Shown: positions 1-55,682 of the stretch, in pieces | Numbering within the stretch: position 1 is the stretch's first letter | How the letters are laid out: the number at the start of each line of letters is the position of its first letter | NCBI GenBank assembly: GCA_030042035.1 | Contig: JASIAN010000067.1 | Span: 1 to 55,682, forward strand | Direction: 5' to 3' | Source: Alphaproteobacteria bacterium | GTDB lineage: Bacteria > Pseudomonadota > Alphaproteobacteria > ATCC43930 > CGMCC-115725 | DNA: 55,682 bases | The notes under the pieces: generated by a model | The model's input: only the letters and a program-made list of their open reading frames with translations | What the model was told of the DNA's origin: nothing | Databases searched by the model: none | Position numbers and translations under genes: made by a program

Positions 1-645
1 AGCCGCGCCGCAGCGCGTGCCGAGCGCCGCGATCGGCGCGATCCGTTCGGGCGTGCCGATCACCGCTTCGGTCGCGTCGAGCGGCACCAGCGTGATCGGC
101 AGGCCGCTCGCCAACACGATCGCCGCTGCCTGCGGGTCGCAATGGATGTTGAACTCGGCCGCCGGTGTGATGTTGCCGTGCGTGCCACCGCCCATGATGA
201 CGAGGTTGCCGATCGCGGCGGCGATATCGGGCGCCATGACCAGCGCGACGGCAATGTTGGTCAACGGCCCGAGCGCGCACAGCGCAACGCTGCCGGGCAC
301 CGCGGCGCGCAACGTCGCGATCAGCCATGACACGCCGTGCTGCGCCGCAAGCGCAACCCTGGGCGGCGGCAGGGCGAGGCCACCCAGACCGTCCTCGCCG
401 TGGACATCGGCGGCATCGGGCGCGGCGCCGGCAAGCGGCCGCGGGCAGCCGGCAAACACCGGAACGTCGGAGCGGCCTGCCAACTCGACAACGGCGCGGG
501 CGTTGCGCGCGGTCGCCGGCAGCGGCAGATTGCCGGCGACCGCAATGAGGCCGTGCACCGCCAGCTCGGGCGAGGCGAGCGCCAGCAGGATCGCGATGGC
601 ATCATCGATGCCGGGATCGGTGTCGATAATGATCGTCCGCGGCAT
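1..645 (-). CDS. Inosine-uridine-preferring nucleoside hydrolase family protein (3' end runs off the left edge)
   Basis: My own minus-strand translation from the ATG (complement of 643-645) gives MPRTIIIDTDPGIDDAIAILLALASPEL...GPLTNIAVAL...EFNIHCDPQAA. The N-terminal DTDPGIDD aspartate cluster is the IUNH hallmark. The frame stays open to position 1, so it is absent from the supplied ORF track. Confidence 0.85.
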   Translation of the reverse strand, partial: MPRTIIIDTDPGIDDAIAILLALASPELAVHGLIAVAGNLPLPATARNARAVVELAGRSDVPVFAGCPRPLAGAAPDAADVHGEDGLGGLALPPPRVALAAQHGVSWLIATLRAAVPGSVALCALGPLTNIAVALVMAPDIAAAIGNLVIMGGGTHGNITPAAEFNIHCDPQAAAIVLASGLPITLVPLDATEAVIGTPERIAPIAALGTRCGAA

Positions 646-737
646 CGCTGCCCCTCCGCAGCCGCTTCATCAAAAAATCCGCCAGACGTTAACAAAAATT
701 GCGATCCACCGCCCGCGGCGGGCTTGACCTTGCAGGC

Positions 738-752
738 GAACCAAACTAGAAC
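738..752. promoter_or_regulatory. Alphaproteobacterial SOS box (LexA operator), GAAC-N7-GAAC
   Basis: GAACCAAACTAGAAC lies 43 bp upstream of the lexA ATG, in the divergent spacer shared with the nucleoside hydrolase gene. A TTGACC -35-like hexamer sits at 724-729. Confidence 0.8.
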
Positions 753-794
753 AATATTAGAGTTTAGGATTTGTTCGCGCCGGGAGGGCGGATC

Positions 795-1520
795 ATGCTG
801 ACGAGAAAGCAGCACGAGTTGTTGATGTTCATCAATCAGCGGCTGGCCGCGACCGGTGTCGCGCCGTCGTTCGACGAGATGAAGGATGCGCTGAACCTGC
901 GCTCGAAATCGGGCATTCACCGGCTGATCAGCGGCCTCGAAGAGCGCGGTTTTATCCGCCGCCTGCCGCACCGGGCGCGCGCTTTGGAAGTGAGAAAGCT
1001 GCCGGAGGAGAGCGCCGCTCCGCTGACCGCGGCCGCCGCCGCCGATACCGCCAGCGAGCGCGGTCGCTTCTCGCCGACCGTCATTCGCGGCGATTTCGCG
1101 GGCGTCCTGCCCGGCATGCCGATCGCCGCCAACACGTCGGCGGTCGATCTGCCGCTTTACGGCCGCATCGCCGCCGGCACGCCGATCGAGGCGCTGCGCG
1201 ACCAGAGTAACTCGGTCGCCGTCCCGGGCAGCCTCGTCGGCCGCGGCGAGCATTACGCCCTCGAAGTCGCCGGCGACAGCATGATCGAAGCCGGCATTCT
1301 CGATGGCGACACGGTCATCATCCAGCGCTGCAACACCGCCGAAAATGGCGAAATCGTCGTTGCCCTCGTCGATGACCAGGAAGTCACGCTGAAGCGGCTG
1401 CGCCGGCGGGGCGCTTCGATCGCCCTCGAACCCGCCAACAAATCTCATGAAACCCGCATCTTCGGCCCCGACCGCGTCAAGGTGCAGGGGCGCCTCGTCG
1501 GCCTCTTGCGGCGCTATTGA
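795..1520 (+). CDS. lexA: LexA repressor (SOS regulator, S24 self-cleaving peptidase)
   Basis: [17 protein letters not shown]... forms the winged-helix N-terminus, and [18 protein letters not shown]...VTLKRL forms the S24 C-terminal domain. GGGAGGG RBS at 782-788. I chose the ATG at 795 rather than the ORF-track start at 771. Confidence 0.95.
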
Positions 1521-1745
1521 CGCGGCGCCGCCGACGCACTCGGCGCCGACGCCCGGCTGATCCAGGGCGAGGCGGTCATCTCCCTGCGGGGGATGCCTGC
1601 GTCATCGTTCCCATAGGACTACGGTACCCTTGATCGCAGGGGATCGCAGCGCACCTTATGGCGCGTTTGCGATTCAGCATTCGTTGGCAACCATCTGTTC
1701 AGACTGGCTGGACAAACTGGCGGGCGACACGGGGAATTTTCCGTC

Positions 1746-2384
1746 ATGCGGGTGATGAAGCGGATGGCGCGACGTCTTTTCTTTACCGGAATTGCACTTT
1801 GTTTGGCGATCTCGCTGCAATCGCCGCCAGCGTCGGCGACCTACGGCCACGGCGCCACCGCAGTTCGCAGTCTCTACAGTACGCTGCTTGCGGCGATGCG
1901 CGCCGGGCCGGCGCTCGGGCCGCAGGGCAGGTACGCCGAAATCGAGCCGGTTGTGCGTCGGGTGTTCGACATCCCGCTGATGACAAAGGTGGCCGTCGGC
2001 CCCGAATGGGCTGCGCTGAATGCAGCGCAGCGCCGGCAAGTGACCGACGCGTTTGCCCGCTACATCGCGGCTGTTTACGCCGAGCGCTTCGACAGCTATT
2101 CCGGCGAACGGCTGCTGGTGACGGGCGAGGAACCCTCGCCCGGCGGCGCGATCATTACGAGCCGCATCGTCACGTCCGACGGCGAGCCGGTCAACATCAA
2201 CTACCTGATGCGCGACAACGGCGGGGTATGGCAGATCGCCGATGTGTATCTCGACGGCACGGTCAGCGAGCTGGCGACGCGGCGGTCGGAGTTCAGCGAC
2301 ATTCTGCGGCGCAGCGGCATCGCCGGTCTGATCCAGGCGCTCAACGGCAAGGCGGCCGCGCTCGCCTCGGCGCGCGCGTCATAG
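1746..2384 (+). CDS. MlaC/Ttg2D-family periplasmic lipid-binding protein (signal peptide)
   Basis: Signal peptide RRLFFTGIALCLAISLQSPPASA, then the typical Ttg2D pattern (FDIPLMTKVAVGPEWAALNAAQRRQVTDAFARYIAAVYAERF...WQIADVYLDG). The exact start among M1/M4/M7 is uncertain. Confidence 0.75.
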   Translation: MRVMKRMARRLFFTGIALCLAISLQSPPASATYGHGATAVRSLYSTLLAAMRAGPALGPQGRYAEIEPVVRRVFDIPLMTKVAVGPEWAALNAAQRRQVTDAFARYIAAVYAERFDSYSGERLLVTGEEPSPGGAIITSRIVTSDGEPVNINYLMRDNGGVWQIADVYLDGTVSELATRRSEFSDILRRSGIAGLIQALNGKAAALASARAS

Positions 2385-2930
2385 CTGGCGGCAGGTCGGC
2401 GGCAGCAAGCCGGGCGGGCCGTTGACGGCGGCAATGCGCTGGATCTGGGCCGGCCGCGGCTTGGCCACTTCGCCCTGCTCGAAGGCGACGACGGTCAGCG
2501 CCGCAAAGGCCGCCAGCAACTCGCCGGGGCGCAACAGAAAATTCGGATTGTGCGGCAGACCGAAGCGCTCGTTGCCGGCGGCGAAGGTTTCATAGATGAC
2601 GATGCCGCCGGCCGCCAACGCCGCGGCGATCGGCGCCAGGAGCGGTCGATGCAGGTAGTTGGTCGCGACGATCCCATCCCAGCCGCTGCCGAGCGGCCAC
2701 GGCGTACCGCTTTCGAGATCCGCTTGGCGCACCTCGCAGCGCGCACCGGCGAACGGCCGCAATCGAGTGATGTCACGATCGACGGCGGTGACGCGAAACC
2801 CTGCATCGACGAGGAGCCGTGTATGACGGCCGCCGCCGGCCGCGAGATCGAGGACGCTGCCGGCTGGCCGGATCAGCGGCAGGAACCGCCGCACCCAGGC
2901 GGAGGCGGCCTCTTGAGGCATTGTTAGCAC
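2379..2930 (-). CDS. Class I SAM-dependent methyltransferase
   Basis: Motif I VLDLAAGGGRHT, followed by acidic D in VTAVDRD, and motif IV-like GGIVIYETF. The 3' end overlaps the convergent MlaC-family gene by 6 nt. Confidence 0.8.
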   Translation of the reverse strand: MLTMPQEAASAWVRRFLPLIRPAGSVLDLAAGGGRHTRLLVDAGFRVTAVDRDITRLRPFAGARCEVRQADLESGTPWPLGSGWDGIVATNYLHRPLLAPIAAALAAGGIVIYETFAAGNERFGLPHNPNFLLRPGELLAAFAALTVVAFEQGEVAKPRPAQIQRIAAVNGPPGLLPPTCRQL

Positions 2931-2994
2931 TCTCGCTATATGATTGCTAACTCACGGTCGCCGGTATAGATAGGGATATCGGGAGGTTGTTTCG

Positions 2995-3402
2995 ATGATC
3001 CTGTTCACGCTGCGCTGCGCCGACGGCCACGAGTTCGAAGGCTGGTTTCGCGACAATGACAGCTTCGAGGCGCAGCAGCAGAGCGGCGAGATCGCCTGCC
3101 CGGAATGCGGCGCCAACCGGGTCGAAAAGGCGGTCATGGCGCCGGCGATCGGCCGCTCACGCGATCGCATGCCATTCTCGCCAGCGCAGATGCGCCGCGC
3201 GCTCATCGAATTGCGGCGGCAGGTCGAGAGCCATTGCGATTATGTCGGCCCGCGGTTTGCCGAGGAGGCGCGCAAAATCCATTACGGCGAGGTTGATCCG
3301 CACGGCATTTATGGCGAAGCGACCCCCGAGGAATCACGCGAGCTGAACGACGAAGGCATCAAGTTCGGCCAGATCCCGTGGGTTCCGACCAGCGATGCAT
3401 GA
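2995..3402 (+). CDS. DUF1178 family zinc-ribbon protein
   Basis: MILFTLRCADGHEFEGWFRDNDSFEAQ...IACPECG is the characteristic DUF1178 N-terminus. GGGAGG RBS upstream. Confidence 0.8.
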   Translation: MILFTLRCADGHEFEGWFRDNDSFEAQQQSGEIACPECGANRVEKAVMAPAIGRSRDRMPFSPAQMRRALIELRRQVESHCDYVGPRFAEEARKIHYGEVDPHGIYGEATPEESRELNDEGIKFGQIPWVPTSDA

Positions 3403-3432
3403 CCGGCGGCGACGGGGCCTGCAGCGCCGCCC

Positions 3433-3696
3433 TCAGTGCAGCGTCAGTTGATGCTTGAAGTGTCGGAAACGGTTGGGTGCGGTACGGCTGCTCTGCTTGA
3501 CGGTGACCGAATGCAGCTCGCCCTCGATGTTGGCACGCCAGAAATCGAGAAATTTCCGCAGTTCGGGAAATTCCGGAGCGAGGTCGAATTTCTGCCAGAT
3601 GAAGGTCTGCAGCAGCTCCGGATGGTCGGGCAGGCGATAGACGATCTCGGCCGTCGTCAGCCGGTAGCCTCGCAGTTGCAGCTCGTATCGTGTCAC
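3433..3696 (-). CDS. usg: Usg family protein
   Basis: YRLTTAEIVYRLPDHPELLQTFIWQKFDLAPEFPELRKFLDFWRANIEGELHSV matches the Usg (PF06233) pattern. I chose a GTG start (88 codons) to fit the usual family length. An ATG at 3741 is an alternative start. Confidence 0.7.
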   Translation of the reverse strand: MTRYELQLRGYRLTTAEIVYRLPDHPELLQTFIWQKFDLAPEFPELRKFLDFWRANIEGELHSVTVKQSSRTAPNRFRHFKHQLTLH

Positions 3697-3948
3697 GTCC
3701 GCATCTCTCGCTGATAGACGCCCTCCCGCTGCTACCAGCATACCTCGCCCGGACCTCAGGGCAACAGAAAAACGCTCGCAAATCCAAGCGGGTAGCAGCA
3801 TCCCTGGCATTGTGCTGCCAAGCGGCGACCGGCGGCGCGAAGCCGCTCTTGAAGGGGTTGTCGCGCGTTTTAAATAATTGGCAGCGCGGCCCGTCGTCTC
3901 GCGCCGTTTTGCCTGACGCGCCACGCGTCACCCTTTAAGGTTCTGACG

Positions 3949-5070
3949 ATGCATCGGACTCTCTCAGCGCTGCTGCTCGCGGGCGCCGTCGCGGCGATTG
4001 CGCCTGCGCCAAGCGTCGCGCTGGCGGGTGCGCCGATCCCGGAGGTCGGCGGCGTCGTCCCGACCTTGGCGCCGATGCTGGCGCGCATCACGCCGGGCGT
4101 TGTCAACATCGCGGTGCACAGCCGGGTGAGCGAACAAAACCCGCTGTTGCAGGATCCATTCTTCCGCCGCTTTTTCGATCTGCCGCAGAACGGCCGGACA
4201 CAGGAACGCGAGACCGAGGCGACCGGCTCAGGCGTCATCATCGATGCGAAACGAGGTTACGTGTTGACCAACGGCCATGTCGTCGAGAATGCAACGCGCA
4301 TCGATGTGACGACCAAGGACAACCGCCGCTTTACCGCGCGGCTGCTCGGCCGCGACGACGAGACCGACATCGCTGTGCTGCAGATTCCGGCCGATCATCT
4401 GACCGCGGTGCCGATGGGCAATTCTGACAAACTGAGGGTGGGCGATTTCGTGCTGGCGATCGGCAACCCGTTCGGCCTCGGGCAGACCGTCACGTCGGGC
4501 ATCGTCAGCGCGCTCGGCCGCAGCGGCCTCGGCATCGACGGTTACGAGGACTTCATCCAGACCGACGCCTCGATCAATCCCGGCAACTCCGGCGGGCCGC
4601 TCGTCAATCTTGAGGGCCGGTGCGTCGGCATCAACACAGCGATACTGGCGCCGGGCGGTGCCAATATCGGCATCGGATTTGCGGTCCCGATCAACATGGC
4701 GCGGCAGGTCATGGACCAATTGATCCGCTACGGCCGGGTGCAGCGCGGCCGCATCGGGGTCGCGATCGAGGACTTGACGCCCGATCTGGCCGCCGCGTTG
4801 AAGACCGCCCATTCCGACGGTGCCGTCATCGCGCGCGTCGATCCCGCCTCGCCGGCCGAGCGGGCCGGACTGGAGCGCGGCGATCTTGTCGTCGCCGTCG
4901 ACGGCGTGCCGGTGCACAGCGGCACGCAATTGCGCGACACGATCGGCCTGACGACAATCGGCCGTACGATCGATCTGACGATCGACCGCCACGGCGTGCC
5001 ATATGATGTGCGTGTGCGGGTCGAGGCGGCGCGCTCCTCCGAAGAGGCGCGGCGCACCTACCAGCGCTGA
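3949..5070 (+). CDS. HtrA/DegS-like periplasmic trypsin-fold serine protease with a single PDZ domain
   Basis: Signal peptide. Catalytic triad context TNGHVV, DIAVLQ and GNSGGPLVN. One PDZ domain (GAVIARVDPASPAERAGLERGDLVVAVDG). Confidence 0.92.
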   Translation: MHRTLSALLLAGAVAAIAPAPSVALAGAPIPEVGGVVPTLAPMLARITPGVVNIAVHSRVSEQNPLLQDPFFRRFFDLPQNGRTQERETEATGSGVIIDAKRGYVLTNGHVVENATRIDVTTKDNRRFTARLLGRDDETDIAVLQIPADHLTAVPMGNSDKLRVGDFVLAIGNPFGLGQTVTSGIVSALGRSGLGIDGYEDFIQTDASINPGNSGGPLVNLEGRCVGINTAILAPGGANIGIGFAVPINMARQVMDQLIRYGRVQRGRIGVAIEDLTPDLAAALKTAHSDGAVIARVDPASPAERAGLERGDLVVAVDGVPVHSGTQLRDTIGLTTIGRTIDLTIDRHGVPYDVRVRVEAARSSEEARRTYQR

Positions 5071-5094
5071 GCCGATGAACTGATCCGCAGGGCG

Positions 5095-6066
5095 ATGGCG
5101 ACGCAAACCCTATACGACGTGCTCGGCGTCACACGTGACGCCGGCGCCGATGACATCCGCAAGGCCTACCGCAAGCTGGCCAAGGAATTTCACCCCGACC
5201 TCAACCCCGGCAAACCGGAGGCGGAAGCGCGTTTCAAGGCGATCACCGCTGCCTACGACATCTTGTCCGACCCGGAAAAGCGCGGGCGCTATGACCGCGG
5301 CGAGATCGATGAGAGCGGCGCCGAGCGGCCGCGCTACTCCTACCGGCCGCATGCCGAGGGCGCGCAGGGCTGGAAATACCGACCGGAAGGCGAGATGGAT
5401 ATCGGCGATCTCGATGATCTGTTTGCAATGTTCGGCCGCGGCGCCGGCGGCAGGGCGGGCCGTGGCGGGCGCGGCGGCGCCGGCTTTCAGATGCCCGGTC
5501 CCGACCGCCATTACACGCTGACGATCGACTTTGTCGTGGCGGCCAACGGCGGCAAAGAGCGCCTGTCTCTCGCGCCGGATCAATGGCTCGACGTGACAAT
5601 CCCGCCGGGTATCGAACAGGGCCAGATTCTGCGCCTCAAGGGTAAGGGGGGCGCCGGCCTCGCCGGCGGCCCGCCGGGCGACGCGCTGATCGAGGTATTG
5701 GTCGCGCCGCACCCGTTCTTCCGCCGCGACGGCGACGACATCCATCTCGACCTGCCCGTGAGCCTGCCGGAAGCGGTGCTCGGCGCCCATGTCGCGGTGC
5801 CGACCATCACCGGGCCGGTGACGATGACGATCCCCAAAGGTTCCGACACCGGCACGCGGTTGCGTCTGCGCGGCAAAGGCATCCAGCGCCGCCACCGAGG
5901 CGAGAACCGCGCCGGCGACCAGTACGTGACGCTGAAGGTCGTCATCGGCGCTGCCGACGACCCGGAACTCGCCGAGTTCCTGAAGGGCTGGGGCGACAGA
6001 CACAAAACCGACCCGCGCCGCGCGATGGGCCGCGCCGGCCAGCGCACCGGAGAAGCCGCATCATGA
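5095..6066 (+). CDS. cbpA: Curved-DNA-binding J-domain co-chaperone CbpA (DnaJ homolog without a zinc finger)
   Basis: J domain [34 protein letters not shown], a G-rich linker and DnaJ C-terminal domains. There is no CxxCxGxG repeat. It is followed by cbpM. Confidence 0.88.
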
Positions 6067-6398
6067 TCGGCGCCGACGAATTGCTGCGCCGCGTCGGCCG
6101 CCTCAACCGCGCCGAACTGGTGCGCTGGATCGACAATCGCTGGATCGTGCCCGACATAGAGGGCGGCGCCTGGCTGTTCCGCGAGGTCGATATCGCGCGG
6201 GTCGAACTCATTCTCGACATGCGCCGCGATTTCGCGATCAACGACGAGGCGATGTCGATCGTCCTCGGCCTCGTCGATCAGATCTACAGCCTGCGCCGCC
6301 AGCTGCGCCGGCTGTGCGATGCGCTGGAAGCGCAGCCGGCCGACATCCGCGAGCGCGTCCGCCGCGCCCTGCCGCCCAACGGCAGCCGCCCGGCGTAG
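6063..6398 (+). CDS. cbpM: Chaperone modulatory protein CbpM (MerR-like fold)
   Basis: Overlaps the cbpA stop through ATGA. The sequence [18 protein letters not shown]...[24 protein letters not shown] is typical of CbpM. Confidence 0.8.
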
Positions 6399-6437
6399 CG
6401 GCCTGCGGCCGCCAACCCATATCGCGTGACAGCGAGA

Positions 6438-8603
6438 TCAGGCGGCCAGGGCCGAGTGGGCGTCTGCCAAATCCGCGAGGCGACGCTCCGCTCGGCGCGG
6501 CGCCACCACCAAACTCTCGGCCGGCAGCTTGTCCGATGGCGCGGCGGGTATCACCGGCACGGGCTCGGCGGTATCGCCGCGGGTCGTTGGCGCCATCCAG
6601 ATGCGTCCGATCATGCCGAGGGTTGCCGACCAAGTGGAGACGCTGACGGCGGTGGTATCAAGGCCGCTGGTGAAGATCTTGCGGATCAGGAGATCGCGTT
6701 CGACAGACGCCGGCAGATCGAAGCGCAGCGCAAGGAAGGACTCGTTGCCGCGTGCCACCGTGCCGGCGATGAAGCCCACGCCCCTGAGGAACAGCCGGAC
6801 CGGATCGCCGACCGCGAACGGCCGCTCCGCCGCCGCCTCGAGCGCCACGCCTGCGCCGGAGAGAGAGATATCCTTGACGCGGCCGATCAGGAGATGGCCG
6901 CGCCGCTCGCTCAGCCAGGCCGGTTCGTCGATCTCGAAACGCTCCTCGCTGCGGCGGACCGGCGCCTGCAGGCACAACATACAGACCAGAAACAGCACCA
7001 CTACGTTGACGGAGCCCCAGCACGCCACCATGGGCAGCAGCGCCGTCTGTTCGACCACCCGCCAATCCGGCACCGCGTTGATGGTGAGGCCAAGGAGCGT
7101 CAACAGCATCAGGCTGAGAGCCGTCCAGAAGATGCCGCGCTCGTAGCCCGCGCCCGCCGCGCTGCCGCCTTTCGGCGTAACATTGAACAGGTGGCCGTGC
7201 GGGCGAAGGGCGGTCTGCAGCGTGGCCGGCAGAACCTTGAAGCTCTGGAAGGTGCCGAGAACCTGTGCTGCCAGCGGAAAATAATGACCGCGGCCAAAGA
7301 CGCTGATGCCTCCGACCACCGCCATTACCATCGGCACGAGATAATAAAGCACCGGTCCCAGCGTCACGTTGATGAGCGGCGGCAGGCCGGTCCACAGAAA
7401 GACGAGCGGCGTCACGATCGACATCAGCAGCATGAGCCCCTGGCTCAGCCAGTGTGTCGGCAGGAACAGCAGCCGGTGCATTGGACGCAGACCGCGGCCG
7501 AGCGGGCCTTCCGGAAGATACAACATCTGGATGGCGCCGCGCGCCCAGCGCTGGCGCTGCACAAAGAAGGCCTTGATGCTCTCCGGCGCCAGGCCGTAGG
7601 CGAGCCGCTCGCAGAGATAGCGCGTGATGAAGCCGTGCCGCAGCATCACCAGGCTCAACAACATGTCTTCGGTGACGGAGCCGGTAGGGAGCGCATCACC
7701 GACCGCGCGCATCGCGGCGCGACGGGTCACCGAGTTGGAGCCACAGCAGAAGGCGGCGTTCCAGCCGTCGCGGCTCGGCATGATCGCTTCGAAAAAGAAC
7801 CGCTGATCATCGGGCAGCCGCTTGCGCAGCGCCAGGTTCGCCTGCAGCGGGTCGTGGTTGTAGAAGGCGTGCGGCACCTGCACGATGCCGACCTTGGGAT
7901 CGTCAAAAAACCCAAGCGTGCGCATCAGGAAGTTGCGCTGGGGAATGAAGTCGGCATCGAAGACGGCAACAAAATCGCCATTTGTTTGAGCCAGCGCATG
8001 ATTGATATTGCCGGCCTTGGCATGGGCATTGTCGGCGCGAGTGATATAACCCACGCCCTTGGCGGCGCAGAACTCCTTGAGCCAAGGGCGGCGGCCGTCA
8101 TCCAGCACCCAGATGGCGGCATTTGGATAGTCGAGCGAAAGCGCGCCGACGATCGTCTTCTCCAACACCTCCAACGGTTCGTTATAGGTGGGGATATAAA
8201 CGTCGACGCTGGGGAGCCGCTCCGGCGGCAAGCTGCGCAGCCGGACCTCGTGCCGGCGCGCTTCCTCGCGCCGGTCGGTGCTGCGCAGGAATGCCAGGTA
8301 AAGAATGAGCGCATCGCCGAGCGCCAGCAGCTCGACCAGAAAGTTGACCCAAATCCAGCCGATCTCCGGCGCGGAACCCGCGGCCGGCAGCACCGTGTCA
8401 AAGAAGCGCCACGCGAGGTAGCGCGCCACGACGATCCATACCGCCGCAAAGATCAGCCACCGCGCCCAGGCGCGCCGCATCGGCAAGATCGGACCGATGA
8501 CATGGATGACGGCGACGACGAGCGCGATCGGCGCCAGCGCGATACTCAGAGACAGCGGATCAACCGGCACGCGCGGAACTTCCGCCGGCAACACGGGTCT
8601 CAT
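6438..8603 (-). CDS. Processive family-2 glycosyltransferase (cellulose-synthase-like beta-glycan synthase) with a C-terminal PilZ c-di-GMP receptor domain
   Basis: Multi-pass membrane protein with GT2 motifs VLDDG, HAKAGN, FDADF, CCGSN, TED and QRQRW (QxxRW). PilZ motifs RRSEER (RxxxR) and DISLSG (DxSxxG) lie at aa 550-583, about nt 6669-6962. Confidence 0.9.
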   Translation of the reverse strand: MRPVLPAEVPRVPVDPLSLSIALAPIALVVAVIHVIGPILPMRRAWARWLIFAAVWIVVARYLAWRFFDTVLPAAGSAPEIGWIWVNFLVELLALGDALILYLAFLRSTDRREEARRHEVRLRSLPPERLPSVDVYIPTYNEPLEVLEKTIVGALSLDYPNAAIWVLDDGRRPWLKEFCAAKGVGYITRADNAHAKAGNINHALAQTNGDFVAVFDADFIPQRNFLMRTLGFFDDPKVGIVQVPHAFYNHDPLQANLALRKRLPDDQRFFFEAIMPSRDGWNAAFCCGSNSVTRRAAMRAVGDALPTGSVTEDMLLSLVMLRHGFITRYLCERLAYGLAPESIKAFFVQRQRWARGAIQMLYLPEGPLGRGLRPMHRLLFLPTHWLSQGLMLLMSIVTPLVFLWTGLPPLINVTLGPVLYYLVPMVMAVVGGISVFGRGHYFPLAAQVLGTFQSFKVLPATLQTALRPHGHLFNVTPKGGSAAGAGYERGIFWTALSLMLLTLLGLTINAVPDWRVVEQTALLPMVACWGSVNVVVLFLVCMLCLQAPVRRSEERFEIDEPAWLSERRGHLLIGRVKDISLSGAGVALEAAAERPFAVGDPVRLFLRGVGFIAGTVARGNESFLALRFDLPASVERDLLIRKIFTSGLDTTAVSVSTWSATLGMIGRIWMAPTTRGDTAEPVPVIPAAPSDKLPAESLVVAPRRAERRLADLADAHSALAA

Positions 8604-9837
8604 GAGCGCCGATCATGTCGGTAATGAACCGCCAGGCCGCGGCGATGCCGAAGCCGCGGCGATGAAAGCGGACCTCGGCGAGCCGGCCGATATTGCAGAA
8701 ACCGGCGGCGTTCTTCGCCGCCGTCGGCGGCAGCGCGACCTCGACGCTGATCTGACCGCCGCCCGGATCGGGGATGTGCGCGGCAAGGAGACGCGTGTCA
8801 TCACGCGCCGCCGAGCCGCGTACGTGTCCCACAATGCCCTGCAACCAATGGTTGGTTCCATAAAGGCGGACCATCACCGGATCGCCGGTCCTCATCGTCC
8901 CGAAGTCCCGTTCGGGTACCTGCACCACGACAAAACGCCTCTGGCAATCGGCGAGGTCCATGATCGGTTGGCCTTCCGTGACGGCGGAACCCGGGCTTGC
9001 CAGCACAGACCAGACGACATAGCCGGCGGGAAGCGCCAGCGCGTAGCTGGAAAGCTGCGCGATGCGTTGGCGCTCCGCCGCACTCTCCGCCGCAAGCTGC
9101 GCGAGGCGCGAGCGGGCATCGAGCAAGGTTGCCTGCAGCTCCTGGCGACGCAGCAGCAGCCGATCGCGTTCCTGCGCCGTATAGGGCGTGTCGTTGAACC
9201 CATCCTCGAGGAAGATCCCGACGCGCGCCGCCGCGGCTTCCGCCTTGAGCCGCCCGATCTGGGCGATGATCGCCCGGCAGCGCGCCAACGTGCTGGCATG
9301 CGTGGCAGCGATATTGTCGAGGCGCTGCGGTGAGATCACGCCGGCCTTGGCGAGCAGGTCGGCGCGCGCCAGCGCCTTTGCCTGTTGCTGTTCGTCGGCA
9401 TCGCAGCCGGCCAGATTGGCGGTGGTCTCATCACTCTCGTATGCAAGCCGGGCCAGCACCGCTTCGCGGTAGCGTGCGGTCTCCTCTGCGAGCCTGCGGT
9501 CGGCGGCCTTCACCTGCGCGAGCTGCGCCTCAACCAAGGCGGCTTGCGCCTCTGCCGTTGCGTATTGCTGCTGCAGCCGCACGAGGGTGCGGCGGTCCGG
9601 CGGCAACGCCTCGATCAGCCTCGTCTTCGTCGTCCCGTCCATCAGCGCACCCTTGGCGGGCAGATCATGGGCAACTTCGCCGCTGATCGGCGCGGTGACC
9701 CGCAGGAGTTCGGCATTGACGAAGGCGGAGCTGGCGACGTGATAGGCAAGATAAGGGAAGAATGCCCAGAGCGCTGTTGCCAGCAATACAGAGGCGAGTG
9801 ACAGCCGCACAAGACGGCTGCGAACGAACTTTTCCAT
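8560..9837 (-). CDS. HlyD-family membrane-fusion (periplasmic adaptor) protein
   Basis: N-terminal TM helix (LVRLSLASVLLATALWAFF), barrel-sandwich start VNAELLRVTAPISGEV, a long Ala/Gln/Arg-rich coiled coil, and a C-terminal beta domain. The 3' end overlaps the GT2 start by 44 nt. Confidence 0.85.
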   Translation of the reverse strand: MEKFVRSRLVRLSLASVLLATALWAFFPYLAYHVASSAFVNAELLRVTAPISGEVAHDLPAKGALMDGTTKTRLIEALPPDRRTLVRLQQQYATAEAQAALVEAQLAQVKAADRRLAEETARYREAVLARLAYESDETTANLAGCDADEQQQAKALARADLLAKAGVISPQRLDNIAATHASTLARCRAIIAQIGRLKAEAAAARVGIFLEDGFNDTPYTAQERDRLLLRRQELQATLLDARSRLAQLAAESAAERQRIAQLSSYALALPAGYVVWSVLASPGSAVTEGQPIMDLADCQRRFVVVQVPERDFGTMRTGDPVMVRLYGTNHWLQGIVGHVRGSAARDDTRLLAAHIPDPGGGQISVEVALPPTAAKNAAGFCNIGRLAEVRFHRRGFGIAAAWRFITDMIGAHETRVAGGSSARAG

Positions 9838-9905
9838 CGGCGACTGTCACCACCAATCGGCGCAGAGTGCGCCGCCCGCACGCGCGGATTCTTAATGCGC
9901 GCGCC

Positions 9906-9921
9906 TTAAACCGGGATTAAC
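9906..9921. promoter_or_regulatory. CtrA-type box TTAA-N7-TTAAC upstream of the HlyD-like/GT2-PilZ operon
   Basis: TTAAACCGGGATTAAC lies 69-84 bp upstream of the start at 9837. An extra TTAA at 9892-9895 is preceded by a GANTC (GATTC) site at 9887-9891. Confidence 0.5.
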
Positions 9922-9962
9922 TCAGGTGGTGAGCGAGCCTCGAGCGGCGGCCGCAGCGGCGG

Positions 9963-10148
9963 TCAGCTCTTGCCAATCTTCGCAAAACCATGCTGCTGCC
10001 AACGCCGCTGCGCGATTCGGCGGCACACCGCGCCGAGCAGCAGCGCCGCGGCATCCGAGGTCATCGTCCCGCCGCTGAACGCAGCCACCACCGACCGCCC
10101 ATCAACGCCGGCAACACCCAACAGCTCCGCGCTCCATTCTGTCTGCGT
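9963..10148 (-). pseudogene. Relic of an IS1380-family transposase gene (N-terminal about 60 codons only)
   Basis: The minus-strand translation ...TQTEWSAELLGVAGVDGRSVVAAFSGGTMTSDAAALLLGAVCRRIAQ... matches the conserved IS1380 N-terminus (..GRR.VV..FDGG.ITSDAG.LLLREV.RR..). There is no start codon, the frame stops after 61 residues, and no DDE core follows. Confidence 0.4.
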
Positions 10149-10283
10149 CGGGCTCCCCCGAATCCAACACCAACCGCTGCTCCGATGCACTACCCCCTGT
10201 GAGCAATGCGGGCTAGGGTGACATCGCCGGTCCGGCCGATCGAACCACGGCCCGGCCGCAGCGACGCCGATCCGGTTAATTGC

Positions 10284-10958
10284 ATGCAACCCAGTCTTTT
10301 CAAAAGCGGCGACTTGGCGGGCGAGGGGCTGGCGTGCCGGCGCGGCGACCGCGTGGTATTTGCCCGTCTCGACTTTCGCCTTGCCGCCGGTGACGCGCTG
10401 GTGTTGACCGGGGCAAACGGCAGCGGCAAATCGAGCCTGTTGCGGCTCATGGCCGGATTGCTCGCGCCGGCGGCCGGGCGCCTGTCGTGGGGCGGCCTGC
10501 CGCTCGCACGCGAGCCGGCGGCCTGGCACGCCGCGCTGCATTACGTCGGTCATCTCGACGCGACGAAGCCGGCGCTGACACCGCGTGAAATGCTGGGCTA
10601 CTGGGCGGCGTTGCACAGTCCCGACGACGAACCGGCGATCCCGACAGCGCTCGCTGCGTTCGGCCTCGCTGCCGTTGCCGACTGGCCGTGCCGCTGGCTG
10701 TCGGCCGGGCAGCGGCGACGCCTTGCCCTCGCCCGCCTGCTCGCCGCACCGGCGCCGATCTGGCTGCTCGACGAACCGACCGCGGCGCTCGACAGCGACG
10801 GCGAGGAGCGCCTCGCGGCAGCGATCGCCGAGCATCGCGCCCGCGGCGGCCGCGTCGCGGTCGCGACCCACCAGCCGCTCGACCTCGACGGCGCGCACGA
10901 ACTGAGGCTCGACGCCTACGCCGCATTGCCCGAGGACGCGCTCGTTGCGTCATGGTGA
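10284..10958 (+). CDS. ccmA: Heme exporter ATP-binding protein CcmA
   Basis: Walker A GANGSGKSS, signature LSAGQRRRLALARL and Walker B IWLLDEPTAALD, with ccmB immediately downstream. The start is taken at MQPSLFK, not the upstream ORF-track start. Confidence 0.9.
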   Translation: MQPSLFKSGDLAGEGLACRRGDRVVFARLDFRLAAGDALVLTGANGSGKSSLLRLMAGLLAPAAGRLSWGGLPLAREPAAWHAALHYVGHLDATKPALTPREMLGYWAALHSPDDEPAIPTALAAFGLAAVADWPCRWLSAGQRRRLALARLLAAPAPIWLLDEPTAALDSDGEERLAAAIAEHRARGGRVAVATHQPLDLDGAHELRLDAYAALPEDALVASW

Positions 10959-11623
10959 TGGCGGCGTTTTTCGGGCTGCTCCGCCGCGACGTTCGGCTGT
11001 CGCTGCGGCAAGGCGGCGAACTCGGGCTGGTGCTCGGCTTCTTCGTGCTGACGGTGCTGTTGTTCCCGTTTGGCGTCGGGCCGGAACCGCAGGTGCTCGG
11101 CCGGATCGCCGCCGGGATCATCTGGGCGGCGGCGCTCCTGGCGGCGGTCTTGAGTCTTGACCGCCTGTTCGCCGCCGATTACGCCGATGGCGGGCTCGAC
11201 CTGATCGCGCTGTCGCCGCTGCCGCTGGAGCTGGCGGTGCTCGCCAAGGTCGCGGCGCACTGGCTGACGACAGGGCTGCCGCTCATGCTGTTGAGCCCGC
11301 TGCTCGCCGTATTTGTCGATCTCGACCCGGCCGCGATCCCGATGCTGATGCTGAGCCTCCTCATCGGTACGCCGACGCTGAGCCTGTTGGGCGCGATCGC
11401 GGCGGCGCTGACCCTGGGGGCGCGGCGCGCCGGCGTGCTCGTGGCGCTGCTGGTTCTGCCGCTCTATCTGCCGCCATTGATCTTCGGCACTGCCGCCGTC
11501 GAGGCGGTGCTGACCGGCCAGAGCGCGCGCGGCGACCTCTTGCTGCTCGGCGCAATGACACTGGCGGCGCTACCGCTGGCGCCGTGGGCGACCGCTGCGG
11601 CCGTGCGCCAATCGCTCGAATAG
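10952..11623 (+). CDS. ccmB: Heme exporter permease CcmB
   Basis: MVMAAFFGLLRRDVRLSLRQGGE...LFPFGVGPE...SLDRLFAADYADGGLDLI is typical CcmB. It overlaps ccmA by 7 nt (ATGGTGA). Confidence 0.9.
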   Translation: MVMAAFFGLLRRDVRLSLRQGGELGLVLGFFVLTVLLFPFGVGPEPQVLGRIAAGIIWAAALLAAVLSLDRLFAADYADGGLDLIALSPLPLELAVLAKVAAHWLTTGLPLMLLSPLLAVFVDLDPAAIPMLMLSLLIGTPTLSLLGAIAAALTLGARRAGVLVALLVLPLYLPPLIFGTAAVEAVLTGQSARGDLLLLGAMTLAALPLAPWATAAAVRQSLE

Positions 11624-11780
11624 CGCGTTGCAGCGAGTCGATAAACCAAGCGGGAATTAAATACCTAGCTGCCTCGCTGCTTCGGCGTCTGTAGTGCTGC
11701 GGCCTGCGGAGTCGACTTATGGCGGTTTGCCAGGAGGCCGCATCGCTTCCGGCCGATCGCGCTAATGACACGGTCTCTAG

Positions 11781-12479
11781 TCAGAAATTCTCGACCCAGG
11801 GGCGCAGTTCGATTTCCCAGGCCCAGGCGCTGCGGTGCTGACGGTGCAGGTGGAGATAGGTGTCGGCGATCGCGTCGGGCTCGAGCAGACCGTCGGGGCC
11901 GCGTTCGTTGGCGCGCGGGTCGCCGGCGCGACGGATGCCGCCGTCGATGACGATATGGCCGACATGGATATTCTGCGGCTGCAGTTCGCGCGCGAGAGAC
12001 TGCGCGAGGCCGCGCAGCGCGAACTTGCCCATCGCAAAGGATGACGAGCGCGGGTATCCCTTGACGCTGGCGCTGGCGCCGGTGAACAGGATCGTGCCGT
12101 GGCCCTGCCTTGCCATGCGCATCGCGGCTTGGCGTGCGACGAGAAAGCCGCCGAACGCGGTGACGCGGATCGCCGCCTCGACCGCGGCGGGGTCGAGTTC
12201 GATGATCGGTCCGCGCGCCCGGCCGCTGGCATTGTAGACGACGAGATCGAGGCGGCTGCCGCCCGCGTCGATCGCGGCGAACAGCCGCTCGACGTCCTCG
12301 GCTTGCGTCGCATCGCAGGCCACGGTCTGGGCGCCGGTCTCGCGCGCCAGCGCGGCGAGCTTGCCCACGTCGCGCGCCGCCAGCACCACGGCCATGGCGT
12401 CCTTGGCGCAGCGGCGGGCGAGCGCCGCGCTGAGCCCCGATCCGGCTCCGACAATGACGGCACGCTCCTGGTCTGCCAT
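11781..12479 (-). CDS. Short-chain dehydrogenase/reductase (SDR) family oxidoreductase, atypical catalytic motif
   Basis: Rossmann motif VIVGAGSGLSAALA and NASG. The expected YxxxK reads FAMGK. The start is at MADQERAV (complement of 12477-12479). Confidence 0.8.
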   Translation of the reverse strand: MADQERAVIVGAGSGLSAALARRCAKDAMAVVLAARDVGKLAALARETGAQTVACDATQAEDVERLFAAIDAGGSRLDLVVYNASGRARGPIIELDPAAVEAAIRVTAFGGFLVARQAAMRMARQGHGTILFTGASASVKGYPRSSSFAMGKFALRGLAQSLARELQPQNIHVGHIVIDGGIRRAGDPRANERGPDGLLEPDAIADTYLHLHRQHRSAWAWEIELRPWVENF

Positions 12480-12970
12480 GGCCCATCCCCTTCGATGTCG
12501 CCGGCCGCTGGTCGCCGGCCGAATGCCCTTATCGCGCAAAAGCGACGAGAAACGCCAGCCTCTACCGGCGACGCACCGCCGGCGAGCGGCGCTGCCGGCC
12601 GCGCAGCATCGATCCCGGCGGGACCGTTGAAATCGCCAATATTTGTGAAGATTCCGTAGCACCGAAAATTCAAAGAATTCGTCGTTTTCATTATTTTCGG
12701 CAATAGATAAAAGCCGCCGTGCTTATCGCCCCTCCCTGATCTCGGTCACCCGCACCATCCACAAAAATTCAACTCTCGATACAGTTGACAGATGCATCGG
12801 TGACTGGCTAGGCTCAATACGGAACTTCCCCCTGTCCCAACCCGGGCAGATCATCCATCACAGACCCGGGACGGCACCTGCCTCAGGTCTTCGTCATCAG
12901 AAACGGCGCCCGCTGTCGGGCGGCCGCGACAGAACGCGTGTTTCCCGAAACTACATGGAGACGCCGGCGG

Positions 12971-13699
12971 ATGAGGATGCGAACGACAATCGGCCTGTCG
13001 CTTGCGCTGGCGCTCGTGCCGGCAGTTGCCTCGGCCAAGCAGGGCCATGCCGCCCATCACCACCCTACCCCGAGCGTCAAGGCCCGGCACGTGCAGGCAG
13101 GCAGCGACGTGGGGCGGATCCGGGCAAACCGGCGCCGCCCGGCGCTTGCGCAGGCTGCGCCGCGCCGCCGGTCGCACGACGTGGCGCATCACGCGATTGC
13201 CCGCCGCGAGCATCATGCCGCCGGTCACGTCATTGCCGGCCGCGCAGTACGGCATTGGCACCACCGGCGCGATTTCGGCAGGCTGGCGCCCGAGGACCGC
13301 TATGTCGGACCGCTGCGGGCGATCGGGCCGCGCGAGGTCGGCAAGGCCGCATGGTACGGCCCCAGGTTTCTCGGCGGGCGCACGGCGAGCGGCGAACGGC
13401 TCGACTCGATCCATGCAACCGCGGCCCATCGCTGGCTGCCGCTGCATTCGCTGGTCCGCATCACAAACCTGGAAAACGGCCGCACGACGGTGGCAGAGAT
13501 CAACGACCGCGGACCCGTCAGCCATTCGCTGCTGATCGATCTGTCGCCACGCACGGCGCGGGAACTCGACATAATCCACCGGGGCGTCGCACCCGTCGTC
13601 GTCGTGCCGGTCGTGGCAATCCGAAAGGCGGCCGCGGTAGCGTTCCCCGCTCACCGGCATTCCGGCGTCGCCCGCCGCAACGCACAGCCGCGCAGATAG
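12971..13699 (+). CDS. RlpA-like septal-ring lytic transglycosylase family protein (DPBB domain) with a His/Arg-rich N-terminal region
   Basis: Signal peptide MRMRTTIGLSLALALVPAVASA. DPBB core GKAAWYGPRFLGGRTASGERLDSIHATAAHRWLPLHSLVRITNLENGRTTVAEINDRGP. The start among M1/M12/M14 is uncertain. Confidence 0.8.
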   Translation: MRMRTTIGLSLALALVPAVASAKQGHAAHHHPTPSVKARHVQAGSDVGRIRANRRRPALAQAAPRRRSHDVAHHAIARREHHAAGHVIAGRAVRHWHHRRDFGRLAPEDRYVGPLRAIGPREVGKAAWYGPRFLGGRTASGERLDSIHATAAHRWLPLHSLVRITNLENGRTTVAEINDRGPVSHSLLIDLSPRTARELDIIHRGVAPVVVVPVVAIRKAAAVAFPAHRHSGVARRNAQPRR

Positions 13700-13900
13700 A
13701 ACCGGCAGTTTAAAAACCTGTCGCGTTTTTGCAACTGTTGCCTCGTAGTCACAATTGATCTGAAAATCCGGGTGATCGAGCCGCACTCGATTGACTCCGA
13801 ATTGGTGCTCGACTGTATTCTTCGAGACAATCTCTGTGCGGATTGTGACGATCCGAACGTGGCAAGCTGCTGACGGCAACGGAGCAGGACGGGCCCGGCT

Positions 13901-14413
13901 GTGAGCGGCACAATTTCGGGGCGGCCCGCTGGCGGCGGGTTGGTTGGGGGGACAGTGTCTGACACGGCAAATGTGATAGCCTTTCCGCTGTCGGCTCGGG
14001 CGCGGCGAACGGCGGACGCGAAGCCCCGCTCGCCGCGCGGCGAATACGAGTTCACCGAGGCGGAACTCGCCGCTTTGTGCCGCTGGTTCTCGGCGATGAA
14101 ATATGCCTTCCCGGGCACCGAAGGGGTCATGATCGTCAGCCATCAGGACCGCTATTCGGCGGTCGGGCTTTATAACCCGAGGGGCGGCGCGCCGAACTGT
14201 CTGATCGCCAAGCACGAGGTGGGCGGATCGGCCCGCTTCTTCTGGTCCACCGAGGGTGATCCGCCGCGGCCGATCGGCGATCTGGCGGAGATCACTGACG
14301 CGCATATCCGGGCCATCCATCCGCCGCGCAACGAAAAGGGCTGGCTCGATCCGATCGGCTGGATGGGGGTCTATGCCGCCCGCATGATTGCAACCGCCGT
14401 ACAAGTCGTTTGA
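13901..14413 (+). CDS. Hypothetical protein (GTG start)
   Basis: 170-codon ORF with coding-like composition, upstream of the exporter/GT pair on the same strand. I recognise no motif. Confidence 0.45.
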   Translation: MSGTISGRPAGGGLVGGTVSDTANVIAFPLSARARRTADAKPRSPRGEYEFTEAELAALCRWFSAMKYAFPGTEGVMIVSHQDRYSAVGLYNPRGGAPNCLIAKHEVGGSARFFWSTEGDPPRPIGDLAEITDAHIRAIHPPRNEKGWLDPIGWMGVYAARMIATAVQVV

Positions 14414-14607
14414 CGGCGGGTATCCGAACCGGCGCGTTGATGCGCGCTGGACGAGCGAGGTCGCGGACGGCTGTAGAGTGGGGGAGTTCGGCGGGCGAGC
14501 CGGGAACGGCGGGCGACGGCCCAGTGGGTGTGCCCGCATGACGCGCCGGGCGCATCGAGCGGCATCGTGCGGGTCATGTCGAGTGGCTCAGCCGGAGCCG
14601 GAGTGCG

Positions 14608-15765
14608 ATGAGGGCAGCCGCAGTGGTGGGATTGCTGGCCGGTCTACTTGCCGGCTGCTCGGCTCTGCCGACCGCCGGTCCGACCGCCAGCCAGATCGTG
14701 CGGCAGGGGGACGAGAACAGCCGGCCGCGCTTCGACCTCGTCGATATCAACAGCAACGTCGTTGCCGCGCTGCGCGCTACACGGGTCGAGAGTTTCGCCG
14801 CCCGCTTTAAGAAATACGGCAAGCCGCCGCCGCAGCGGATTGCGGTCGGCGACAGCATCGTCGTCTCGATCTGGGAAGCTGCCGGCGGCGGGCTGTTCAG
14901 CGAGGGCGGCGCCAACGGCGACGTCACGTCGGGATCGCGCAACGTCACGATCCCGCAACAGGTGGTCGGTCAGGACGGCGGGATCAGCGTGCCGTTTGCC
15001 GGGCGCATCCCCGTTGCCGGTGTGCTGCCGCTCGAAGCGCAGCGGGCGATCGAGCGGCGCCTCGCCAAAAAGGCAATTGAGCCGCAGGTCATCGTCACGG
15101 TCACGAAGAGCGTCGCCAACAGCGTCACAGTGACGGGCGAGGTCGTGCACGGCGCGCGCCTCCCGCTGTCGGTCAGGGGCGATCGGCTGCTCGACGTCAT
15201 CGCCGAGGCGGGCGGCGCGTCAGGGCGGATTTACGAGACGTTTGTGCGGCTGTCGCGCGGCGGCGTCACCGCGACAATCGCGCTCGAGACCCTGGTTTCG
15301 CACCCCGCCGAGAACATCTATGCGCAACCCGGCGACGTCCTGACGCTGGTCCGCGTGCCGCGCTCGTTCACCGTCCTCGGCGCGACCGGGGTCAACGCCG
15401 ACATCCCGTTCCCTTCCGAACGGCCGACCCTCATCGAGGCGCTGGCCAAGGCGGGCGGGCTGCAGGACCAGCGCTCCGACCCGTCGGGCGTCTTTCTGTT
15501 CCGCTATGAGCCGCCGCGTGTCGTGCGCGCGTTGGGGGAACCGCCGCTCGACACCGGGCCGGACCACAGCACACCCGTCGTCTATCGGCTCGATATGCGC
15601 GACGCCAAATCCTATTTCCTCGCACAGCGGTTTCCGATCCGCGACAAGGACATCATCTACGTCGCCAACGCCGATCTCGATGAATTGCAGAAATTCTTTA
15701 CCCTGCTCAATACCTTGACCGGCCCCGTTCTGACCGGGGTCGTGATCAAGAATACGGTGCCGTAG
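14608..15765 (+). CDS. Polysaccharide export outer-membrane lipoprotein (Wza/KpsD/RkpU-like: Poly_export + SLBB)
   Basis: Lipobox LLAGC at residues 14-18. Poly_export-like IAVGDSIVVSIWE...VVGQDGGISVPFAGRIPVAGVLPLEAQRAIERRL, and an SLBB-like GDVLTLVRVPRSFTVLG. Confidence 0.88.
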   Translation: MRAAAVVGLLAGLLAGCSALPTAGPTASQIVRQGDENSRPRFDLVDINSNVVAALRATRVESFAARFKKYGKPPPQRIAVGDSIVVSIWEAAGGGLFSEGGANGDVTSGSRNVTIPQQVVGQDGGISVPFAGRIPVAGVLPLEAQRAIERRLAKKAIEPQVIVTVTKSVANSVTVTGEVVHGARLPLSVRGDRLLDVIAEAGGASGRIYETFVRLSRGGVTATIALETLVSHPAENIYAQPGDVLTLVRVPRSFTVLGATGVNADIPFPSERPTLIEALAKAGGLQDQRSDPSGVFLFRYEPPRVVRALGEPPLDTGPDHSTPVVYRLDMRDAKSYFLAQRFPIRDKDIIYVANADLDELQKFFTLLNTLTGPVLTGVVIKNTVP

Positions 15766-15788
15766 CGCCGCCGCCCGCGTTTCGGCCG

Positions 15789-17009
15789 ATGCTCATGCTC
15801 GACGTCTCACGTCTGTTGTCGCGCGCCGGACGCGCGACGCCGACCGGCATCGACCGGGTCGAGATGGCCTATGCGCGGCGCCTGATCGCGAACGGCGCCG
15901 CGGCCCGCTTTGCTGCGGTCAAGCCGACCGGCGGGCTCGGCCTCCTGCCGGATCGCGCCGCCCGAGAGTTCGTCGAGGCGATTGCGGCGCGCTGGCGCGG
16001 CGATGGCGCGTCGCCGCAGCCGACGCGACCGGTCTCGCGCATCGCCCGCCAACTGCGCCTCCGGCTATTGGGATCGCGTGAGCTGGCGCCGACCCGGCGG
16101 CGCACGAATGGCGGCGCGGTATACCTCCTCGTGTCGCATCACCACTTGGAGAATTGCGCGCTCCTCGCGCGGCTCAGACAGCGGGCCGGGGCAAGGTTCA
16201 TCTGTCTGATCCACGATCTGATCCCCGTCCAATTCCCCGAATACGCCAGGCCGGGACAGGCGGAGAAACACCTGCGACGCATCCGCAACGCCGCCCAATT
16301 CGCCGACGCGCTGATCGTCAATTCGGCGGTGACACGCGACGCGCTGCAATGCCAGATCGATCGCGCCGGACGTGCGCCGCCGGTTCTCGTCGCGCCGTTC
16401 GGCACCGATCTGCCGACCGCAGCGCCTCATGCCGCGCCGCCGCTGCCCCGCCCCTATTTCGTCTGCGTCGGCACGATCGAGGCGCGCAAGAACCACCTGC
16501 TGCTGCTCAACGTGTGGCGCCAACTCGCCGCCGAACTCGGAGAGCACACGCCGATCCTCGTGCTAATCGGCCGGCGCGGCTGGGAAACCGAGAACGTCGT
16601 CGACATGCTCGAGCGCTGCCCGGCGCTGCGCCCTTGCGTCATCGAGCACGGCGCGCTGTCCGACGCCGCGATGGTGCCGCTGCTCGCCGGGGCGCGCGCG
16701 TTGCTGCTGCCGTCCTTCGCCGAGGGGTTCGGCTTTCCGGTCATCGAGGCGCTGGCGCTGGGCGTCCCGGTGCTGTGCAGCGATGTGCCGGCCTTGCGGG
16801 AGACCGGCGGCGGCATCCCCGAGTTTTTCGACCCGCTTGACGGGCCGGGATGGCGATCGGCGATCCTCGATTATGCGGCGTCGCAGTCGCCGCGGCGTGC
16901 CGCCCAGCTGGCCCGCCTCAACGGCTGGCGGCCGCCGCGCTGGCGGGATCATTTCGCAATGGTCGAGCGGTTCATCGGCGAGGTCGCCGCCGCCCCGCCG
17001 GTCCCGTAG
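15789..17009 (+). CDS. GT4-family (GT-B) glycosyltransferase
   Basis: YFVCVGTIEARKNHLLLLNVW...LLLPSFAEGFGFPVIEALALGVPVLCSDVPALRE is the EX7E-type retaining GT4 C-terminal domain. The gene begins 23 nt after the exporter gene. Confidence 0.88.
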   Translation: MLMLDVSRLLSRAGRATPTGIDRVEMAYARRLIANGAAARFAAVKPTGGLGLLPDRAAREFVEAIAARWRGDGASPQPTRPVSRIARQLRLRLLGSRELAPTRRRTNGGAVYLLVSHHHLENCALLARLRQRAGARFICLIHDLIPVQFPEYARPGQAEKHLRRIRNAAQFADALIVNSAVTRDALQCQIDRAGRAPPVLVAPFGTDLPTAAPHAAPPLPRPYFVCVGTIEARKNHLLLLNVWRQLAAELGEHTPILVLIGRRGWETENVVDMLERCPALRPCVIEHGALSDAAMVPLLAGARALLLPSFAEGFGFPVIEALALGVPVLCSDVPALRETGGGIPEFFDPLDGPGWRSAILDYAASQSPRRAAQLARLNGWRPPRWRDHFAMVERFIGEVAAAPPVP

Positions 17010-17015
17010 CAAGGG

Positions 17016-18416
17016 TCACCCCGGGCGCGCCGACAGGCCCGCGAGATGGCGTGCCACGGCGGCGAGATCGGCCGGTTCGGCCGCCACCGCCCGCGCCTCT
17101 TCCACCACAATTTCGACCGCCTTGCGCACCTGCTCTTCGCTGTGCTCGGCGGTCAGGAAGAAGCGCAGCCGGGCGGCGCGCTCGGCGACCGCCGGGTAGA
17201 GGATCGGCTGGACGTTGATGCCGCGGCGGAACAACGCCTCTGCGAGCCTGCCGGCGGCGATCGAGCTGCCGGTGATGACCGGCACGATCGCCGCGCCGAT
17301 CGAACCGCCGACCTCGAGCCCCTTCGCGCGCGCCAGCTCCAGAAACAGGCGGGCGCGCTGGTTGAGGCGGCGGACGCGCTCGGGCTCGCGTTCGAGGATA
17401 TCGATCGCGGCCAGCGCTGCCGCCGCCGCCGCTGGCGCCATGCCGACCGAAAATACAAACCCTGGCGCCGTGCGCTTCAGGTAGGCGATGAGGTCCTTGC
17501 GGCCGGCGATATAGCCGCCGCAGGACACGAGGCTTTTGCTCAACGTGCCCATCCAGATATCGACCTCGTTCGGGTCGATCCCGGCGTGGTCGGCCGAGCC
17601 GAAACCGCGCGGGCCCAAGACGCCCAGCGCGTGTGCGTCGTCCACCATGAGCCACGCGCGATGGCGCCGCGCGACGGCGACGAAGGCGGCGAGATCGGGC
17701 ACGTCGCCGTCCATGCTGTAATGGCCCTCGATGACGAGGAGCGCATTGGCGTGGCGCGCGCGCGCCTCGGCGAGGGCGCGATCCGCCGCCGCGGCGTCGA
17801 GGTGGCGAAACGGCACGCGCCGCGCCCCCGACAGCAGCGCCCCCTGCGCGATGCTGTTGTGGATCAGCGCGTCATGCACGATCAGGTCATGGCGCCCCAA
17901 CAGATGCCCGATCACGGTTACGTTTGTCGCGTGGCCGCCGACCAGCGTAATGCTGTCCTCGGCGCCGTGCAGCCGGGCCAGCGCGCACTCCAGGTCGCGA
18001 TGGATCGGCCGTTCGCCCGACACTGGCCGACTGGCGGAAACCGACGTGCCGTAGCGGTCGATTGCCGCCTTGGCGGCCGCCGTGATGCGCGGATCGCCGT
18101 TCAGCCCGAGATAATTGTAGGACGCGAAGTTGAGATAGAAGCGGCCGTCGATCGGCGTTTCAGCGGCGGCGACGCCATCGTGCACCCGGAAGAACGGATC
18201 GGCGATGCCGAGATAATCCGCCGCCTCCTCGATCATATGGACGTCGCGCCAGCCGTCCAATTGGCGAACGTCGAGGCGGCCGGTCTCGAGGCTGGCCTCG
18301 ACGCGCGGTCGACGCGGCACGCCGGCCGCCAGCCGCCCGGCCGCCGGCGCCAATTTCTCAATGAGCCGCGCCTTTGCGTGCGCCGACAGGCCAAACAGGT
18401 CGCGACCGGCCGCCAT
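17016..18416 (-). CDS. PLP-dependent alpha-oxoamine synthase family enzyme (AONS/serine-palmitoyltransferase/RkpG-like)
   Basis: NFASYNYLGLNG, GGHATN, MVDDAHALG and GTLSKSL (PLP lysine) are the AOS-family motifs. The start is taken at MAAGRDLF (complement of 18414-18416), 4 nt after the PKS stop. Confidence 0.9.
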   Translation of the reverse strand: MAAGRDLFGLSAHAKARLIEKLAPAAGRLAAGVPRRPRVEASLETGRLDVRQLDGWRDVHMIEEAADYLGIADPFFRVHDGVAAAETPIDGRFYLNFASYNYLGLNGDPRITAAAKAAIDRYGTSVSASRPVSGERPIHRDLECALARLHGAEDSITLVGGHATNVTVIGHLLGRHDLIVHDALIHNSIAQGALLSGARRVPFRHLDAAAADRALAEARARHANALLVIEGHYSMDGDVPDLAAFVAVARRHRAWLMVDDAHALGVLGPRGFGSADHAGIDPNEVDIWMGTLSKSLVSCGGYIAGRKDLIAYLKRTAPGFVFSVGMAPAAAAAALAAIDILEREPERVRRLNQRARLFLELARAKGLEVGGSIGAAIVPVITGSSIAAGRLAEALFRRGINVQPILYPAVAERAARLRFFLTAEHSEEQVRKAVEIVVEEARAVAAEPADLAAVARHLAGLSARPG

Positions 18417-18420
18417 CGGC

Positions 18421-21400
18421 TTACCCGGCAGCCGCCGAATCGACGGGCAGCGGTTCCGGCCGTGCGACCGCATTCGCCAGCCCGTCGCGCCGATCGGCAT
18501 CGACTATCTCGTAGCGCGCCGCCAGATTGACGACGGCGCTTGCCGGCTGCGACGCCGCGAGGGCGGTGGCGAGGCGGCTGGCAATCGAGACGACGCTCGT
18601 GCCCTCGGCCAGCGACATAAGCGGCAGATTGATGCCCAGGCGGGTTTCGAGCGCCAGGCGCAACTCGACCGCCATCAGCGAATCCATGCCGACCTCCGAG
18701 AGCGGCCGCAGCGGATCGAGCGAGCCGGCCGGCAGGCGCAGAATGGCCGCGGCTTCGTCGGCGACGGCGATTGTGAGCAGCGCCGCCGCCTCGTCCGGGC
18801 CGAGCCCGGCGAGCCGTTCGAGCAACTCGTCGCCGCCCTGGGCGGCGGGACCGTCGGCGAACAGCTCGGCAAACAGCGGTGCGGCGAGGATCGGCAAATG
18901 GCGGCGCGGTTCCTGCCAACTGGTCTCGGCCAAGGCGGCGACGGGGAGGCCGCTGCCGAGCAGCGCCGGCAGCGCTGCCAGCATTTGCGCCGCCGGCTGC
19001 GGCCTGGCGCCGAGCCGGCGCGCCAACGCCTCACGCGCCGCCGGCCGTTCGGCGAGGTATCCGGTATCGGCGACCGGCCCCCAGGCGACCGCGAGCGCCG
19101 GCAGGCCTTCGGCACGCCGGCGGCGGGCCAGCGCCTCCAGCGCCAGATTGGCCGCGACATATGCCCCCTGCGCCGGCGCGCCGAGTAATGTCGTCGCCGA
19201 CGAGAACAACAGAAACAGCTCGATCGGGTCGTCGCGGGTCAGGCGGTCGAGAACCAGGGCGCCGCCGAGCTTGGGGCGCAGCACCGTCGCGATCGCCGCA
19301 TCGTCAAGTTCGGCGGCGACCCCATCGACGATCGCCGCGGCGGCATGGACGATGCCGCGAAGCGGTGGCTGCGCCGCCCGGATTTCAGCCAGAACGGCGG
19401 CGAGCGAGCCCTGATCGGCAACATCGGCCGCATAGAGCCGCACATCGTCGGCCCCGAGCGCGCCCAATTCGGCAGCGCGCTCGGCGGCTCCCGGCGTTGC
19501 CGCACCGCGCCGGCCGACCAGCGCAATCGCGCCGGCACCCTGGCGTGCGAGCCATTCCGCTGCAGCAAAGCCGAAGCCGGAGATGCCGCCGGTAACCAGA
19601 TACGTGCCGTCCCGCCGCAGCGCGACATGCGGCGTGTCGCGCAGCCGCACCGCGGCATTGCCGTGCGGCAGCAGGACCAGCTTGCCGATGTGCCCCGACG
19701 CCTGCATCAGGCGGAACGCGTCGCCCGCCGCGGCGAAACTGAAGCGGCGATGCGCCAAGGGCCGGATCGCGCCATCGCCGAGCGCGGCGGCAATCTCGCC
19801 CAGCAGCGCTTCGGCGAGGTCCGGCCGCTCGATCGGCAGCCGGTCGATATCGATTGCGAAATACGAAATATTCTGCCGCAGCGGACGCAGATGAATGCGC
19901 CGATTGAGATAGAAGTCGCGTTTGCCGAGTTCGAGAAAGCGGCCGAACGGCTTCAACACGCCAAGGCTGTCCTCCATTGCTTCGCCGCTCAGCGAATTGA
20001 GCACGACATCGACGCCGCGGCCGCCCGTTATCGCGCGCACCGCATTGCCGACGCCCGGATCGCGCGACCCGAGCACGTGGTCGGCGCCGGCCAATCGCAG
20101 GAAATCGCGTTTCACGTCCGAGCCGGCCGTCGCGATGACGGTGGCGCTGCGATATTTTGCGTATTGAATGGCCGCGAGACCGACGCCGCCGGCAGCGGCA
20201 TGGATCAGCACCGTTTCACCAGGCGCCAGCCTGGCGAGCGTGCCGAGCGCATAGCTCGCCGTGACAAACGCCACCGGGAGTGTCGCGGCCGCGGCAAAGC
20301 TCGTCCCGGGCGGCAGGCGCATGACCGCGCGCGCCGCGGTCGTCACTCGGCTGGCCAGCGAGGCCGGGGCAAACCCGGCGACCCGGTCGCCGACATTGAG
20401 ATGCGCGACGCCCGGACCGATCGCGCTGACGATGCCGGCGCATTCGAGACCGTAGCTCGGGCCGGTGAAGCCATCGATCAGCGCCTCTTCCGGCACCAAT
20501 CCCATCGCCCACATGATGTCGCGGAAATTGAGTCCGGCCGCCGCGACGTCGATCGCGATCTCGCCGGGTCCCGGCGGCCGCGGCGCCGCCCGCCGCCAGC
20601 CGAGCGTGTCGATGCCGCCCTGCGGCGCGCCGGCGAGGCCGATCGGATCGCCGGCGGCGGCCCACAGCGGCGGCAGTCCGCGGCGCAGCCGCAGGACATG
20701 CCGGCCGGCGCTGGTCCAGACAATCTCGGTTTCGCCATCGGCAGCCGTCAGTTCGGCCGCGAGCGCGGCAGCGCGTTCATCATCGGTCAGCGTCGGAGAC
20801 AGATCGATGAGGCGCAGCTGCAACCGCGGGGTCTCGTTAACGAGCACACGCGCGATGCCCCACGCGGCGGCACCGCTTGGCCCGCGATCGCCGGCGTCGG
20901 CAGGCTGTTGCGCGCCGGTCGTGACGAGCCATAGCGGCAGCTGCCGCCGCGCCGCGTCGCTCGCGATGCGGATGAGCTGCATCGTCAGCCGCGCGGTCGC
21001 CGCAACGGCGCCGCTGTCGCCGGTCGCATCGGCGATCATGAGGATCATGTCACCGTCATCGCCCGCGGCGCCATCGTCGTCGGTCTCTGCTGCCGCGGCA
21101 AGGGCCGCCACCTCGGTAACACGCACGGCGTGGCCATGTCGCGACAAGCGCTCGGCAAGCGCGCTGCTGCCGTCCCCGATCGCCGCGATCAGATTTATCC
21201 TACGCGACCGCGGCTCCGGCCGCGCGATTTCGCCGGCGATCGGCGCCCTGCCCCAAAACAGTGCGCACGGCCACGGACCCGCCGCCAGCGCGAGAGTTCC
21301 GGCGGTGACAAATCCGCCGTCCGCGAGTTCGTCGCGCCACGCCGCACCCGCTCGCAACGGCGACGGGGCATCGGCGTCGCCGCTGTCCGGCCACCAGCCG

Positions 21401-24400
21401 GCCTGTCGACCGAACACCAGGTCCCATAACGGGTTGGGCTCGGGTTCCGCGGCGATCAACAGGCCCCCCGGCGCAAGCTGCTGGCGCAATGCCGAGAGCG
21501 CCGCGCCGTCGATGCCCATTCGCGCGCAGGTGTTGAGCGCGACGATCACGTCAAACCGGTCGGCGCCGAGCCGCGCCGCCTCCGCCGCATCGGGGCTCGT
21601 CGCGCGGTAGGTGAGCGCCGCGCCGGACGCCGCCAGGCGATCGAGAAACTGCCGGGGCGGGCTGGCTTGCGCGCCGATCTCGAGCAGCCGCAACGGGCGG
21701 CCCTTCGGCCACCGCGCGGCGATCTCGGTAAGCAGCCGGCTCACCAGGTCGATCCCCGCGGCGGCGGCCGGCGAGCCGGACAGCAGGTGGTCGATCGTTG
21801 CGGCGATCGCCTTTTCCGGCGGCCGCGGGCCTTCCGCCAGGAAACGCGCCAGATCGGCTGCCGTTGCTGCGACCAGCGCGAGTTCGGCAACCAGTTCCGG
21901 CGTTTCGGCCAGCAGTAGCCGCCAGACATCGGCCATCTCGGGCAGGTCGTTATTCGCGGCGATGCGCCACACCGGCCCCGCTGAGCGCGCAGCCCCGAAC
22001 CGCTCCAAGAGCCGCAGCAGACCCCCGAACAGCGCCGCGGCATCGGGCGCGATGTCGCCGGAAGCGATGAGCGCTGCGACCGTGAACGGCGTCTCGCGCC
22101 CGACCGCGCTCGGCATCGCCGCAAGCGCTGCCGACGCGATCAGCGCGTCGCAGAGCAGCCGCCGTTCCGCGCCGTCTTCGGCCTTATCGGGCGCGTCGGA
22201 TAGGAGCCGCGTCGCGATCAGGGCGATGTCGTCGAAGACCGCGGGCGGCGCCGTCTCGCCGAGCGGGGCCGGTACGAGCTCGGTGCGCAGCACAGCATCC
22301 TCGGGTGCCACCCGGTGGGACAGCTCGACCCGCCGGAACCAGCAATCGGTCAGTTCGCCGATCGCGGCGCCCTTCTCGTCGAACAGCACGATATCGGCCG
22401 ACACCGAGCGGATGCCGCGGCGCGTCAGGCGCAGCCAAGCGCGGCACACGCTGCGTCCGAACGGCGCCATAATGCGCACCCGCCCGAAGCGCCACGGCAA
22501 GAGGCTGACGCCGGCCGCGTCGCCATCTCCGTCGGCCGTCAGCGCCAGCAGCCCCTGCAATGCCCCATCGAGCAGCGCCGGATGAACGAGATAGTCGTCG
22601 CCGGCGGCGCCGACGACCGACGCATCGAGGTCCACCAACACCGTGCCGTCTGCCAGCCGATCCACCCGGCGCACGGTGCGAAATCGCGGGCCGTAATCGA
22701 GCCCGAACCGGCCGGCGAGCCGGTAGAGCGTTGCGCCGTCGATCGCCGATGCGGCCGCTGCGGGATCGTCGAGGCCGGGCGGTGGCGGCAGATCGCCGGC
22801 CGCGACCAGCCGCGCGACGGCATGCAACGTCAACGGCTCTTCGGTCAGCCGCAACCGGCTGAGGAGCTCAAAATCGCCGTCCTCGGCCGAGACGACTGAG
22901 CGAACCTCACGCGGCCGCCCGTTGTCGAACGGCAGCGGGCGGCGCAGTTCGACATCGGCGACCTCGACGGCAGCGGCGTCCGGCCGCCGCAGCCGCGCCG
23001 CCGCCAGCGCCATTTCGAGCACCGCGGCGGCCGGCAGCACCGCGACGCCTTCGACCGCGTGATCGGCGAGCCACGGCACCTGTTGCGGATCGAGATAGTT
23101 GAGCCACGATGCGACCGGCCCCGGCTGGCGAAATCCCAGCAGCGGATGCGCAAACGGCGGATCGGCGACCTGCGTGTCTTCGACCGTCCGGTCAAACCAG
23201 AAACGTTCCTTGTGCCACGGGTAGAGCGGCAGGCCCGTCGGATCGCCGGGCCCGTCGAACCGCTCGCTGCCGGCAATCGTGTGGCCGGCGACATGGCAGC
23301 GCGCGACGATCGCCGGAAACGGATCGTCGCCGCTTTCGTTGCGCGTCAGCGTCGCCAGCACCCGCCCCTCGCCGTCCGCCGCCCGCAGCGCATCCTTTAC
23401 GTAGGCTTGCAGCACCGGGCTCGGACCGATTTCGAGAAAGATCCGGCTGCCGGACGCCGCCAGCGCCGCCATCCCATCCGCGAAGCGCACTGGGCTGCGG
23501 ATGTTGCGCCACCAGTGACGGGCGTCGAGATCGCCGGCGGAGACCTTCCGGCCGGTGACCGTCGAAATCAGCAGCGTCTCGGGCACACCCGAAACGAGGC
23601 CGGCGAGATCATCCAGCAGGCCCGCGCGGATCGGCTCCATCGCCGCCGAGTGAAAGGCGAAATCGAGATCGAGCGGGCGGCAGGCGATGCCGCGACGGCG
23701 CGCCTCGGCGGCGAGCCGATCGATCGCCTCGCACGGCCCCGACGCCGTGACCGATTGCGCCGCGTTGATCGCGCCGATCTCGAGCGCACTGCCAAGCTCG
23801 GCGAAGAGTTCCTCGGCGGCGGCCGCGCCGAGCGCCAGCGCCGCCATGCGCCCCGTGCCGCGCGTGCGCTCCTGCTGCCGGCTGCGCGCGACGACGACCC
23901 GCACCGCCGCGGCGAGGCTCAACGCGCCGGCGGCCCACGCGGCTGCAATTTCGCCGACGCTGTGCCCGATATGGCCGGCGGCCGCGATCCCGAGGCGACG
24001 CAGCACGGCGACGACGCCGACTTGGGTTGCGAACAGCAGCGGCTGGGCGACATCGGCGCGCACGAGCCGCTCCGGCTCGGTACCGCGTGCGATCGCGTCG
24101 GCGGCCGACCAGCCGAGCAGCGGCTGCAACTCGGCGTCGACTTCCGCCATCGCTTCGCGAAAGGCTGAGCTGGTCCGATACGCGTTGCGCCCCATGCCCA
24201 GCCATTGCGCGCCGTTGCCGGAAAACACAAAGGCGAGTTTGCCGTCGCGCAGGGCGGTCCCGGTGACGAGCGACAGGTGATCGGCGCCGCCGGCGAAATC
24301 GCCGAGCGCCGCGGCCATCTTCGCTACGTCGGCGCACGTCGCGACGAGGCGCTCGGCATGATGATCGCGTCGCCGCGCCGCGGCGCGAACCATCGCCGGG

Positions 24401-25803
24401 ATGCTGTCGGTCGATGCGGCGGCGAGCGCCACCTGCCAGCGCTGCGCCAGCTCGCGCAGCGACGCCTCGGTTCTCGCCGACAGCAGCAACGGCGGCAGCG
24501 CGGCGTCGTGCGGCACCGGTGGCGCGCGGTGCGGCGGCGCAGCCAGGATCGCGTGCCCGTTGGCGCCGCCGAACCCGAACGAATTGACGCCGGCGCAGCG
24601 CCCGCTCTCAATCGTTTCGCACTCTCGCACCAGCCGCAGATTGAGCCGTTCAAACGGAATGGCGGGGTTGGGCTCGTCGCCATAGAGCGTCGGCGGCACG
24701 ACACCCCGCTCCAGCGCCAGCGCCGCTTTGATCAGGCCGGCCATGCCCGAGGCCGGTTCCAGATGGCCGATATTGGTTTTGACCGAACCGATCGGCAGCG
24801 GCATCGTGCGCGCCCGCCCCAGCGCCGCGCCGACCGCAGCCGCCTCGACCGGATCGCCGGCGGGCGTTCCGGTGCCGTGCATCTCGAAAAACGCCAACGC
24901 GTCTGGCGCAACCTTCGCGCCCTCGCAGACCTGGCGGATCAGCGCCGCCTGCGCCGCCTCGCTCGGCAGCGACAGGCCGATCGTGCGGCCATCCGAGTTG
25001 ACGCCGGTGCCGAGAATGACGGCGCGGATCGGGTCGCCGGCGGCGAGCGCCTCAGCCAGCGGCTTTAACACAACAACGCCGCCGCCCTCACCGCGGACAT
25101 AGCCGTCGGCGCGGGCGTCAAACGCGAAACAGCGGCCGCGGCGGGACAGCATCGCGGCGCGGCAGAAGCCGATAAATGGATAGGGCGCCAACAAAAGGTT
25201 GATGCCGCCGACGAAGGCGCCGGCGATCTGCTCGCTGCGGATCGCTTCGCACGCATGATGCAGCGCCACCAGAGAGGACGAGCAGGCGGTATCGATCGCA
25301 AGGCTCGGGCCACGCAGATCAAACACATGCGAGATACGGTTGGCGAGGATGCTAAGCGTCCCGCCGGTCATGAAATACGAGTCGCCGCTCGCCGGATCGC
25401 CGAGCCTGAGGTCGCGGTAGTCGGTCGTCGATGCGCCGATATAGACGCCGAATTCGGTGCCGGCGAGGCTGGCGGCGGGGATGCCGGCATCCTCGGCGGC
25501 GTGCCACGCCAGTTCCAGCAGGATCCGCTGCTGCGGGTCCATTTGCGCCGTTTCGCGCGGCGAGATGCCGAAGAACGCCGGCTCGAACAGATCGATGCCG
25601 TCGATGAGGCCGGCCGACCACGTATAGCTGCGGGCCGGCTCGCCAGGCGAGGGATGATAAAAAAATCGCGTCGACCAGCGTCGCTCGTCGACCTCGGAGA
25701 CCGCATCGGTTGCCGTCGTCAACAGGTCCCAAAAGGCGGCCAGATCGGGCGCGCCCGGGAAGCGGCAGGAAGCGCCGACGATCGCAATCGGGTCGTCTGT
25801 CAT
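18421..25803 (-). CDS. Type I polyketide synthase, single fully reducing module (KS-AT-DH-pseudoMT-pseudoKR-ER-KR-ACP, no TE); RkpA/MAS-like
   Basis: 2460 aa. KS: DTACSSS (C174), EMHGTGT, NIGHLE. AT: GHSVG (S614), FAFHS. DH: HPLLG, LADHAVEGVAVLP (H915), DYGPRF, LDGALQ. MT-like: LEIGAQAS. ER: LIHAAAGGVGLAA. KR: YLVTGGISGFG, GAYVAAN. ACP: GMDSLM (S2375). The 55-aa C-terminal tail has no GxSxG thioesterase motif. Confidence 0.95.
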   Translation of the reverse strand: MTDDPIAIVGASCRFPGAPDLAAFWDLLTTATDAVSEVDERRWSTRFFYHPSPGEPARSYTWSAGLIDGIDLFEPAFFGISPRETAQMDPQQRILLELAWHAAEDAGIPAASLAGTEFGVYIGASTTDYRDLRLGDPASGDSYFMTGGTLSILANRISHVFDLRGPSLAIDTACSSSLVALHHACEAIRSEQIAGAFVGGINLLLAPYPFIGFCRAAMLSRRGRCFAFDARADGYVRGEGGGVVVLKPLAEALAAGDPIRAVILGTGVNSDGRTIGLSLPSEAAQAALIRQVCEGAKVAPDALAFFEMHGTGTPAGDPVEAAAVGAALGRARTMPLPIGSVKTNIGHLEPASGMAGLIKAALALERGVVPPTLYGDEPNPAIPFERLNLRLVRECETIESGRCAGVNSFGFGGANGHAILAAPPHRAPPVPHDAALPPLLLSARTEASLRELAQRWQVALAAASTDSIPAMVRAAARRRDHHAERLVATCADVAKMAAALGDFAGGADHLSLVTGTALRDGKLAFVFSGNGAQWLGMGRNAYRTSSAFREAMAEVDAELQPLLGWSAADAIARGTEPERLVRADVAQPLLFATQVGVVAVLRRLGIAAAGHIGHSVGEIAAAWAAGALSLAAAVRVVVARSRQQERTRGTGRMAALALGAAAAEELFAELGSALEIGAINAAQSVTASGPCEAIDRLAAEARRRGIACRPLDLDFAFHSAAMEPIRAGLLDDLAGLVSGVPETLLISTVTGRKVSAGDLDARHWWRNIRSPVRFADGMAALAASGSRIFLEIGPSPVLQAYVKDALRAADGEGRVLATLTRNESGDDPFPAIVARCHVAGHTIAGSERFDGPGDPTGLPLYPWHKERFWFDRTVEDTQVADPPFAHPLLGFRQPGPVASWLNYLDPQQVPWLADHAVEGVAVLPAAAVLEMALAAARLRRPDAAAVEVADVELRRPLPFDNGRPREVRSVVSAEDGDFELLSRLRLTEEPLTLHAVARLVAAGDLPPPPGLDDPAAAASAIDGATLYRLAGRFGLDYGPRFRTVRRVDRLADGTVLVDLDASVVGAAGDDYLVHPALLDGALQGLLALTADGDGDAAGVSLLPWRFGRVRIMAPFGRSVCRAWLRLTRRGIRSVSADIVLFDEKGAAIGELTDCWFRRVELSHRVAPEDAVLRTELVPAPLGETAPPAVFDDIALIATRLLSDAPDKAEDGAERRLLCDALIASAALAAMPSAVGRETPFTVAALIASGDIAPDAAALFGGLLRLLERFGAARSAGPVWRIAANNDLPEMADVWRLLLAETPELVAELALVAATAADLARFLAEGPRPPEKAIAATIDHLLSGSPAAAAGIDLVSRLLTEIAARWPKGRPLRLLEIGAQASPPRQFLDRLAASGAALTYRATSPDAAEAARLGADRFDVIVALNTCARMGIDGAALSALRQQLAPGGLLIAAEPEPNPLWDLVFGRQAGWWPDSGDADAPSPLRAGAAWRDELADGGFVTAGTLALAAGPWPCALFWGRAPIAGEIARPEPRSRRINLIAAIGDGSSALAERLSRHGHAVRVTEVAALAAAAETDDDGAAGDDGDMILMIADATGDSGAVAATARLTMQLIRIASDAARRQLPLWLVTTGAQQPADAGDRGPSGAAAWGIARVLVNETPRLQLRLIDLSPTLTDDERAAALAAELTAADGETEIVWTSAGRHVLRLRRGLPPLWAAAGDPIGLAGAPQGGIDTLGWRRAAPRPPGPGEIAIDVAAAGLNFRDIMWAMGLVPEEALIDGFTGPSYGLECAGIVSAIGPGVAHLNVGDRVAGFAPASLASRVTTAARAVMRLPPGTSFAAAATLPVAFVTASYALGTLARLAPGETVLIHAAAGGVGLAAIQYAKYRSATVIATAGSDVKRDFLRLAGADHVLGSRDPGVGNAVRAITGGRGVDVVLNSLSGEAMEDSLGVLKPFGRFLELGKRDFYLNRRIHLRPLRQNISYFAIDIDRLPIERPDLAEALLGEIAAALGDGAIRPLAHRRFSFAAAGDAFRLMQASGHIGKLVLLPHGNAAVRLRDTPHVALRRDGTYLVTGGISGFGFAAAEWLARQGAGAIALVGRRGAATPGAAERAAELGALGADDVRLYAADVADQGSLAAVLAEIRAAQPPLRGIVHAAAAIVDGVAAELDDAAIATVLRPKLGGALVLDRLTRDDPIELFLLFSSATTLLGAPAQGAYVAANLALEALARRRRAEGLPALAVAWGPVADTGYLAERPAAREALARRLGARPQPAAQMLAALPALLGSGLPVAALAETSWQEPRRHLPILAAPLFAELFADGPAAQGGDELLERLAGLGPDEAAALLTIAVADEAAAILRLPAGSLDPLRPLSEVGMDSLMAVELRLALETRLGINLPLMSLAEGTSVVSIASRLATALAASQPASAVVNLAARYEIVDADRRDGLANAVARPEPLPVDSAAAG

Positions 25804-26038
25804 GACGCTGCAGCAGGTTCCGGCATCGTCACGACAGGCGCACAGCGATCAGCCATGCTGCTGTTGCTTCATGATCCCCCACAAGCCGCGGCAGCCGGTC
25901 TGACGAATGCTCGCCAGCGTCCCCTTCGGCCACCGCGACAGCTATGTCAATTTGCCGCCCGGCGTCGAAACGCCTGCATCATCGACATTTCCTCCGACGT
26001 TAGCGAAGCCGGCAGGCCTATTCAACCGACGTGCGCCG

Positions 26039-27238
26039 CTACACGCGCTCCAGCACTGTCGCAATGCCCTGGCCGACGCCGACGCACATTGCGACAAGCG
26101 CATAGCGCCCGCCGGTGCGCTGCAATTGCCGCGCCGCGGTCAGCGCGATGCGCGGCCCCGACGCGCCCAGCGGATGGCCGATCGCGATCGCGCCGCCGTT
26201 CGGGTTGACCCGGCTGTCGTCGAACGGCAGGTCGAGGCCGCGCAGACAAGCGAGGACTTGCGCCGCGAACGCCTCGTTGATCTCGATCACGTCGATGTCC
26301 TTGAGCGTGAGGCCGGCGCGCTCCAACGCCTTCTTCGCTGCCGGCACCGGGCCGAAGCCCATGATGCGCGGCGCGACCCCGGCGACGGCCGACGACAGGA
26401 TCTTGGCGATCGGTTTGGCGCCGGCGGCATCGCCCGCCTTGCGGCTGGCGACGATCATCGCGACCGCGCCGTCGTTGATGCCCGAGGCGTTGCCGGCGGT
26501 CGTCACGCCGTCCTTGAACAATGGCCGCAATCTGGCGAGCGCCTCCATATTGGTCCCGGGCCGCGGGTGCTCGTCCTCGCCGACCGTGACTGGCCCGGCG
26601 CGGCCGCCCGGCACCTCGACCGCGATGATCTCGCCGGCGTAGAAGCCGTCGGCCTTGGCGGCGGCGTATTTCTTTTGCGAGCCTTCGGCGAACACGTCGG
26701 CCAACTCGCGCGTGATCTGGTATTCGCGGGCGAGATTATCGGCAGTCTCCGGCATCGTGTCGGCGCCGTAGCGGCCCTCGACCTTCGGGTTCGGGAAACG
26801 CGCGCCGATCGTCGAATCGAAGACCCGGGCGTCGCGACTGAACGCCGCCTCGGCCTTGCCCATCACAAACGGCGCACGGCTCATGCTCTCGACACCGCCG
26901 GCGACGAACACGTCGCCTTCGCCGCAGGTGATCGCCTGCGCCGCCGTCGCGATCGCGTTGAGGCCGGAGCCGCAATTGCGCTGCAAGACGGCGCCCGGAA
27001 TTTCAATCGGCAGCCCGGCGACGAGCGCCGCGTGGCGCGCAACGCAACGGCTGTCCTCGCCTGCCTGATTGGCGCAGCCGACGACGACATCCTCGATCTT
27101 GTCGGGCGCAAAGCCGCTGTCCTTGACGACGCGGGCGATGACCGAGGCGAGCATATCGTCCGGCCGCAATCTGGCGAGGGCGCCGGCATGGCGGCCGAAG
27201 GGGCTCCTGAGACCGGTGTACAGATAGGCGTCGAGCAT
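26039..27238 (-). CDS. Acetyl-CoA C-acyltransferase (thiolase, PcaF/PaaJ/FadA-like)
   Basis: QRNCGSGLNAI (active Cys), NEAFAAQV, NPNGGAIAIGHPLGASG and CVGVGQG are the canonical thiolase motifs. Confidence 0.93.
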   Translation of the reverse strand: MLDAYLYTGLRSPFGRHAGALARLRPDDMLASVIARVVKDSGFAPDKIEDVVVGCANQAGEDSRCVARHAALVAGLPIEIPGAVLQRNCGSGLNAIATAAQAITCGEGDVFVAGGVESMSRAPFVMGKAEAAFSRDARVFDSTIGARFPNPKVEGRYGADTMPETADNLAREYQITRELADVFAEGSQKKYAAAKADGFYAGEIIAVEVPGGRAGPVTVGEDEHPRPGTNMEALARLRPLFKDGVTTAGNASGINDGAVAMIVASRKAGDAAGAKPIAKILSSAVAGVAPRIMGFGPVPAAKKALERAGLTLKDIDVIEINEAFAAQVLACLRGLDLPFDDSRVNPNGGAIAIGHPLGASGPRIALTAARQLQRTGGRYALVAMCVGVGQGIATVLERV

Positions 27239-27374
27239 TGTCCCCTCCTCTGGCCCTTATCAGATTTGCCTGCAGTGACGCTTGCCGGCGCGCCGCTGTC
27301 AAGATTCGATGGCGATACTCCTGCGAACCGGCGGTTTCCGCTATAATTGTCACGCTGCAGTGAGGAACAGCCCG

Positions 27375-28307
27375 GTGGCGCATACGCACGCCCATGACGG
27401 CCACGCGCATCATCACCACGGCCATCGCCGCCGCGATTACGGCCGCGCGTTTGCGGTCGGCATCGGTCTCAACCTCGCCTATGTCGCGGCCGAGGCGGCG
27501 TTCGGCGTGCTGCTCGGCTCGCTCGCGCTGCTCGCCGATGCCGGACACAAGCTCGGCGACGTGCTGAGCCTTGCACTTTCCTGGGGCGCGGCACTGCTGA
27601 GCCGGCGGCGGCCGAGCCAGCGTTTCACCTACGGCCTCAGATCGACCTCGATCCTGGCGGCGCTGGCCAATGCGATCATCCTCTTGGTTGTGACCGGCGG
27701 CATCGCCTGGGAGGCGATTTTGCGCCTCGCCCATCCCGAGCCGGTTGCCGGCGGCGCGGTGGCGTGGGTCGCCGGCGTCGGCATCCTCGTCAATGGCGCG
27801 ACGGCGCTGATGTTCGCGCGCGGCCGGAAGCGCGACCTCAACGTCCGCAGCGCCTTTCTGCACATGGCGGCAGACGCGCTCGTCGCCGCCGGCGTCGTGG
27901 CTGCCGGCATCGCAATCGCGCTGACCGGTCTCGCCTGGCTCGACCCGGCGGTCGGCCTCGTCGTCTCGGCGATCATCGTCTACGGCGCCTGGGATCTCGT
28001 CAGAGAGGCGATGCGCTTAGCGCTCGCCGCCGTGCCTGGGGGGATCGACGCCGCGGCGGTGCGCCGCCATCTCGCGGCGTACCCCGGCGTCGCGGCGATC
28101 CACGATTTGCACATCTGGGGCATGAGCACGACGGAGACGGCGCTGACCTGTCATCTCGTCATGCCGGGCGGCCATCCGGGAGACGCCGCGCTCGCCGCAT
28201 TGGCGGACGAGCTCGAAGCGCGCTTCGGCATCCATCACGCGACCTTGCAGATTGAGCTCGGCGACAGCGCCGACGCATGCGCACTCACTCCAGAGCACCT
28301 CGTCTGA
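27375..28307 (+). CDS. Cation diffusion facilitator family metal efflux transporter (CzcD/ZitB-like)
   Basis: His-rich N-terminus HTHAHDGHAHHHHGH, TM2 LLADAGHKLGD, TM5 FLHMAADALV, and a C-terminal cytoplasmic domain IHDLHIWG. A GTG start was chosen because of the AGGAA RBS. The ORF track allows an earlier start at 27282. Confidence 0.85.
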   Translation: MAHTHAHDGHAHHHHGHRRRDYGRAFAVGIGLNLAYVAAEAAFGVLLGSLALLADAGHKLGDVLSLALSWGAALLSRRRPSQRFTYGLRSTSILAALANAIILLVVTGGIAWEAILRLAHPEPVAGGAVAWVAGVGILVNGATALMFARGRKRDLNVRSAFLHMAADALVAAGVVAAGIAIALTGLAWLDPAVGLVVSAIIVYGAWDLVREAMRLALAAVPGGIDAAAVRRHLAAYPGVAAIHDLHIWGMSTTETALTCHLVMPGGHPGDAALAALADELEARFGIHHATLQIELGDSADACALTPEHLV

Positions 28308-28395
28308 TCGTTACGCCGGCACGAGTTCCGGCGCAATCGCGGCCGCCGGCTCTGCCGCCGACATGAACGCCAGCCCATCGGTCATCGCCGCATCC

Positions 28396-30498
28396 TCACG
28401 GGCCGCGGCGCATCGCGATATTGCCGAAATCGTCGAGCTGTGCGGTCCAGCCCGGCGGCACCAGGCAGGTCGCATCGTATTCCTCGACGATGCAGGGGCC
28501 GGCATGCGGCGACTGCAGCGCGCTGCGGTTGACGACCCCGGCCTCCCTCCAGCCCCGCTCCGGGCCGAAATAGGCCTGCCGGCTGGACGCCATCAGCGTA
28601 ATATCGGGCGCCAGCGCGGCGGCGACAGCCGCCTCGCGGCGCGGCTGCTCGGGGATGCCGCGGCCGACGGTTTCGAGACTAACCAGTTCGACCGGCTCGT
28701 CGGCGCCGGCGCGGTGGCCGTAGGTGCGCTCGTGCTCGGCGCCGAACGCCTCTTCGAGCGCCGCCAGCGCTGCCCGATCGAGCCGGCCGGCGGCGAGCGG
28801 CACGCGCAGTTCGAATGATTGCCCCTGGTAATGCATGCTGGCGCTGCGGCGCAGCTCGATGCGATCGTTGCCGAACCCGTCGGCGGCAAGCCGCGCCCGC
28901 GCCTCGGCGTCGAGGTCGTCGACGATCGCCTGCAACGCCGCCGGCGCCGCCCCGCACAGCAACAGCTTCTTCGTTTTCGTGAAATAATATTCGATCTCGG
29001 CATAAAGCAGCCCGAACGATGAAAACACGCCGGCCGACGGCGGCACCAACACCCGCGTCATCGCCATCGCCTCGGCCATGCCGGCGGCGAAGAGGGGGCC
29101 ATTGCCGCCGAACGCGACAAGCGCGTAATCGCGCGGATCGCGACCGCGTTCGCTCGAGACGGCTTTGAGCGCGCGGATCATGTTGGCGGCGGCGATGCGA
29201 TGCGCACCAAAGGCCGCCGCCTCGACGCTCAAGCCGAGCGGCCGCGCGATCTTGGTGGCGAGCGCCGCGTGCGCCCGCTCGGCATCGAGCTTAAGCGCGC
29301 CACCAACCAGCTGTGCCGGATTGAGATAGCCGAGCACGACGTTGGCGTCGGTGACGGTCGGCTCGTCGTTGCCCTGGCCGTAGCACACCGGCCCCGGCAC
29401 CGCGCCGGCGCTCTCGGGTCCGACCTGCAACGCGCCGCCGGCGTCGATCCACAGAAGCGACCCGCCGCCGGCGCCGACCTCGGCCAGATCGATCGCCGGC
29501 ACCTTCAGCGTGTAGCCGGCGCCCGACAAGAGGCGCGAGCCGAGCACGATACCGGCGCCGACCTGGTATTCCGCCGCGCGCGTCAGCTGGCCGTCCTCGA
29601 TCAGCGCCGCCTTCGCGGTCGTGCCGCCCATGTCGAACGAGATCGCGTGTCTGATGCCGCTGCGGCGGGCGAGCGTCTGCGCGCCGACGACACCGGCCGC
29701 CGGCCCCGATTCGATGATGTGCATCGGCACCTCAGCCGCCGCCGCGGCGGTCGTCAGCCCGCCGTTCGACTGCATCAAGAGGAGCGGCGCGCGGATGCCG
29801 ACGCGCTGCACGTTAGCGGTGAGCCGGTTGAGGTAGCGTTCGACAATCGGCCGCACATAGGCGTTGATGACCGTCGTCGAGCTGCGTTCGTATTCGTTGA
29901 TGACCGGCAGAACCTCGGCGCTGACGGAGAGCGCGATGCCGGGGGCGAGCCGAGCGGCGATCTCCTTGACGCGCCGTTCGTGCGCCGGGTTGGCATACGC
30001 GTGCAGCAGGCACACCGCGATCGCCTCGACCCCTTCGCCGACGAGAAACTTGACGGCGCGCTCGACGCTTTCTTCGTCGAGCGGCCGGTCCACGCCGCCC
30101 TGCGCATTAATGCGCTCATCGACCTCGACGCGGAGCCGCCGCGGCACGAGCGGCGGCGGCTTCGTCCACGACATGTCGTAGAGCCACGGCATGCGCAAAT
30201 TGCGGATTTCGAGAACGTCGCGGAAACCTTTGGTTGTGATGAGGCCGGTCCGGGCGCCCTTATGCTCAAGGATCGCGTTCGAGGCGACGGTGGTGCCGTG
30301 CAGCAACTCGCTGATGTCGTGCGACGCCGCGGTGATTTCGGCGAGCAGCGCCCCCAGCCCCTCGACGATCGCGCGCGCGTAGTCGTCGACCGTCGATGGC
30401 ACCTTTTTCGTGTGCCGCCGCCCGTCATCGCCGAGCAGCACGATGTCGGTAAACGTGCCGCCGATATCGACCCCAGCCCGAAAACCGCGAGCCATCAA
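28396..30498 (-). CDS. Hydantoinase/oxoprolinase family protein, A (HyuA) type
   Basis: The N-terminus GVDIGGTFTDIVLL, then GGTTAKAALIEDG, matches the ASKHA-fold hydantoinase_A pattern. 700 aa. Confidence 0.88.
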   Translation of the reverse strand: MMARGFRAGVDIGGTFTDIVLLGDDGRRHTKKVPSTVDDYARAIVEGLGALLAEITAASHDISELLHGTTVASNAILEHKGARTGLITTKGFRDVLEIRNLRMPWLYDMSWTKPPPLVPRRLRVEVDERINAQGGVDRPLDEESVERAVKFLVGEGVEAIAVCLLHAYANPAHERRVKEIAARLAPGIALSVSAEVLPVINEYERSSTTVINAYVRPIVERYLNRLTANVQRVGIRAPLLLMQSNGGLTTAAAAAEVPMHIIESGPAAGVVGAQTLARRSGIRHAISFDMGGTTAKAALIEDGQLTRAAEYQVGAGIVLGSRLLSGAGYTLKVPAIDLAEVGAGGGSLLWIDAGGALQVGPESAGAVPGPVCYGQGNDEPTVTDANVVLGYLNPAQLVGGALKLDAERAHAALATKIARPLGLSVEAAAFGAHRIAAANMIRALKAVSSERGRDPRDYALVAFGGNGPLFAAGMAEAMAMTRVLVPPSAGVFSSFGLLYAEIEYYFTKTKKLLLCGAAPAALQAIVDDLDAEARARLAADGFGNDRIELRRSASMHYQGQSFELRVPLAAGRLDRAALAALEEAFGAEHERTYGHRAGADEPVELVSLETVGRGIPEQPRREAAVAAALAPDITLMASSRQAYFGPERGWREAGVVNRSALQSPHAGPCIVEEYDATCLVPPGWTAQLDDFGNIAMRRGP

Positions 30499-30507
30499 GT
30501 CGCCGGC

Positions 30508-30891
30508 TCAGACGGGCCGGCCGCGGGCGTGCGAGGAGTTGACCGTGAACACAAAACCGCTCGGCCCGGCGACCGTGAACGAGTCGTGGATGCGGCCGCG
30601 GGAAATCGCCGACGGCGCGAAGCCCTTTGCGGCGTAGTCACGGTGCGTCGCATCAACGTCGTCGACCATCAGGTCGAACGGCGCCGCGGTGCCGGGCGCC
30701 GGCGGCGTAGCGGCCGGGCGCACCACGAGATGCGTGCCGCCGCGCAGTTCGAGTACGGCGAACGCCTCCTGCGTCACGATCGGGCGCAGCCCGACCGTCT
30801 CCAGCCAGCGCGCGGCGGCGCCGACATCGCTGACCTCCATGCGCACATGGCCGACCGCAACCGGCGGCCTCTGGTCGATGGTATCCGGCAT
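30508..30891 (-). CDS. VOC (glyoxalase/bleomycin-resistance/dioxygenase) family protein
   Basis: VGHVRMEVSDVGAAARWLETVGLRP...LELRGGTHLVV is a betaalphabetabetabeta VOC module. The start is at MPDTID with an AGGAGG-like RBS. The gene ends 10 nt upstream of the HyuA start. Confidence 0.7.
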   Translation of the reverse strand: MPDTIDQRPPVAVGHVRMEVSDVGAAARWLETVGLRPIVTQEAFAVLELRGGTHLVVRPAATPPAPGTAAPFDLMVDDVDATHRDYAAKGFAPSAISRGRIHDSFTVAGPSGFVFTVNSSHARGRPV

Positions 30892-31032
30892 CGCGTCTTT
30901 TCCTCCTGTTCCATTGCGGCCTTCCGCGATTGTTAGCATAGCGCGAACCGGCGGCGATCGATATCGCCGCCTGTCGCGCATCGGCGGGCGGGCGGGCCGA
31001 TTTTCTCCTTGCATGGCCGGGGCCTTCCAACG

Positions 31033-32196
31033 ATGACGGAAGCTGTCCGCAATGTGACAATACGGAGAAAGGCCGATCCGATGGAAACCGATCTGGCGGC
31101 CCGCACCGACAGCTATTTCCTGAAGACCAAGGCGATCGTCGGCAGGTTCGGCGACCGCACGGCCACCTATGCCGTGTTCATGCGCCGGCCGGTCATTTCG
31201 GCGCCGCGTTTCGCGGTCGAGTTTCTCGAGAGGATGGCCGCGGTGCGCGGCACACGTTTCGAGATCGAACTCAACTATCCCGAAGCCTCGTGGGTCGGCG
31301 CCGGCGAGCCACTGCTTTACGTCTCAGGTTCGCTCTACCATCTCGTCGATCTCGAAACCGTGCTCTTGCAGAAGCTCGGACCCGCCTGCGTCGCCGCCTA
31401 CAACGCGTCGGCGATGTGCGCCGATCTGCCGAAGGTCGCGTTTCTCGCGATGGACGCGCGCCACTGCGCCGGCGGCGAGATGGCGGAGCTGATGGCGTAT
31501 GCCGCCGCGGTCGGCTCGGCGCATGCAAAGAAGGTCGCGGGCGCCGTCGGCTTTATCGGCTGTGCGGCGGCCGCGACAGCGCGCTATTTCGGCCGCGCCG
31601 CGGGCCTCGGCACGATGCCGCATGCGCTCATTGGCTATGCCGGCTCGACGCTGCGCGCCGCCGAGATGTTCTTTGATGTATTTCCCGACGAGCCGCTGAC
31701 CGTGCTGGTCGATTACTTCGGCCGTGAGACGAGCGACGCGGTCGAGGTATGCCGGCGTTTTCCTGAGTTGGCGACGGCGGGCCGGCTCGCCTTTCGCTTG
31801 GACACGCCGGGCGGGCGCTATTGCGAGGGGCTCGACCTCGCGCGCTCTTACGAAGTGTTGGAGCGGCACGCGCCGCAATCGATCCGCGGCTATCGAACCG
31901 AGGCGGAACTGCGCCACCTGGTCGGCACCGGCGTCACCGCCGCGGCGATCTGGCGCCTGCACGAAGCCTTGAGCGGAGCCGGCTTTCCGGCCGCAAAGAT
32001 CGTCGCCAGCTCGGGCTTCGGGCCGGAAAAGTGCCGCATGATGGCGGCGGCCGACGCGCCGATCGACGTCATCGGCACCGGCTCCTACCTGCCGGAATTA
32101 TGGAGCGAGACCTATGCCACGGCCGACATCATCGCCTATGACGGGCAGCCGATGGTCAAGGCCGGCCGCGAATTCCTGCTGCGCGGCAAACGCTAG
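31033..32196 (+). CDS. Nicotinate phosphoribosyltransferase family protein (type II PRTase, short archaeal-like form)
   Basis: TDSYFLKTKAIV...GTMPHALIGY...LVDYFG...AFRLDTPGG...IVASSGF is the NAPRTase/QPRTase-family pattern. The start could be 31033 or 31081. Confidence 0.75.
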   Translation: MTEAVRNVTIRRKADPMETDLAARTDSYFLKTKAIVGRFGDRTATYAVFMRRPVISAPRFAVEFLERMAAVRGTRFEIELNYPEASWVGAGEPLLYVSGSLYHLVDLETVLLQKLGPACVAAYNASAMCADLPKVAFLAMDARHCAGGEMAELMAYAAAVGSAHAKKVAGAVGFIGCAAAATARYFGRAAGLGTMPHALIGYAGSTLRAAEMFFDVFPDEPLTVLVDYFGRETSDAVEVCRRFPELATAGRLAFRLDTPGGRYCEGLDLARSYEVLERHAPQSIRGYRTEAELRHLVGTGVTAAAIWRLHEALSGAGFPAAKIVASSGFGPEKCRMMAAADAPIDVIGTGSYLPELWSETYATADIIAYDGQPMVKAGREFLLRGKR

Positions 32197-32257
32197 CCCC
32201 TTTTGCCAAATTGAGTTTGCGGCGGCGCGGCATGACAGCGCCCCTCTGGCGCAAAAG

Positions 32258-33829
32258 TCAGCCGCTGCGCGCCAGGTCTTGCTGGAGATATCGGGCCAAT
32301 CGGAGAGCGAGCACGACAATTGTAAAGGTCGGAAAGCCGCAGCCTCCCGTTGAAAAGCATGAGCTGCCGCCAATGTAGAGGTTGGCGATGCCGTGGACAC
32401 GGCAGTTGCGATCAACAACGCCGCGAGAGGGATCGTCCGCCATTCGCGTTGTCCCCATGTGATGGGAGCAACCGCCGAGTTCGGCCGGCTCGGTGGAATC
32501 CGGCTCGAGCCACGGTGGCAGCTTGAGCCGGCCGAGGCCCAGCCGTGCGATCTCGGCCGCGACCGTTAGGGCGAAGCGACGATAGGTATGGTGGTCAAGG
32601 TCGGTAAGGCGCCAATCGAGCATGGTCCGGCGCTGACCGAGTCTGTCCACCTCGTCCCCGAGCGTGATGCGGCTGTCCGGATTGGGCGCCTGCTCGAATT
32701 GGCCCTCGAATTCGATGTAATTGTTGGGGACGGCGTCCCCGTCCATCTCGCGCCGGTAGATTCCCCGAATGACGTCGTCAGCATCCAATACGATGCGCTC
32801 AATAAGCTCGGCAAAATTAGGGGGAATTGTCCGCGCGGCGAATGCCGCTTCGAGTTGGCGCACGGCGACGATCCCGTCAGGGATCGGCCCCGCCTCTCGG
32901 TCAACGAAGCGCGCTAAAGCCTGCAGCGTCTTTTCCCGCCTCTCGATCTGCGGCGCGAAATATAATGCTTGCGGCATCAGGTGCTTAGGGTCGCCCCCAT
33001 AGATGCGGCCACATGCCCCGCGCGGATGGTCCATGAAGAAGCGCCCGACCAAATCCCGCGTGTTGCCGAGCCCTTGCTTCACCACGCTGTTGGAGAGCAG
33101 GAGCAGCCGTGCATTCTCGATGCCGCCGCAGCAGAGCACGAAGGACCGGGCGTAGACCGTTCCGCGCTTGCCTTCGAGCGTGCCGAACGTTGCCTTCTCG
33201 ACCGCGCTCGCGTCCCGGTTCGCGTGAAGCTCCAGCAGATTGGCGTGAAGCAGAATCTTTACGTTGTCGGCCTGTTGAAGGGCCGCGCGATATGCTGTTC
33301 CGAAATTGATGGGGCTGAGCGCACCCGTATGATAGCGGAGTTTCGTTGGGTCCACCGCCAAAGGATCAGGCGGCTGCCGCCTGCCAAAGTCGGCGGCTGG
33401 CGCCTGGCACAGGGCGACGGCTCGCGCATAGTAGGGTTCGAGATCGGCCTGCCTGATCGGCCAACCGCTGAAGGGTACCCATGAACGAACGGCGAAATCG
33501 GTGTCGTCGAGCGGCACGCAGCCGTGCCCCCAGTGATTCGTCGAGCCGCCGAAAAAGCGCACGCGCGAAAATACCAATTCAGGAATAATCTGTTCGCCGC
33601 CGCTTTCGCGCGTGTCGGCGTCGTACCAGGGCCGTCCCCTGGTTTGTCCGCCGTACAGGTCCTGCGTAGCGGGCTCGTATTCGAGGCCGCCGCTCTCGAG
33701 AAGACATACGGCGAGCGGCGTCTTCGCCAGCGTCGTCGCAATCGTAATGCCGGCCGCGCCCGCCCCGATAACGCAGACATCGGCTTTGAGCGAGAGACCA
33801 TCCTCAAGCTTACGAAAATCCGCAAACAT
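32258..33829 (-). CDS. GMC-family FAD-dependent oxidoreductase (large subunit)
   Basis: The N-terminal ADVCVIGAGAAGITIA...LLESGG FAD fold, GGSTNHW, and the C-terminal GMC_oxred_C signature HHMGTTRM...NLYIGGSSCFSTGG. Confidence 0.9.
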   Translation of the reverse strand: MFADFRKLEDGLSLKADVCVIGAGAAGITIATTLAKTPLAVCLLESGGLEYEPATQDLYGGQTRGRPWYDADTRESGGEQIIPELVFSRVRFFGGSTNHWGHGCVPLDDTDFAVRSWVPFSGWPIRQADLEPYYARAVALCQAPAADFGRRQPPDPLAVDPTKLRYHTGALSPINFGTAYRAALQQADNVKILLHANLLELHANRDASAVEKATFGTLEGKRGTVYARSFVLCCGGIENARLLLLSNSVVKQGLGNTRDLVGRFFMDHPRGACGRIYGGDPKHLMPQALYFAPQIERREKTLQALARFVDREAGPIPDGIVAVRQLEAAFAARTIPPNFAELIERIVLDADDVIRGIYRREMDGDAVPNNYIEFEGQFEQAPNPDSRITLGDEVDRLGQRRTMLDWRLTDLDHHTYRRFALTVAAEIARLGLGRLKLPPWLEPDSTEPAELGGCSHHMGTTRMADDPSRGVVDRNCRVHGIANLYIGGSSCFSTGGCGFPTFTIVVLALRLARYLQQDLARSG

Positions 33830-33835
33830 CGGAGA

Positions 33836-34213
33836 TCACGCGACGGAAACGAACGCGCATGCTTCTGCCTCTGTTCGCGCCAAGACCCAGCCTTTGATCA
33901 CCACGACGCGACCGGCAGCGAAGTCCTCCTTCCGCAACGCGTCGATCCGCGCACGGAGGGCGCTGCCCTCAAGCCCATCGAGGCGAGCCAACAGACGCGT
34001 CGCAGCGCCGGCATGGCGCGCCCGGAAAATTCGCCCAAATTCCTGCAGGCCGGCATGTGCGCCGAACAAGCGATGCAGCGCGGCCGTGGTCGACTCCGCG
34101 GTAACCTGCGCCCTCGCAGCCGCAAACCCTGCCGCCGCAACAGCGGATACAAGAACGGTGCGACGCCGGAGATTGGCTGGCTGATCAGCATTCATAAACC
34201 CGATATTCCTCAT
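33836..34213 (-). CDS. TAT-signal small subunit of a GMC/sugar dehydrogenase complex (gluconate 2-dehydrogenase subunit 3-like)
   Basis: Twin-arginine leader NLRRRTVLVSAVAAAGFAAARA. The stop lies 6 nt before the GMC start. Size and position are typical of these small subunits. Confidence 0.65.
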   Translation of the reverse strand: MRNIGFMNADQPANLRRRTVLVSAVAAAGFAAARAQVTAESTTAALHRLFGAHAGLQEFGRIFRARHAGAATRLLARLDGLEGSALRARIDALRKEDFAAGRVVVIKGWVLARTEAEACAFVSVA

Positions 34214-34342
34214 ATCACCGTGTCATTGCAGATTTTGGTCATATTCGGCCTCCAGCACAATGAGATCGATCCCCGGCGCTCGGTGATCGGGCGACGCCGC
34301 GAGAGGCGGCGCAGATTGATCGGTCGCGACATCTGCCCTCCC

Positions 34343-34722
34343 TGACGGCTGCGCCGGCTCGCCTTTCGCTTGGACACGCCTGGCAGATGCTGTTGCGAGA
34401 GGTTCGACGTTGCACGCCGCAATCCATCCGCGGCTATCGAACTGAGGCGGGACTGCGCCACCCGGTCGGCAGCGTCACCGCCGCGGCGATCTGGCGCTGC
34501 GGAACGCCGGGCGAGGCCCGATTCGCGGCCGCAAAGATCGTCGTCGGCTCCGGCTGGAAAAAAGCCGCATGACGGCGGCAGCCGACGCGCCGATCGACGT
34601 TATCGGCACCGGCTGCTACCTGCCGGAATTGTGGAGCGAGCTGCGCCGCGGCCGACATGATCGCCTATGACGCGCAGCCGATCGTCAAGGCCGGCCGCAA
34701 ATACCTGCGGCGCGGCAAGCGG
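34343..34722 (+). pseudogene. Decayed duplicate of the 3' end of the nicotinate-PRTase-like gene
   Basis: It aligns by eye with 31773-32196 (for example GCTCGCCTTTCGCTTGGACACGCC, CCGCGGCTATCGAAC, GTCACCGCCGCGGCGATCTGGCGC, CGACGCGCCGATCGACGT, CTACCTGCCGGAATT, GTCAAGGCCGGCCGC). It carries several indels that are not multiples of three. Confidence 0.8.
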
Positions 34723-35007
34723 TGGCCGCCGCCCGCCGCGGCCTTCCGGCAGCGTCGCTTTTTCCGTGACATTCTGCCGCAGCTTAATCTAGATTTTAAA
34801 TCCAGGTCGCAGCTGCGGCCGGAAATGCGAGTGACCCGGCCGCCGCCGGACCCGATTGGAACAGGTACAACACGTCAACCGGCGGCGCCGCTGCCGAGCA
34901 AGCGAGGCGTAGGGAGCGCTGCGATCCGGACACCTTCTGCGTGGCGGCAACTTCGTCCGCGCCCGATCGGTCTCCGCGCCGCTGGTTGCAAAGCTATTGG
35001 GGAGAAA

Positions 35008-36414
35008 ATGACCGTCGCAACATCGCCCGCCCCGTCGGGATCGCCGGCCAGCCGCGCGCTTGGGCAAAAGCTCGACAGCATTCCGTTCAGCGGCTACCAC
35101 ATCCTGATCATCTTCGTGCTCGCCCTCGTCGGCTTCATCGAAGGCTATGACCTGGTGCTGACCGGTTCGCTGTTGGTGCTGGCCAAGACCCCGCTGCATC
35201 TCGTCGGGTCCGACTTCCGATGGCTCATCACCGGCACCGTGCTGATGACCTGCGTCGGCGGCTTCGCCGCCTCGGCGATTTCCGACCATTTCAGCCGCAA
35301 GGCCATCATGCTGATTGGCGTCGTTTTGACGACGCTCTTCACGTTGCTGGTCCCGCTGGTGCAAAGCGCCGATCAGCTCATCGCGGTGCGCCTGTTGACC
35401 GGCATCGGCATCGGCGCCGCCGCTTCGGCAGCCTTCCCGATTGCCGCCGAACTGATGCCGGCGCAGCACCGCCGCACGTACGGCGCGATCTATGAGATGG
35501 CGCTGGCCGCCTCCTTTACCGTGGTGCCGTTCATCGGCGGCCTGCTCGCCGGCAACGCCAACGCCTTCCGGTTTCTGGCATTGCCCGGCGGCCTTTCGAT
35601 CGCCGTCGTGCCGGTGCTGATCTATTTCGTGCTCCCGGGAAGCCCGCGCTGGTACCTGCGCAAGGGCCGAGTGCAGGAAGCGGTCGATGTCGTCAACCGC
35701 ATCATCGCCCGGTGCGGCAACCGCGTGGCTCCGCTCTCGGTGGCGCAACTCGGCGACCTCCACGAAGCCAGCGAGAAGCTGCCGCCGTACTGGGCGTTGT
35801 TCGCCAAGGGCCAGTTGCGCTGGACGACAGTCGGCATCCTGTCCGGGATTTGCGCTGGGACCGCCTATTTCCTGATTTCCACGCTGTTGCCCAAGGCGCT
35901 GAACGATCAGGGCTTCGCCGTCAGCGCGAGTCTGGGGTTGACCTCGATCGTCTACGCAGCGAGCTTCTTCGGCAAGGGGTTTACCGGATTCCTGATGGAG
36001 ATTATCGGCCGGCGCTGGACGATCGCCTATGCGCTCCTCGGATCGCTGCCGGGCCTCGCGCTGATGCTGCTGGCACATCGCGCCGGGCCTTACTCGGGCG
36101 TGGTGATGGTGGCGGGCGGGCTGATCATCGGTTTTACCGTGCTGTCGGCCTTCACCGCGACGCGCGTCTACCTCTCCGAGCAGTTCCCGACAGCGCTGCG
36201 AGGCCGCGGTCATATTTTCGGCGAGTCGTTCGGCCGGCTGTTCGCCGGCGGGCTGATGCCGTTTCTGATGGAGCCGCATACCGGGTCGGCGACGATCTTC
36301 TTCGGCACGATCTTCGTCGTCGTCGCGATCGGTGCCTTCATCCCGATCCTGTTCGGTAAGGAAACCGTCGGCCAGCTCGAGGTCGTCGCCGAGACCGTCC
36401 CCGAGTTTGCTTGA
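35008..36414 (+). CDS. MFS transporter (paralog 1)
   Basis: 12-TM MFS pattern with GQKLDSIPFSGYHILII..GYDLV. GGGGAGAA RBS before the ATG at 35008. The upstream part of the track ORF (34657-35007) is the PRTase relic. Confidence 0.88.
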   Translation: MTVATSPAPSGSPASRALGQKLDSIPFSGYHILIIFVLALVGFIEGYDLVLTGSLLVLAKTPLHLVGSDFRWLITGTVLMTCVGGFAASAISDHFSRKAIMLIGVVLTTLFTLLVPLVQSADQLIAVRLLTGIGIGAAASAAFPIAAELMPAQHRRTYGAIYEMALAASFTVVPFIGGLLAGNANAFRFLALPGGLSIAVVPVLIYFVLPGSPRWYLRKGRVQEAVDVVNRIIARCGNRVAPLSVAQLGDLHEASEKLPPYWALFAKGQLRWTTVGILSGICAGTAYFLISTLLPKALNDQGFAVSASLGLTSIVYAASFFGKGFTGFLMEIIGRRWTIAYALLGSLPGLALMLLAHRAGPYSGVVMVAGGLIIGFTVLSAFTATRVYLSEQFPTALRGRGHIFGESFGRLFAGGLMPFLMEPHTGSATIFFGTIFVVVAIGAFIPILFGKETVGQLEVVAETVPEFA

Positions 36415-36495
36415 CGGGCTGGGTCCGCGGCGGTTGAACTGCCAGTCTGTGCCCGCCATTTAGCGACGTAATTAAATTCAGAACAGGGGTGTGTC

Positions 36496-37905
36496 GTGTC
36501 TGCAGAAACCGTCGTCGCCGGCCGTGCGATGCCGCCGAGCCGCTTGCTCGGGCAGAAGCTCGACAGCATCCCGTTCAGCCCCTACCACGTCATGATCATC
36601 GTTGTGCTGGGGCTGGTCGGGTTTGTCGATGGCTACGATCTGGTCATGACGGGCTCGCTGCTGGTGCTTGCGAAAGTGCCGTTGCACATGACGCCGATCC
36701 AGATCCGCTATCTCGCGATCGCCTCGACCGGCATGATCTGCGTCGGCGGCTTTGCCGCCTCGGCGATCTCCGACCATTTCAGCCGCAAGACGATCATGCT
36801 GATCGGCGTCGCGGCTATCACGTTCTGTACATTGCTGATCCCGCTCGTGCGGACCGCCGACGAGCTGATCCTGCTGCGCCTCGTGACCGGTTTCGGCGGC
36901 GGTTTTGCGGTCTCGGCACCGTTTCCGATCGCCGCCGAACTAATGCCAGCACAGCACCGCCGCACGTTTGGCGGCGTTTATGAGGTGGCGTTGGCGCTGT
37001 CGTTTACCGTATTGCCGCTCGTCGCTGGGGTGCTCTCCGGCAACTCGAACGCGTTCCGCCTGATGGCGCTACCCGGCGGGCTAGCATTTTTCATTATCCC
37101 GCCGTTGATTTATTTCGCGATCCCCGAAAGCCCGCGCTGGTATCTGCGGCACGGTCGCTGGCAGGACGCGATCGACACGGTCAACCGGATCGTCCAGCGC
37201 GCCGGCAACCGGGTCGCGGAACTGACGCCGGCGGCGTTCGGCGACACACTAGAGACGGCGGTCGAAAAGCTGCCGCCCTATTGGGCATTGCTTGGACGCG
37301 GCCAGCTGCGCTGGACGCTGATCGGAATCTCCAGCTACGTTTTCGCCGGTACGACGTTCTTCCTGACCTCGGTGCTGCTGCCGAAGGCTCTGGTCGATCA
37401 GGGCGCCGCTGTGGCGCTGAGCTTTGGTGTCGCCTCGCTGGCATTCGGCGCCAGCATCCCCGGTAAGGCCTTCACGGGGTTTCTGATGGAGATCATCGGT
37501 CGCCGCTGGACGATCTTCTATGCGCTGGTCGGCGGCTTACCGGGCCTCTGCCTGATGCTGCTGGCGCATCGGGCGGGCGGCTATGCCGCCACGGTCATGG
37601 TGATCGGCGCGCTGATCACCGGCTTTACCGCGTTGTCGGCCGCAACGTCGTTCCGAATCTATCTCGCCGAGCAGTTCCCGACGGCATTGCGCGGCCGCGG
37701 GCACATTTTCGGCGAGTCGGTCGGGCGGATTTTCTCCGGCGTCTTGGCGCCGTTTCTGATGGCGCCGTTCACCGGCGCGCCGACCATCTTTTTCGGCACG
37801 ATGCTGGTCGTCGCCTCAATCGGCGCCTTTGTTCCAGTCGTGTTCGGCCGCGAGACGGTCGGCCAGCTCGAAGTCGTTACCGAGAGCGTTCCCGAACTGG
37901 CGTGA
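36496..37905 (+). CDS. MFS transporter (paralog 2, tandem duplicate)
   Basis: Colinear with the 35008-36414 product over its full length, roughly two-thirds identical by eye. GTG start. Confidence 0.88.
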   Translation: MSAETVVAGRAMPPSRLLGQKLDSIPFSPYHVMIIVVLGLVGFVDGYDLVMTGSLLVLAKVPLHMTPIQIRYLAIASTGMICVGGFAASAISDHFSRKTIMLIGVAAITFCTLLIPLVRTADELILLRLVTGFGGGFAVSAPFPIAAELMPAQHRRTFGGVYEVALALSFTVLPLVAGVLSGNSNAFRLMALPGGLAFFIIPPLIYFAIPESPRWYLRHGRWQDAIDTVNRIVQRAGNRVAELTPAAFGDTLETAVEKLPPYWALLGRGQLRWTLIGISSYVFAGTTFFLTSVLLPKALVDQGAAVALSFGVASLAFGASIPGKAFTGFLMEIIGRRWTIFYALVGGLPGLCLMLLAHRAGGYAATVMVIGALITGFTALSAATSFRIYLAEQFPTALRGRGHIFGESVGRIFSGVLAPFLMAPFTGAPTIFFGTMLVVASIGAFVPVVFGRETVGQLEVVTESVPELA

Positions 37906-37962
37906 AGCGCATAACATCGCCGGGACGCGCCGATGCGCAGCCTCAATTGCGATGGTGATGCG

Positions 37963-39063
37963 ATGAAAATCTCCCGGACCCAGACGCTGACGGTCGAATT
38001 GCCGGCCGATGAGCCGCTCGCCGGCGCTGCCGAGAACCCGCAGGGCAAGCGGCCGATCGTCACGCTCAAAGTATCAACCGACGCCGGCATCGAGGGGCTC
38101 GGGGTTGCCTATTTTGGCGGCGCGCTGACCCGCACGCTGGCGCACGCGATCGACGAATTGGGCGCGCTCGTCGTCGGCGAAGACCCGCTGCTTGTCGAGG
38201 CGGTGCAGGCAAAGCTGAAGGCGGCGGCGGGCGGCTCGGCCGGTCCCGGCGGCATCTATCACCTGGCGTTGTCGGCGATCGACATAGCGCTGTGGGACAT
38301 CCGCGCCAAGGCAGCGGGACTGCCGCTGTGGAAACTCTTGGGCGGCGCGCGCGACCGCGTGCCGACCTATGCGAGCGGAGCGCTGATGCGCGGCCTGTCA
38401 TTGGACCGCGTCGTGCGGGCTGCAGCGACGCTCAAAGAACGCGGCTGGCGCGAGATGAAGACGCAGCTGGCATTGCCCGGCGAGACGACGCCGGCCAAGG
38501 AAGTCGAGCGCATGGTTAAAATCCGCGAGGCGATCGGCCCCGACATCAAATTGATGTGCGACATCAACCAGCGCTGGCGGCCCGAGCAGGCGATCGATAT
38601 CGGCCGCCGCGTCGAGGACGCCGGGGTCGGATTGTTCTGGCTCGAAGACGTGACGACGGCCGACGATTTTCCCGGCCTCGCGCGCATCGCCGATGCGCTC
38701 CGGACGCCGGTGGCGGGCGGCGAATATGTCTGGGGCATCGTGCCGTTCCGCCACATGATGGAACAGTGTTCGGTCGATATTCCGATGATCGATCTCGTGC
38801 GGGTCGGCGGCATCACGCAATGGCTGAAGGTCGCCGGCATGGCGGAGGCCTTCAACCTGCCGGTCGTCAGCCACCTCATTCCCGAAGTCCACGTGCACCT
38901 GATCGGCGCCGTGCCCAACGGGCTGACGGTCGAATACATGCCGTGGTTCAACGTGCTCTTCAAGGAAGTGCCGACGCAGCAGAACGGCGAACTCGTCATG
39001 CCGACGGCTCCCGGTTTGGGCCTCGAATTCGACGACAAGACCCTCGCCCGCTACAAGGCGTAG
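37963..39063 (+). CDS. Enolase-superfamily enzyme, mandelate racemase subgroup (probable acid-sugar dehydratase), paralog 1
   Basis: Metal ligands in MCDINQRW, FWLEDV and AGGEY. Asp-His dyad in PMIDLVR / VVSH. The start is at MKISRTQ. Confidence 0.88.
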   Translation: MKISRTQTLTVELPADEPLAGAAENPQGKRPIVTLKVSTDAGIEGLGVAYFGGALTRTLAHAIDELGALVVGEDPLLVEAVQAKLKAAAGGSAGPGGIYHLALSAIDIALWDIRAKAAGLPLWKLLGGARDRVPTYASGALMRGLSLDRVVRAAATLKERGWREMKTQLALPGETTPAKEVERMVKIREAIGPDIKLMCDINQRWRPEQAIDIGRRVEDAGVGLFWLEDVTTADDFPGLARIADALRTPVAGGEYVWGIVPFRHMMEQCSVDIPMIDLVRVGGITQWLKVAGMAEAFNLPVVSHLIPEVHVHLIGAVPNGLTVEYMPWFNVLFKEVPTQQNGELVMPTAPGLGLEFDDKTLARYKA

Positions 39064-39072
39064 TTTTCAGTT

Positions 39073-39141
39073 GTCATTGCGAGCGAAGCGAAGCGATCCC
39101 GCTCAGCCGGTACGGGATTGCTTCGCTTCGCTCGCAATGAC
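39073..39141. repeat. Palindromic intergenic repeat (REP/MITE-like hairpin, 'cattgcgagcgaagcgaagc' family)
   Basis: 29-nt arms GTCATTGCGAGCGAAGCGAAGCGATCCCG (39073-39101) and CGGGATTGCTTCGCTTCGCTCGCAATGAC (39113-39141) with an 11-nt loop. There is one G:U position. Confidence 0.85.
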
Positions 39142-39162
39142 CCGGAATATGAGGGGATTGCC

Positions 39163-40260
39163 ATGAAAATCGCCGCGCTCGAAACCGGTATCGTGCTGCT
39201 GCCAAACGACGAGCCGCTCGCCGGCTTCTCGGAAAACCCGCACGGCAAAAACCCGATCGTCTGGTTGAAGCTGCGCACCGGTGACGGCATCGAGGGCCTC
39301 GGCGTCACCTATTTCGGCGGCGCGCTGACCCGCGTGCTGCGGCGGGCGGTCGATGATCTCGGCGCGCTCGTCGTCGGCGACGATCCGCTGCGTCCGGAGG
39401 CTGTCGCGCAGAAACTGCGCGACGCGGCGCTGCAAGCGGGGCCGGGCGGCATCCTGACGATGGCGATGTCGGCGATCGATGTTGCGCTGTGGGATGTGAA
39501 AGGCAAGGCCCTCGGCCTGCCGTTATGGAAGCTCCTGGGCGGCGGGCGCGACCGTGTGCGCACCTACGCGAGCGGCGCCTTGCGCCGCGGTCTGAAGCTC
39601 GAAGAAGCGGTCACCGCCGCCGGCCGGCTGCGCGACAAGGGCTACAGGCAGGCCAAGATGCAATTGGGCCTGCCCGGCCATACGACGCCGGCGCGCGAGG
39701 TCGAGCAGGCGCGGCTCATCCGCGAGGCGACGGGCCCAGACATGGATTTGATGTGCGACATCAACCAGCGCTGGCGGCCGGAGCAGGCGATCGACATCGG
39801 CCGCCGCGTCGAGGATGCCGGGGTCGGCCTCTTCTGGCTCGAAGATGTGACAACGGCGGACGATTACGCCGGCCTCGCGCGCGTCGCCGATGCGCTCCGG
39901 ACGCCGGTCGCCGGCGGCGAGTACCTGTGGGGCATCGTGCCGTTCTGCCACATGATGGAGCAGCGCTCGGTCGACATTCCGATGATCGACCAGGTGCGCT
40001 GCGGCGGCATCACGCAATGGCTGAAGATCGCCGGCATGGCGGAAGCCTTCAACCTGCCGGTCGTCGGCCACGGCGTCCCGGAAATCCATGTGCATCTCGT
40101 CGGCGCGGTGGCGAACGGCCTCACCGTCGAATACATGCCGCGCCTCTTCCCGCTGTGGCGCAGCGTGCCCGAGCCGGTGGCGGGCGACTTGTTGATGCCG
40201 TCGGCGCCCGGCCTCGGCCTCGAATTCGACGAGGCGGCAATCGCCCGCTACCGCGCCTGA
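39163..40260 (+). CDS. Enolase-superfamily enzyme, mandelate racemase subgroup, paralog 2 (tandem duplicate)
   Basis: Same motif set as paralog 1 (MCDINQRW, FWLEDV, AGGEY, PMIDQVR, VVGH). The start is at MKIAALE. The track ORF start at 39118 lies inside the palindromic repeat. Confidence 0.88.
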   Translation: MKIAALETGIVLLPNDEPLAGFSENPHGKNPIVWLKLRTGDGIEGLGVTYFGGALTRVLRRAVDDLGALVVGDDPLRPEAVAQKLRDAALQAGPGGILTMAMSAIDVALWDVKGKALGLPLWKLLGGGRDRVRTYASGALRRGLKLEEAVTAAGRLRDKGYRQAKMQLGLPGHTTPAREVEQARLIREATGPDMDLMCDINQRWRPEQAIDIGRRVEDAGVGLFWLEDVTTADDYAGLARVADALRTPVAGGEYLWGIVPFCHMMEQRSVDIPMIDQVRCGGITQWLKIAGMAEAFNLPVVGHGVPEIHVHLVGAVANGLTVEYMPRLFPLWRSVPEPVAGDLLMPSAPGLGLEFDEAAIARYRA

Positions 40261-40263
40261 CGC

Positions 40264-41091
40264 ATGCCGCTGCCCTTTCCACAGCGGTTTCGCGCGCTGG
40301 CGAGGGAGCGCTCGCCGCTCTGCGTCGGCGTCGATCCGTCGGCCGAGAGCCTCAAGGCGTGGGGGCTGAGCGACGATGTTAGCGGCCTGCGCGCGTTCTG
40401 CGAGCGCCTTGTCGCGGTCGCGGCGCCGCTCGTCGCGGTCATGAAGCCGCAGGCGGCGTTCTTCGAGCGCCACGGGCCGGAGGGGATGGCGGTGCTGCGC
40501 GACACGGTCGCCGCGATCCAGCGCCGCGGCACGCTCGCGCTCATCGACGTCAAAAGCGGCGACATCGGCTCGACCGTCATCGCCTATGGTGACGCCTATC
40601 TCGGGCCCAACAGCGCTTATCGCGGCGACGCGATGACGGTAAGCCCCTATCTCGGCCTCGCCGCGCTGGGGCCGATCTTCGACCGCGCCCGCAGCGCCGG
40701 CGGCGGTGTTTTCGTCGTCGTGCGCTCGTCGAACCCGGAAGGCGGCGCCTTGCAGCGAGCGATGATGGCCGACGGGCGCTCTGTCGCCGAGCAGCTGGCC
40801 GACGACATCGCTGCAGCTAATGGGAGCGAGATCGGCCCGATCGGCGCTGTCGTCGGCGCAACGCTCGGGGCGGAAGCCGGCGCGCTCGCGGCCCGCATGC
40901 CGAATGCGCTCTTACTCGTGCCGGGGATCGGCGCGCAGGGCGCAACGATTGCCGATGTGCGGCGCGATTTCGGGCCGCACTACGCGCGTGTGATCCCGTC
41001 CGTCTCGCGCGGCATCGCCCGCGCCGGGCCCGATCCCGCGGCGCTGCGCAAGGCGGTCGAGCACCTCGCCGAACCGCTCGCCGCGACGTAG
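40264..41091 (+). CDS. pyrF: Orotidine-5'-phosphate decarboxylase, type 2
   Basis: LCVGVDP..., VMKPQAAFFE, LIDVKSGDIGST, VVVRSSNPEG and LVPGIGAQG form the long-form PyrF pattern. Confidence 0.9.
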   Translation: MPLPFPQRFRALARERSPLCVGVDPSAESLKAWGLSDDVSGLRAFCERLVAVAAPLVAVMKPQAAFFERHGPEGMAVLRDTVAAIQRRGTLALIDVKSGDIGSTVIAYGDAYLGPNSAYRGDAMTVSPYLGLAALGPIFDRARSAGGGVFVVVRSSNPEGGALQRAMMADGRSVAEQLADDIAAANGSEIGPIGAVVGATLGAEAGALAARMPNALLLVPGIGAQGATIADVRRDFGPHYARVIPSVSRGIARAGPDPAALRKAVEHLAEPLAAT

Positions 41092-41132
41092 CGCACTCCC
41101 GCCGCAAGCTCCCGCACCAAGGCAGGGCGCGC

Positions 41133-41654
41133 CTAAGCCGCTGTCGGTTTGGCGACGGCAAGCGGTTCGAGCGCCCTCGCAAACTCTGCGAGGCGCTCCC
41201 GATAACGCCCCGACGCCACGTCGCGCGCCGCGATCGCACAGACGGCGCGCGGCACCCTGCCCGCGATGCTTTGCATCTGCGCAAATGCCCTGGCGTCACC
41301 GGCTCCCCCGAGCGTGCAAAAGAACGCCACGTCAGGCAGCCGCTCTCTCGTCGCCATCAAATAGGCGCGAACGGGGGATGACACCGACCAGGCCCAGACC
41401 GGCGTGCCGACGATGACCAGATCGTAGGCCGACGGATCGCGCTTTTCCGGGCCGATTGGCGAAGAAACCTGTCTGCGGGCTTCGACGAGCGAGCGCAGAT
41501 AACCGAAAACACCCGAACGGCCCCGGATTTCGACGATCTCGTCAACCTCGCCACCGAGCATTTGAGCGAGCGCTTCGCCGACTTTTCGCGTCGTTCCGGA
41601 TCTCGAATAATACACTACAAGCGTGCGTTGCTGCGGCATCGCGGCCTCCGGCAA
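41133..41654 (-). CDS. Flavodoxin-like fold family protein
   Basis: TLVVYYSRSGTTRKVGEAL is an FMN phosphate-loop-like motif, followed by DLVIVGTPVWAWSV. The start at M1 or M6 is uncertain. Confidence 0.75.
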   Translation of the reverse strand: MPEAAMPQQRTLVVYYSRSGTTRKVGEALAQMLGGEVDEIVEIRGRSGVFGYLRSLVEARRQVSSPIGPEKRDPSAYDLVIVGTPVWAWSVSSPVRAYLMATRERLPDVAFFCTLGGAGDARAFAQMQSIAGRVPRAVCAIAARDVASGRYRERLAEFARALEPLAVAKPTAA

Positions 41655-41794
41655 GAGATCATATGACCCTGATAGCGCAAAGGACCCGCGGGCGGATTGC
41701 GACAGATCAAAGGGTTTGGACGGCCGGCATCACCCGGCTACCGCAAAAGAAGCTTTCCTTGAATGCGCGGCGCGCCGGTTTTGCCGCGCCGGCG

Positions 41795-42664
41795 CTACAC
41801 CGCGAGGCGGTAGGCGGCGCCGTCCTTGACGATATGGCCGGCCGTGGCGCCGGCGAAATGCGTGCCGATGACGAGCACCGGCCGGTCGCTGAGTTCGGCG
41901 AGCATGCGCTCGCGCGTGCGGCGCGCCTCGTCGGGATCGCTGTCGGCCAGCGTCGACCAGTCGGGCCGCGCGATCTGGCAGGGGTGGTGCATGAAGTCGC
42001 CGGTGATCAGCGCCTCTTCGCCTCTGGAGGAAATCCGCACACTGACATGTCCCGGCGTGTGGCCGAGCGTCGGCACGAGGCTCACTTCATCGCAGATGCG
42101 CGCGTCGGTCTCGACGAGCTCGGCGAGGCCACCGTCGCGGATCGGCGCGACCGAATCGGCAAACACGGCCGCCATGTCGTCGCGCTCCTGCTGCGCGCGC
42201 CAATGCTCGAACTCGACCCGGCCAAACAGATAGCGCGCCCGCGGAAATGCCGGGACCCATTTGCCGTCGACCAGCATCGTGTTCCAGCCGACATGATCGA
42301 CATGAAGATGCGTGCACAGGACCGTATCGATCGATTCGCGCGGGAAACCGGAAGCCGCGAGATCGGCCAGAAACGGACCCTGCAGATTGTTCCAGGTCGG
42401 GATGCGGCGGCCCTGTTTGTCGTTGCCGAGGCAGGTATCGACGAGGATGCGGTGGCTCGACGTTTCGACGACGAGCGCATGGATGCTCATCTTGAGGCGG
42501 CCGCGCTCGTCGGCGAAATGCGGCTGCAGCCACTGGATCGGCAGGATTTCGTCATACGTCGCCTGTGGCAGCAGAAAGCGGCTGCCGCCGGTCACCTCCA
42601 GTTCGACGATCTTCGTCACCGTCACGTCACCGATCCGCCATTTCATACCGCTCTCCGCCGTCAT
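41795..42664 (-). CDS. MBL-fold metallo-hydrolase (lactonase-like)
   Basis: HxHxDH motif CTHLHVDHVGW, TLGHTPGH and ITGDFMHH. Confidence 0.85.
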   Translation of the reverse strand: MTAESGMKWRIGDVTVTKIVELEVTGGSRFLLPQATYDEILPIQWLQPHFADERGRLKMSIHALVVETSSHRILVDTCLGNDKQGRRIPTWNNLQGPFLADLAASGFPRESIDTVLCTHLHVDHVGWNTMLVDGKWVPAFPRARYLFGRVEFEHWRAQQERDDMAAVFADSVAPIRDGGLAELVETDARICDEVSLVPTLGHTPGHVSVRISSRGEEALITGDFMHHPCQIARPDWSTLADSDPDEARRTRERMLAELSDRPVLVIGTHFAGATAGHIVKDGAAYRLAV

Positions 42665-42800
42665 TGCCGCGGTGAGCTTAGCGGCGGCCGGCCTGGTTCG
42701 TCACCGCCCGAATGCTCACGATGTGCCGGGGCCGGCTTGACAGGCCGAGGCTGCCGGGGTGGAGTGCAGACGCCCAGACGCGAGGGAGGACACGAGCGAC

Positions 42801-44012
42801 ATGGCCCGCACCGCAGCCGAGCGCTCTTCCCGCGACCGGCCCGAGCCAACCGCCGCGGATTATCTGGCGCGGGCGCGCGATTTCGCACCGACCCTCGCCG
42901 CCGCCGCGGCGGACATCGACGCGCGGCGCGAATTGCCGGAAGAGATCGTCGCGGCGCTCGTCGAGCGCGGATTGTTTCGCCTGCTGCAGCCGCGCACGCT
43001 CGGCGGCGCCGAACTCCTGCCGGCGGAATACGTGCCGATCATCGAGGAAATCGCCAAGACCGACGCCAGCGTCGCCTGGTGCCTCAACCAGAATTCCGGC
43101 TGCTCGATGACCGCGGCCTATCTCGCGCCGGCGGTTGCGCGCGAGATTTTCGGCGGACCGCGCGGCATCCTCGCGTGGGGGCCGGGACCGGGCGAGGCGC
43201 GGATCGCACCGGGCGGTTATCGCGTCACCGCGACCTTCAGCTTCGGCAGCGGCAGCCACCATGCGACCTGGCTCGGCTGCCATGCCCCGGTCGTCGAAGC
43301 AGATGGCCGGCCGCGGCTTGACGATGCCGGCGCGCCGGTCGTGCGCACGATGCTGTTCCCGAAGAGCCAGACCAGATTCACCGACATCTGGCACACGATC
43401 GGGCTGCGCGGCACCGGCAGCGACCAGTACGAAGTGAAGGACTTGTTTGTGCCCGAGGCCTATTCGGTCGATGTCTTGTCGCGACGCGCCGGACCCGCGC
43501 GCGAAGAGGGCCTGCTCTACCGCTTCAGCTCGCTGATCCTCTATGCGTCAGGCTTTGCCGGCGTCGCGCTTGGCATCGCGCGCGCCACGCTCTCCCATTT
43601 CATCGATTTGGCGCACGACAAAATCCCGCGCGGCGCGCCGAGCACGATGCGCAACAACAACGTCACGCAGCGCGAGACCGCGCTCGCCGAGGCGCGGCTC
43701 ACCTCGGCCAGGCGCTATCTCCTGGGCTCGCTCGACGACATCACCGCCGCGGTCGCCGGGCGCGGCCATCTGACGCTCGACGAGCGCATGACGATCCGGC
43801 TGGCCTCGACCTTTGCGATCCACACCGCGGTCGAAGTCACCGACATGCTCTATCAATCCGCCGGCGCCACCGCGATCTTCAATGACAACCCGTTCGAGCG
43901 CCGCTTCCGTGATGTCCATTCGGTCGCGCAGCAGTTGCAAGGCCGGCAGCAGCATTTCGAAACGGTCGGGCAATATCTGCTCGGCCTGTCGGGCGACACC
44001 AGCTGGCTGTGA
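42801..44012 (+). CDS. Acyl-CoA-dehydrogenase-fold flavin-dependent monooxygenase, oxygenase component (HsaA/HpaH-C2-like)
   Basis: GLFRLLQPRTLGGAEL, DASVAWCLNQ, HTIGLRGTGSDQYEV and FRDVHSVAQQLQ. The start is at MARTAAE with a GGGAGGA RBS. Confidence 0.75.
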   Translation: MARTAAERSSRDRPEPTAADYLARARDFAPTLAAAAADIDARRELPEEIVAALVERGLFRLLQPRTLGGAELLPAEYVPIIEEIAKTDASVAWCLNQNSGCSMTAAYLAPAVAREIFGGPRGILAWGPGPGEARIAPGGYRVTATFSFGSGSHHATWLGCHAPVVEADGRPRLDDAGAPVVRTMLFPKSQTRFTDIWHTIGLRGTGSDQYEVKDLFVPEAYSVDVLSRRAGPAREEGLLYRFSSLILYASGFAGVALGIARATLSHFIDLAHDKIPRGAPSTMRNNNVTQRETALAEARLTSARRYLLGSLDDITAAVAGRGHLTLDERMTIRLASTFAIHTAVEVTDMLYQSAGATAIFNDNPFERRFRDVHSVAQQLQGRQQHFETVGQYLLGLSGDTSWL

Positions 44013-44028
44013 CCGCGCCGAGCGCGCG

Positions 44029-45882
44029 CTAATTCCCGATCAGCGCCGCGGCGCGTTCGGCTTCGGCCTGCTGGCGCGCCCACATCGCGGCGTAGGTGCC
44101 GCCGGCCGCGAGGAGCGCGCGATGGCGCCCGCGCTCGGCGATGCGGCCCTGATCGAGCACAAGGATTTCGTCGGCATCGACGATCGTCGACAGGCGATGG
44201 GCGATGACGAGCGTCGTGCGGTCGGCCGCGACCTCGGCGAGGCTCCGCTGGATGTCGCGCTCGGTCTTTGTGTCGAGCGCCGAGGTGGCCTCGTCGAAGA
44301 TCAGGATCTCCGGCGCCTTCAACACGACGCGGGCGATCGCGACGCGCTGCTTCTCGCCGCCTGACAGCTTGAGGCCGCGCTCGCCGACGAGCGTGTCGTA
44401 GCCGTCGGGCAGCGCGGCGACGAAATCGTGGATATGAGCGCGCCGCGCCGCCGCCTCGATGTCGGCGCTGCTCGCGTCGGGTCGGCCATAGGCGATGTTG
44501 TAAAAGATCGTGTCGTTGAACAGCACGGTGTCCTGTGGGACGACGCCGATCGCACGCCTGAGGCTGTCTTGCGTCACGTCGCGGATATCCTCGCCGTCGA
44601 TCTCGATCGCGCCGCGCCCCACATCGTAGAAGCGGAACAAGAGGCGCGCGATCGTCGATTTGCCGGCGCCGCTGGGCCCGACGATCGCGACCGTGGCGCC
44701 GGGTGGCACGGCGAAATCGATGTCGTGGAGGATCGGTCGGCGCGGGTCGTAGGCGAAATCGACGTGGCGGAACGCGACCCGGCCGCGCCGCACGGCCAAG
44801 GCAGGCGCGCCGCGCCGGTCCGCGATCTCCGGCGCGATCTTTAACAGGCCCAGCATCTGCTCGAGATCGGTCAGCGACTGTTTGATGTTGCGATAGACGA
44901 CGCCGAGGAAGTTCAATGGTGTGTAGAGCTGAATCAGGTAGGTATTGACCAGCACGAAATCGCCGACCGTCATGCGGCCGGCCGCGACCCCCTCGCCCGC
45001 CAGCACCATGATGCCGACGAGGCCGCCGGCGATGATCGTTCCTTGGCCGACGTTGAGCAGCGACAGCGTTGTCTGGCTCGTGATTGCGGCGCGCTCGTAA
45101 GCGGCGAGCGCCCGGTCGTAACGCGCGATCTCGTGCGCCTCGTTGGCGAAGTACTTGACCGTTTCGTAATTGAGCAGCGCATCGACCGATTTTGTGTTGG
45201 CCTCGGTATTGCGCTCGTTCATCTCGCGGCGGGCGCGGATGCGCCAGTCGGTCACGAGAAACGTGAAGACGACATAGAGAACGATCGTCGCGAACGTCGC
45301 GCCGGCAAAGCTCCAGCTGTAAAAGCGCCACAGGATCGCGCAGACGATCGCGATCTCAACGAACGTCGGCACGATGTTGAACACCATGACCGACAAGAGG
45401 AAATCGATGCCGGCGGTGCCGCGTTCGACGGCGCGAGCGAGGCCGCCGGTGCGCCGTTCAAGATGAAAGCGCAGTGACAGCGAATGGATGTGGCGAAACA
45501 CATTGAGCGCGATCTGCCGCAGCGCACGCTGCCCGACCTTGGCGAAGACGCCGTCGCGCAATTGGTTGAACGCCTGCGACAACATGCGCGCAGCGCCATA
45601 GGCGAGGACCGCCGCAACCGGCACCGCGACGAGACCGGGATGCGGCGCCAGCGCATCGACTGCGCGCTTGTAGAACCACGGGATCGTTATTGTGGCGAGC
45701 TTGCCGGCAAGCAGCAGCATCAGTGCGGCGACGACGCGCAGCCGCAACTCGACGGAATCCTTCGGCCACAGATAGGGCCAGAGTCCCTTCAGCGCCCGCA
45801 GGCCTCCGCCGAGGCGCTCGTCGGCTGCGGGCAGGCTGCCGCTTGCCGCAGGGCCGCCGGTCACCCGGCCGTGCGGTCGCAT
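44029..45882 (-). CDS. ABC transporter, fused permease/ATPase, ATM1/HMT1-type exporter
   Basis: LKGLWPYLWPKD..., six TM helices, Walker A GPSGAGKST, signature LSGGEKQRVAIAR and Walker B ILIFDEATSALD. The start is at MRPHGRV (617 aa). The longer track ORF would overlap the upstream MFS gene. Confidence 0.88.
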   Translation of the reverse strand: MRPHGRVTGGPAASGSLPAADERLGGGLRALKGLWPYLWPKDSVELRLRVVAALMLLLAGKLATITIPWFYKRAVDALAPHPGLVAVPVAAVLAYGAARMLSQAFNQLRDGVFAKVGQRALRQIALNVFRHIHSLSLRFHLERRTGGLARAVERGTAGIDFLLSVMVFNIVPTFVEIAIVCAILWRFYSWSFAGATFATIVLYVVFTFLVTDWRIRARREMNERNTEANTKSVDALLNYETVKYFANEAHEIARYDRALAAYERAAITSQTTLSLLNVGQGTIIAGGLVGIMVLAGEGVAAGRMTVGDFVLVNTYLIQLYTPLNFLGVVYRNIKQSLTDLEQMLGLLKIAPEIADRRGAPALAVRRGRVAFRHVDFAYDPRRPILHDIDFAVPPGATVAIVGPSGAGKSTIARLLFRFYDVGRGAIEIDGEDIRDVTQDSLRRAIGVVPQDTVLFNDTIFYNIAYGRPDASSADIEAAARRAHIHDFVAALPDGYDTLVGERGLKLSGGEKQRVAIARVVLKAPEILIFDEATSALDTKTERDIQRSLAEVAADRTTLVIAHRLSTIVDADEILVLDQGRIAERGRHRALLAAGGTYAAMWARQQAEAERAAALIGN

Positions 45883-45895
45883 TGCCGGGCGAGGG

Positions 45896-47095
45896 TTATT
45901 TTGCCGGGCCGAGCGGCTCTGCCGGCGCCGGCAGCGGCGCCGCGACCCGCGCCAGCCGCCAGCCGAGCGCCAACGCGCCGACAACCAGCATGGCTGACCA
46001 GAAATAGGGGCTGCTGTACCCGAAATCGGCAAACAGATAGCCCGCCATCGGCGGCCCGACCACGCGCGCGAGGCTGCCGACCGATCGCGTGACGCCCAGC
46101 ACCTCGCCCTGCTCCGCCTCCCCGGCGCGGCGCGAGATGAGGCTGTTGAGCGCCGGCTGGCTGAGACCGAGGCCGATCGCCAGCAGCGCAAAGGCGCCGA
46201 GCAGAACCGGCAGATCGACCGAAAACGGCACGATGAGCAGGCCGGCGGCAAGCAGCACCAGACCCCACGACAACAGCGGCTCCTCGCCGTAGCGCTTGGT
46301 CAGACGGCGGGTCAAGCCGCCCTGCAGGATGGCCGACAGCAGCCCGAGATAGGCGAACACGTAGCCGACTTTTTCCGGCCCCCACTGCAACCGCCGCAAT
46401 GCCCATAACGCAAAAATGCTCTCCATTGCCGCAAACGCCAGGGTTACCAGGAAAAAAATCGCGATGAGACGCGACAGGACCGGCCGGCGCAACGCGCCAA
46501 AGAGCGATGCGAAGCGGCCGAGCCTGTCAGCCGAGCCGCGGCGTTCCGGCGCCAGGCTCTCGCGCAGCACGGACAGCACGCCGCACAGCGCGAGGAAGGA
46601 CAGCCCGGCAGCAACCCAGGCCGGGGTCTGCAGATCGGCGGTTGCCAGATTGCTGCCGGCGAGAAAACCGCCGAGCGCCGGCCCGAAAATAAAACCGAGG
46701 CCGAAGGCGGCGCCGATCATGCCCATGCCGTGCGCCCGGTTGTCGGCCGTCGTCATATCGGCGATGTAGGCCTGTGCGGCGGCAATGTTGCCAGCGCAGG
46801 CGCCGGCGAGCGCACGCGCGACAAACAGCATCCACAGATCGGTCGCGGCGCCGAGCCAGATATAGGCGAAGACGGCAGCCGCCATGCTCGACATCAACAC
46901 CGGCCGGCGGCCGATGCGATCGCTGAGCCGGCCCCAGAACGGCGCTGTTATCAGCTGCGCCAGCGAATAGGTCGCCAGCAGCCACGTCACCTCCGGCGCC
47001 GTTGCGCCGAACCTGACCCCGTAGAAGGGCAACAGCGGGATGACGAGGCCGAACCCGACGAGGTCGATAAAGACGATGAAGAAGATGGTGGCCAT
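45896..47095 (-). CDS. MFS efflux transporter (TetA/DHA1-like)
   Basis: IFFIVFIDLVGFGLVIPLLPFY...GRLSDRIGRRPVLM is motif A. 12 TM helices. The stop lies 13 nt before the ABC exporter start. Confidence 0.88.
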   Translation of the reverse strand: MATIFFIVFIDLVGFGLVIPLLPFYGVRFGATAPEVTWLLATYSLAQLITAPFWGRLSDRIGRRPVLMSSMAAAVFAYIWLGAATDLWMLFVARALAGACAGNIAAAQAYIADMTTADNRAHGMGMIGAAFGLGFIFGPALGGFLAGSNLATADLQTPAWVAAGLSFLALCGVLSVLRESLAPERRGSADRLGRFASLFGALRRPVLSRLIAIFFLVTLAFAAMESIFALWALRRLQWGPEKVGYVFAYLGLLSAILQGGLTRRLTKRYGEEPLLSWGLVLLAAGLLIVPFSVDLPVLLGAFALLAIGLGLSQPALNSLISRRAGEAEQGEVLGVTRSVGSLARVVGPPMAGYLFADFGYSSPYFWSAMLVVGALALGWRLARVAAPLPAPAEPLGPAK

Positions 47096-47289
47096 CGGCT
47101 CGGTGATATCGCGACGGCGGGCCCGGGAACAAGGGAGGGATCGTCGCGGCCCGTGATTCGCACGCTCTCTCGCCCTGCCGCGGCGATCCGGAGGGGCCGC
47201 CGGTGGATCGGTTTTTTGTTAAATCCGCGCGATATCGAATTAAAAAACAGCTCGCTTCACAGGCGAATTTCGCGCGACACGGTAGCGTA

Positions 47290-47305
47290 TTAACGGCCCC
47301 TTAAC
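47290..47305. promoter_or_regulatory. CtrA-type box TTAA-N7-TTAAC in the divergent MFS/flp intergenic region
   Basis: TTAACGGCCCCTTAAC lies 266 bp upstream of the flp-1 ATG and 195 bp upstream of the MFS start. Confidence 0.45.
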
Positions 47306-47570
47306 CGGCCGGGGGGTTAGCTGGACGCGCAATCAAACAGGAGCCTTTGCGACGGCTATGGCCCAACGTGTGACCAGGGTTCGTTCGGTCTTTTGCGGCT
47401 TTCGTGGAGTTCGCGCCGTGACGGCCGCAACGTCGTCGATCGCCGCCGCGGCTTCGATCCTGCGATTGCGCCGCTCCAGTCGGTCGGCACCGTACTGGGC
47501 TGCATGTTCAACGCCCGTCGCGTCCGACTTGTAACACCAGCGGCGCATCGGCCAACGAGGAGAATATCAG

Positions 47571-47759
47571 ATGCGGGTTCTCGGCAATGTCATCAATCCT
47601 GGCGTCGTGCTTCGGCGAATGCTGCGCGACGAGAGCGGCGCGACCGCGATCGAATACGGCCTTATCGCCGCGCTGATCGCGGTCGCCGCGATCGCTGCGT
47701 TCCGCCTCGTCGGCACCAACCTCAGCTCGATCTTCAACACCGTCGCGACCGATCTCTGA
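47571..47759 (+). CDS. flp: Flp-family type IVb pilin (copy 1)
   Basis: Leader ...LRDESG then mature ATAIEYGLIAALIAVAAIAAF (G/xxxEY Flp motif). GAGGAG RBS 8 nt upstream. Confidence 0.9.
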   Translation: MRVLGNVINPGVVLRRMLRDESGATAIEYGLIAALIAVAAIAAFRLVGTNLSSIFNTVATDL

Positions 47760-47796
47760 CGATCGGCGGCGCGGGTTCAGCACCGGAGGTTTTGCA

Positions 47797-47985
47797 ATGC
47801 GGGTATTTCAGCAAATCATCGGACGCGATGCGGTTCTCGGGCGCCTGCTGCGCGACGAGGGCGGCGCGACCGCAATTGAATACGGGCTCATCGCCGCGCT
47901 GATCGCGGTTGCCGCGATCGCCGCGTTCCGCCTGGTCGGCACCAATCTCAGCTCGATCTTCAACACCGTCGCGACCGACCTGTGA
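47797..47985 (+). CDS. flp: Flp-family type IVb pilin (copy 2)
   Basis: Leader ...LRDEGG then the same mature peptide as copy 1. GGAGG RBS 8 nt upstream. Confidence 0.9.
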   Translation: MRVFQQIIGRDAVLGRLLRDEGGATAIEYGLIAALIAVAAIAAFRLVGTNLSSIFNTVATDL

Positions 47986-47999
47986 CGTAAGGCGCCGGC

Positions 48000-48031
48000 G
48001 GCGCCCTGCCCTGTTGATCTATGGGGCAGGG
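48000..48031. terminator. GC-rich hairpin between the convergent flp-2 and HD-domain genes (candidate bidirectional terminator)
   Basis: CGCCCTGCCC (48000-48009) pairs with GGGCAGGGCG (48022-48031) across a 12-nt loop. There is no clear U-tract. Confidence 0.35.
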
Positions 48032-48068
48032 CGAGGCCGGCGTCGGCGTCTTACCCGCTGCCGGCCGA

Positions 48069-48830
48069 CTACAGGTATTTGGCCGGGCGGATCATCGCGC
48101 GCCACATATGCGCGACCGGGCTGTTGTCGAACCCCAGCCCTTCCTTCGGCTGGCGGAAGTTGCGGCCGATGATGTCGGTGAACTCCTCCAGCTCGACATG
48201 CACATTGGGGTCGAACGAATAGATGTCGTGCACGGTGATCATCCGGCCCGACATGTACCATTTGTGATCGCGCATCCGGCGGTAGTCTTCTTCGATGTAG
48301 GGGTCGGGCCGGTAATCGGCGCCGAACGTGGCGACGTAGGACTGCGGATACTCGTACCCGACCGAATCGTCGGGATAGAAGCGCAGCACCTGATGAGCGC
48401 GGATCGCCCACGCCACCTCCGCATCGACATAGGGCTCGACGAGTTGCGCGCCCCAATAGCCGTGGTCGCCACGGATAAAGCCGATCGTCGAGATGTCGTG
48501 CAAAAGGCAGGCAAGCACCATCTTCTCGCCGAGGCCGCCTCGGACCGCGTGCCGTGCGCTTTGCAAGAGATGCATGCACGGCCCGAAGCGATACTTGAAA
48601 AAGTCAATCAGCGTCGGCCGTTCGGGCATTTCCGGCAGGCGCGGGTCATCGCCCATCAACACGCGAGCCCGCGGATTGGCCGCCATCAGGCGGGCGGCGT
48701 TGGGCGGCGGGGAAAGATCGCCATCGGCCAGACTGTAAAGTCGCGATTTTATGACGATGTAATCGAGCTCGTCGCTCATCTGCTTTTCGAGCGCGTCGGC
48801 CCGCTCGCTCAGCGTCATCGCATCGTTCAT
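48069..48830 (-). CDS. HD-domain-containing protein
   Basis: ACLLHDISTIGF...RAHQ contains the H..HD metal-binding pattern. The start is at MNDAMTLSE with a GGAGGAAAG RBS. Confidence 0.65.
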   Translation of the reverse strand: MNDAMTLSERADALEKQMSDELDYIVIKSRLYSLADGDLSPPPNAARLMAANPRARVLMGDDPRLPEMPERPTLIDFFKYRFGPCMHLLQSARHAVRGGLGEKMVLACLLHDISTIGFIRGDHGYWGAQLVEPYVDAEVAWAIRAHQVLRFYPDDSVGYEYPQSYVATFGADYRPDPYIEEDYRRMRDHKWYMSGRMITVHDIYSFDPNVHVELEEFTDIIGRNFRQPKEGLGFDNSPVAHMWRAMIRPAKYL

Positions 48831-48927
48831 CGGTCTTTCCTCCGTTTCTGCACCGCCGGCGCAGCCTAACAGAGGCTCCGCCGGCTGCAACTGCGTTCGC
48901 CCCTGCCGCACGCGGGCAACGCCGCTG

Positions 48928-49533
48928 TCAGCCCGGCGGTTTCATCGCCACGTCGAGCATGACGTTGGGCAACAGCTCGCGCAGGATGCCGCGCAGCGTT
49001 GCTTCGTCGGTCGCCGTCGCCGCCGCCAGCAGGCGGCGCGAAGTGCGGCGCAGGATGCGCGCCGTCGCGCGGCCCTCGGGTCCCGGGCGGATCGTCGCGA
49101 ACACTTCTGCCGGCTCGACGCGGCGCAGCGCGCGCTTCAGCGCCTGCAACCCCTCGCCGGTTTCGGCATCAAACGCCGGCGCCTCGGTCTCGGGCTCGGC
49201 CTCTTCATCGACCGTCGCCTCCACCGCCTCAACCGGCCGGTGCCGCGCCAGCGACTGGTAAATCGCGCGCCCGGCCTCGGTGTCGATGCGCGATTGCAAC
49301 TCCCAGCTTTCGCCGCGCGTCGACAATTCGGTGATCAGCGCGAACAGGTCGTCGCAATCTTCCTCATGCGTACACGTCAGAAACGCCAGCCGCCCCTCAT
49401 GCTCAATGACGCGGTCATCGTCCTCGGCAAAGCCCAGTTCGTTGAGCGCGTTGTCGAGGGCGCGGCGGGAGGCGACAAGAAGCACCGTCACGTGCAGCCG
49501 GCCGATCGCCTCAGGGGCTTCTTTTTCAGCCAT
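48928..49533 (-). CDS. Hypothetical protein with an acidic central linker
   Basis: 202-codon ORF on the same strand as rodA, 126 nt downstream of it. I recognise no motif. The start is at MAEKEAP. Confidence 0.5.
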   Translation of the reverse strand: MAEKEAPEAIGRLHVTVLLVASRRALDNALNELGFAEDDDRVIEHEGRLAFLTCTHEEDCDDLFALITELSTRGESWELQSRIDTEAGRAIYQSLARHRPVEAVEATVDEEAEPETEAPAFDAETGEGLQALKRALRRVEPAEVFATIRPGPEGRATARILRRTSRRLLAAATATDEATLRGILRELLPNVMLDVAMKPPG

Positions 49534-49659
49534 CGCTTCTCCTCGACCGAGCCGCTCGCCCAGCCCCGAGCAGGGTCCGGACGGGTGCAGGAAAACCGAA
49601 TACAAGCTGCGGGGCTTGCGGCGCAACCCCGTTATCCCGCCATGCCGCAGGGCCCGCAG

Positions 49660-50814
49660 TCAGCCGAGCCGGCTCTGCCCGAACCGGCTGACCAGCACGT
49701 CGCGATGGATGCCGACATTCATCAACAGCCCGAACCCCCACATGACCGTCAGCATTGCCGTGCCGCCATAGGAAACCAGCGGCAGCGGCACCCCGACGAC
49801 CGGGATCAGCCCCATCACCATCGCCATATTGATAAACGCGTAGAGAGAGAAATTGACGGCAATGCCGAGGCCGAGCAGACGGCCGAACTGGCTGCGGCTC
49901 CTCAGCGCGATCGCGAACGCGTAAGCAAGGACCAGAATGTACAGCGACAGCAACACCAACCCGCCGACCAAACCCAGTTCCTCGGCGATCATCGTGAAGA
50001 TGAAGTCGGTCTGCTTCTCCGGCAGAAAGCTCAGATGGCTTTGCGTGCCGTGGAGAAAGCCCTTGCCGAACAAGCCGCCGGAGCCGAACGCGATCTTCGA
50101 TTGCAGGATATGATAGCCGGCGCCGAGCGGATCACGTTCGGGGTTGAGAAATGTCAAAAGCCGCGTCTTCTGATAGGGGCGCAGCACCGACCAGGCGAAT
50201 GGTGCCGCCGCCGCGGCAGCGAGCACGCCCGTCCCGAACAGCCAAAGACGGACCCCGGCCAGATAAAATAGGACGGCGCCGGCGGCAAGCAGCGTCATCG
50301 CGGTGCCGAGATCGGGCTGCTTTAACACCAGCGCCGTCGGCACCGCAATCAGGCCCGCGGGCACCAGCAGATAGCGCAGCCGCGGCGGCCCTTCGTCGGG
50401 GACGCAGTGGAAATAGCGGGCGAGCGCCAGCACCAGCGCAAGCTTCATCATTTCCGACGGCTGCAGCTGGAAGCCGCCGAGATTGATCCAGCGCTGGGCG
50501 CCGAGCCCCGTGCGGCCGTGCAGATCGACGACGACGACGAGCGCGAGCGCGCCGGCATAGAGCCAATAGGCGCCGCGAAACCAATAGCGTATGTCGATCA
50601 ATGCCGCCGCGATCATCGGGATCAAGGCGATCGCGAAGCGGCTCATCTGGCGCGACGCCCACGGTGAGATGTTGCCGTTCGCCGCCGAATAGAGCATCGC
50701 GAAGCCGACGCTGGAGATCAGCGCGATCAGCAGCACCAGTCCCCATTGCAGGTTGCGGATTTTGTTGGCCAGCGTCAGTTCGCGCCGGCCGATCTCGGGA
50801 GAAAGGTTCGTCAC
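49660..50814 (-). CDS. rodA: Rod-shape-determining SEDS peptidoglycan polymerase RodA
   Basis: LQWGLVLLIALISSVGFAMLYSA...QRWINLGGFQLQPSEMMKLALVLALARYF...GGTAM is the FtsW/RodA family pattern. GTG start 1 nt after the mrdA stop. Confidence 0.95.
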   Translation of the reverse strand: MTNLSPEIGRRELTLANKIRNLQWGLVLLIALISSVGFAMLYSAANGNISPWASRQMSRFAIALIPMIAAALIDIRYWFRGAYWLYAGALALVVVVDLHGRTGLGAQRWINLGGFQLQPSEMMKLALVLALARYFHCVPDEGPPRLRYLLVPAGLIAVPTALVLKQPDLGTAMTLLAAGAVLFYLAGVRLWLFGTGVLAAAAAAPFAWSVLRPYQKTRLLTFLNPERDPLGAGYHILQSKIAFGSGGLFGKGFLHGTQSHLSFLPEKQTDFIFTMIAEELGLVGGLVLLSLYILVLAYAFAIALRSRSQFGRLLGLGIAVNFSLYAFINMAMVMGLIPVVGVPLPLVSYGGTAMLTVMWGFGLLMNVGIHRDVLVSRFGQSRLG

Positions 50815-50815
50815 G

Positions 50816-52750
50816 TCAGCCCGAGCGCGCGATCACCGACGGCGGCGGCGCAGCGGCCGAGGGAGCGGTCGGCGGCGCGGGCGCTGCCGGCGCGGGAAGC
50901 GGCACTCGGCGGGCCGGATCGCGTTTCTGCGCTTCGAGCAGCACGTCGGCGACGATCGGCGCCGCCACCGCACCGCCCTCCCCGCCCTGCGTCCCGCCGT
51001 GCTCGACCACCGCGGCGGCGACATAGCGCGGCGCATAGGCCGGCGCGAAACCGACGAACAGCGCGTGATCGCGGTCCTTCCACGGCACCTTGGCGCCCGT
51101 CAGGATGTGATGCTCGCGATCGTAGGCGGTGATCCGATGAACCTGCGAGGTACCGGTCTTGCCGCCCATCGCATATTCGGAATCCTTGATGCGCGCATGG
51201 TAGGCGGTGCCGTGCGGCTCGTTGACGACGGCGATCATTGCTGAGATCACCAGCGCGATGTTTTCCGGGCTGACGTCCAGCGGCGCGAAATCCGGCGGCG
51301 CCTTATCGCCGCCTGGCGGCATGCGTCCCTGCGGGCGCACGACATGCGGCACGATCGCCCGCCCGGTCACGAGCCGCGCCGCCATCGTCGCCAGTTGCAG
51401 CGGCGTCACCAGCACAAATCCCTGGCCGATGCCGGTGATCAGTGTCTCGCCCTTCTGCCACGGTATGCCGAACCTCGCGCGTTTCCATTCGCGCGTCGGG
51501 ATCAGCCCGCCGAGCTCCCCCGGAATGTCGAGGCCGAGCGGTGCGCCATAGCCGAAGCGATGCGCCATTGCAGCGATGTTGTCGATGCCGGTGCGGCGCG
51601 CCGTCTCGTAAAAGAAGACGTCGCACGATTCCTTGATCGCCTCGTGCAGGCGCAGCGTGCCGTGACCGCCGTGCTTCCAGCAATGAAAAAGCGCGTTGCC
51701 GAGCCGCAGATAGCCGGGGCAGAAGATTTCGGTCTCCGGGGTGAGCGCGCCGACCGCCAGCGCGGCCAGCGCGACCGTCGGCTTGAACGTCGAGCCGGGC
51801 GGGTACATGCCGGCAATCGCTTTGTCGATCAGCGGCTTGCGCGGGTCGTTTGCGAGTTCCTGCCAGGCCGCCTCGGTGAGGCCGCGCGAGAACAGCATCG
51901 GGTCGTAGCTGGGGCTCGAGGCCAGCGCCAGGACGTCGCCGGTCGGCGCGTCGAGCAGCGCGCACGAGACGCTGGGCTCGGCAGCGCAGCGCGCCATCGC
52001 GAAGCGCTGCATCGCCATATCGAGGCCGACCGTCACGTCTTCGCCGGGCTGTCCCGGTTGCCGCGCCAGTTCGCGTATCACCCTTCCGTAGGCGTTGACC
52101 TCGACTTCGCTGGTGCCGGCGGTGCCGCGCAGCTGCAGGTCGTCGGCCTTTTCAACGCCGGCCTTGCCGATGCGGAAATCGGGCAATTCGAGCAGCGGAT
52201 TACCGTTGAGATCTTGCTGCGACGGTTTGCCGACATAGCCGAGCGGATGCGACGCGATCGCGCCGTCAGGATAATAGCGGATCAACCCTTGCTCGATCGC
52301 GACCCCGGCAAGCTCGGGGATTGCGACCTCGATTTTCGCCATCTCGTCCCAGCTGAGGTCGCCGCGCACCTCCAGCGGTATAAAGGCGTGCTGCTGCCGC
52401 GCTTGGCGCAGCAGCCGGCGGCGATCGTCCGCACTGAGGCCGATCAAGGAACCCAGCGCCGCAAGCGTCGCCGCCAGATCGCTGGTGTCTTCGGGCACGA
52501 CGACAACCCGGAAATTGTGCTTGTTATCGGCCATCGCGACGCCGAACCGGTCGAAGATGCGACCACGAGGCGGCGCCAGGAGGCGCAGATTGATGCGATT
52601 TTCGTCGGACAGCAGCGTGTAGCGGGCCTTGTCCGCGACCTGCAGCTGATACATGCGGGCAACGAGCGCCGCAGCAACCGCCAACTGCCCGCCGCCGAGC
52701 AATATCGCCCGCCGGGTCAGCAGCTTGTCGCGCTGTGTGTCGCGCGGCAT
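50816..52750 (-). CDS. mrdA: Penicillin-binding protein 2 (elongasome transpeptidase)
   Basis: ENRINLRLLAPPRGRIFDRFG, the active-site STFKP and KTGT, positioned between mreD and rodA. Confidence 0.95.
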   Translation of the reverse strand: MPRDTQRDKLLTRRAILLGGGQLAVAAALVARMYQLQVADKARYTLLSDENRINLRLLAPPRGRIFDRFGVAMADNKHNFRVVVVPEDTSDLAATLAALGSLIGLSADDRRRLLRQARQQHAFIPLEVRGDLSWDEMAKIEVAIPELAGVAIEQGLIRYYPDGAIASHPLGYVGKPSQQDLNGNPLLELPDFRIGKAGVEKADDLQLRGTAGTSEVEVNAYGRVIRELARQPGQPGEDVTVGLDMAMQRFAMARCAAEPSVSCALLDAPTGDVLALASSPSYDPMLFSRGLTEAAWQELANDPRKPLIDKAIAGMYPPGSTFKPTVALAALAVGALTPETEIFCPGYLRLGNALFHCWKHGGHGTLRLHEAIKESCDVFFYETARRTGIDNIAAMAHRFGYGAPLGLDIPGELGGLIPTREWKRARFGIPWQKGETLITGIGQGFVLVTPLQLATMAARLVTGRAIVPHVVRPQGRMPPGGDKAPPDFAPLDVSPENIALVISAMIAVVNEPHGTAYHARIKDSEYAMGGKTGTSQVHRITAYDREHHILTGAKVPWKDRDHALFVGFAPAYAPRYVAAAVVEHGGTQGGEGGAVAAPIVADVLLEAQKRDPARRVPLPAPAAPAPPTAPSAAAPPPSVIARSG

Positions 52751-52777
52751 CGCTCGTCCGTCAGCGGCGCCGCGTCA

Positions 52778-53311
52778 TCAGCCGGCGCCCATCAGCGCCC
52801 GCTGGGTGCGCCCCAGGACAAAGCTCGCCGCCGGGAAGATTGCGATCGTCAAAACCGTGCGGAACACCGCCGCCCGGAAGCCGGAAAGGCTCAGCTGCAA
52901 CAGGCAATGCAGCGTCCACAGGCCAAACATCGCGGTTATCGTGAGGAGCGTAAAGCCGCTCCACACGAAGGGAAAGGTGCGGTTGATGATGAAGTGCCGG
53001 CGCTGGCGCAGCACCGCCGCGCGCGCGAGCAGCAGCAACAGCGCATTGACGCCGACCGGACCGCCGGTCAAGAGGTCTTCGGCGAACCCGACGACAAACA
53101 GGCCGGCCGGCGGTAAGAGGTCGGGCCGGTAGATCGTCCAATGGTACACTGCCATCAGCGCGAAGGCCGGGGTCAGCGTCGCATAACCCGGAATGCGCAC
53201 CGGCAGCACCGCGAGCAGCACCGCGGCGACCGTTGTCGCGATCGGCAGCATCCGGGCGATGCCGCTGTTGACCCGCGGCAGCGACGGAATGCTGGAAACG
53301 CGCAGCGCCAT
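52778..53311 (-). CDS. mreD: Rod-shape-determining protein MreD
   Basis: Small polytopic membrane protein in the mreC-mreD-mrdA position, with the typical ...FVVGFAEDLLTGGPVGVNAL. Confidence 0.85.
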   Translation of the reverse strand: MALRVSSIPSLPRVNSGIARMLPIATTVAAVLLAVLPVRIPGYATLTPAFALMAVYHWTIYRPDLLPPAGLFVVGFAEDLLTGGPVGVNALLLLLARAAVLRQRRHFIINRTFPFVWSGFTLLTITAMFGLWTLHCLLQLSLSGFRAAVFRTVLTIAIFPAASFVLGRTQRALMGAG

Positions 53312-53315
53312 CGCT

Positions 53316-54209
53316 TCAGCGCACTGCTGCCGCGAGAGCGGTCGGCCGAGCGTGCCGGCGATGTCCGGCGCTGGCCGGCACCGGCTGCGGCAGGTCGCGC
53401 GCCAAGCCGTAGTTGACGACCATCACATAACCGAGCTGCGACAATCCGACAAATGGTTCGACCCGCGCACCCTCCGGGTCGAGCGCCGAGACGACCCCGA
53501 CCGGTAGATCGGGCGGGAACAGGCCGCCCTCGCCGGAGGTCACGACGCGCTCGCCGATCTTGATGCGGTCCGGCGGCACCGCGTAAATGAGACGCGGCCG
53601 CTCGGAATTGTCGCCCGCCAGCACCGCCGCCGCCGGCGCGCCGTCGACGATAACGGGAATGCGCGAATTGAGATCGGTGATCAACAGCACGCGCGCGGCG
53701 CGTTCGCCGACTTCGGTCAGCCGGCCGACCAGGCCTTGGCCGGCGATCACCGCCTGGCCACGCGCCAGCCCCTCTTTTGAACCGGCGTCGATCAGGGCAG
53801 TGCGCACATAACCGCCGCCAGAATCGGCGATGACGCGCGCCGTGACATAAGACAAGGCGGGGTTCGGCACGACCCGCAACAACTGGCGCAGCTCGCGATT
53901 TTGCTCGGCCAATCGCAGAGCGGCCTGTTGCCATTGCAGCAGCCGCGCATTGTCGCTTTCAAGGCGCAGATTGTCTTGATACATCTCGACGACCCCACGC
54001 ACCCGATCGACCGCCGTCGCGGCGAGCACGAGCGGGCGCGACAGGGCGCCGAGCACCGGCCCGGCATCGTCCGCTAGCGCGATCCGCAGCGGCGCGAACA
54101 TCCTCTCGTCCGCTCTGCCGAGAACGATGATAACCGCAGCCAACAGCACGAGAAGCAGTGGCGCGGCGCGCTGGATCGTCGCGCGCAGCTGCGTCGGCGA
54201 GCGATACAC
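53316..54209 (-). CDS. mreC: Rod-shape-determining protein MreC
   Basis: N-terminal TM helix, a coiled coil (ENARLLQWQQAALRLAEQNRELRQLL) and beta domains (GQAVIAGQGLVGRLTEVG...VVTSGEGGLFPPDLPVG). Confidence 0.92.
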   Translation of the reverse strand: MYRSPTQLRATIQRAAPLLLVLLAAVIIVLGRADERMFAPLRIALADDAGPVLGALSRPLVLAATAVDRVRGVVEMYQDNLRLESDNARLLQWQQAALRLAEQNRELRQLLRVVPNPALSYVTARVIADSGGGYVRTALIDAGSKEGLARGQAVIAGQGLVGRLTEVGERAARVLLITDLNSRIPVIVDGAPAAAVLAGDNSERPRLIYAVPPDRIKIGERVVTSGEGGLFPPDLPVGVVSALDPEGARVEPFVGLSQLGYVMVVNYGLARDLPQPVPASAGHRRHARPTALAAAVR

Positions 54210-54330
54210 CGCTTTCCCCCGTCAAATACCGACCGACGGCCGAACGCTTCGATCCGGCCGGCGTTGCGACACCGTTTTTATCATATTCCCCCCGACCCCC
54301 CGGTTCGGTAGCAACCTAGAACAAAGATTC

Positions 54331-55437
<1,107 letters not shown>

Positions 55438-55682
55438 TCATTTCGTCGAATCAATAACATGACCCGCCGCAGCCGACGATGGAAAGGTGCACGCGCGGCG
55501 GATGCGAGCATGAACGCGGTCGATCTCCCCCGAAGCGATCGGTCGATCCTTGCGGATCGCCGCAGCCATTTCAAGCAGTGCGTGTCCCGGGCAATCATCT
55601 TTCTGCCAAATCCTTGAAAAATCGCTTACCATCGCGACGCCGCGCGGCATGAAAGAGGGGATGCAGATTGCTGCTCGCTGAC

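Follow-up and report, generated by a model that had tools for sequence, protein, structure and literature searches.

The 55.7-kb stretch of DNA analyzed in this study (hereafter the window) carries a self-contained two-gene unit consisting of a membrane sugar polymerase with a predicted built-in c-di-GMP sensor and a periplasmic adaptor. We consider it probable that this unit belongs to the bgsBA family and is a minimal exopolysaccharide module of the synthase-dependent kind. The pair is an uncharacterized but common soil-bacterial variant of bgsBA and not a new type of machine.

In the proposed mechanism, the GT2 protein in the inner membrane would polymerize a linear beta-glucan from UDP-glucose and pass the chain through a transmembrane channel of its own. 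The enzyme would be kept inactive by its C-terminal PilZ domain, and binding of a c-di-GMP dimer to the RxxxR and DxSxxG motifs would, as in BcsA, break the Arg-Glu latch and free the gating loop (FNVTPKG) from the active site. The membrane-anchored EmrA/HlyD-type adaptor, whose gene would be translationally coupled to the synthase gene, would substitute for BcsB, and its alpha-hairpin would probably dock on a TolC-family outer-membrane channel and thereby form a tripartite conduit leading out to the cell surface. By analogy with Sinorhizobium meliloti, the product would most likely be a mixed-linkage beta-1,3/1,4-glucan, with cellulose as the main alternative. Within this scheme, the homology, the architecture, the conserved motifs and gene pairing, and the module boundaries were observed, whereas substrate, linkage, c-di-GMP activation, TolC docking, and CtrA control are inferred.

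Organization of the locus

The module and its surroundings comprise the following features.

6438-8603, minus strand: synthase gene, bgsA-like processive GT2 with C-terminal PilZ domain, 721 aa from the first ATG
6672-6956, minus strand: PilZ domain, residues 550-644 (Pfam, 34.2 bits against a cut-off of 22.5)
6855-6872, minus strand: DxSxxG motif of PilZ (DISLSG), from the translation
6939-6953, minus strand: RxxxR motif of PilZ (RSEER), from the translation
7536-8213, minus strand: GT-A catalytic domain, residues 131-356 (Pfam Glyco_tranf_2_3; DDG, DAD, TED, QRQRW, HAKAGN, QVPH, and CCGSN)
8560-9837, minus strand: adaptor gene, bgsB-like, EmrA/HlyD type, 425 aa
9838-9925, minus strand: promoter and 5' leader of the operon and upstream limit of the conserved module (alignment with the closest relative, L003)
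9906-9920: full CtrA-type box, TTAATCCCGGTTTAA in the minus-strand reading, TTAA-N7-TTAA, starting 83 nt upstream of the adaptor ATG
9963-10160, minus strand: IS1380-family transposase relic, N-terminal remnant (tblastn with annotated IS1380 transposases: 49 aa aligned at 55% identity, E 2e-6)

A reading of this DNA made earlier from the sequence alone had placed both open reading frames at these coordinates and quoted the catalytic motifs of the synthase; both were borne out, with VLDDGRR, FDADF, VTEDM, QRQRW, HAKAGN, and FCCGSN all present in the translation. The adaptor gene immediately precedes the GT2 gene, and the two genes overlap under either of two possible start codons. The 44-nt overlap claimed earlier holds only when the first ATG is taken as the GT2 start, whereas a GTG at 8570 gives an overlap of 11 nt (GTGCCGGTTGA). 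The GT2 homologues are 707-710 aa long and their N-termini align with this GTG, which is likely the true start and would give a protein of 710 aa.

Conservation of the gene pair and structure of the adaptor

We compared related loci whose sequence covers the region upstream of the GT2 gene. In every one of these loci (76 of 76), which represent four orders of Alphaproteobacteria, the adaptor gene immediately preceded the GT2 gene. No third conserved gene was found beside the pair among them; the commonest other neighbor occurred in at most 12 of the 76, reflecting lineage synteny, and the flanking genes differed even in an 85%-identical relative. Members of the family occur in Bradyrhizobium/Xanthobacteraceae, Hyphomicrobium, Sphingomonadales, and Rhodobacterales, and metagenomes from soil and peat commonly contain them.

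We scanned the open reading frames that flank the pair and the larger ones of the window with Pfam and identified neither BcsB, BcsC, BcsZ, or a second glycosyltransferase adjoining the pair nor a TolC-type gene. These scans, in which a hidden BcsB was looked for and was absent, agree with the earlier claim that no such component and no outer-membrane component is adjacent, and BcsB, BcsC, and BcsZ were likewise not recurrent beside the pair in the related loci. At 14608-15765, 4.8 kb from the pair, the window encodes a Wza-like outer-membrane polysaccharide exporter, apparently in a separate cluster.

The adaptor is homologous to S. meliloti BgsB over its full length (29% identity, E 3e-37). 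It matched Pfam HlyD_3 with 43.9 bits, and its best NCBIfam match, below the cut-off, was the EmrA/EmrK subfamily. A transmembrane helix occupies the N-terminus (residues 8-31), and the AF2 model (pLDDT 80) revealed lipoyl halves, a long alpha-hairpin built from helices 83-164, 170-205, and 217-261, and a beta-barrel (residues 309-392), which together constitute the architecture of TolC-docking adaptors. The top Foldseek matches were EmrA (4tko, E 9e-16) and EmrAB-TolC (8zar), and the profile matches were MexJ, EmrA, and MacA.

In the PDB, the adaptor is closest in sequence and fold to drug-efflux adaptors, and its homologues are mostly named "multidrug resistance efflux pump" in the databases, as would be expected if the gene belonged to some unrelated efflux system and if the GT2 were a canonical BcsA with its BcsB encoded elsewhere. 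We regard this explanation as extremely improbable. No RND, MFS, or ABC transporter gene accompanies the adaptor, whose only constant neighbor is the overlapping GT2 gene and whose homology to BgsB runs over the full length, and the GT2 itself falls below the BcsA equivalog thresholds and outside the BcsA clades (see below). The invariable pairing upheld the earlier view that the HlyD gene is a true partner of the synthase.

The export route, which the sequence-only reading had left open, is less open than claimed. Glucan production dependent on bgsBA in S. meliloti was shown in 2026 to need TolC (PMC13438883), and operons that join a PilZ synthase to an HlyD-like protein without BcsB are known in cyanobacteria (Maeda 2018, cited in PMC8892547 and PMC12430437). 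By analogy, export probably proceeds through a TolC-family channel whose gene lies elsewhere in the genome.

Placement of the synthase among BgsA, CrdS, and BcsA

The 721-aa protein matched the GT2 families of Pfam with E about 1e-23 and carries all hallmarks of a processive GT2 enzyme (D, D, D, QxxRW, KAG, and an FxVTxK gating loop). Its AF2 model was of medium confidence (pLDDT 69), and the whole model superposed on c-di-GMP-bound BcsA (4p00) with a TM score of 0.72.

Identity to S. meliloti BgsA was 42% over residues 21-656. We constructed a neighbor-joining tree on the glycosyltransferase and transmembrane core (491 columns, 200 bootstraps), in which BgsA, a CrdS-like protein, and the window protein formed a superclade apart from BcsA with 100% bootstrap support; within it, a clade of S. 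meliloti BgsA and the window protein that excluded CrdS received moderate support (58-62%). We further examined the 31 subfamily-discriminating positions of Oehme et al. 2019 (S8 Table). The window protein exhibited the BgsA-clade state at 26 of them, against 11-13 for CrdS and 10 for BcsA, a match with some circularity, since orthologues of the window family were among the members of the published BgsA clade. At 23 positions the residue was identical to that of S. meliloti BgsA, and the departures from the BgsA-clade state were at 276 (His), 417, 465, 479, and 501. A deletion after the DD motif is also common to the window protein and BgsA. The proposal that bgsBA is the closest precedent reflects real homology of both proteins, with the same gene order and an overlapping junction. 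To that proposal we add that the orthologues Q89FJ5 (Bradyrhizobium) and F6F1S5 (Sphingobium) had already been placed in the BgsA clade (clade 5; PMC6821405, S5 Table).

The position of CrdS inside the same fully supported superclade, together with the HlyD-family gene (crdA position, Pfam HlyD_3) directly upstream of the synthase in a crdASC-like locus, would suit an enzyme of the curdlan type, a beta-1,3-glucan synthase akin to CrdA-CrdS. The window protein, however, had the CrdS-specific state at none of positions 295, 318, 320, 359, 402, and 562; no crdC-like third gene was found at the locus or as a recurrent neighbor; and CrdS-like proteins are devoid of the PilZ motifs that the window clade keeps. 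A curdlan-type enzyme is accordingly very unlikely.

A cellulose synthase that works without BcsB, as in the cyanobacterial XcsA-XcsB-TolC systems, would resemble the module in architecture and regulation but would produce a beta-1,4-glucan. The combination of a PilZ synthase and an HlyD-like partner without BcsB is the exact cyanobacterial arrangement (PMC8892547, PMC12430437), the source databases label the GT2 homologues "cellulose synthase (UDP-forming)," and the acceptor-contacting QxPH motif has His in all 76 clade members, the state of cellulose synthases, whereas BgsA and CrdS have Gln. Against it stand the low count of BcsA states at the discriminating positions (10 of 31, compared with 26 BgsA states), the bootstrap separation from BcsA, and NCBIfam scores far under the cellulose-synthase equivalog cut-offs (TIGR03030 [CelA], 415 against 699 bits; PRK11498, 320 against 992). 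No hydrolase adjoins the pair, no endoglucanase (XcsC/BcsZ) was found beside it in any locus, and the published tree, which unlike ours took in cyanobacterial sequences, assigns these to clade 6, distinct from the alphaproteobacterial BgsA clade (PMC6821405). We consider this explanation unlikely. The tree and the CelA score also support the earlier expectation that the GT2 does not lie within canonical BcsA.

Clade members also depart from BgsA at positions 465, 479, and 501, and because of these differences and the His in QxPH, the linkage pattern of the window-clade polymer may differ from that of BgsA. Carried further, the His-for-Gln exchange at the acceptor site and other differences at the channel entrance could give a linkage unlike cellulose, curdlan, and the strictly alternating rhizobial mixed-linkage glucan, and the window clade would then be a distinct, uncharacterized branch of MFP-coupled synthases, CtrA-timed and c-di-GMP-gated. 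We give this possibility a low probability. If it were true, soil Bradyrhizobium-like bacteria would possess a TolC-exported surface glucan deployed with the cell cycle, for example as a polar or stage-specific adhesin.

PilZ domain and c-di-GMP

The c-di-GMP receptor of the rhizobial bgsBA systems has been described as a novel non-PilZ domain. The window protein, by comparison, contains a canonical C-terminal PilZ domain, as had been proposed: the Pfam score exceeded the cut-off, the motifs were located, and the AF2 model revealed six strands at 556-628 and a helix at 634-645 (pLDDT 77-84). The BcsA-type PilZ motifs and Arg-Glu latch residues (R551, R555, D578, S580, G583, and E341) are conserved. 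R551, E553, E554, R555, F556, S580, and G583 are invariant across the window clade, as is E341, the equivalent of the gating glutamate E371 of BcsA.

The contrast with S. meliloti BgsA, which was correctly described in the sequence-only reading as binding c-di-GMP without PilZ motifs (PMC5567048), was apparent in the motif alignment. RxEERF and DxSxSG are kept throughout the window clade, whereas BgsA has RRLLQAF and SLSLDK at these sites. BgsA uses R599 and H615, of which the former lies in an insertion missing from the window protein and the latter aligns with Ala. Pfam PilZ did not match S. meliloti BgsA even at E<=10, and the C-terminal domains of the two proteins are collinear with weak similarity (10-11 bits). 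The comparison suggests that S. meliloti BgsA carries a decayed PilZ as its c-di-GMP domain. Should the window clade be a separate branch as outlined above, a corollary would be that the "novel" domain is a degenerate PilZ and that the window clade preserves the ancestral state.

Because the window clade, unlike S. meliloti BgsA, keeps the PilZ motifs and the gating glutamate, activation by c-di-GMP is probably BcsA-like. For RiGT2, a PilZ-bearing mixed-linkage glucan synthase, c-di-GMP binding or dependence could not be shown (PMC10374906), and motifs by themselves are no proof of regulation.

Promoter region

The CtrA box and the flanking IS relic reported earlier both proved real. TTAA-N7-TTAA occurred twice in the window against 0.01 expected matches. 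Homology with the closest relative, L003, starts exactly at the CtrA box despite different upstream genes; the alignment was conserved from the box to the ATG and fell to random level further upstream. Judged from this alignment, the box moves together with the module, a pattern that points to relocation of the 3.5-kb module as one unit. Among 72 related upstream regions, 5 contained a full CtrA box, where shuffled sequences gave a mean of 0.14, and 8 contained TTAACCAT half-sites, against 0.3 after shuffling. A sigma-70 consensus was looked for in the operon promoter region and was not found. In the window lineage, transcription is probably under CtrA control.

The IS1380 relic, which adjoins the upstream end of the module, gave a weak Pfam DDE_Tnp_1_4 match (profile positions 4-34) and is context and not a component of the machine.

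Significance and comparison with known systems

To our knowledge, only two rhizobial bgsBA systems have been characterized. The window locus is part of a far larger sister group, so far unstudied, that keeps a textbook PilZ domain, and the window clade and BgsA constitute a natural pair for dissecting the rewiring of c-di-GMP sensing. As a minimal cassette of two genes whose regulation should be predictable, the module would suit the engineering of beta-glucan production. It also broadens the case for MFP/TolC-type conduits as a general alternative to BcsB/BcsC in the export of synthase-made glucans, and it does not overturn current models.

The nearest known system is bgsBA (SMb20390/SMb20391) of S. 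meliloti, also present in Rhizobium etli, which pairs a c-di-GMP-activated mixed-linkage beta-glucan synthase, BgsA, with the membrane-fusion protein (MFP) BgsB and depends on TolC (PMC5567048, PMC13438883). Both are autonomous two-gene modules of homologous proteins, with the overlapping genes in adaptor-then-synthase order, and the synthases agree in being short after the DD motif, in the state of most discriminating residues, and in their published clade. They differ in the PilZ motifs and the QxPH residue described above, in a 75-residue C-terminal tail of the window protein, and in control, with a CtrA box in the window and ExpR/quorum sensing reported for S. meliloti.

The XcsA-XcsB(-XcsC)/TolC systems (Thermosynechococcus Tll0007/Tlr0903; Synechococcus 1398/1399) similarly combine a PilZ-bearing BcsA-like synthase with an HlyD-like adaptor, have neither BcsB nor BcsC, and are proposed to use TolC as the exit, but they belong to GT2 clade 6, usually include an endoglucanase, and produce cellulose. 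BcsA-BcsB (R. sphaeroides 4HG6/4P00; E. coli) shares the fold, catalytic motifs, gating loop, PilZ domain, and Arg-Glu latch residues with the window protein, and identity to E. coli BcsA is about 33% over the aligned core by tblastn and 27% in the structural alignment. The window model, however, has three N-terminal helices where BcsA has four, the BcsA insertion after the DD motif is absent, the NCBIfam equivalog cut-offs are not reached, and the locus has no BcsB, BcsC, or BcsZ. The Agrobacterium curdlan system CrdA-CrdS-CrdC resembles the module in its superclade and in the HlyD-family gene upstream of the synthase and differs in the missing PilZ motifs, the third gene crdC, and the residues at the CrdS-specific positions. 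Finally, the window adaptor has the N-terminal anchor, lipoyl domain, very long alpha-hairpin, and beta-barrel of EmrA (EmrAB-TolC) and HlyD adaptors and, like them, no membrane-proximal domain, but its identity to them is about 16-17% and its partner is a glycosyltransferase rather than an MFS or ABC transporter.

The adaptor-synthase gene pair

The locus is a bgsBA-family, BcsB-independent beta-glucan synthase module that is coupled to a membrane-fusion protein (MFP) and carries a canonical PilZ domain; this uncharacterised variant is widespread among Alphaproteobacteria of soil and peat. The sequence-only reading, which had likened the pair to the Sinorhizobium meliloti bgsBA operon, was essentially right in both observation and interpretation. 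It had placed the two minus-strand open reading frames (ORFs) exactly, and all of the motifs that it quoted were found in the GT2 translation.

8560-9837, minus strand: bgsB-like adaptor gene, 425 aa (Pfam HlyD_3, 43.9 bits)
6438-8603, minus strand: bgsA-like GT2 synthase gene, 721 aa (Pfam GT2 families, E ~1e-23)
GT2 residues 550-644: PilZ domain (Pfam 34.2 bits against a curated cut-off of 22.5)
6939-6953: RSEER, within the GT2 translation
6855-6872: DISLSG, within the GT2 translation

The 44-nt gene overlap proposed earlier stands if the first ATG is the start of the GT2 gene, but shrinks to 11 nt (GTGCCGGTTGA) if translation begins at a GTG at 8570. The homologues of the GT2 are 707-710 aa long, their N-termini line up with this GTG, and GGCGGAAG is located just before it. 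The overlap of S. meliloti bgsB and bgsA is 19 nt. A 732-aa plus-strand ORF (6426-8624) was rejected: in this high-GC DNA it is the antisense shadow cast by the GT2 gene.

Relationship to BgsA and other synthases

A tblastn search of plasmids with the GT2 returned Sinorhizobium pSymB glycosyltransferases as top matches (42-43% identity, 84% coverage), with cellulose synthases lower at approximately 33% identity. The matched pSymB locus (L081) comprises bgsB-bgsA and an adjacent sensor diguanylate cyclase gene (2224-3267), which adjoins bgsB divergently. GT2 residues 21-656 aligned with BgsA at 42% identity and adaptor residues 8-399 with BgsB at 29% identity (E 3e-37), bearing out the bgsBA analogy. 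The NCBIfam cellulose-synthase equivalogs scored 415 bits on the GT2 against a cut-off of 699, and 320 against 992.

The GT2 phylogeny that had been proposed earlier was built by neighbour-joining on Kimura distances from the GT and TM core (120 sequences, 491 columns, 200 bootstraps), the sampling including representatives, clustered at 50% identity, of a search across 1.8 billion proteins. The window protein fell outside BcsA, in a superclade with BgsA, a crdASC-type synthase and a Bradyrhizobium plasmid HlyD-linked synthase (100% bootstrap). Within it, the window subclade joined Sphingomonadales with 100% support and Sphingomonadales plus Rhodobacterales with 75%, and a clade of S. meliloti BgsA (SmBgsA) and the window protein that excludes CrdS received 58-62%. 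In rhizobia, HlyD-linked GT2 pairs also occur elsewhere: a PilZ-positive one on a conjugative plasmid of Bradyrhizobium japonicum USDA 123 (L085, 4577-7890) and, on an Agrobacterium pAt plasmid, a crdASC-like trio in which the gene at the CrdA position is annotated as HlyD family (L087, 4312-9245).

Thirty-three residues tell AcsA, BcsA, CrdS and BgsA apart (Oehme et al. 2019, PMC6821405). With RsBcsA numbering anchored by motif and position 183 left out, 31 of these positions were scorable; the window GT2 agreed with the BgsA clade at 26, with CrdS at 11-13 and with BcsA at 10, and was directly identical to SmBgsA at 23 of 31. A deletion after the DD motif is common to the window GT2 and the BgsA clade. 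That published clade already includes Bradyrhizobium diazoefficiens Q89FJ5 and Sphingobium F6F1S5, which are orthologues of the window GT2 family; the membership of the family in the BgsA clade is therefore already published, and the 26/31 result is partly circular. A notable departure from the BgsA-clade states is seen at the acceptor-contacting QxPH motif: all 76 window-clade members carry His, as cellulose synthases do, whereas BgsA and CrdS have Gln in its place. Mixed-linkage glucan is the favoured predicted product of the module, and cellulose is a possible one.

The predicted c-di-GMP-binding domain

[quoted passage not shown] In the window GT2, the insertion containing R599 is missing and H615 aligns with Ala. 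The contrast that had been drawn with a canonical PilZ domain in the window protein held, both in the Pfam score and in the RxEERF and D-x-S-x-S-G motifs, which are kept throughout the window clade. R551, E553, E554, R555, F556, S580, G583 and E341, the last being the counterpart of the BcsA latch residue E371, were invariant in 63 close homologues. In BcsA, the R580A substitution yields a constitutively active enzyme. The AF2 model of the GT2 (pLDDT 69 overall, 77-84 in the PilZ region) contains a six-stranded barrel at 556-628 followed by a helix, and as a whole superposes on c-di-GMP-bound BcsA (4p00) with a TM score of 0.72. After the PilZ helix, a C-terminal tail of 75 residues (GT2 residues 645-721; 6438-6668) is modelled with low confidence; its end motif, EKLPAxSLVVxPRP, is kept across close homologues.

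An HMM of the window-clade C-terminal domain detected intact PilZ domains in proteins branching near SmBgsA (31-37 bits) and a weak but collinear match in SmBgsA itself (10-11 bits), in which the Pfam PilZ model found no match. We infer that PilZ is ancestral in the BgsA/CrdS superclade and has decayed into the present domain in the BgsA of Sinorhizobium/Rhizobium. RiGT2, a PilZ-bearing mixed-linkage glucan synthase, showed no detectable c-di-GMP binding (PMC10374906), which calls for caution on the predicted c-di-GMP gating of the window GT2. Neither the window nor its closest relatives have a GGDEF gene next to the pair.

Conservation, mobility and genomic context

Eighty related loci were found in Bradyrhizobium/Xanthobacteraceae, Hyphomicrobium, Stellaceae, Sphingomonadales and Rhodobacterales. 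In 76/76 loci that include that region, the adaptor gene lies immediately 5' of the GT2 gene and in the same orientation, and no third gene is conserved among them, any other ORF family accompanying the pair in at most 12. In the closest genome (85% protein identity), unrelated genes flank the pair, and nucleotide homology extends from a CtrA box (about 9925) to ~10 nt past the GT2 stop codon; these limits define a 3.5-kb module that has moved. Its upstream end is abutted by an insertion-sequence relic lying between ccmA and the module promoter, which indicates the side on which the relocated module was inserted. The relic had been noticed in the sequence-only reading; an NCBIfam search of the fragment gave no match, and tblastn identified it.

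9963-10160, minus strand: N-terminal relic of an IS1380-family transposase, ~49 aa

The genes on either side of the pair are housekeeping genes; the Pfam scan revealed DUF1178, usg, a DegP-like protease, cbpA and cbpM on one flank and ccmA, ccmB, an SDR gene and rlpA on the other. Cell-shape genes at the far end of the window (48069-55371) confirm a chromosomal, housekeeping context.

49660-50814: rodA
50816-52750: PBP2 gene
54331-55371: mreB

The sequence-only reading had also pointed to a CtrA box, and a full one is present upstream of the adaptor gene.

9906-9920: full CtrA-type box, TTAATCCCGGTTTAA

The window contains two CtrA-type boxes against 0.01 expected, and the closest relative keeps the box though its upstream gene differs. 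Among 72 related upstream regions, full boxes occurred in 5 (shuffle mean 0.14, maximum 2) and TTAACCAT half-sites in 8 (0.3 expected), most sites lying near -85 or -155, with the Bradyrhizobium/Xanthobacteraceae branch the only one to carry them. CtrA control of the module is plausible. A sigma-70 promoter scan for the module returned nothing. The sole other perfect TTAA-N7-TTAA in the window (TTAACGGCCCCTTAA, 47290-47304) lies upstream of the region ending in mreB-pbp2-rodA. Runs containing the window sequence were DNA metagenomes only.

Export and comparison with known systems

In Pfam scans that covered the ORFs flanking the pair and the larger ones of the 55.7-kb window, no BcsB/C/Z, no endoglucanase or other hydrolase and no TolC-type outer-membrane factor was detected; the earlier view had been that no BcsB/C/Z or outer-membrane component is adjacent to the pair. 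A hidden or fused BcsB was rejected, because the TM, GT and PilZ regions and the short tail cover all 721 residues of the GT2 and the adaptor is EmrA-like throughout. A Wza-like gene was not adopted as the exporter of the pair, since ccmAB, the SDR gene and rlpA intervene and its proximity to the pair is not conserved at other loci. Together with its neighbours (14608-25803), it looks like a separate surface-polymer or lipid cluster.

14608-15765: Wza-like OPX exporter (Pfam Poly_export and SLBB)
15789-17009: GT4 glycosyltransferase
17016-18500, minus strand: class I/II aminotransferase
18421-25803, minus strand: single-module type I PKS, 2460 aa, KS-AT-DH-ER-KR-ACP

The AF2 model of the adaptor (pLDDT 80) has its best structural matches in EmrA and the EmrAB-TolC pump, and contains the following elements.

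Residues 8-31: TM helix
Lipoyl halves
Helices 83-164, 170-205 and 217-261: long alpha-hairpin
Beta-barrel, with no membrane-proximal domain

A 2026 study showed that bgsBA-dependent production of glucan requires TolC and put forward a complex of BgsA, BgsB and TolC (PMC13438883); for cellulose in cyanobacteria, the corresponding model is XcsA-XcsB-TolC (PMC8892547, PMC12430437). In the crdASC-type locus, an HlyD-family gene likewise lies 5' of the synthase gene. MFP-coupled GT2 glucan synthases are thus a recognised and broad class.

Follow-up and report, generated by a model that had tools for sequence, protein, structure and literature searches.

Very-long-chain sphingoid bases have recently been traced to a bacterial gene pair encoding a polyketide synthase (PKS) and an alpha-oxoamine synthase (AOS). 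Peters et al. (2025, Nat Commun, PMC12134224) reported that SgaA and SgaB of Pseudomonas fluorescens MYb115 make C24-C28 sphinganines and phosphoglycerol derivatives, and that the sphinganine products depend on both sgaA and sgaB. SgaA was described as an iterative type I PKS, and SgaB (PfSgaB) proved to be a serine palmitoyltransferase (SPT) specific for L-serine that, with SgaA, gives C24, C26 and C28 sphinganines (PMC12134224). The same paper pointed out a fungal parallel (highly reducing PKS, AOS release, KDSR-type reductase) and made no connection of these lipids to rkp or wcb (PMC12134224). Among PKSs, WcbR and RkpA define a recognised clade (PMC3908369). The role classically assigned to the rkp-1 locus (rkpU, rkpA and rkpGHIJ of Sinorhizobium meliloti/fredii) and to the wcb locus, which includes wcbR/wcbT of Burkholderia pseudomallei CPS-I, is in capsule formation.

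Two other routes to sphingoid bases bear comparison. In the canonical bacterial pathway of Caulobacter, Sphingomonas and Bacteroides (Spt with a discrete ACP, bCerS and CerR), a PLP enzyme of the AOS fold joins serine to an acyl thioester to give 3-ketosphinganine, as we predict here, but the acyl donor comes from FAS or is an acyl-CoA instead of being made by a dedicated megasynthase. Fungal analogues (fumonisin Fum1/Fum8/Fum13, sphingofungin, myriocin), likened here by description only, share the logic of a highly reducing PKS with AOS release but are eukaryotic and differ in their use of alanine or other amino acids and in their methylated chains. We analyzed a 55.7-kb stretch of DNA (the window) from a soil Stellaceae bacterium that carries a PKS-AOS pair.

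The PKS and AOS genes

The features of the locus are given in Table 1. All of the KS, AT, DH, ER, KR and ACP domains listed in the preliminary description were recovered by Pfam and motif searches, and every active-site residue named there was present, none being misaligned or absent. With Pfam E values down to 1e-84, chance is no issue for the PKS and AOS domain calls. Pfam found no TE, R or C domain in the 2,460-aa PKS, bearing out the earlier reading that it has neither a thioesterase nor a reductase for release. The C-terminal tail is likewise real, although it is shorter than the 55 aa first proposed, the ACP fold ending near residue 2410. According to established AT motif rules (GHSVG, FAFH), the AT is predicted to be malonyl specific. 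A mycocerosic-acid-synthase (MAS) or Pks2-type PKS was considered and rejected, the Pks2 equivalog model scoring 1,000 bits against a cut-off of 2,400 and the AT motifs being malonyl type, not methylmalonyl type. The 570-aa DH-ER interdomain matched Methyltransf_23 at 18.9 bits (E 1.3e-3), below the cut-off of 27, and its degenerate GxGxG motif (EIGAQAS) fits the pseudo-methyltransferase that had been suggested.

Table 1. Features of the PKS-AOS locus (positions counted from the first nucleotide of the window)
Feature	Position	Strand	Basis
Conserved hypothetical protein of about 152 aa, in synteny with the Stellaceae PKS-AOS pair, putative member	13955..14413	+	41/80 loci
Outer-membrane polysaccharide export lipoprotein (OPX), RkpU-like	14608..15765	+	Poly_export and SLBB domains, 35% identity to RkpU
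GT4 glycosyltransferase, 406 aa, convergent on AOS, candidate tailoring enzyme	15789..17009	+	Pfam GT4
AOS, 466 aa, SgaB/RkpG/WcbT homologue, predicted serine-condensing release enzyme	17016..18416	-	PF00155, homology, 4 nt after PKS stop
Type I PKS, single-module, fully reducing, 2460 aa, SgaA/RkpA/WcbR homologue, without release domain	18421..25803	-	Pfam, motifs, homology
KS domain, aa 4-421	24541..25794	-	PF00109 and PF02801 (E 3e-84); DTACSSS (C174), HGTGT (H309), NIGH (H347)
AT domain, aa 525-841, malonyl-type signature	23281..24231	-	PF00698 (E 1e-67); GHSVG (Ser615), FAFHS (715)
DH domain, aa 886-1160	22324..23148	-	PF21089 and PF14765 (PS-DH, PKS_DH_N); HxxxGxxxxP (H915), D1079xxxQ
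DH-ER interdomain, aa 1171-1740, degenerate pseudo-methyltransferase and structural pseudo-KR	20584..22293	-	Sub-threshold Methyltransf_23, colinearity with RkpA
ER domain, aa 1745-2044	19672..20571	-	PF08240, PF00107 and PF13602 (ADH_N, ADH_zinc_N); HAAAGGVG
KR domain, aa 2066-2246, B-type	19066..19608	-	PF08659 (E 2e-51); TGGISGFG, LDD, YVAAN
ACP, aa 2347-2410	18574..18765	-	PF00550 (E 3e-11); GMDSL (Ser2375)
PKS C-terminal tail, about 50 aa, then stop codon	18424-18573	-	ACP fold end near residue 2410

The PKS stop codon (TAA, 18423-18421) is followed by 4 nt and then by the AOS ATG at 18416. This spacing and the motifs of a PLP-dependent AOS, NYLGL (101), DDAH (259) and TLSKS (291; Lys294), were as previously described. 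A longer, 494-aa AOS reading frame starting at 18500 overlaps the PKS gene and was rejected as an unlikely start. What is established directly at this locus is the set of domains with their catalytic residues, the close coupling of the two genes and their homology.

Generic models did not assign the AOS to a subfamily: NCBIfam scored it at 330 bits as bioF, 301 as SPT and 296 as KBL, with every equivalog cut-off missed. All three canonical SPT equivalogs failed by a wide margin (301 versus 640, 253 versus 500 and 202 versus 670 bits). The closest solved structure was a Sphingobacterium SPT (3a2b, E 1e-63), and the nearest PDB entries were a mixture of SPT, ThAOS and KBL. In a crude NJ tree with one canonical SPT (Sphingobacterium multivorum) as the sole outgroup, the window AOS grouped in a single clade with SgaB and RkpG, separate from the canonical enzyme.

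Comparison with the sga, rkp-1 and wcb loci

Judged by its sequence, the window pair belongs to the SgaAB/RkpAG/WcbRT family, its AOS lying inside the clade that holds SgaB and RkpG. The window AOS was 52% identical to PfSgaB across its full length (443 aa, E 8e-135), as was RkpG; both values are approximate, the PfSgaB sequence having been taken from an OCR'd supplementary figure. The window AOS and PfSgaB share an identical substrate-loop motif, IDRYGTSVSASR, and at this level of overall identity the window AOS is likely to be serine specific. The window PKS was 38% identical to, and colinear with, a sga-like PKS from a Pseudomonas plasmid cluster over 2,481 aa, and the AOS of that cluster was 77% identical to PfSgaB. 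A monomodular PKS without a release domain lies directly next to an AOS in both the window and the sga locus, and the predicted chemistry is alike, leading to a very-long-chain 3-ketosphinganine.

The surroundings differ. The SgaABC locus includes the KDSR-like SDR SgaC, which tblastn and blastp searches with SgaC-like SDRs did not find in the window; the nearest SDR, at 11781-12662, showed generic similarity (27 to 29% identity). A gene of the LtaS family would explain the phosphoglycerol head group, and the window has none. Kdo and capsule genes (KpsS/C, KpsF and KdsA/B) surround the Pseudomonas plasmid cluster but are absent from the window, which carries a GT4 and an OPX instead. The Stellaceae also fall outside the genus list of Peters et al. 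(PMC12134224).

The preliminary description had equated the pair with rkpA/rkpG of the Sinorhizobium meliloti rkp-1 region. The homology was borne out: in direct comparison the window PKS was 37% identical to RkpA and colinear over more than 1,500 aa, including the DH-ER interdomain; the AOS was 47% identical to RkpG; the OPX matched RkpU (E 9e-67); and all three homologues lie within 12 kb. The capsule-region context was not. No homologue of RkpH (SDR), RkpI (a sulfatase/LtaS-family membrane protein, probably a phosphoglycerol transferase) or RkpJ (a KpsS-like Kdo transferase) was found by tblastn in the 55.7-kb window, nor were homologues of KpsS/C/M/T/E or KpsF, and Pfam detected no Capsule_synth or Sulfatase domain in the window genes examined. 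The OPX is convergent and downstream in the window but divergent and upstream in rkp-1. The window, which lacks RkpH/I/J as well as the genes for kps transport and has a GT4 instead, is no rkp-1 capsule region. By annotation, no window gene is a ceramide synthase or reductase.

PKS-AOS pairs and their neighbors in other genomes

We compared 80 related loci from a genome collection; in 74 of them the PKS gene ended within 400 nt of the point where the AOS gene began, and the spacing was between −4 and +6 nt in 49 of 65. In Planktothrix a single polypeptide (KS-AT-DH-ER-KR-ACP-AOS) joins the two functions, its AOS domain having 54% identity to the window AOS, and Rhodopirellula baltica has a FAAL-ACP-AOS protein with 58% identity to the window AOS. 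Both fusions support off-loading from the ACP.

GT4 orthologues adjoin PKS-AOS in 38 of the 80 loci and are linked to it in three gene orders, those of Stellaceae, of Roseomonas (GT4-PKS-AOS; 49% identity to the window GT4 over the full length) and of an Acetobacteraceae MAG. The OPX, which has a visible lipobox (LLAGC), occurs near PKS-AOS in 17 of the 80. Neither GT4 nor OPX lies close to the pair in about half of the Stellaceae loci, and the linkage of these two genes may therefore reflect lineage synteny instead of function. One Stellaceae relative has an RkpH-like SDR after the AOS. The 152-aa protein is a putative member of the system; none of its 641 homologues is annotated, and a fold search gave no confident match.

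Proposed pathway and alternatives

We consider it likely that the two genes encode a sphingoid-base synthase of the SgaAB/RkpAG type. The stand-alone KS-AT-DH-ER-KR-ACP module would use malonyl extenders iteratively, and its own ACP would carry the saturated acyl chain, probably a very long one, as it is built. The PKS itself lacks a thioesterase and a reductase; we propose that release falls to the translationally coupled PLP enzyme, which would condense the chain with L-serine in a decarboxylative Claisen reaction and yield a very-long-chain 3-ketosphinganine. This agrees with the preliminary description, according to which the AOS off-loads onto an amino acid the saturated chain built by an iterative PKS, and it is supported by the homologous P. 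fluorescens SgaAB, for which such chemistry has been shown (PMC12134224). Chain length, direct transfer from ACP to AOS and every downstream step are what we infer for this locus; off-loading from the ACP is inferred even in the SgaAB model, since PfSgaB was assayed with acyl-CoA surrogates (PMC12134224).

An ordinary BioF or KBL acting independently of the PKS, with a trans-acting thioesterase freeing a fatty acid, is effectively refuted. The top NCBIfam match of the AOS is indeed bioF (TIGR00858), but it falls short of the cut-off of 426 bits, and the window has neither bio genes, and so no biotin context, nor a thioesterase, the sole unannotated neighbor (the 152-aa ORF) giving no hotdog or alpha/beta-hydrolase signal. 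The nearly invariant pairing with the PKS across phyla and the existence of fused homologues also argue against it. It is very unlikely that the AOS uses alanine, glycine or another amino acid and that the lipid made is 1-deoxy-sphingoid-like or a simple alpha-aminoketone: the undiscriminating HMM scores and mixed PDB matches would allow this, but the YGTSVSASR loop is kept throughout the AOS clade.

There is a lesser but real chance that the PKS instead takes a preformed fatty acyl group from primary metabolism as its starter and adds one or a few C2 units to it, the AOS then releasing the chain. It has no loading module, its KS starting at residue 4, and the C24-C28 Pseudomonas products are compatible with elongation of a C16-C18 starter. 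Its domain order is that of MAS-type PKSs, enzymes known to extend long-chain acyl-CoA starters, and we count this precedent in favor of such a mode. Against it, Peters et al. called SgaA iterative (PMC12134224). The sequence features do not separate the two modes, under which the product lipid class is identical.

The absence from the window of an SgaC/RkpH ketoreductase, an RkpI/LtaS-like enzyme and KpsS/C Kdo transferases led us to propose, tentatively, that in this lineage the linked GT4 would glycosylate the sphingoid base and that the product would be connected to the RkpU-like outer-membrane exporter. Rather unlikely, in our view, is a role as in rkp-1 and wcb, with the same chemistry supplying a sphingoid anchor or primer for a capsular polysaccharide and with the reductase, phosphoglycerol transferase, KpsS/C, ABC transporter and PCP encoded elsewhere in the genome. 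The RkpU-like OPX is two genes from the AOS, CPS-I is reduced in a wcbR knockout (PMC3735121), and most of the non-Stellaceae loci examined are of capsule type (S. meliloti, Roseibium, Microbulbifer, Caballeronia, Aliidongia and the Pseudomonas plasmid). These points are set against the lack of Kps and RkpH/I/J homologues in the window, the low frequency of OPX among related loci and the many Stellaceae that keep the pair amid housekeeping genes.

The lipid product of this family had been described as never structurally defined, a statement made outdated by the C24-C28 sphinganines and phosphoglycerol-sphingolipids reported in 2025 (PMC12134224). The PKS-AOS route to sphingoid bases was thus already known, its first experimental proof having come from Pseudomonas in that report, and the window pair therefore joins a recently characterized family. 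In this soil Stellaceae bacterium, the PKS and AOS very probably act together to make a very-long-chain sphingolipid base.

The PKS-AOS pair and its neighborhood

The window sequence itself shows which domains and catalytic residues are present, that no release domain lies in cis, and that PKS and AOS are tightly coupled. Pfam assigned KS, AT, DH, ER, KR, and ACP domains to the PKS and found no thioesterase, reductase, or condensation domain in its 2460 aa, bearing out the domain set of the preliminary description. A motif check placed every residue named there at its proposed position: C174, H309, and H347 in the KS, GHSVG and FAFHS in the AT, H915 and D1079xxxQ in the DH, and S2375 in the ACP. 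The sole adjustment concerns the tail after the ACP, which is present but is ~50 aa long rather than 55 aa. The 570-aa spacer between the DH and the ER gave only a sub-threshold methyltransferase match and contains no GxGxG motif, which fits the FAS/MAS-like pseudo-methyltransferase proposed earlier. The AOS, a PLP enzyme with the motifs of its family, has its ATG 4 nt past the PKS stop codon, again as first described.

We mapped the surrounding genes by GC3-based frame analysis combined with Pfam.

Positions of features in the window and in related loci
Feature	Locus	Coordinates	Strand	Evidence or content
HlyD/GT2-PilZ pair	Window	6438-9837	-	HlyD-like membrane-fusion protein (8560-9837), then cellulose-synthase-like GT2 with C-terminal PilZ (6438-8603)
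SDR	Window	11781-12662	-	GC3 frame + Pfam
562-aa ORF	Window	12851-14539	-	Antisense artefact
RlpA-like	Window	12938-13699	+	GC3 frame + Pfam
Conserved 152-aa hypothetical	Window	about 13955-14413	+	GC3 frame + Pfam
OPX lipoprotein	Window	14608-15765	+	GC3 frame + Pfam
GT4	Window	15789-17009	+	GC3 frame + Pfam
AOS	Window	17016-18416	-	466-aa PLP enzyme, AOS motifs
PKS	Window	18421-25803	-	2460 aa; KS, AT, DH, ER, KR, ACP by Pfam
3-Oxoadipyl-CoA thiolase	Window	26039-27238	-	GC3 frame + Pfam
MFS/enolase-superfamily gene set	Window	34657-41091	+	Two tandem MFS transporters, two tandem mandelate-racemase/enolase-superfamily paralogues, OMP-decarboxylase-family protein
RkpI	S. meliloti (L002)	16223-17782		520 aa, Sulfatase (PF00884)
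RkpH-like SDR	Stellaceae MAG SMAG_U13723 (L033)	about 12526 onward		45% identity
FAAL-ACP-AOS	Rhodopirellula baltica (L082)	7781-11221		One polypeptide, 1146 aa
KS-AT-DH-ER-KR-ACP-AOS	Planktothrix agardhii plasmid p3 (L084)	2548-10146		One polypeptide, 2532 aa
sga-like cluster	Pseudomonas sp. TMW 2.1634 plasmid pL21564-1 (L087)	6329-29083		AOS, SgaC-like SDR

Several neighbors were considered as partners of the pair. The 562-aa ORF was rejected as RkpI; its translation is Arg/Pro rich and has no Pfam match, and it is a GC-rich antisense artefact (the window is 65-72% GC) lying opposite the real RlpA-like and 152-aa genes. The thiolase gene upstream of the PKS was rejected as a supplier of starter units, being kept only in the closest relative, L004. 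The window SDR is unlikely to be the keto-reductase, since it resembles RkpH and SgaC-type SDRs only in a generic way. The 152-aa ORF, screened as a possible overlooked thioesterase or lipid binder, matched no Pfam domain. Its AF2 model was of low confidence (pLDDT 60), Foldseek returned nothing below E 0.1 and only faint SRPBCC/START-like matches, and its 641 homologues all come from Stellaceae-like bacteria.

The remaining window genes are housekeeping or unrelated: lexA, degP-like, ccmAB, the GT2-PilZ/HlyD pair, hydantoinase, MFS transporters, enolase-superfamily paralogues, and mreBCD-pbp2-rodA. The GT2-PilZ/HlyD genes look like a c-di-GMP-controlled glucan synthase pair unrelated to the PKS-AOS genes, and the MFS/enolase-superfamily set looks like a sugar-acid catabolic operon. 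We found no biotin genes and no thioesterase anywhere in the 55,682-nt window, nor any homologue of KpsS/C/M/T/E, KpsF, RkpH, RkpI, or RkpJ.

Kinship with SgaAB and the predicted route to a sphingoid base

P. fluorescens MYb115 makes C24, C26, and C28 sphinganines, together with species 154 Da heavier that were assigned as phosphoglycerol-sphingolipids, and needs both the iterative PKS SgaA and the AOS SgaB to do so (PMC12134224). Purified SgaB forms an external aldimine with serine and converts L-serine and C16-C20 acyl-CoAs to 3-ketosphinganines, with almost no activity on alanine or glycine; SgaC, an SDR encoded nearby, is the proposed keto-reductase (PMC12134224). The same study tallied 6101 homologous clusters of two genes; Burkholderia leads with 3452, ahead of Bordetella, Methylobacterium, Sinorhizobium, and Pseudomonas, and Roseomonas, Roseibium, and Caballeronia are also among the genera (PMC12134224).

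Against the PfSgaB sequence printed in Figure S6 of that paper, an OCR-derived query that makes all percentages approximate, the window AOS was 52% identical over 443 aa (E 8e-135), RkpG 52%, the Caballeronia AOS 56%, and the AOS of the Pseudomonas plasmid pL21564-1 77%. The N terminus of the plasmid SDR also matches PfSgaC as given in Figure S12 (PMC12134224). In a crude NJ tree with canonical S. multivorum SPT as the sole outgroup, all of these enzymes fell in one clade, well apart from the SPT. They share a YGTS(V/A)SASR loop, with no difference in it between the window AOS and PfSgaB. On these grounds, SgaAB, RkpAG, and (by genus counts) WcbRT form one family that includes the window pair. 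The lipid class, called uncharacterized in the preliminary description, had already been characterized in 2025 in a clear homologue (PMC12134224); what is new here is a family member in Stellaceae, a lineage missing from the list in that paper.

The best-supported reading is that the PKS would use malonyl units iteratively to build a saturated acyl-ACP of long or very long chain length, since it has malonyl-type AT motifs, a B-type KR, and an intact DH and ER, and that the AOS would then off-load this chain in a decarboxylative Claisen condensation with L-serine, giving a 3-ketosphinganine. The reading put forward from the sequence at the outset is judged correct. Product class, serine specificity, and genetic dependence have been shown in the 52%-identical homologue and would extend to the window pair by analogy. 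We infer chain length at the window locus.

We scanned one genome per species and collected 80 related loci. The AOS start lies within 400 nt of the C-terminal end of the PKS in 74 of them, and among the 65 measurable loci, 49 have the nearest AOS start codon at -4 to +6 nt relative to the PKS stop. In Planktothrix and Rhodopirellula the AOS is fused behind an ACP in a single polypeptide, and these two domains share 54-58% identity with the window AOS. Genes for GT39-family and other glycosyltransferases flank the Planktothrix fusion. We know of no characterized product of either fusion. Their existence indicates that this AOS clade is built for carrier-protein-bound acyl chains, and it supports direct transfer from ACP to AOS, which we infer for the window pair.

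An AOS acting as BioF, with the PKS chain freed by a trans-acting thioesterase, can effectively be dismissed: the AOS scored under the bioF HMM threshold, the window offers no bio context, the pairing of AOS with PKS is almost invariant, and fused homologues exist. Neither the NCBIfam models nor the PDB neighbors of the AOS predict an amino acid, and serine is assigned provisionally, through homology to PfSgaB only; use of another amino acid seems very improbable. The PKS may be an elongase acting on a fatty-acyl primer rather than a de novo synthase, and the product class would be the same either way.

A possible capsule connection

Direct comparison upheld the proposed correspondence to rkpA/rkpG. 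The window PKS is 37% identical to S. meliloti RkpA and colinear with it, including the pseudo-methyltransferase region; identity is 47% between the AOS and RkpG and 35% between the OPX and RkpU. WcbR and RkpA are a recognized PKS clade (PMC3908369), and loss of WcbR, described as a capsule-locus fatty acid synthase, lowers CPS-I (PMC3735121).

Outside Stellaceae, the loci examined mostly place PKS-AOS in a capsule-type setting. S. meliloti has OPX, PKS, AOS, SDR, the sulfatase-family RkpI, a KpsS-like RkpJ, and KpsF; Roseibium has PKS-AOS-SDR with three Capsule_synth genes and OPX; and Microbulbifer has PKS-AOS-SDR-OPX-ABC with capsular biosynthesis genes. The order is SDR-LtaS-PKS-LpxC-like-AOS-OPX-ABC-PCP in Caballeronia, sulfatase-PKS-AOS-ABC-PCP in Aliidongia, and PKS-AOS-PhyH-KpsC-GNAT-LtaS-SDR-KpsS-KpsC-...-KpsF-KdsB-KdsA on the Pseudomonas plasmid. 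There, the sga-like cluster is embedded in a Kdo-type capsule locus with two KpsC-like copies, KpsS-like, LtaS-family, KpsF, KdsB, and KdsA genes.

An LtaS-family enzyme accompanies PKS-AOS in Sinorhizobium, Pseudomonas, Caballeronia, and Aliidongia, and we consider it the obvious candidate for adding a phosphoglycerol head group. The S. meliloti protein at the rkpI position, between rkpH and rkpJ, is missing from the PLSDB gene table for that record, a table described as incomplete. Its identity to the LTA-synthase-family proteins beside PKS-AOS in Caballeronia and Pseudomonas is 28-30%, which points to RkpI being a phosphoglycerol or phosphoethanolamine transferase.

One possibility is that the SgaAB phosphoglycerol-sphinganines are the "specific lipid carrier/anchor" that has long been sought for rkp-1/wcb capsules: PKS, AOS, SDR, and the LtaS-like RkpI would together yield a mimic of lyso-phosphatidylglycerol, which KpsS-like enzymes would prime with Kdo. 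This unification goes beyond the literature found. The report of the Sga lipids nowhere mentions capsule, rkp, or wcb (PMC12134224), the capsule literature examined mentions no PKS and does not tie Sga lipids to a capsule anchor, and the literature on capsule lipid anchors yielded no link between PKSs and KpsS acceptors.

A possibly rewired context in Stellaceae

The closest relatives of the window are MAGs labelled Stellaceae or unclassified Alphaproteobacteria. Accessory genes are far less constant than the PKS-AOS pairing: of the 80 loci, 38 have a GT4, 41 have the 152-aa ORF, and 17 have an OPX. In many Stellaceae, PKS-AOS stands bare amid ergothioneine, cytochrome-oxidase, and peptidase genes. 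The window has no SgaC/RkpH reductase, no RkpI/LtaS-family enzyme, and no Kdo transferases. An RkpH-like SDR lies just downstream of the AOS in the MAG SMAG_U13723, the only such case among the Stellaceae loci sampled, so absence of the reductase is not uniform in the family.

GT4 orthologues lie beside PKS-AOS in three arrangements: convergent with the pair in Stellaceae, GT4-PKS-AOS in Roseomonas (49% identity, full length), and PKS-AOS-GT4 in an Acetobacteraceae MAG (35%). That this linkage persists although gene order varies suggests a functional connection. In the window, the GT4 and AOS stop codons are just 6 nt apart (17007-17018), leaving no space for an intergenic terminator, and a terminator scan found none there. 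Half of the Stellaceae loci, however, have no GT4 near PKS-AOS, and the GT4 homologue search reached close Stellaceae relatives only; we therefore propose only tentatively, at somewhat less than even odds, that GT4 glycosylates the sphingoid base in this lineage.

The Sga-type pair of Stellaceae, Roseomonas, and some Acetobacteraceae may have been rewired, losing its keto-reductase, phosphoglycerol-transferase, and Kdo-transferase partners and becoming coupled to a dedicated GT4. The product would be a glycosylated very-long-chain (keto)sphingoid lipid not described before, passed in the window lineage to the RkpU-like outer-membrane exporter. This OPX, confined to the window's closest relatives, suggests a remaining tie to surface-polysaccharide export. 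That the sphingoid lipid is instead a capsule anchor, with the partner genes encoded elsewhere in the genome, we regard as less likely but a real possibility. The GT4-coupled, reductase-less context is also beyond the literature found, and together with the reading of the SgaAB lipids as rkp-1/wcb anchors we rate it at well under even odds.

The window is not the most tractable entry point, because genetically amenable Pseudomonas, Sinorhizobium, and Burkholderia hold fuller versions of the locus. It carries PKS-dependent sphingolipid synthesis, a noncanonical route recognized only in 2025, into Stellaceae, an abundant family represented here almost solely by soil MAGs. A genome search for canonical SPT would overlook such sphingolipid potential. 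The comparative data join three literatures in one gene family, namely Sga sphingolipids, the rhizobial rkp-1 "lipid carrier," and Burkholderia wcbR/T, and together these suggest, in concrete and testable form, which lipid may terminate many ABC-transporter-type capsules outside Enterobacteria.
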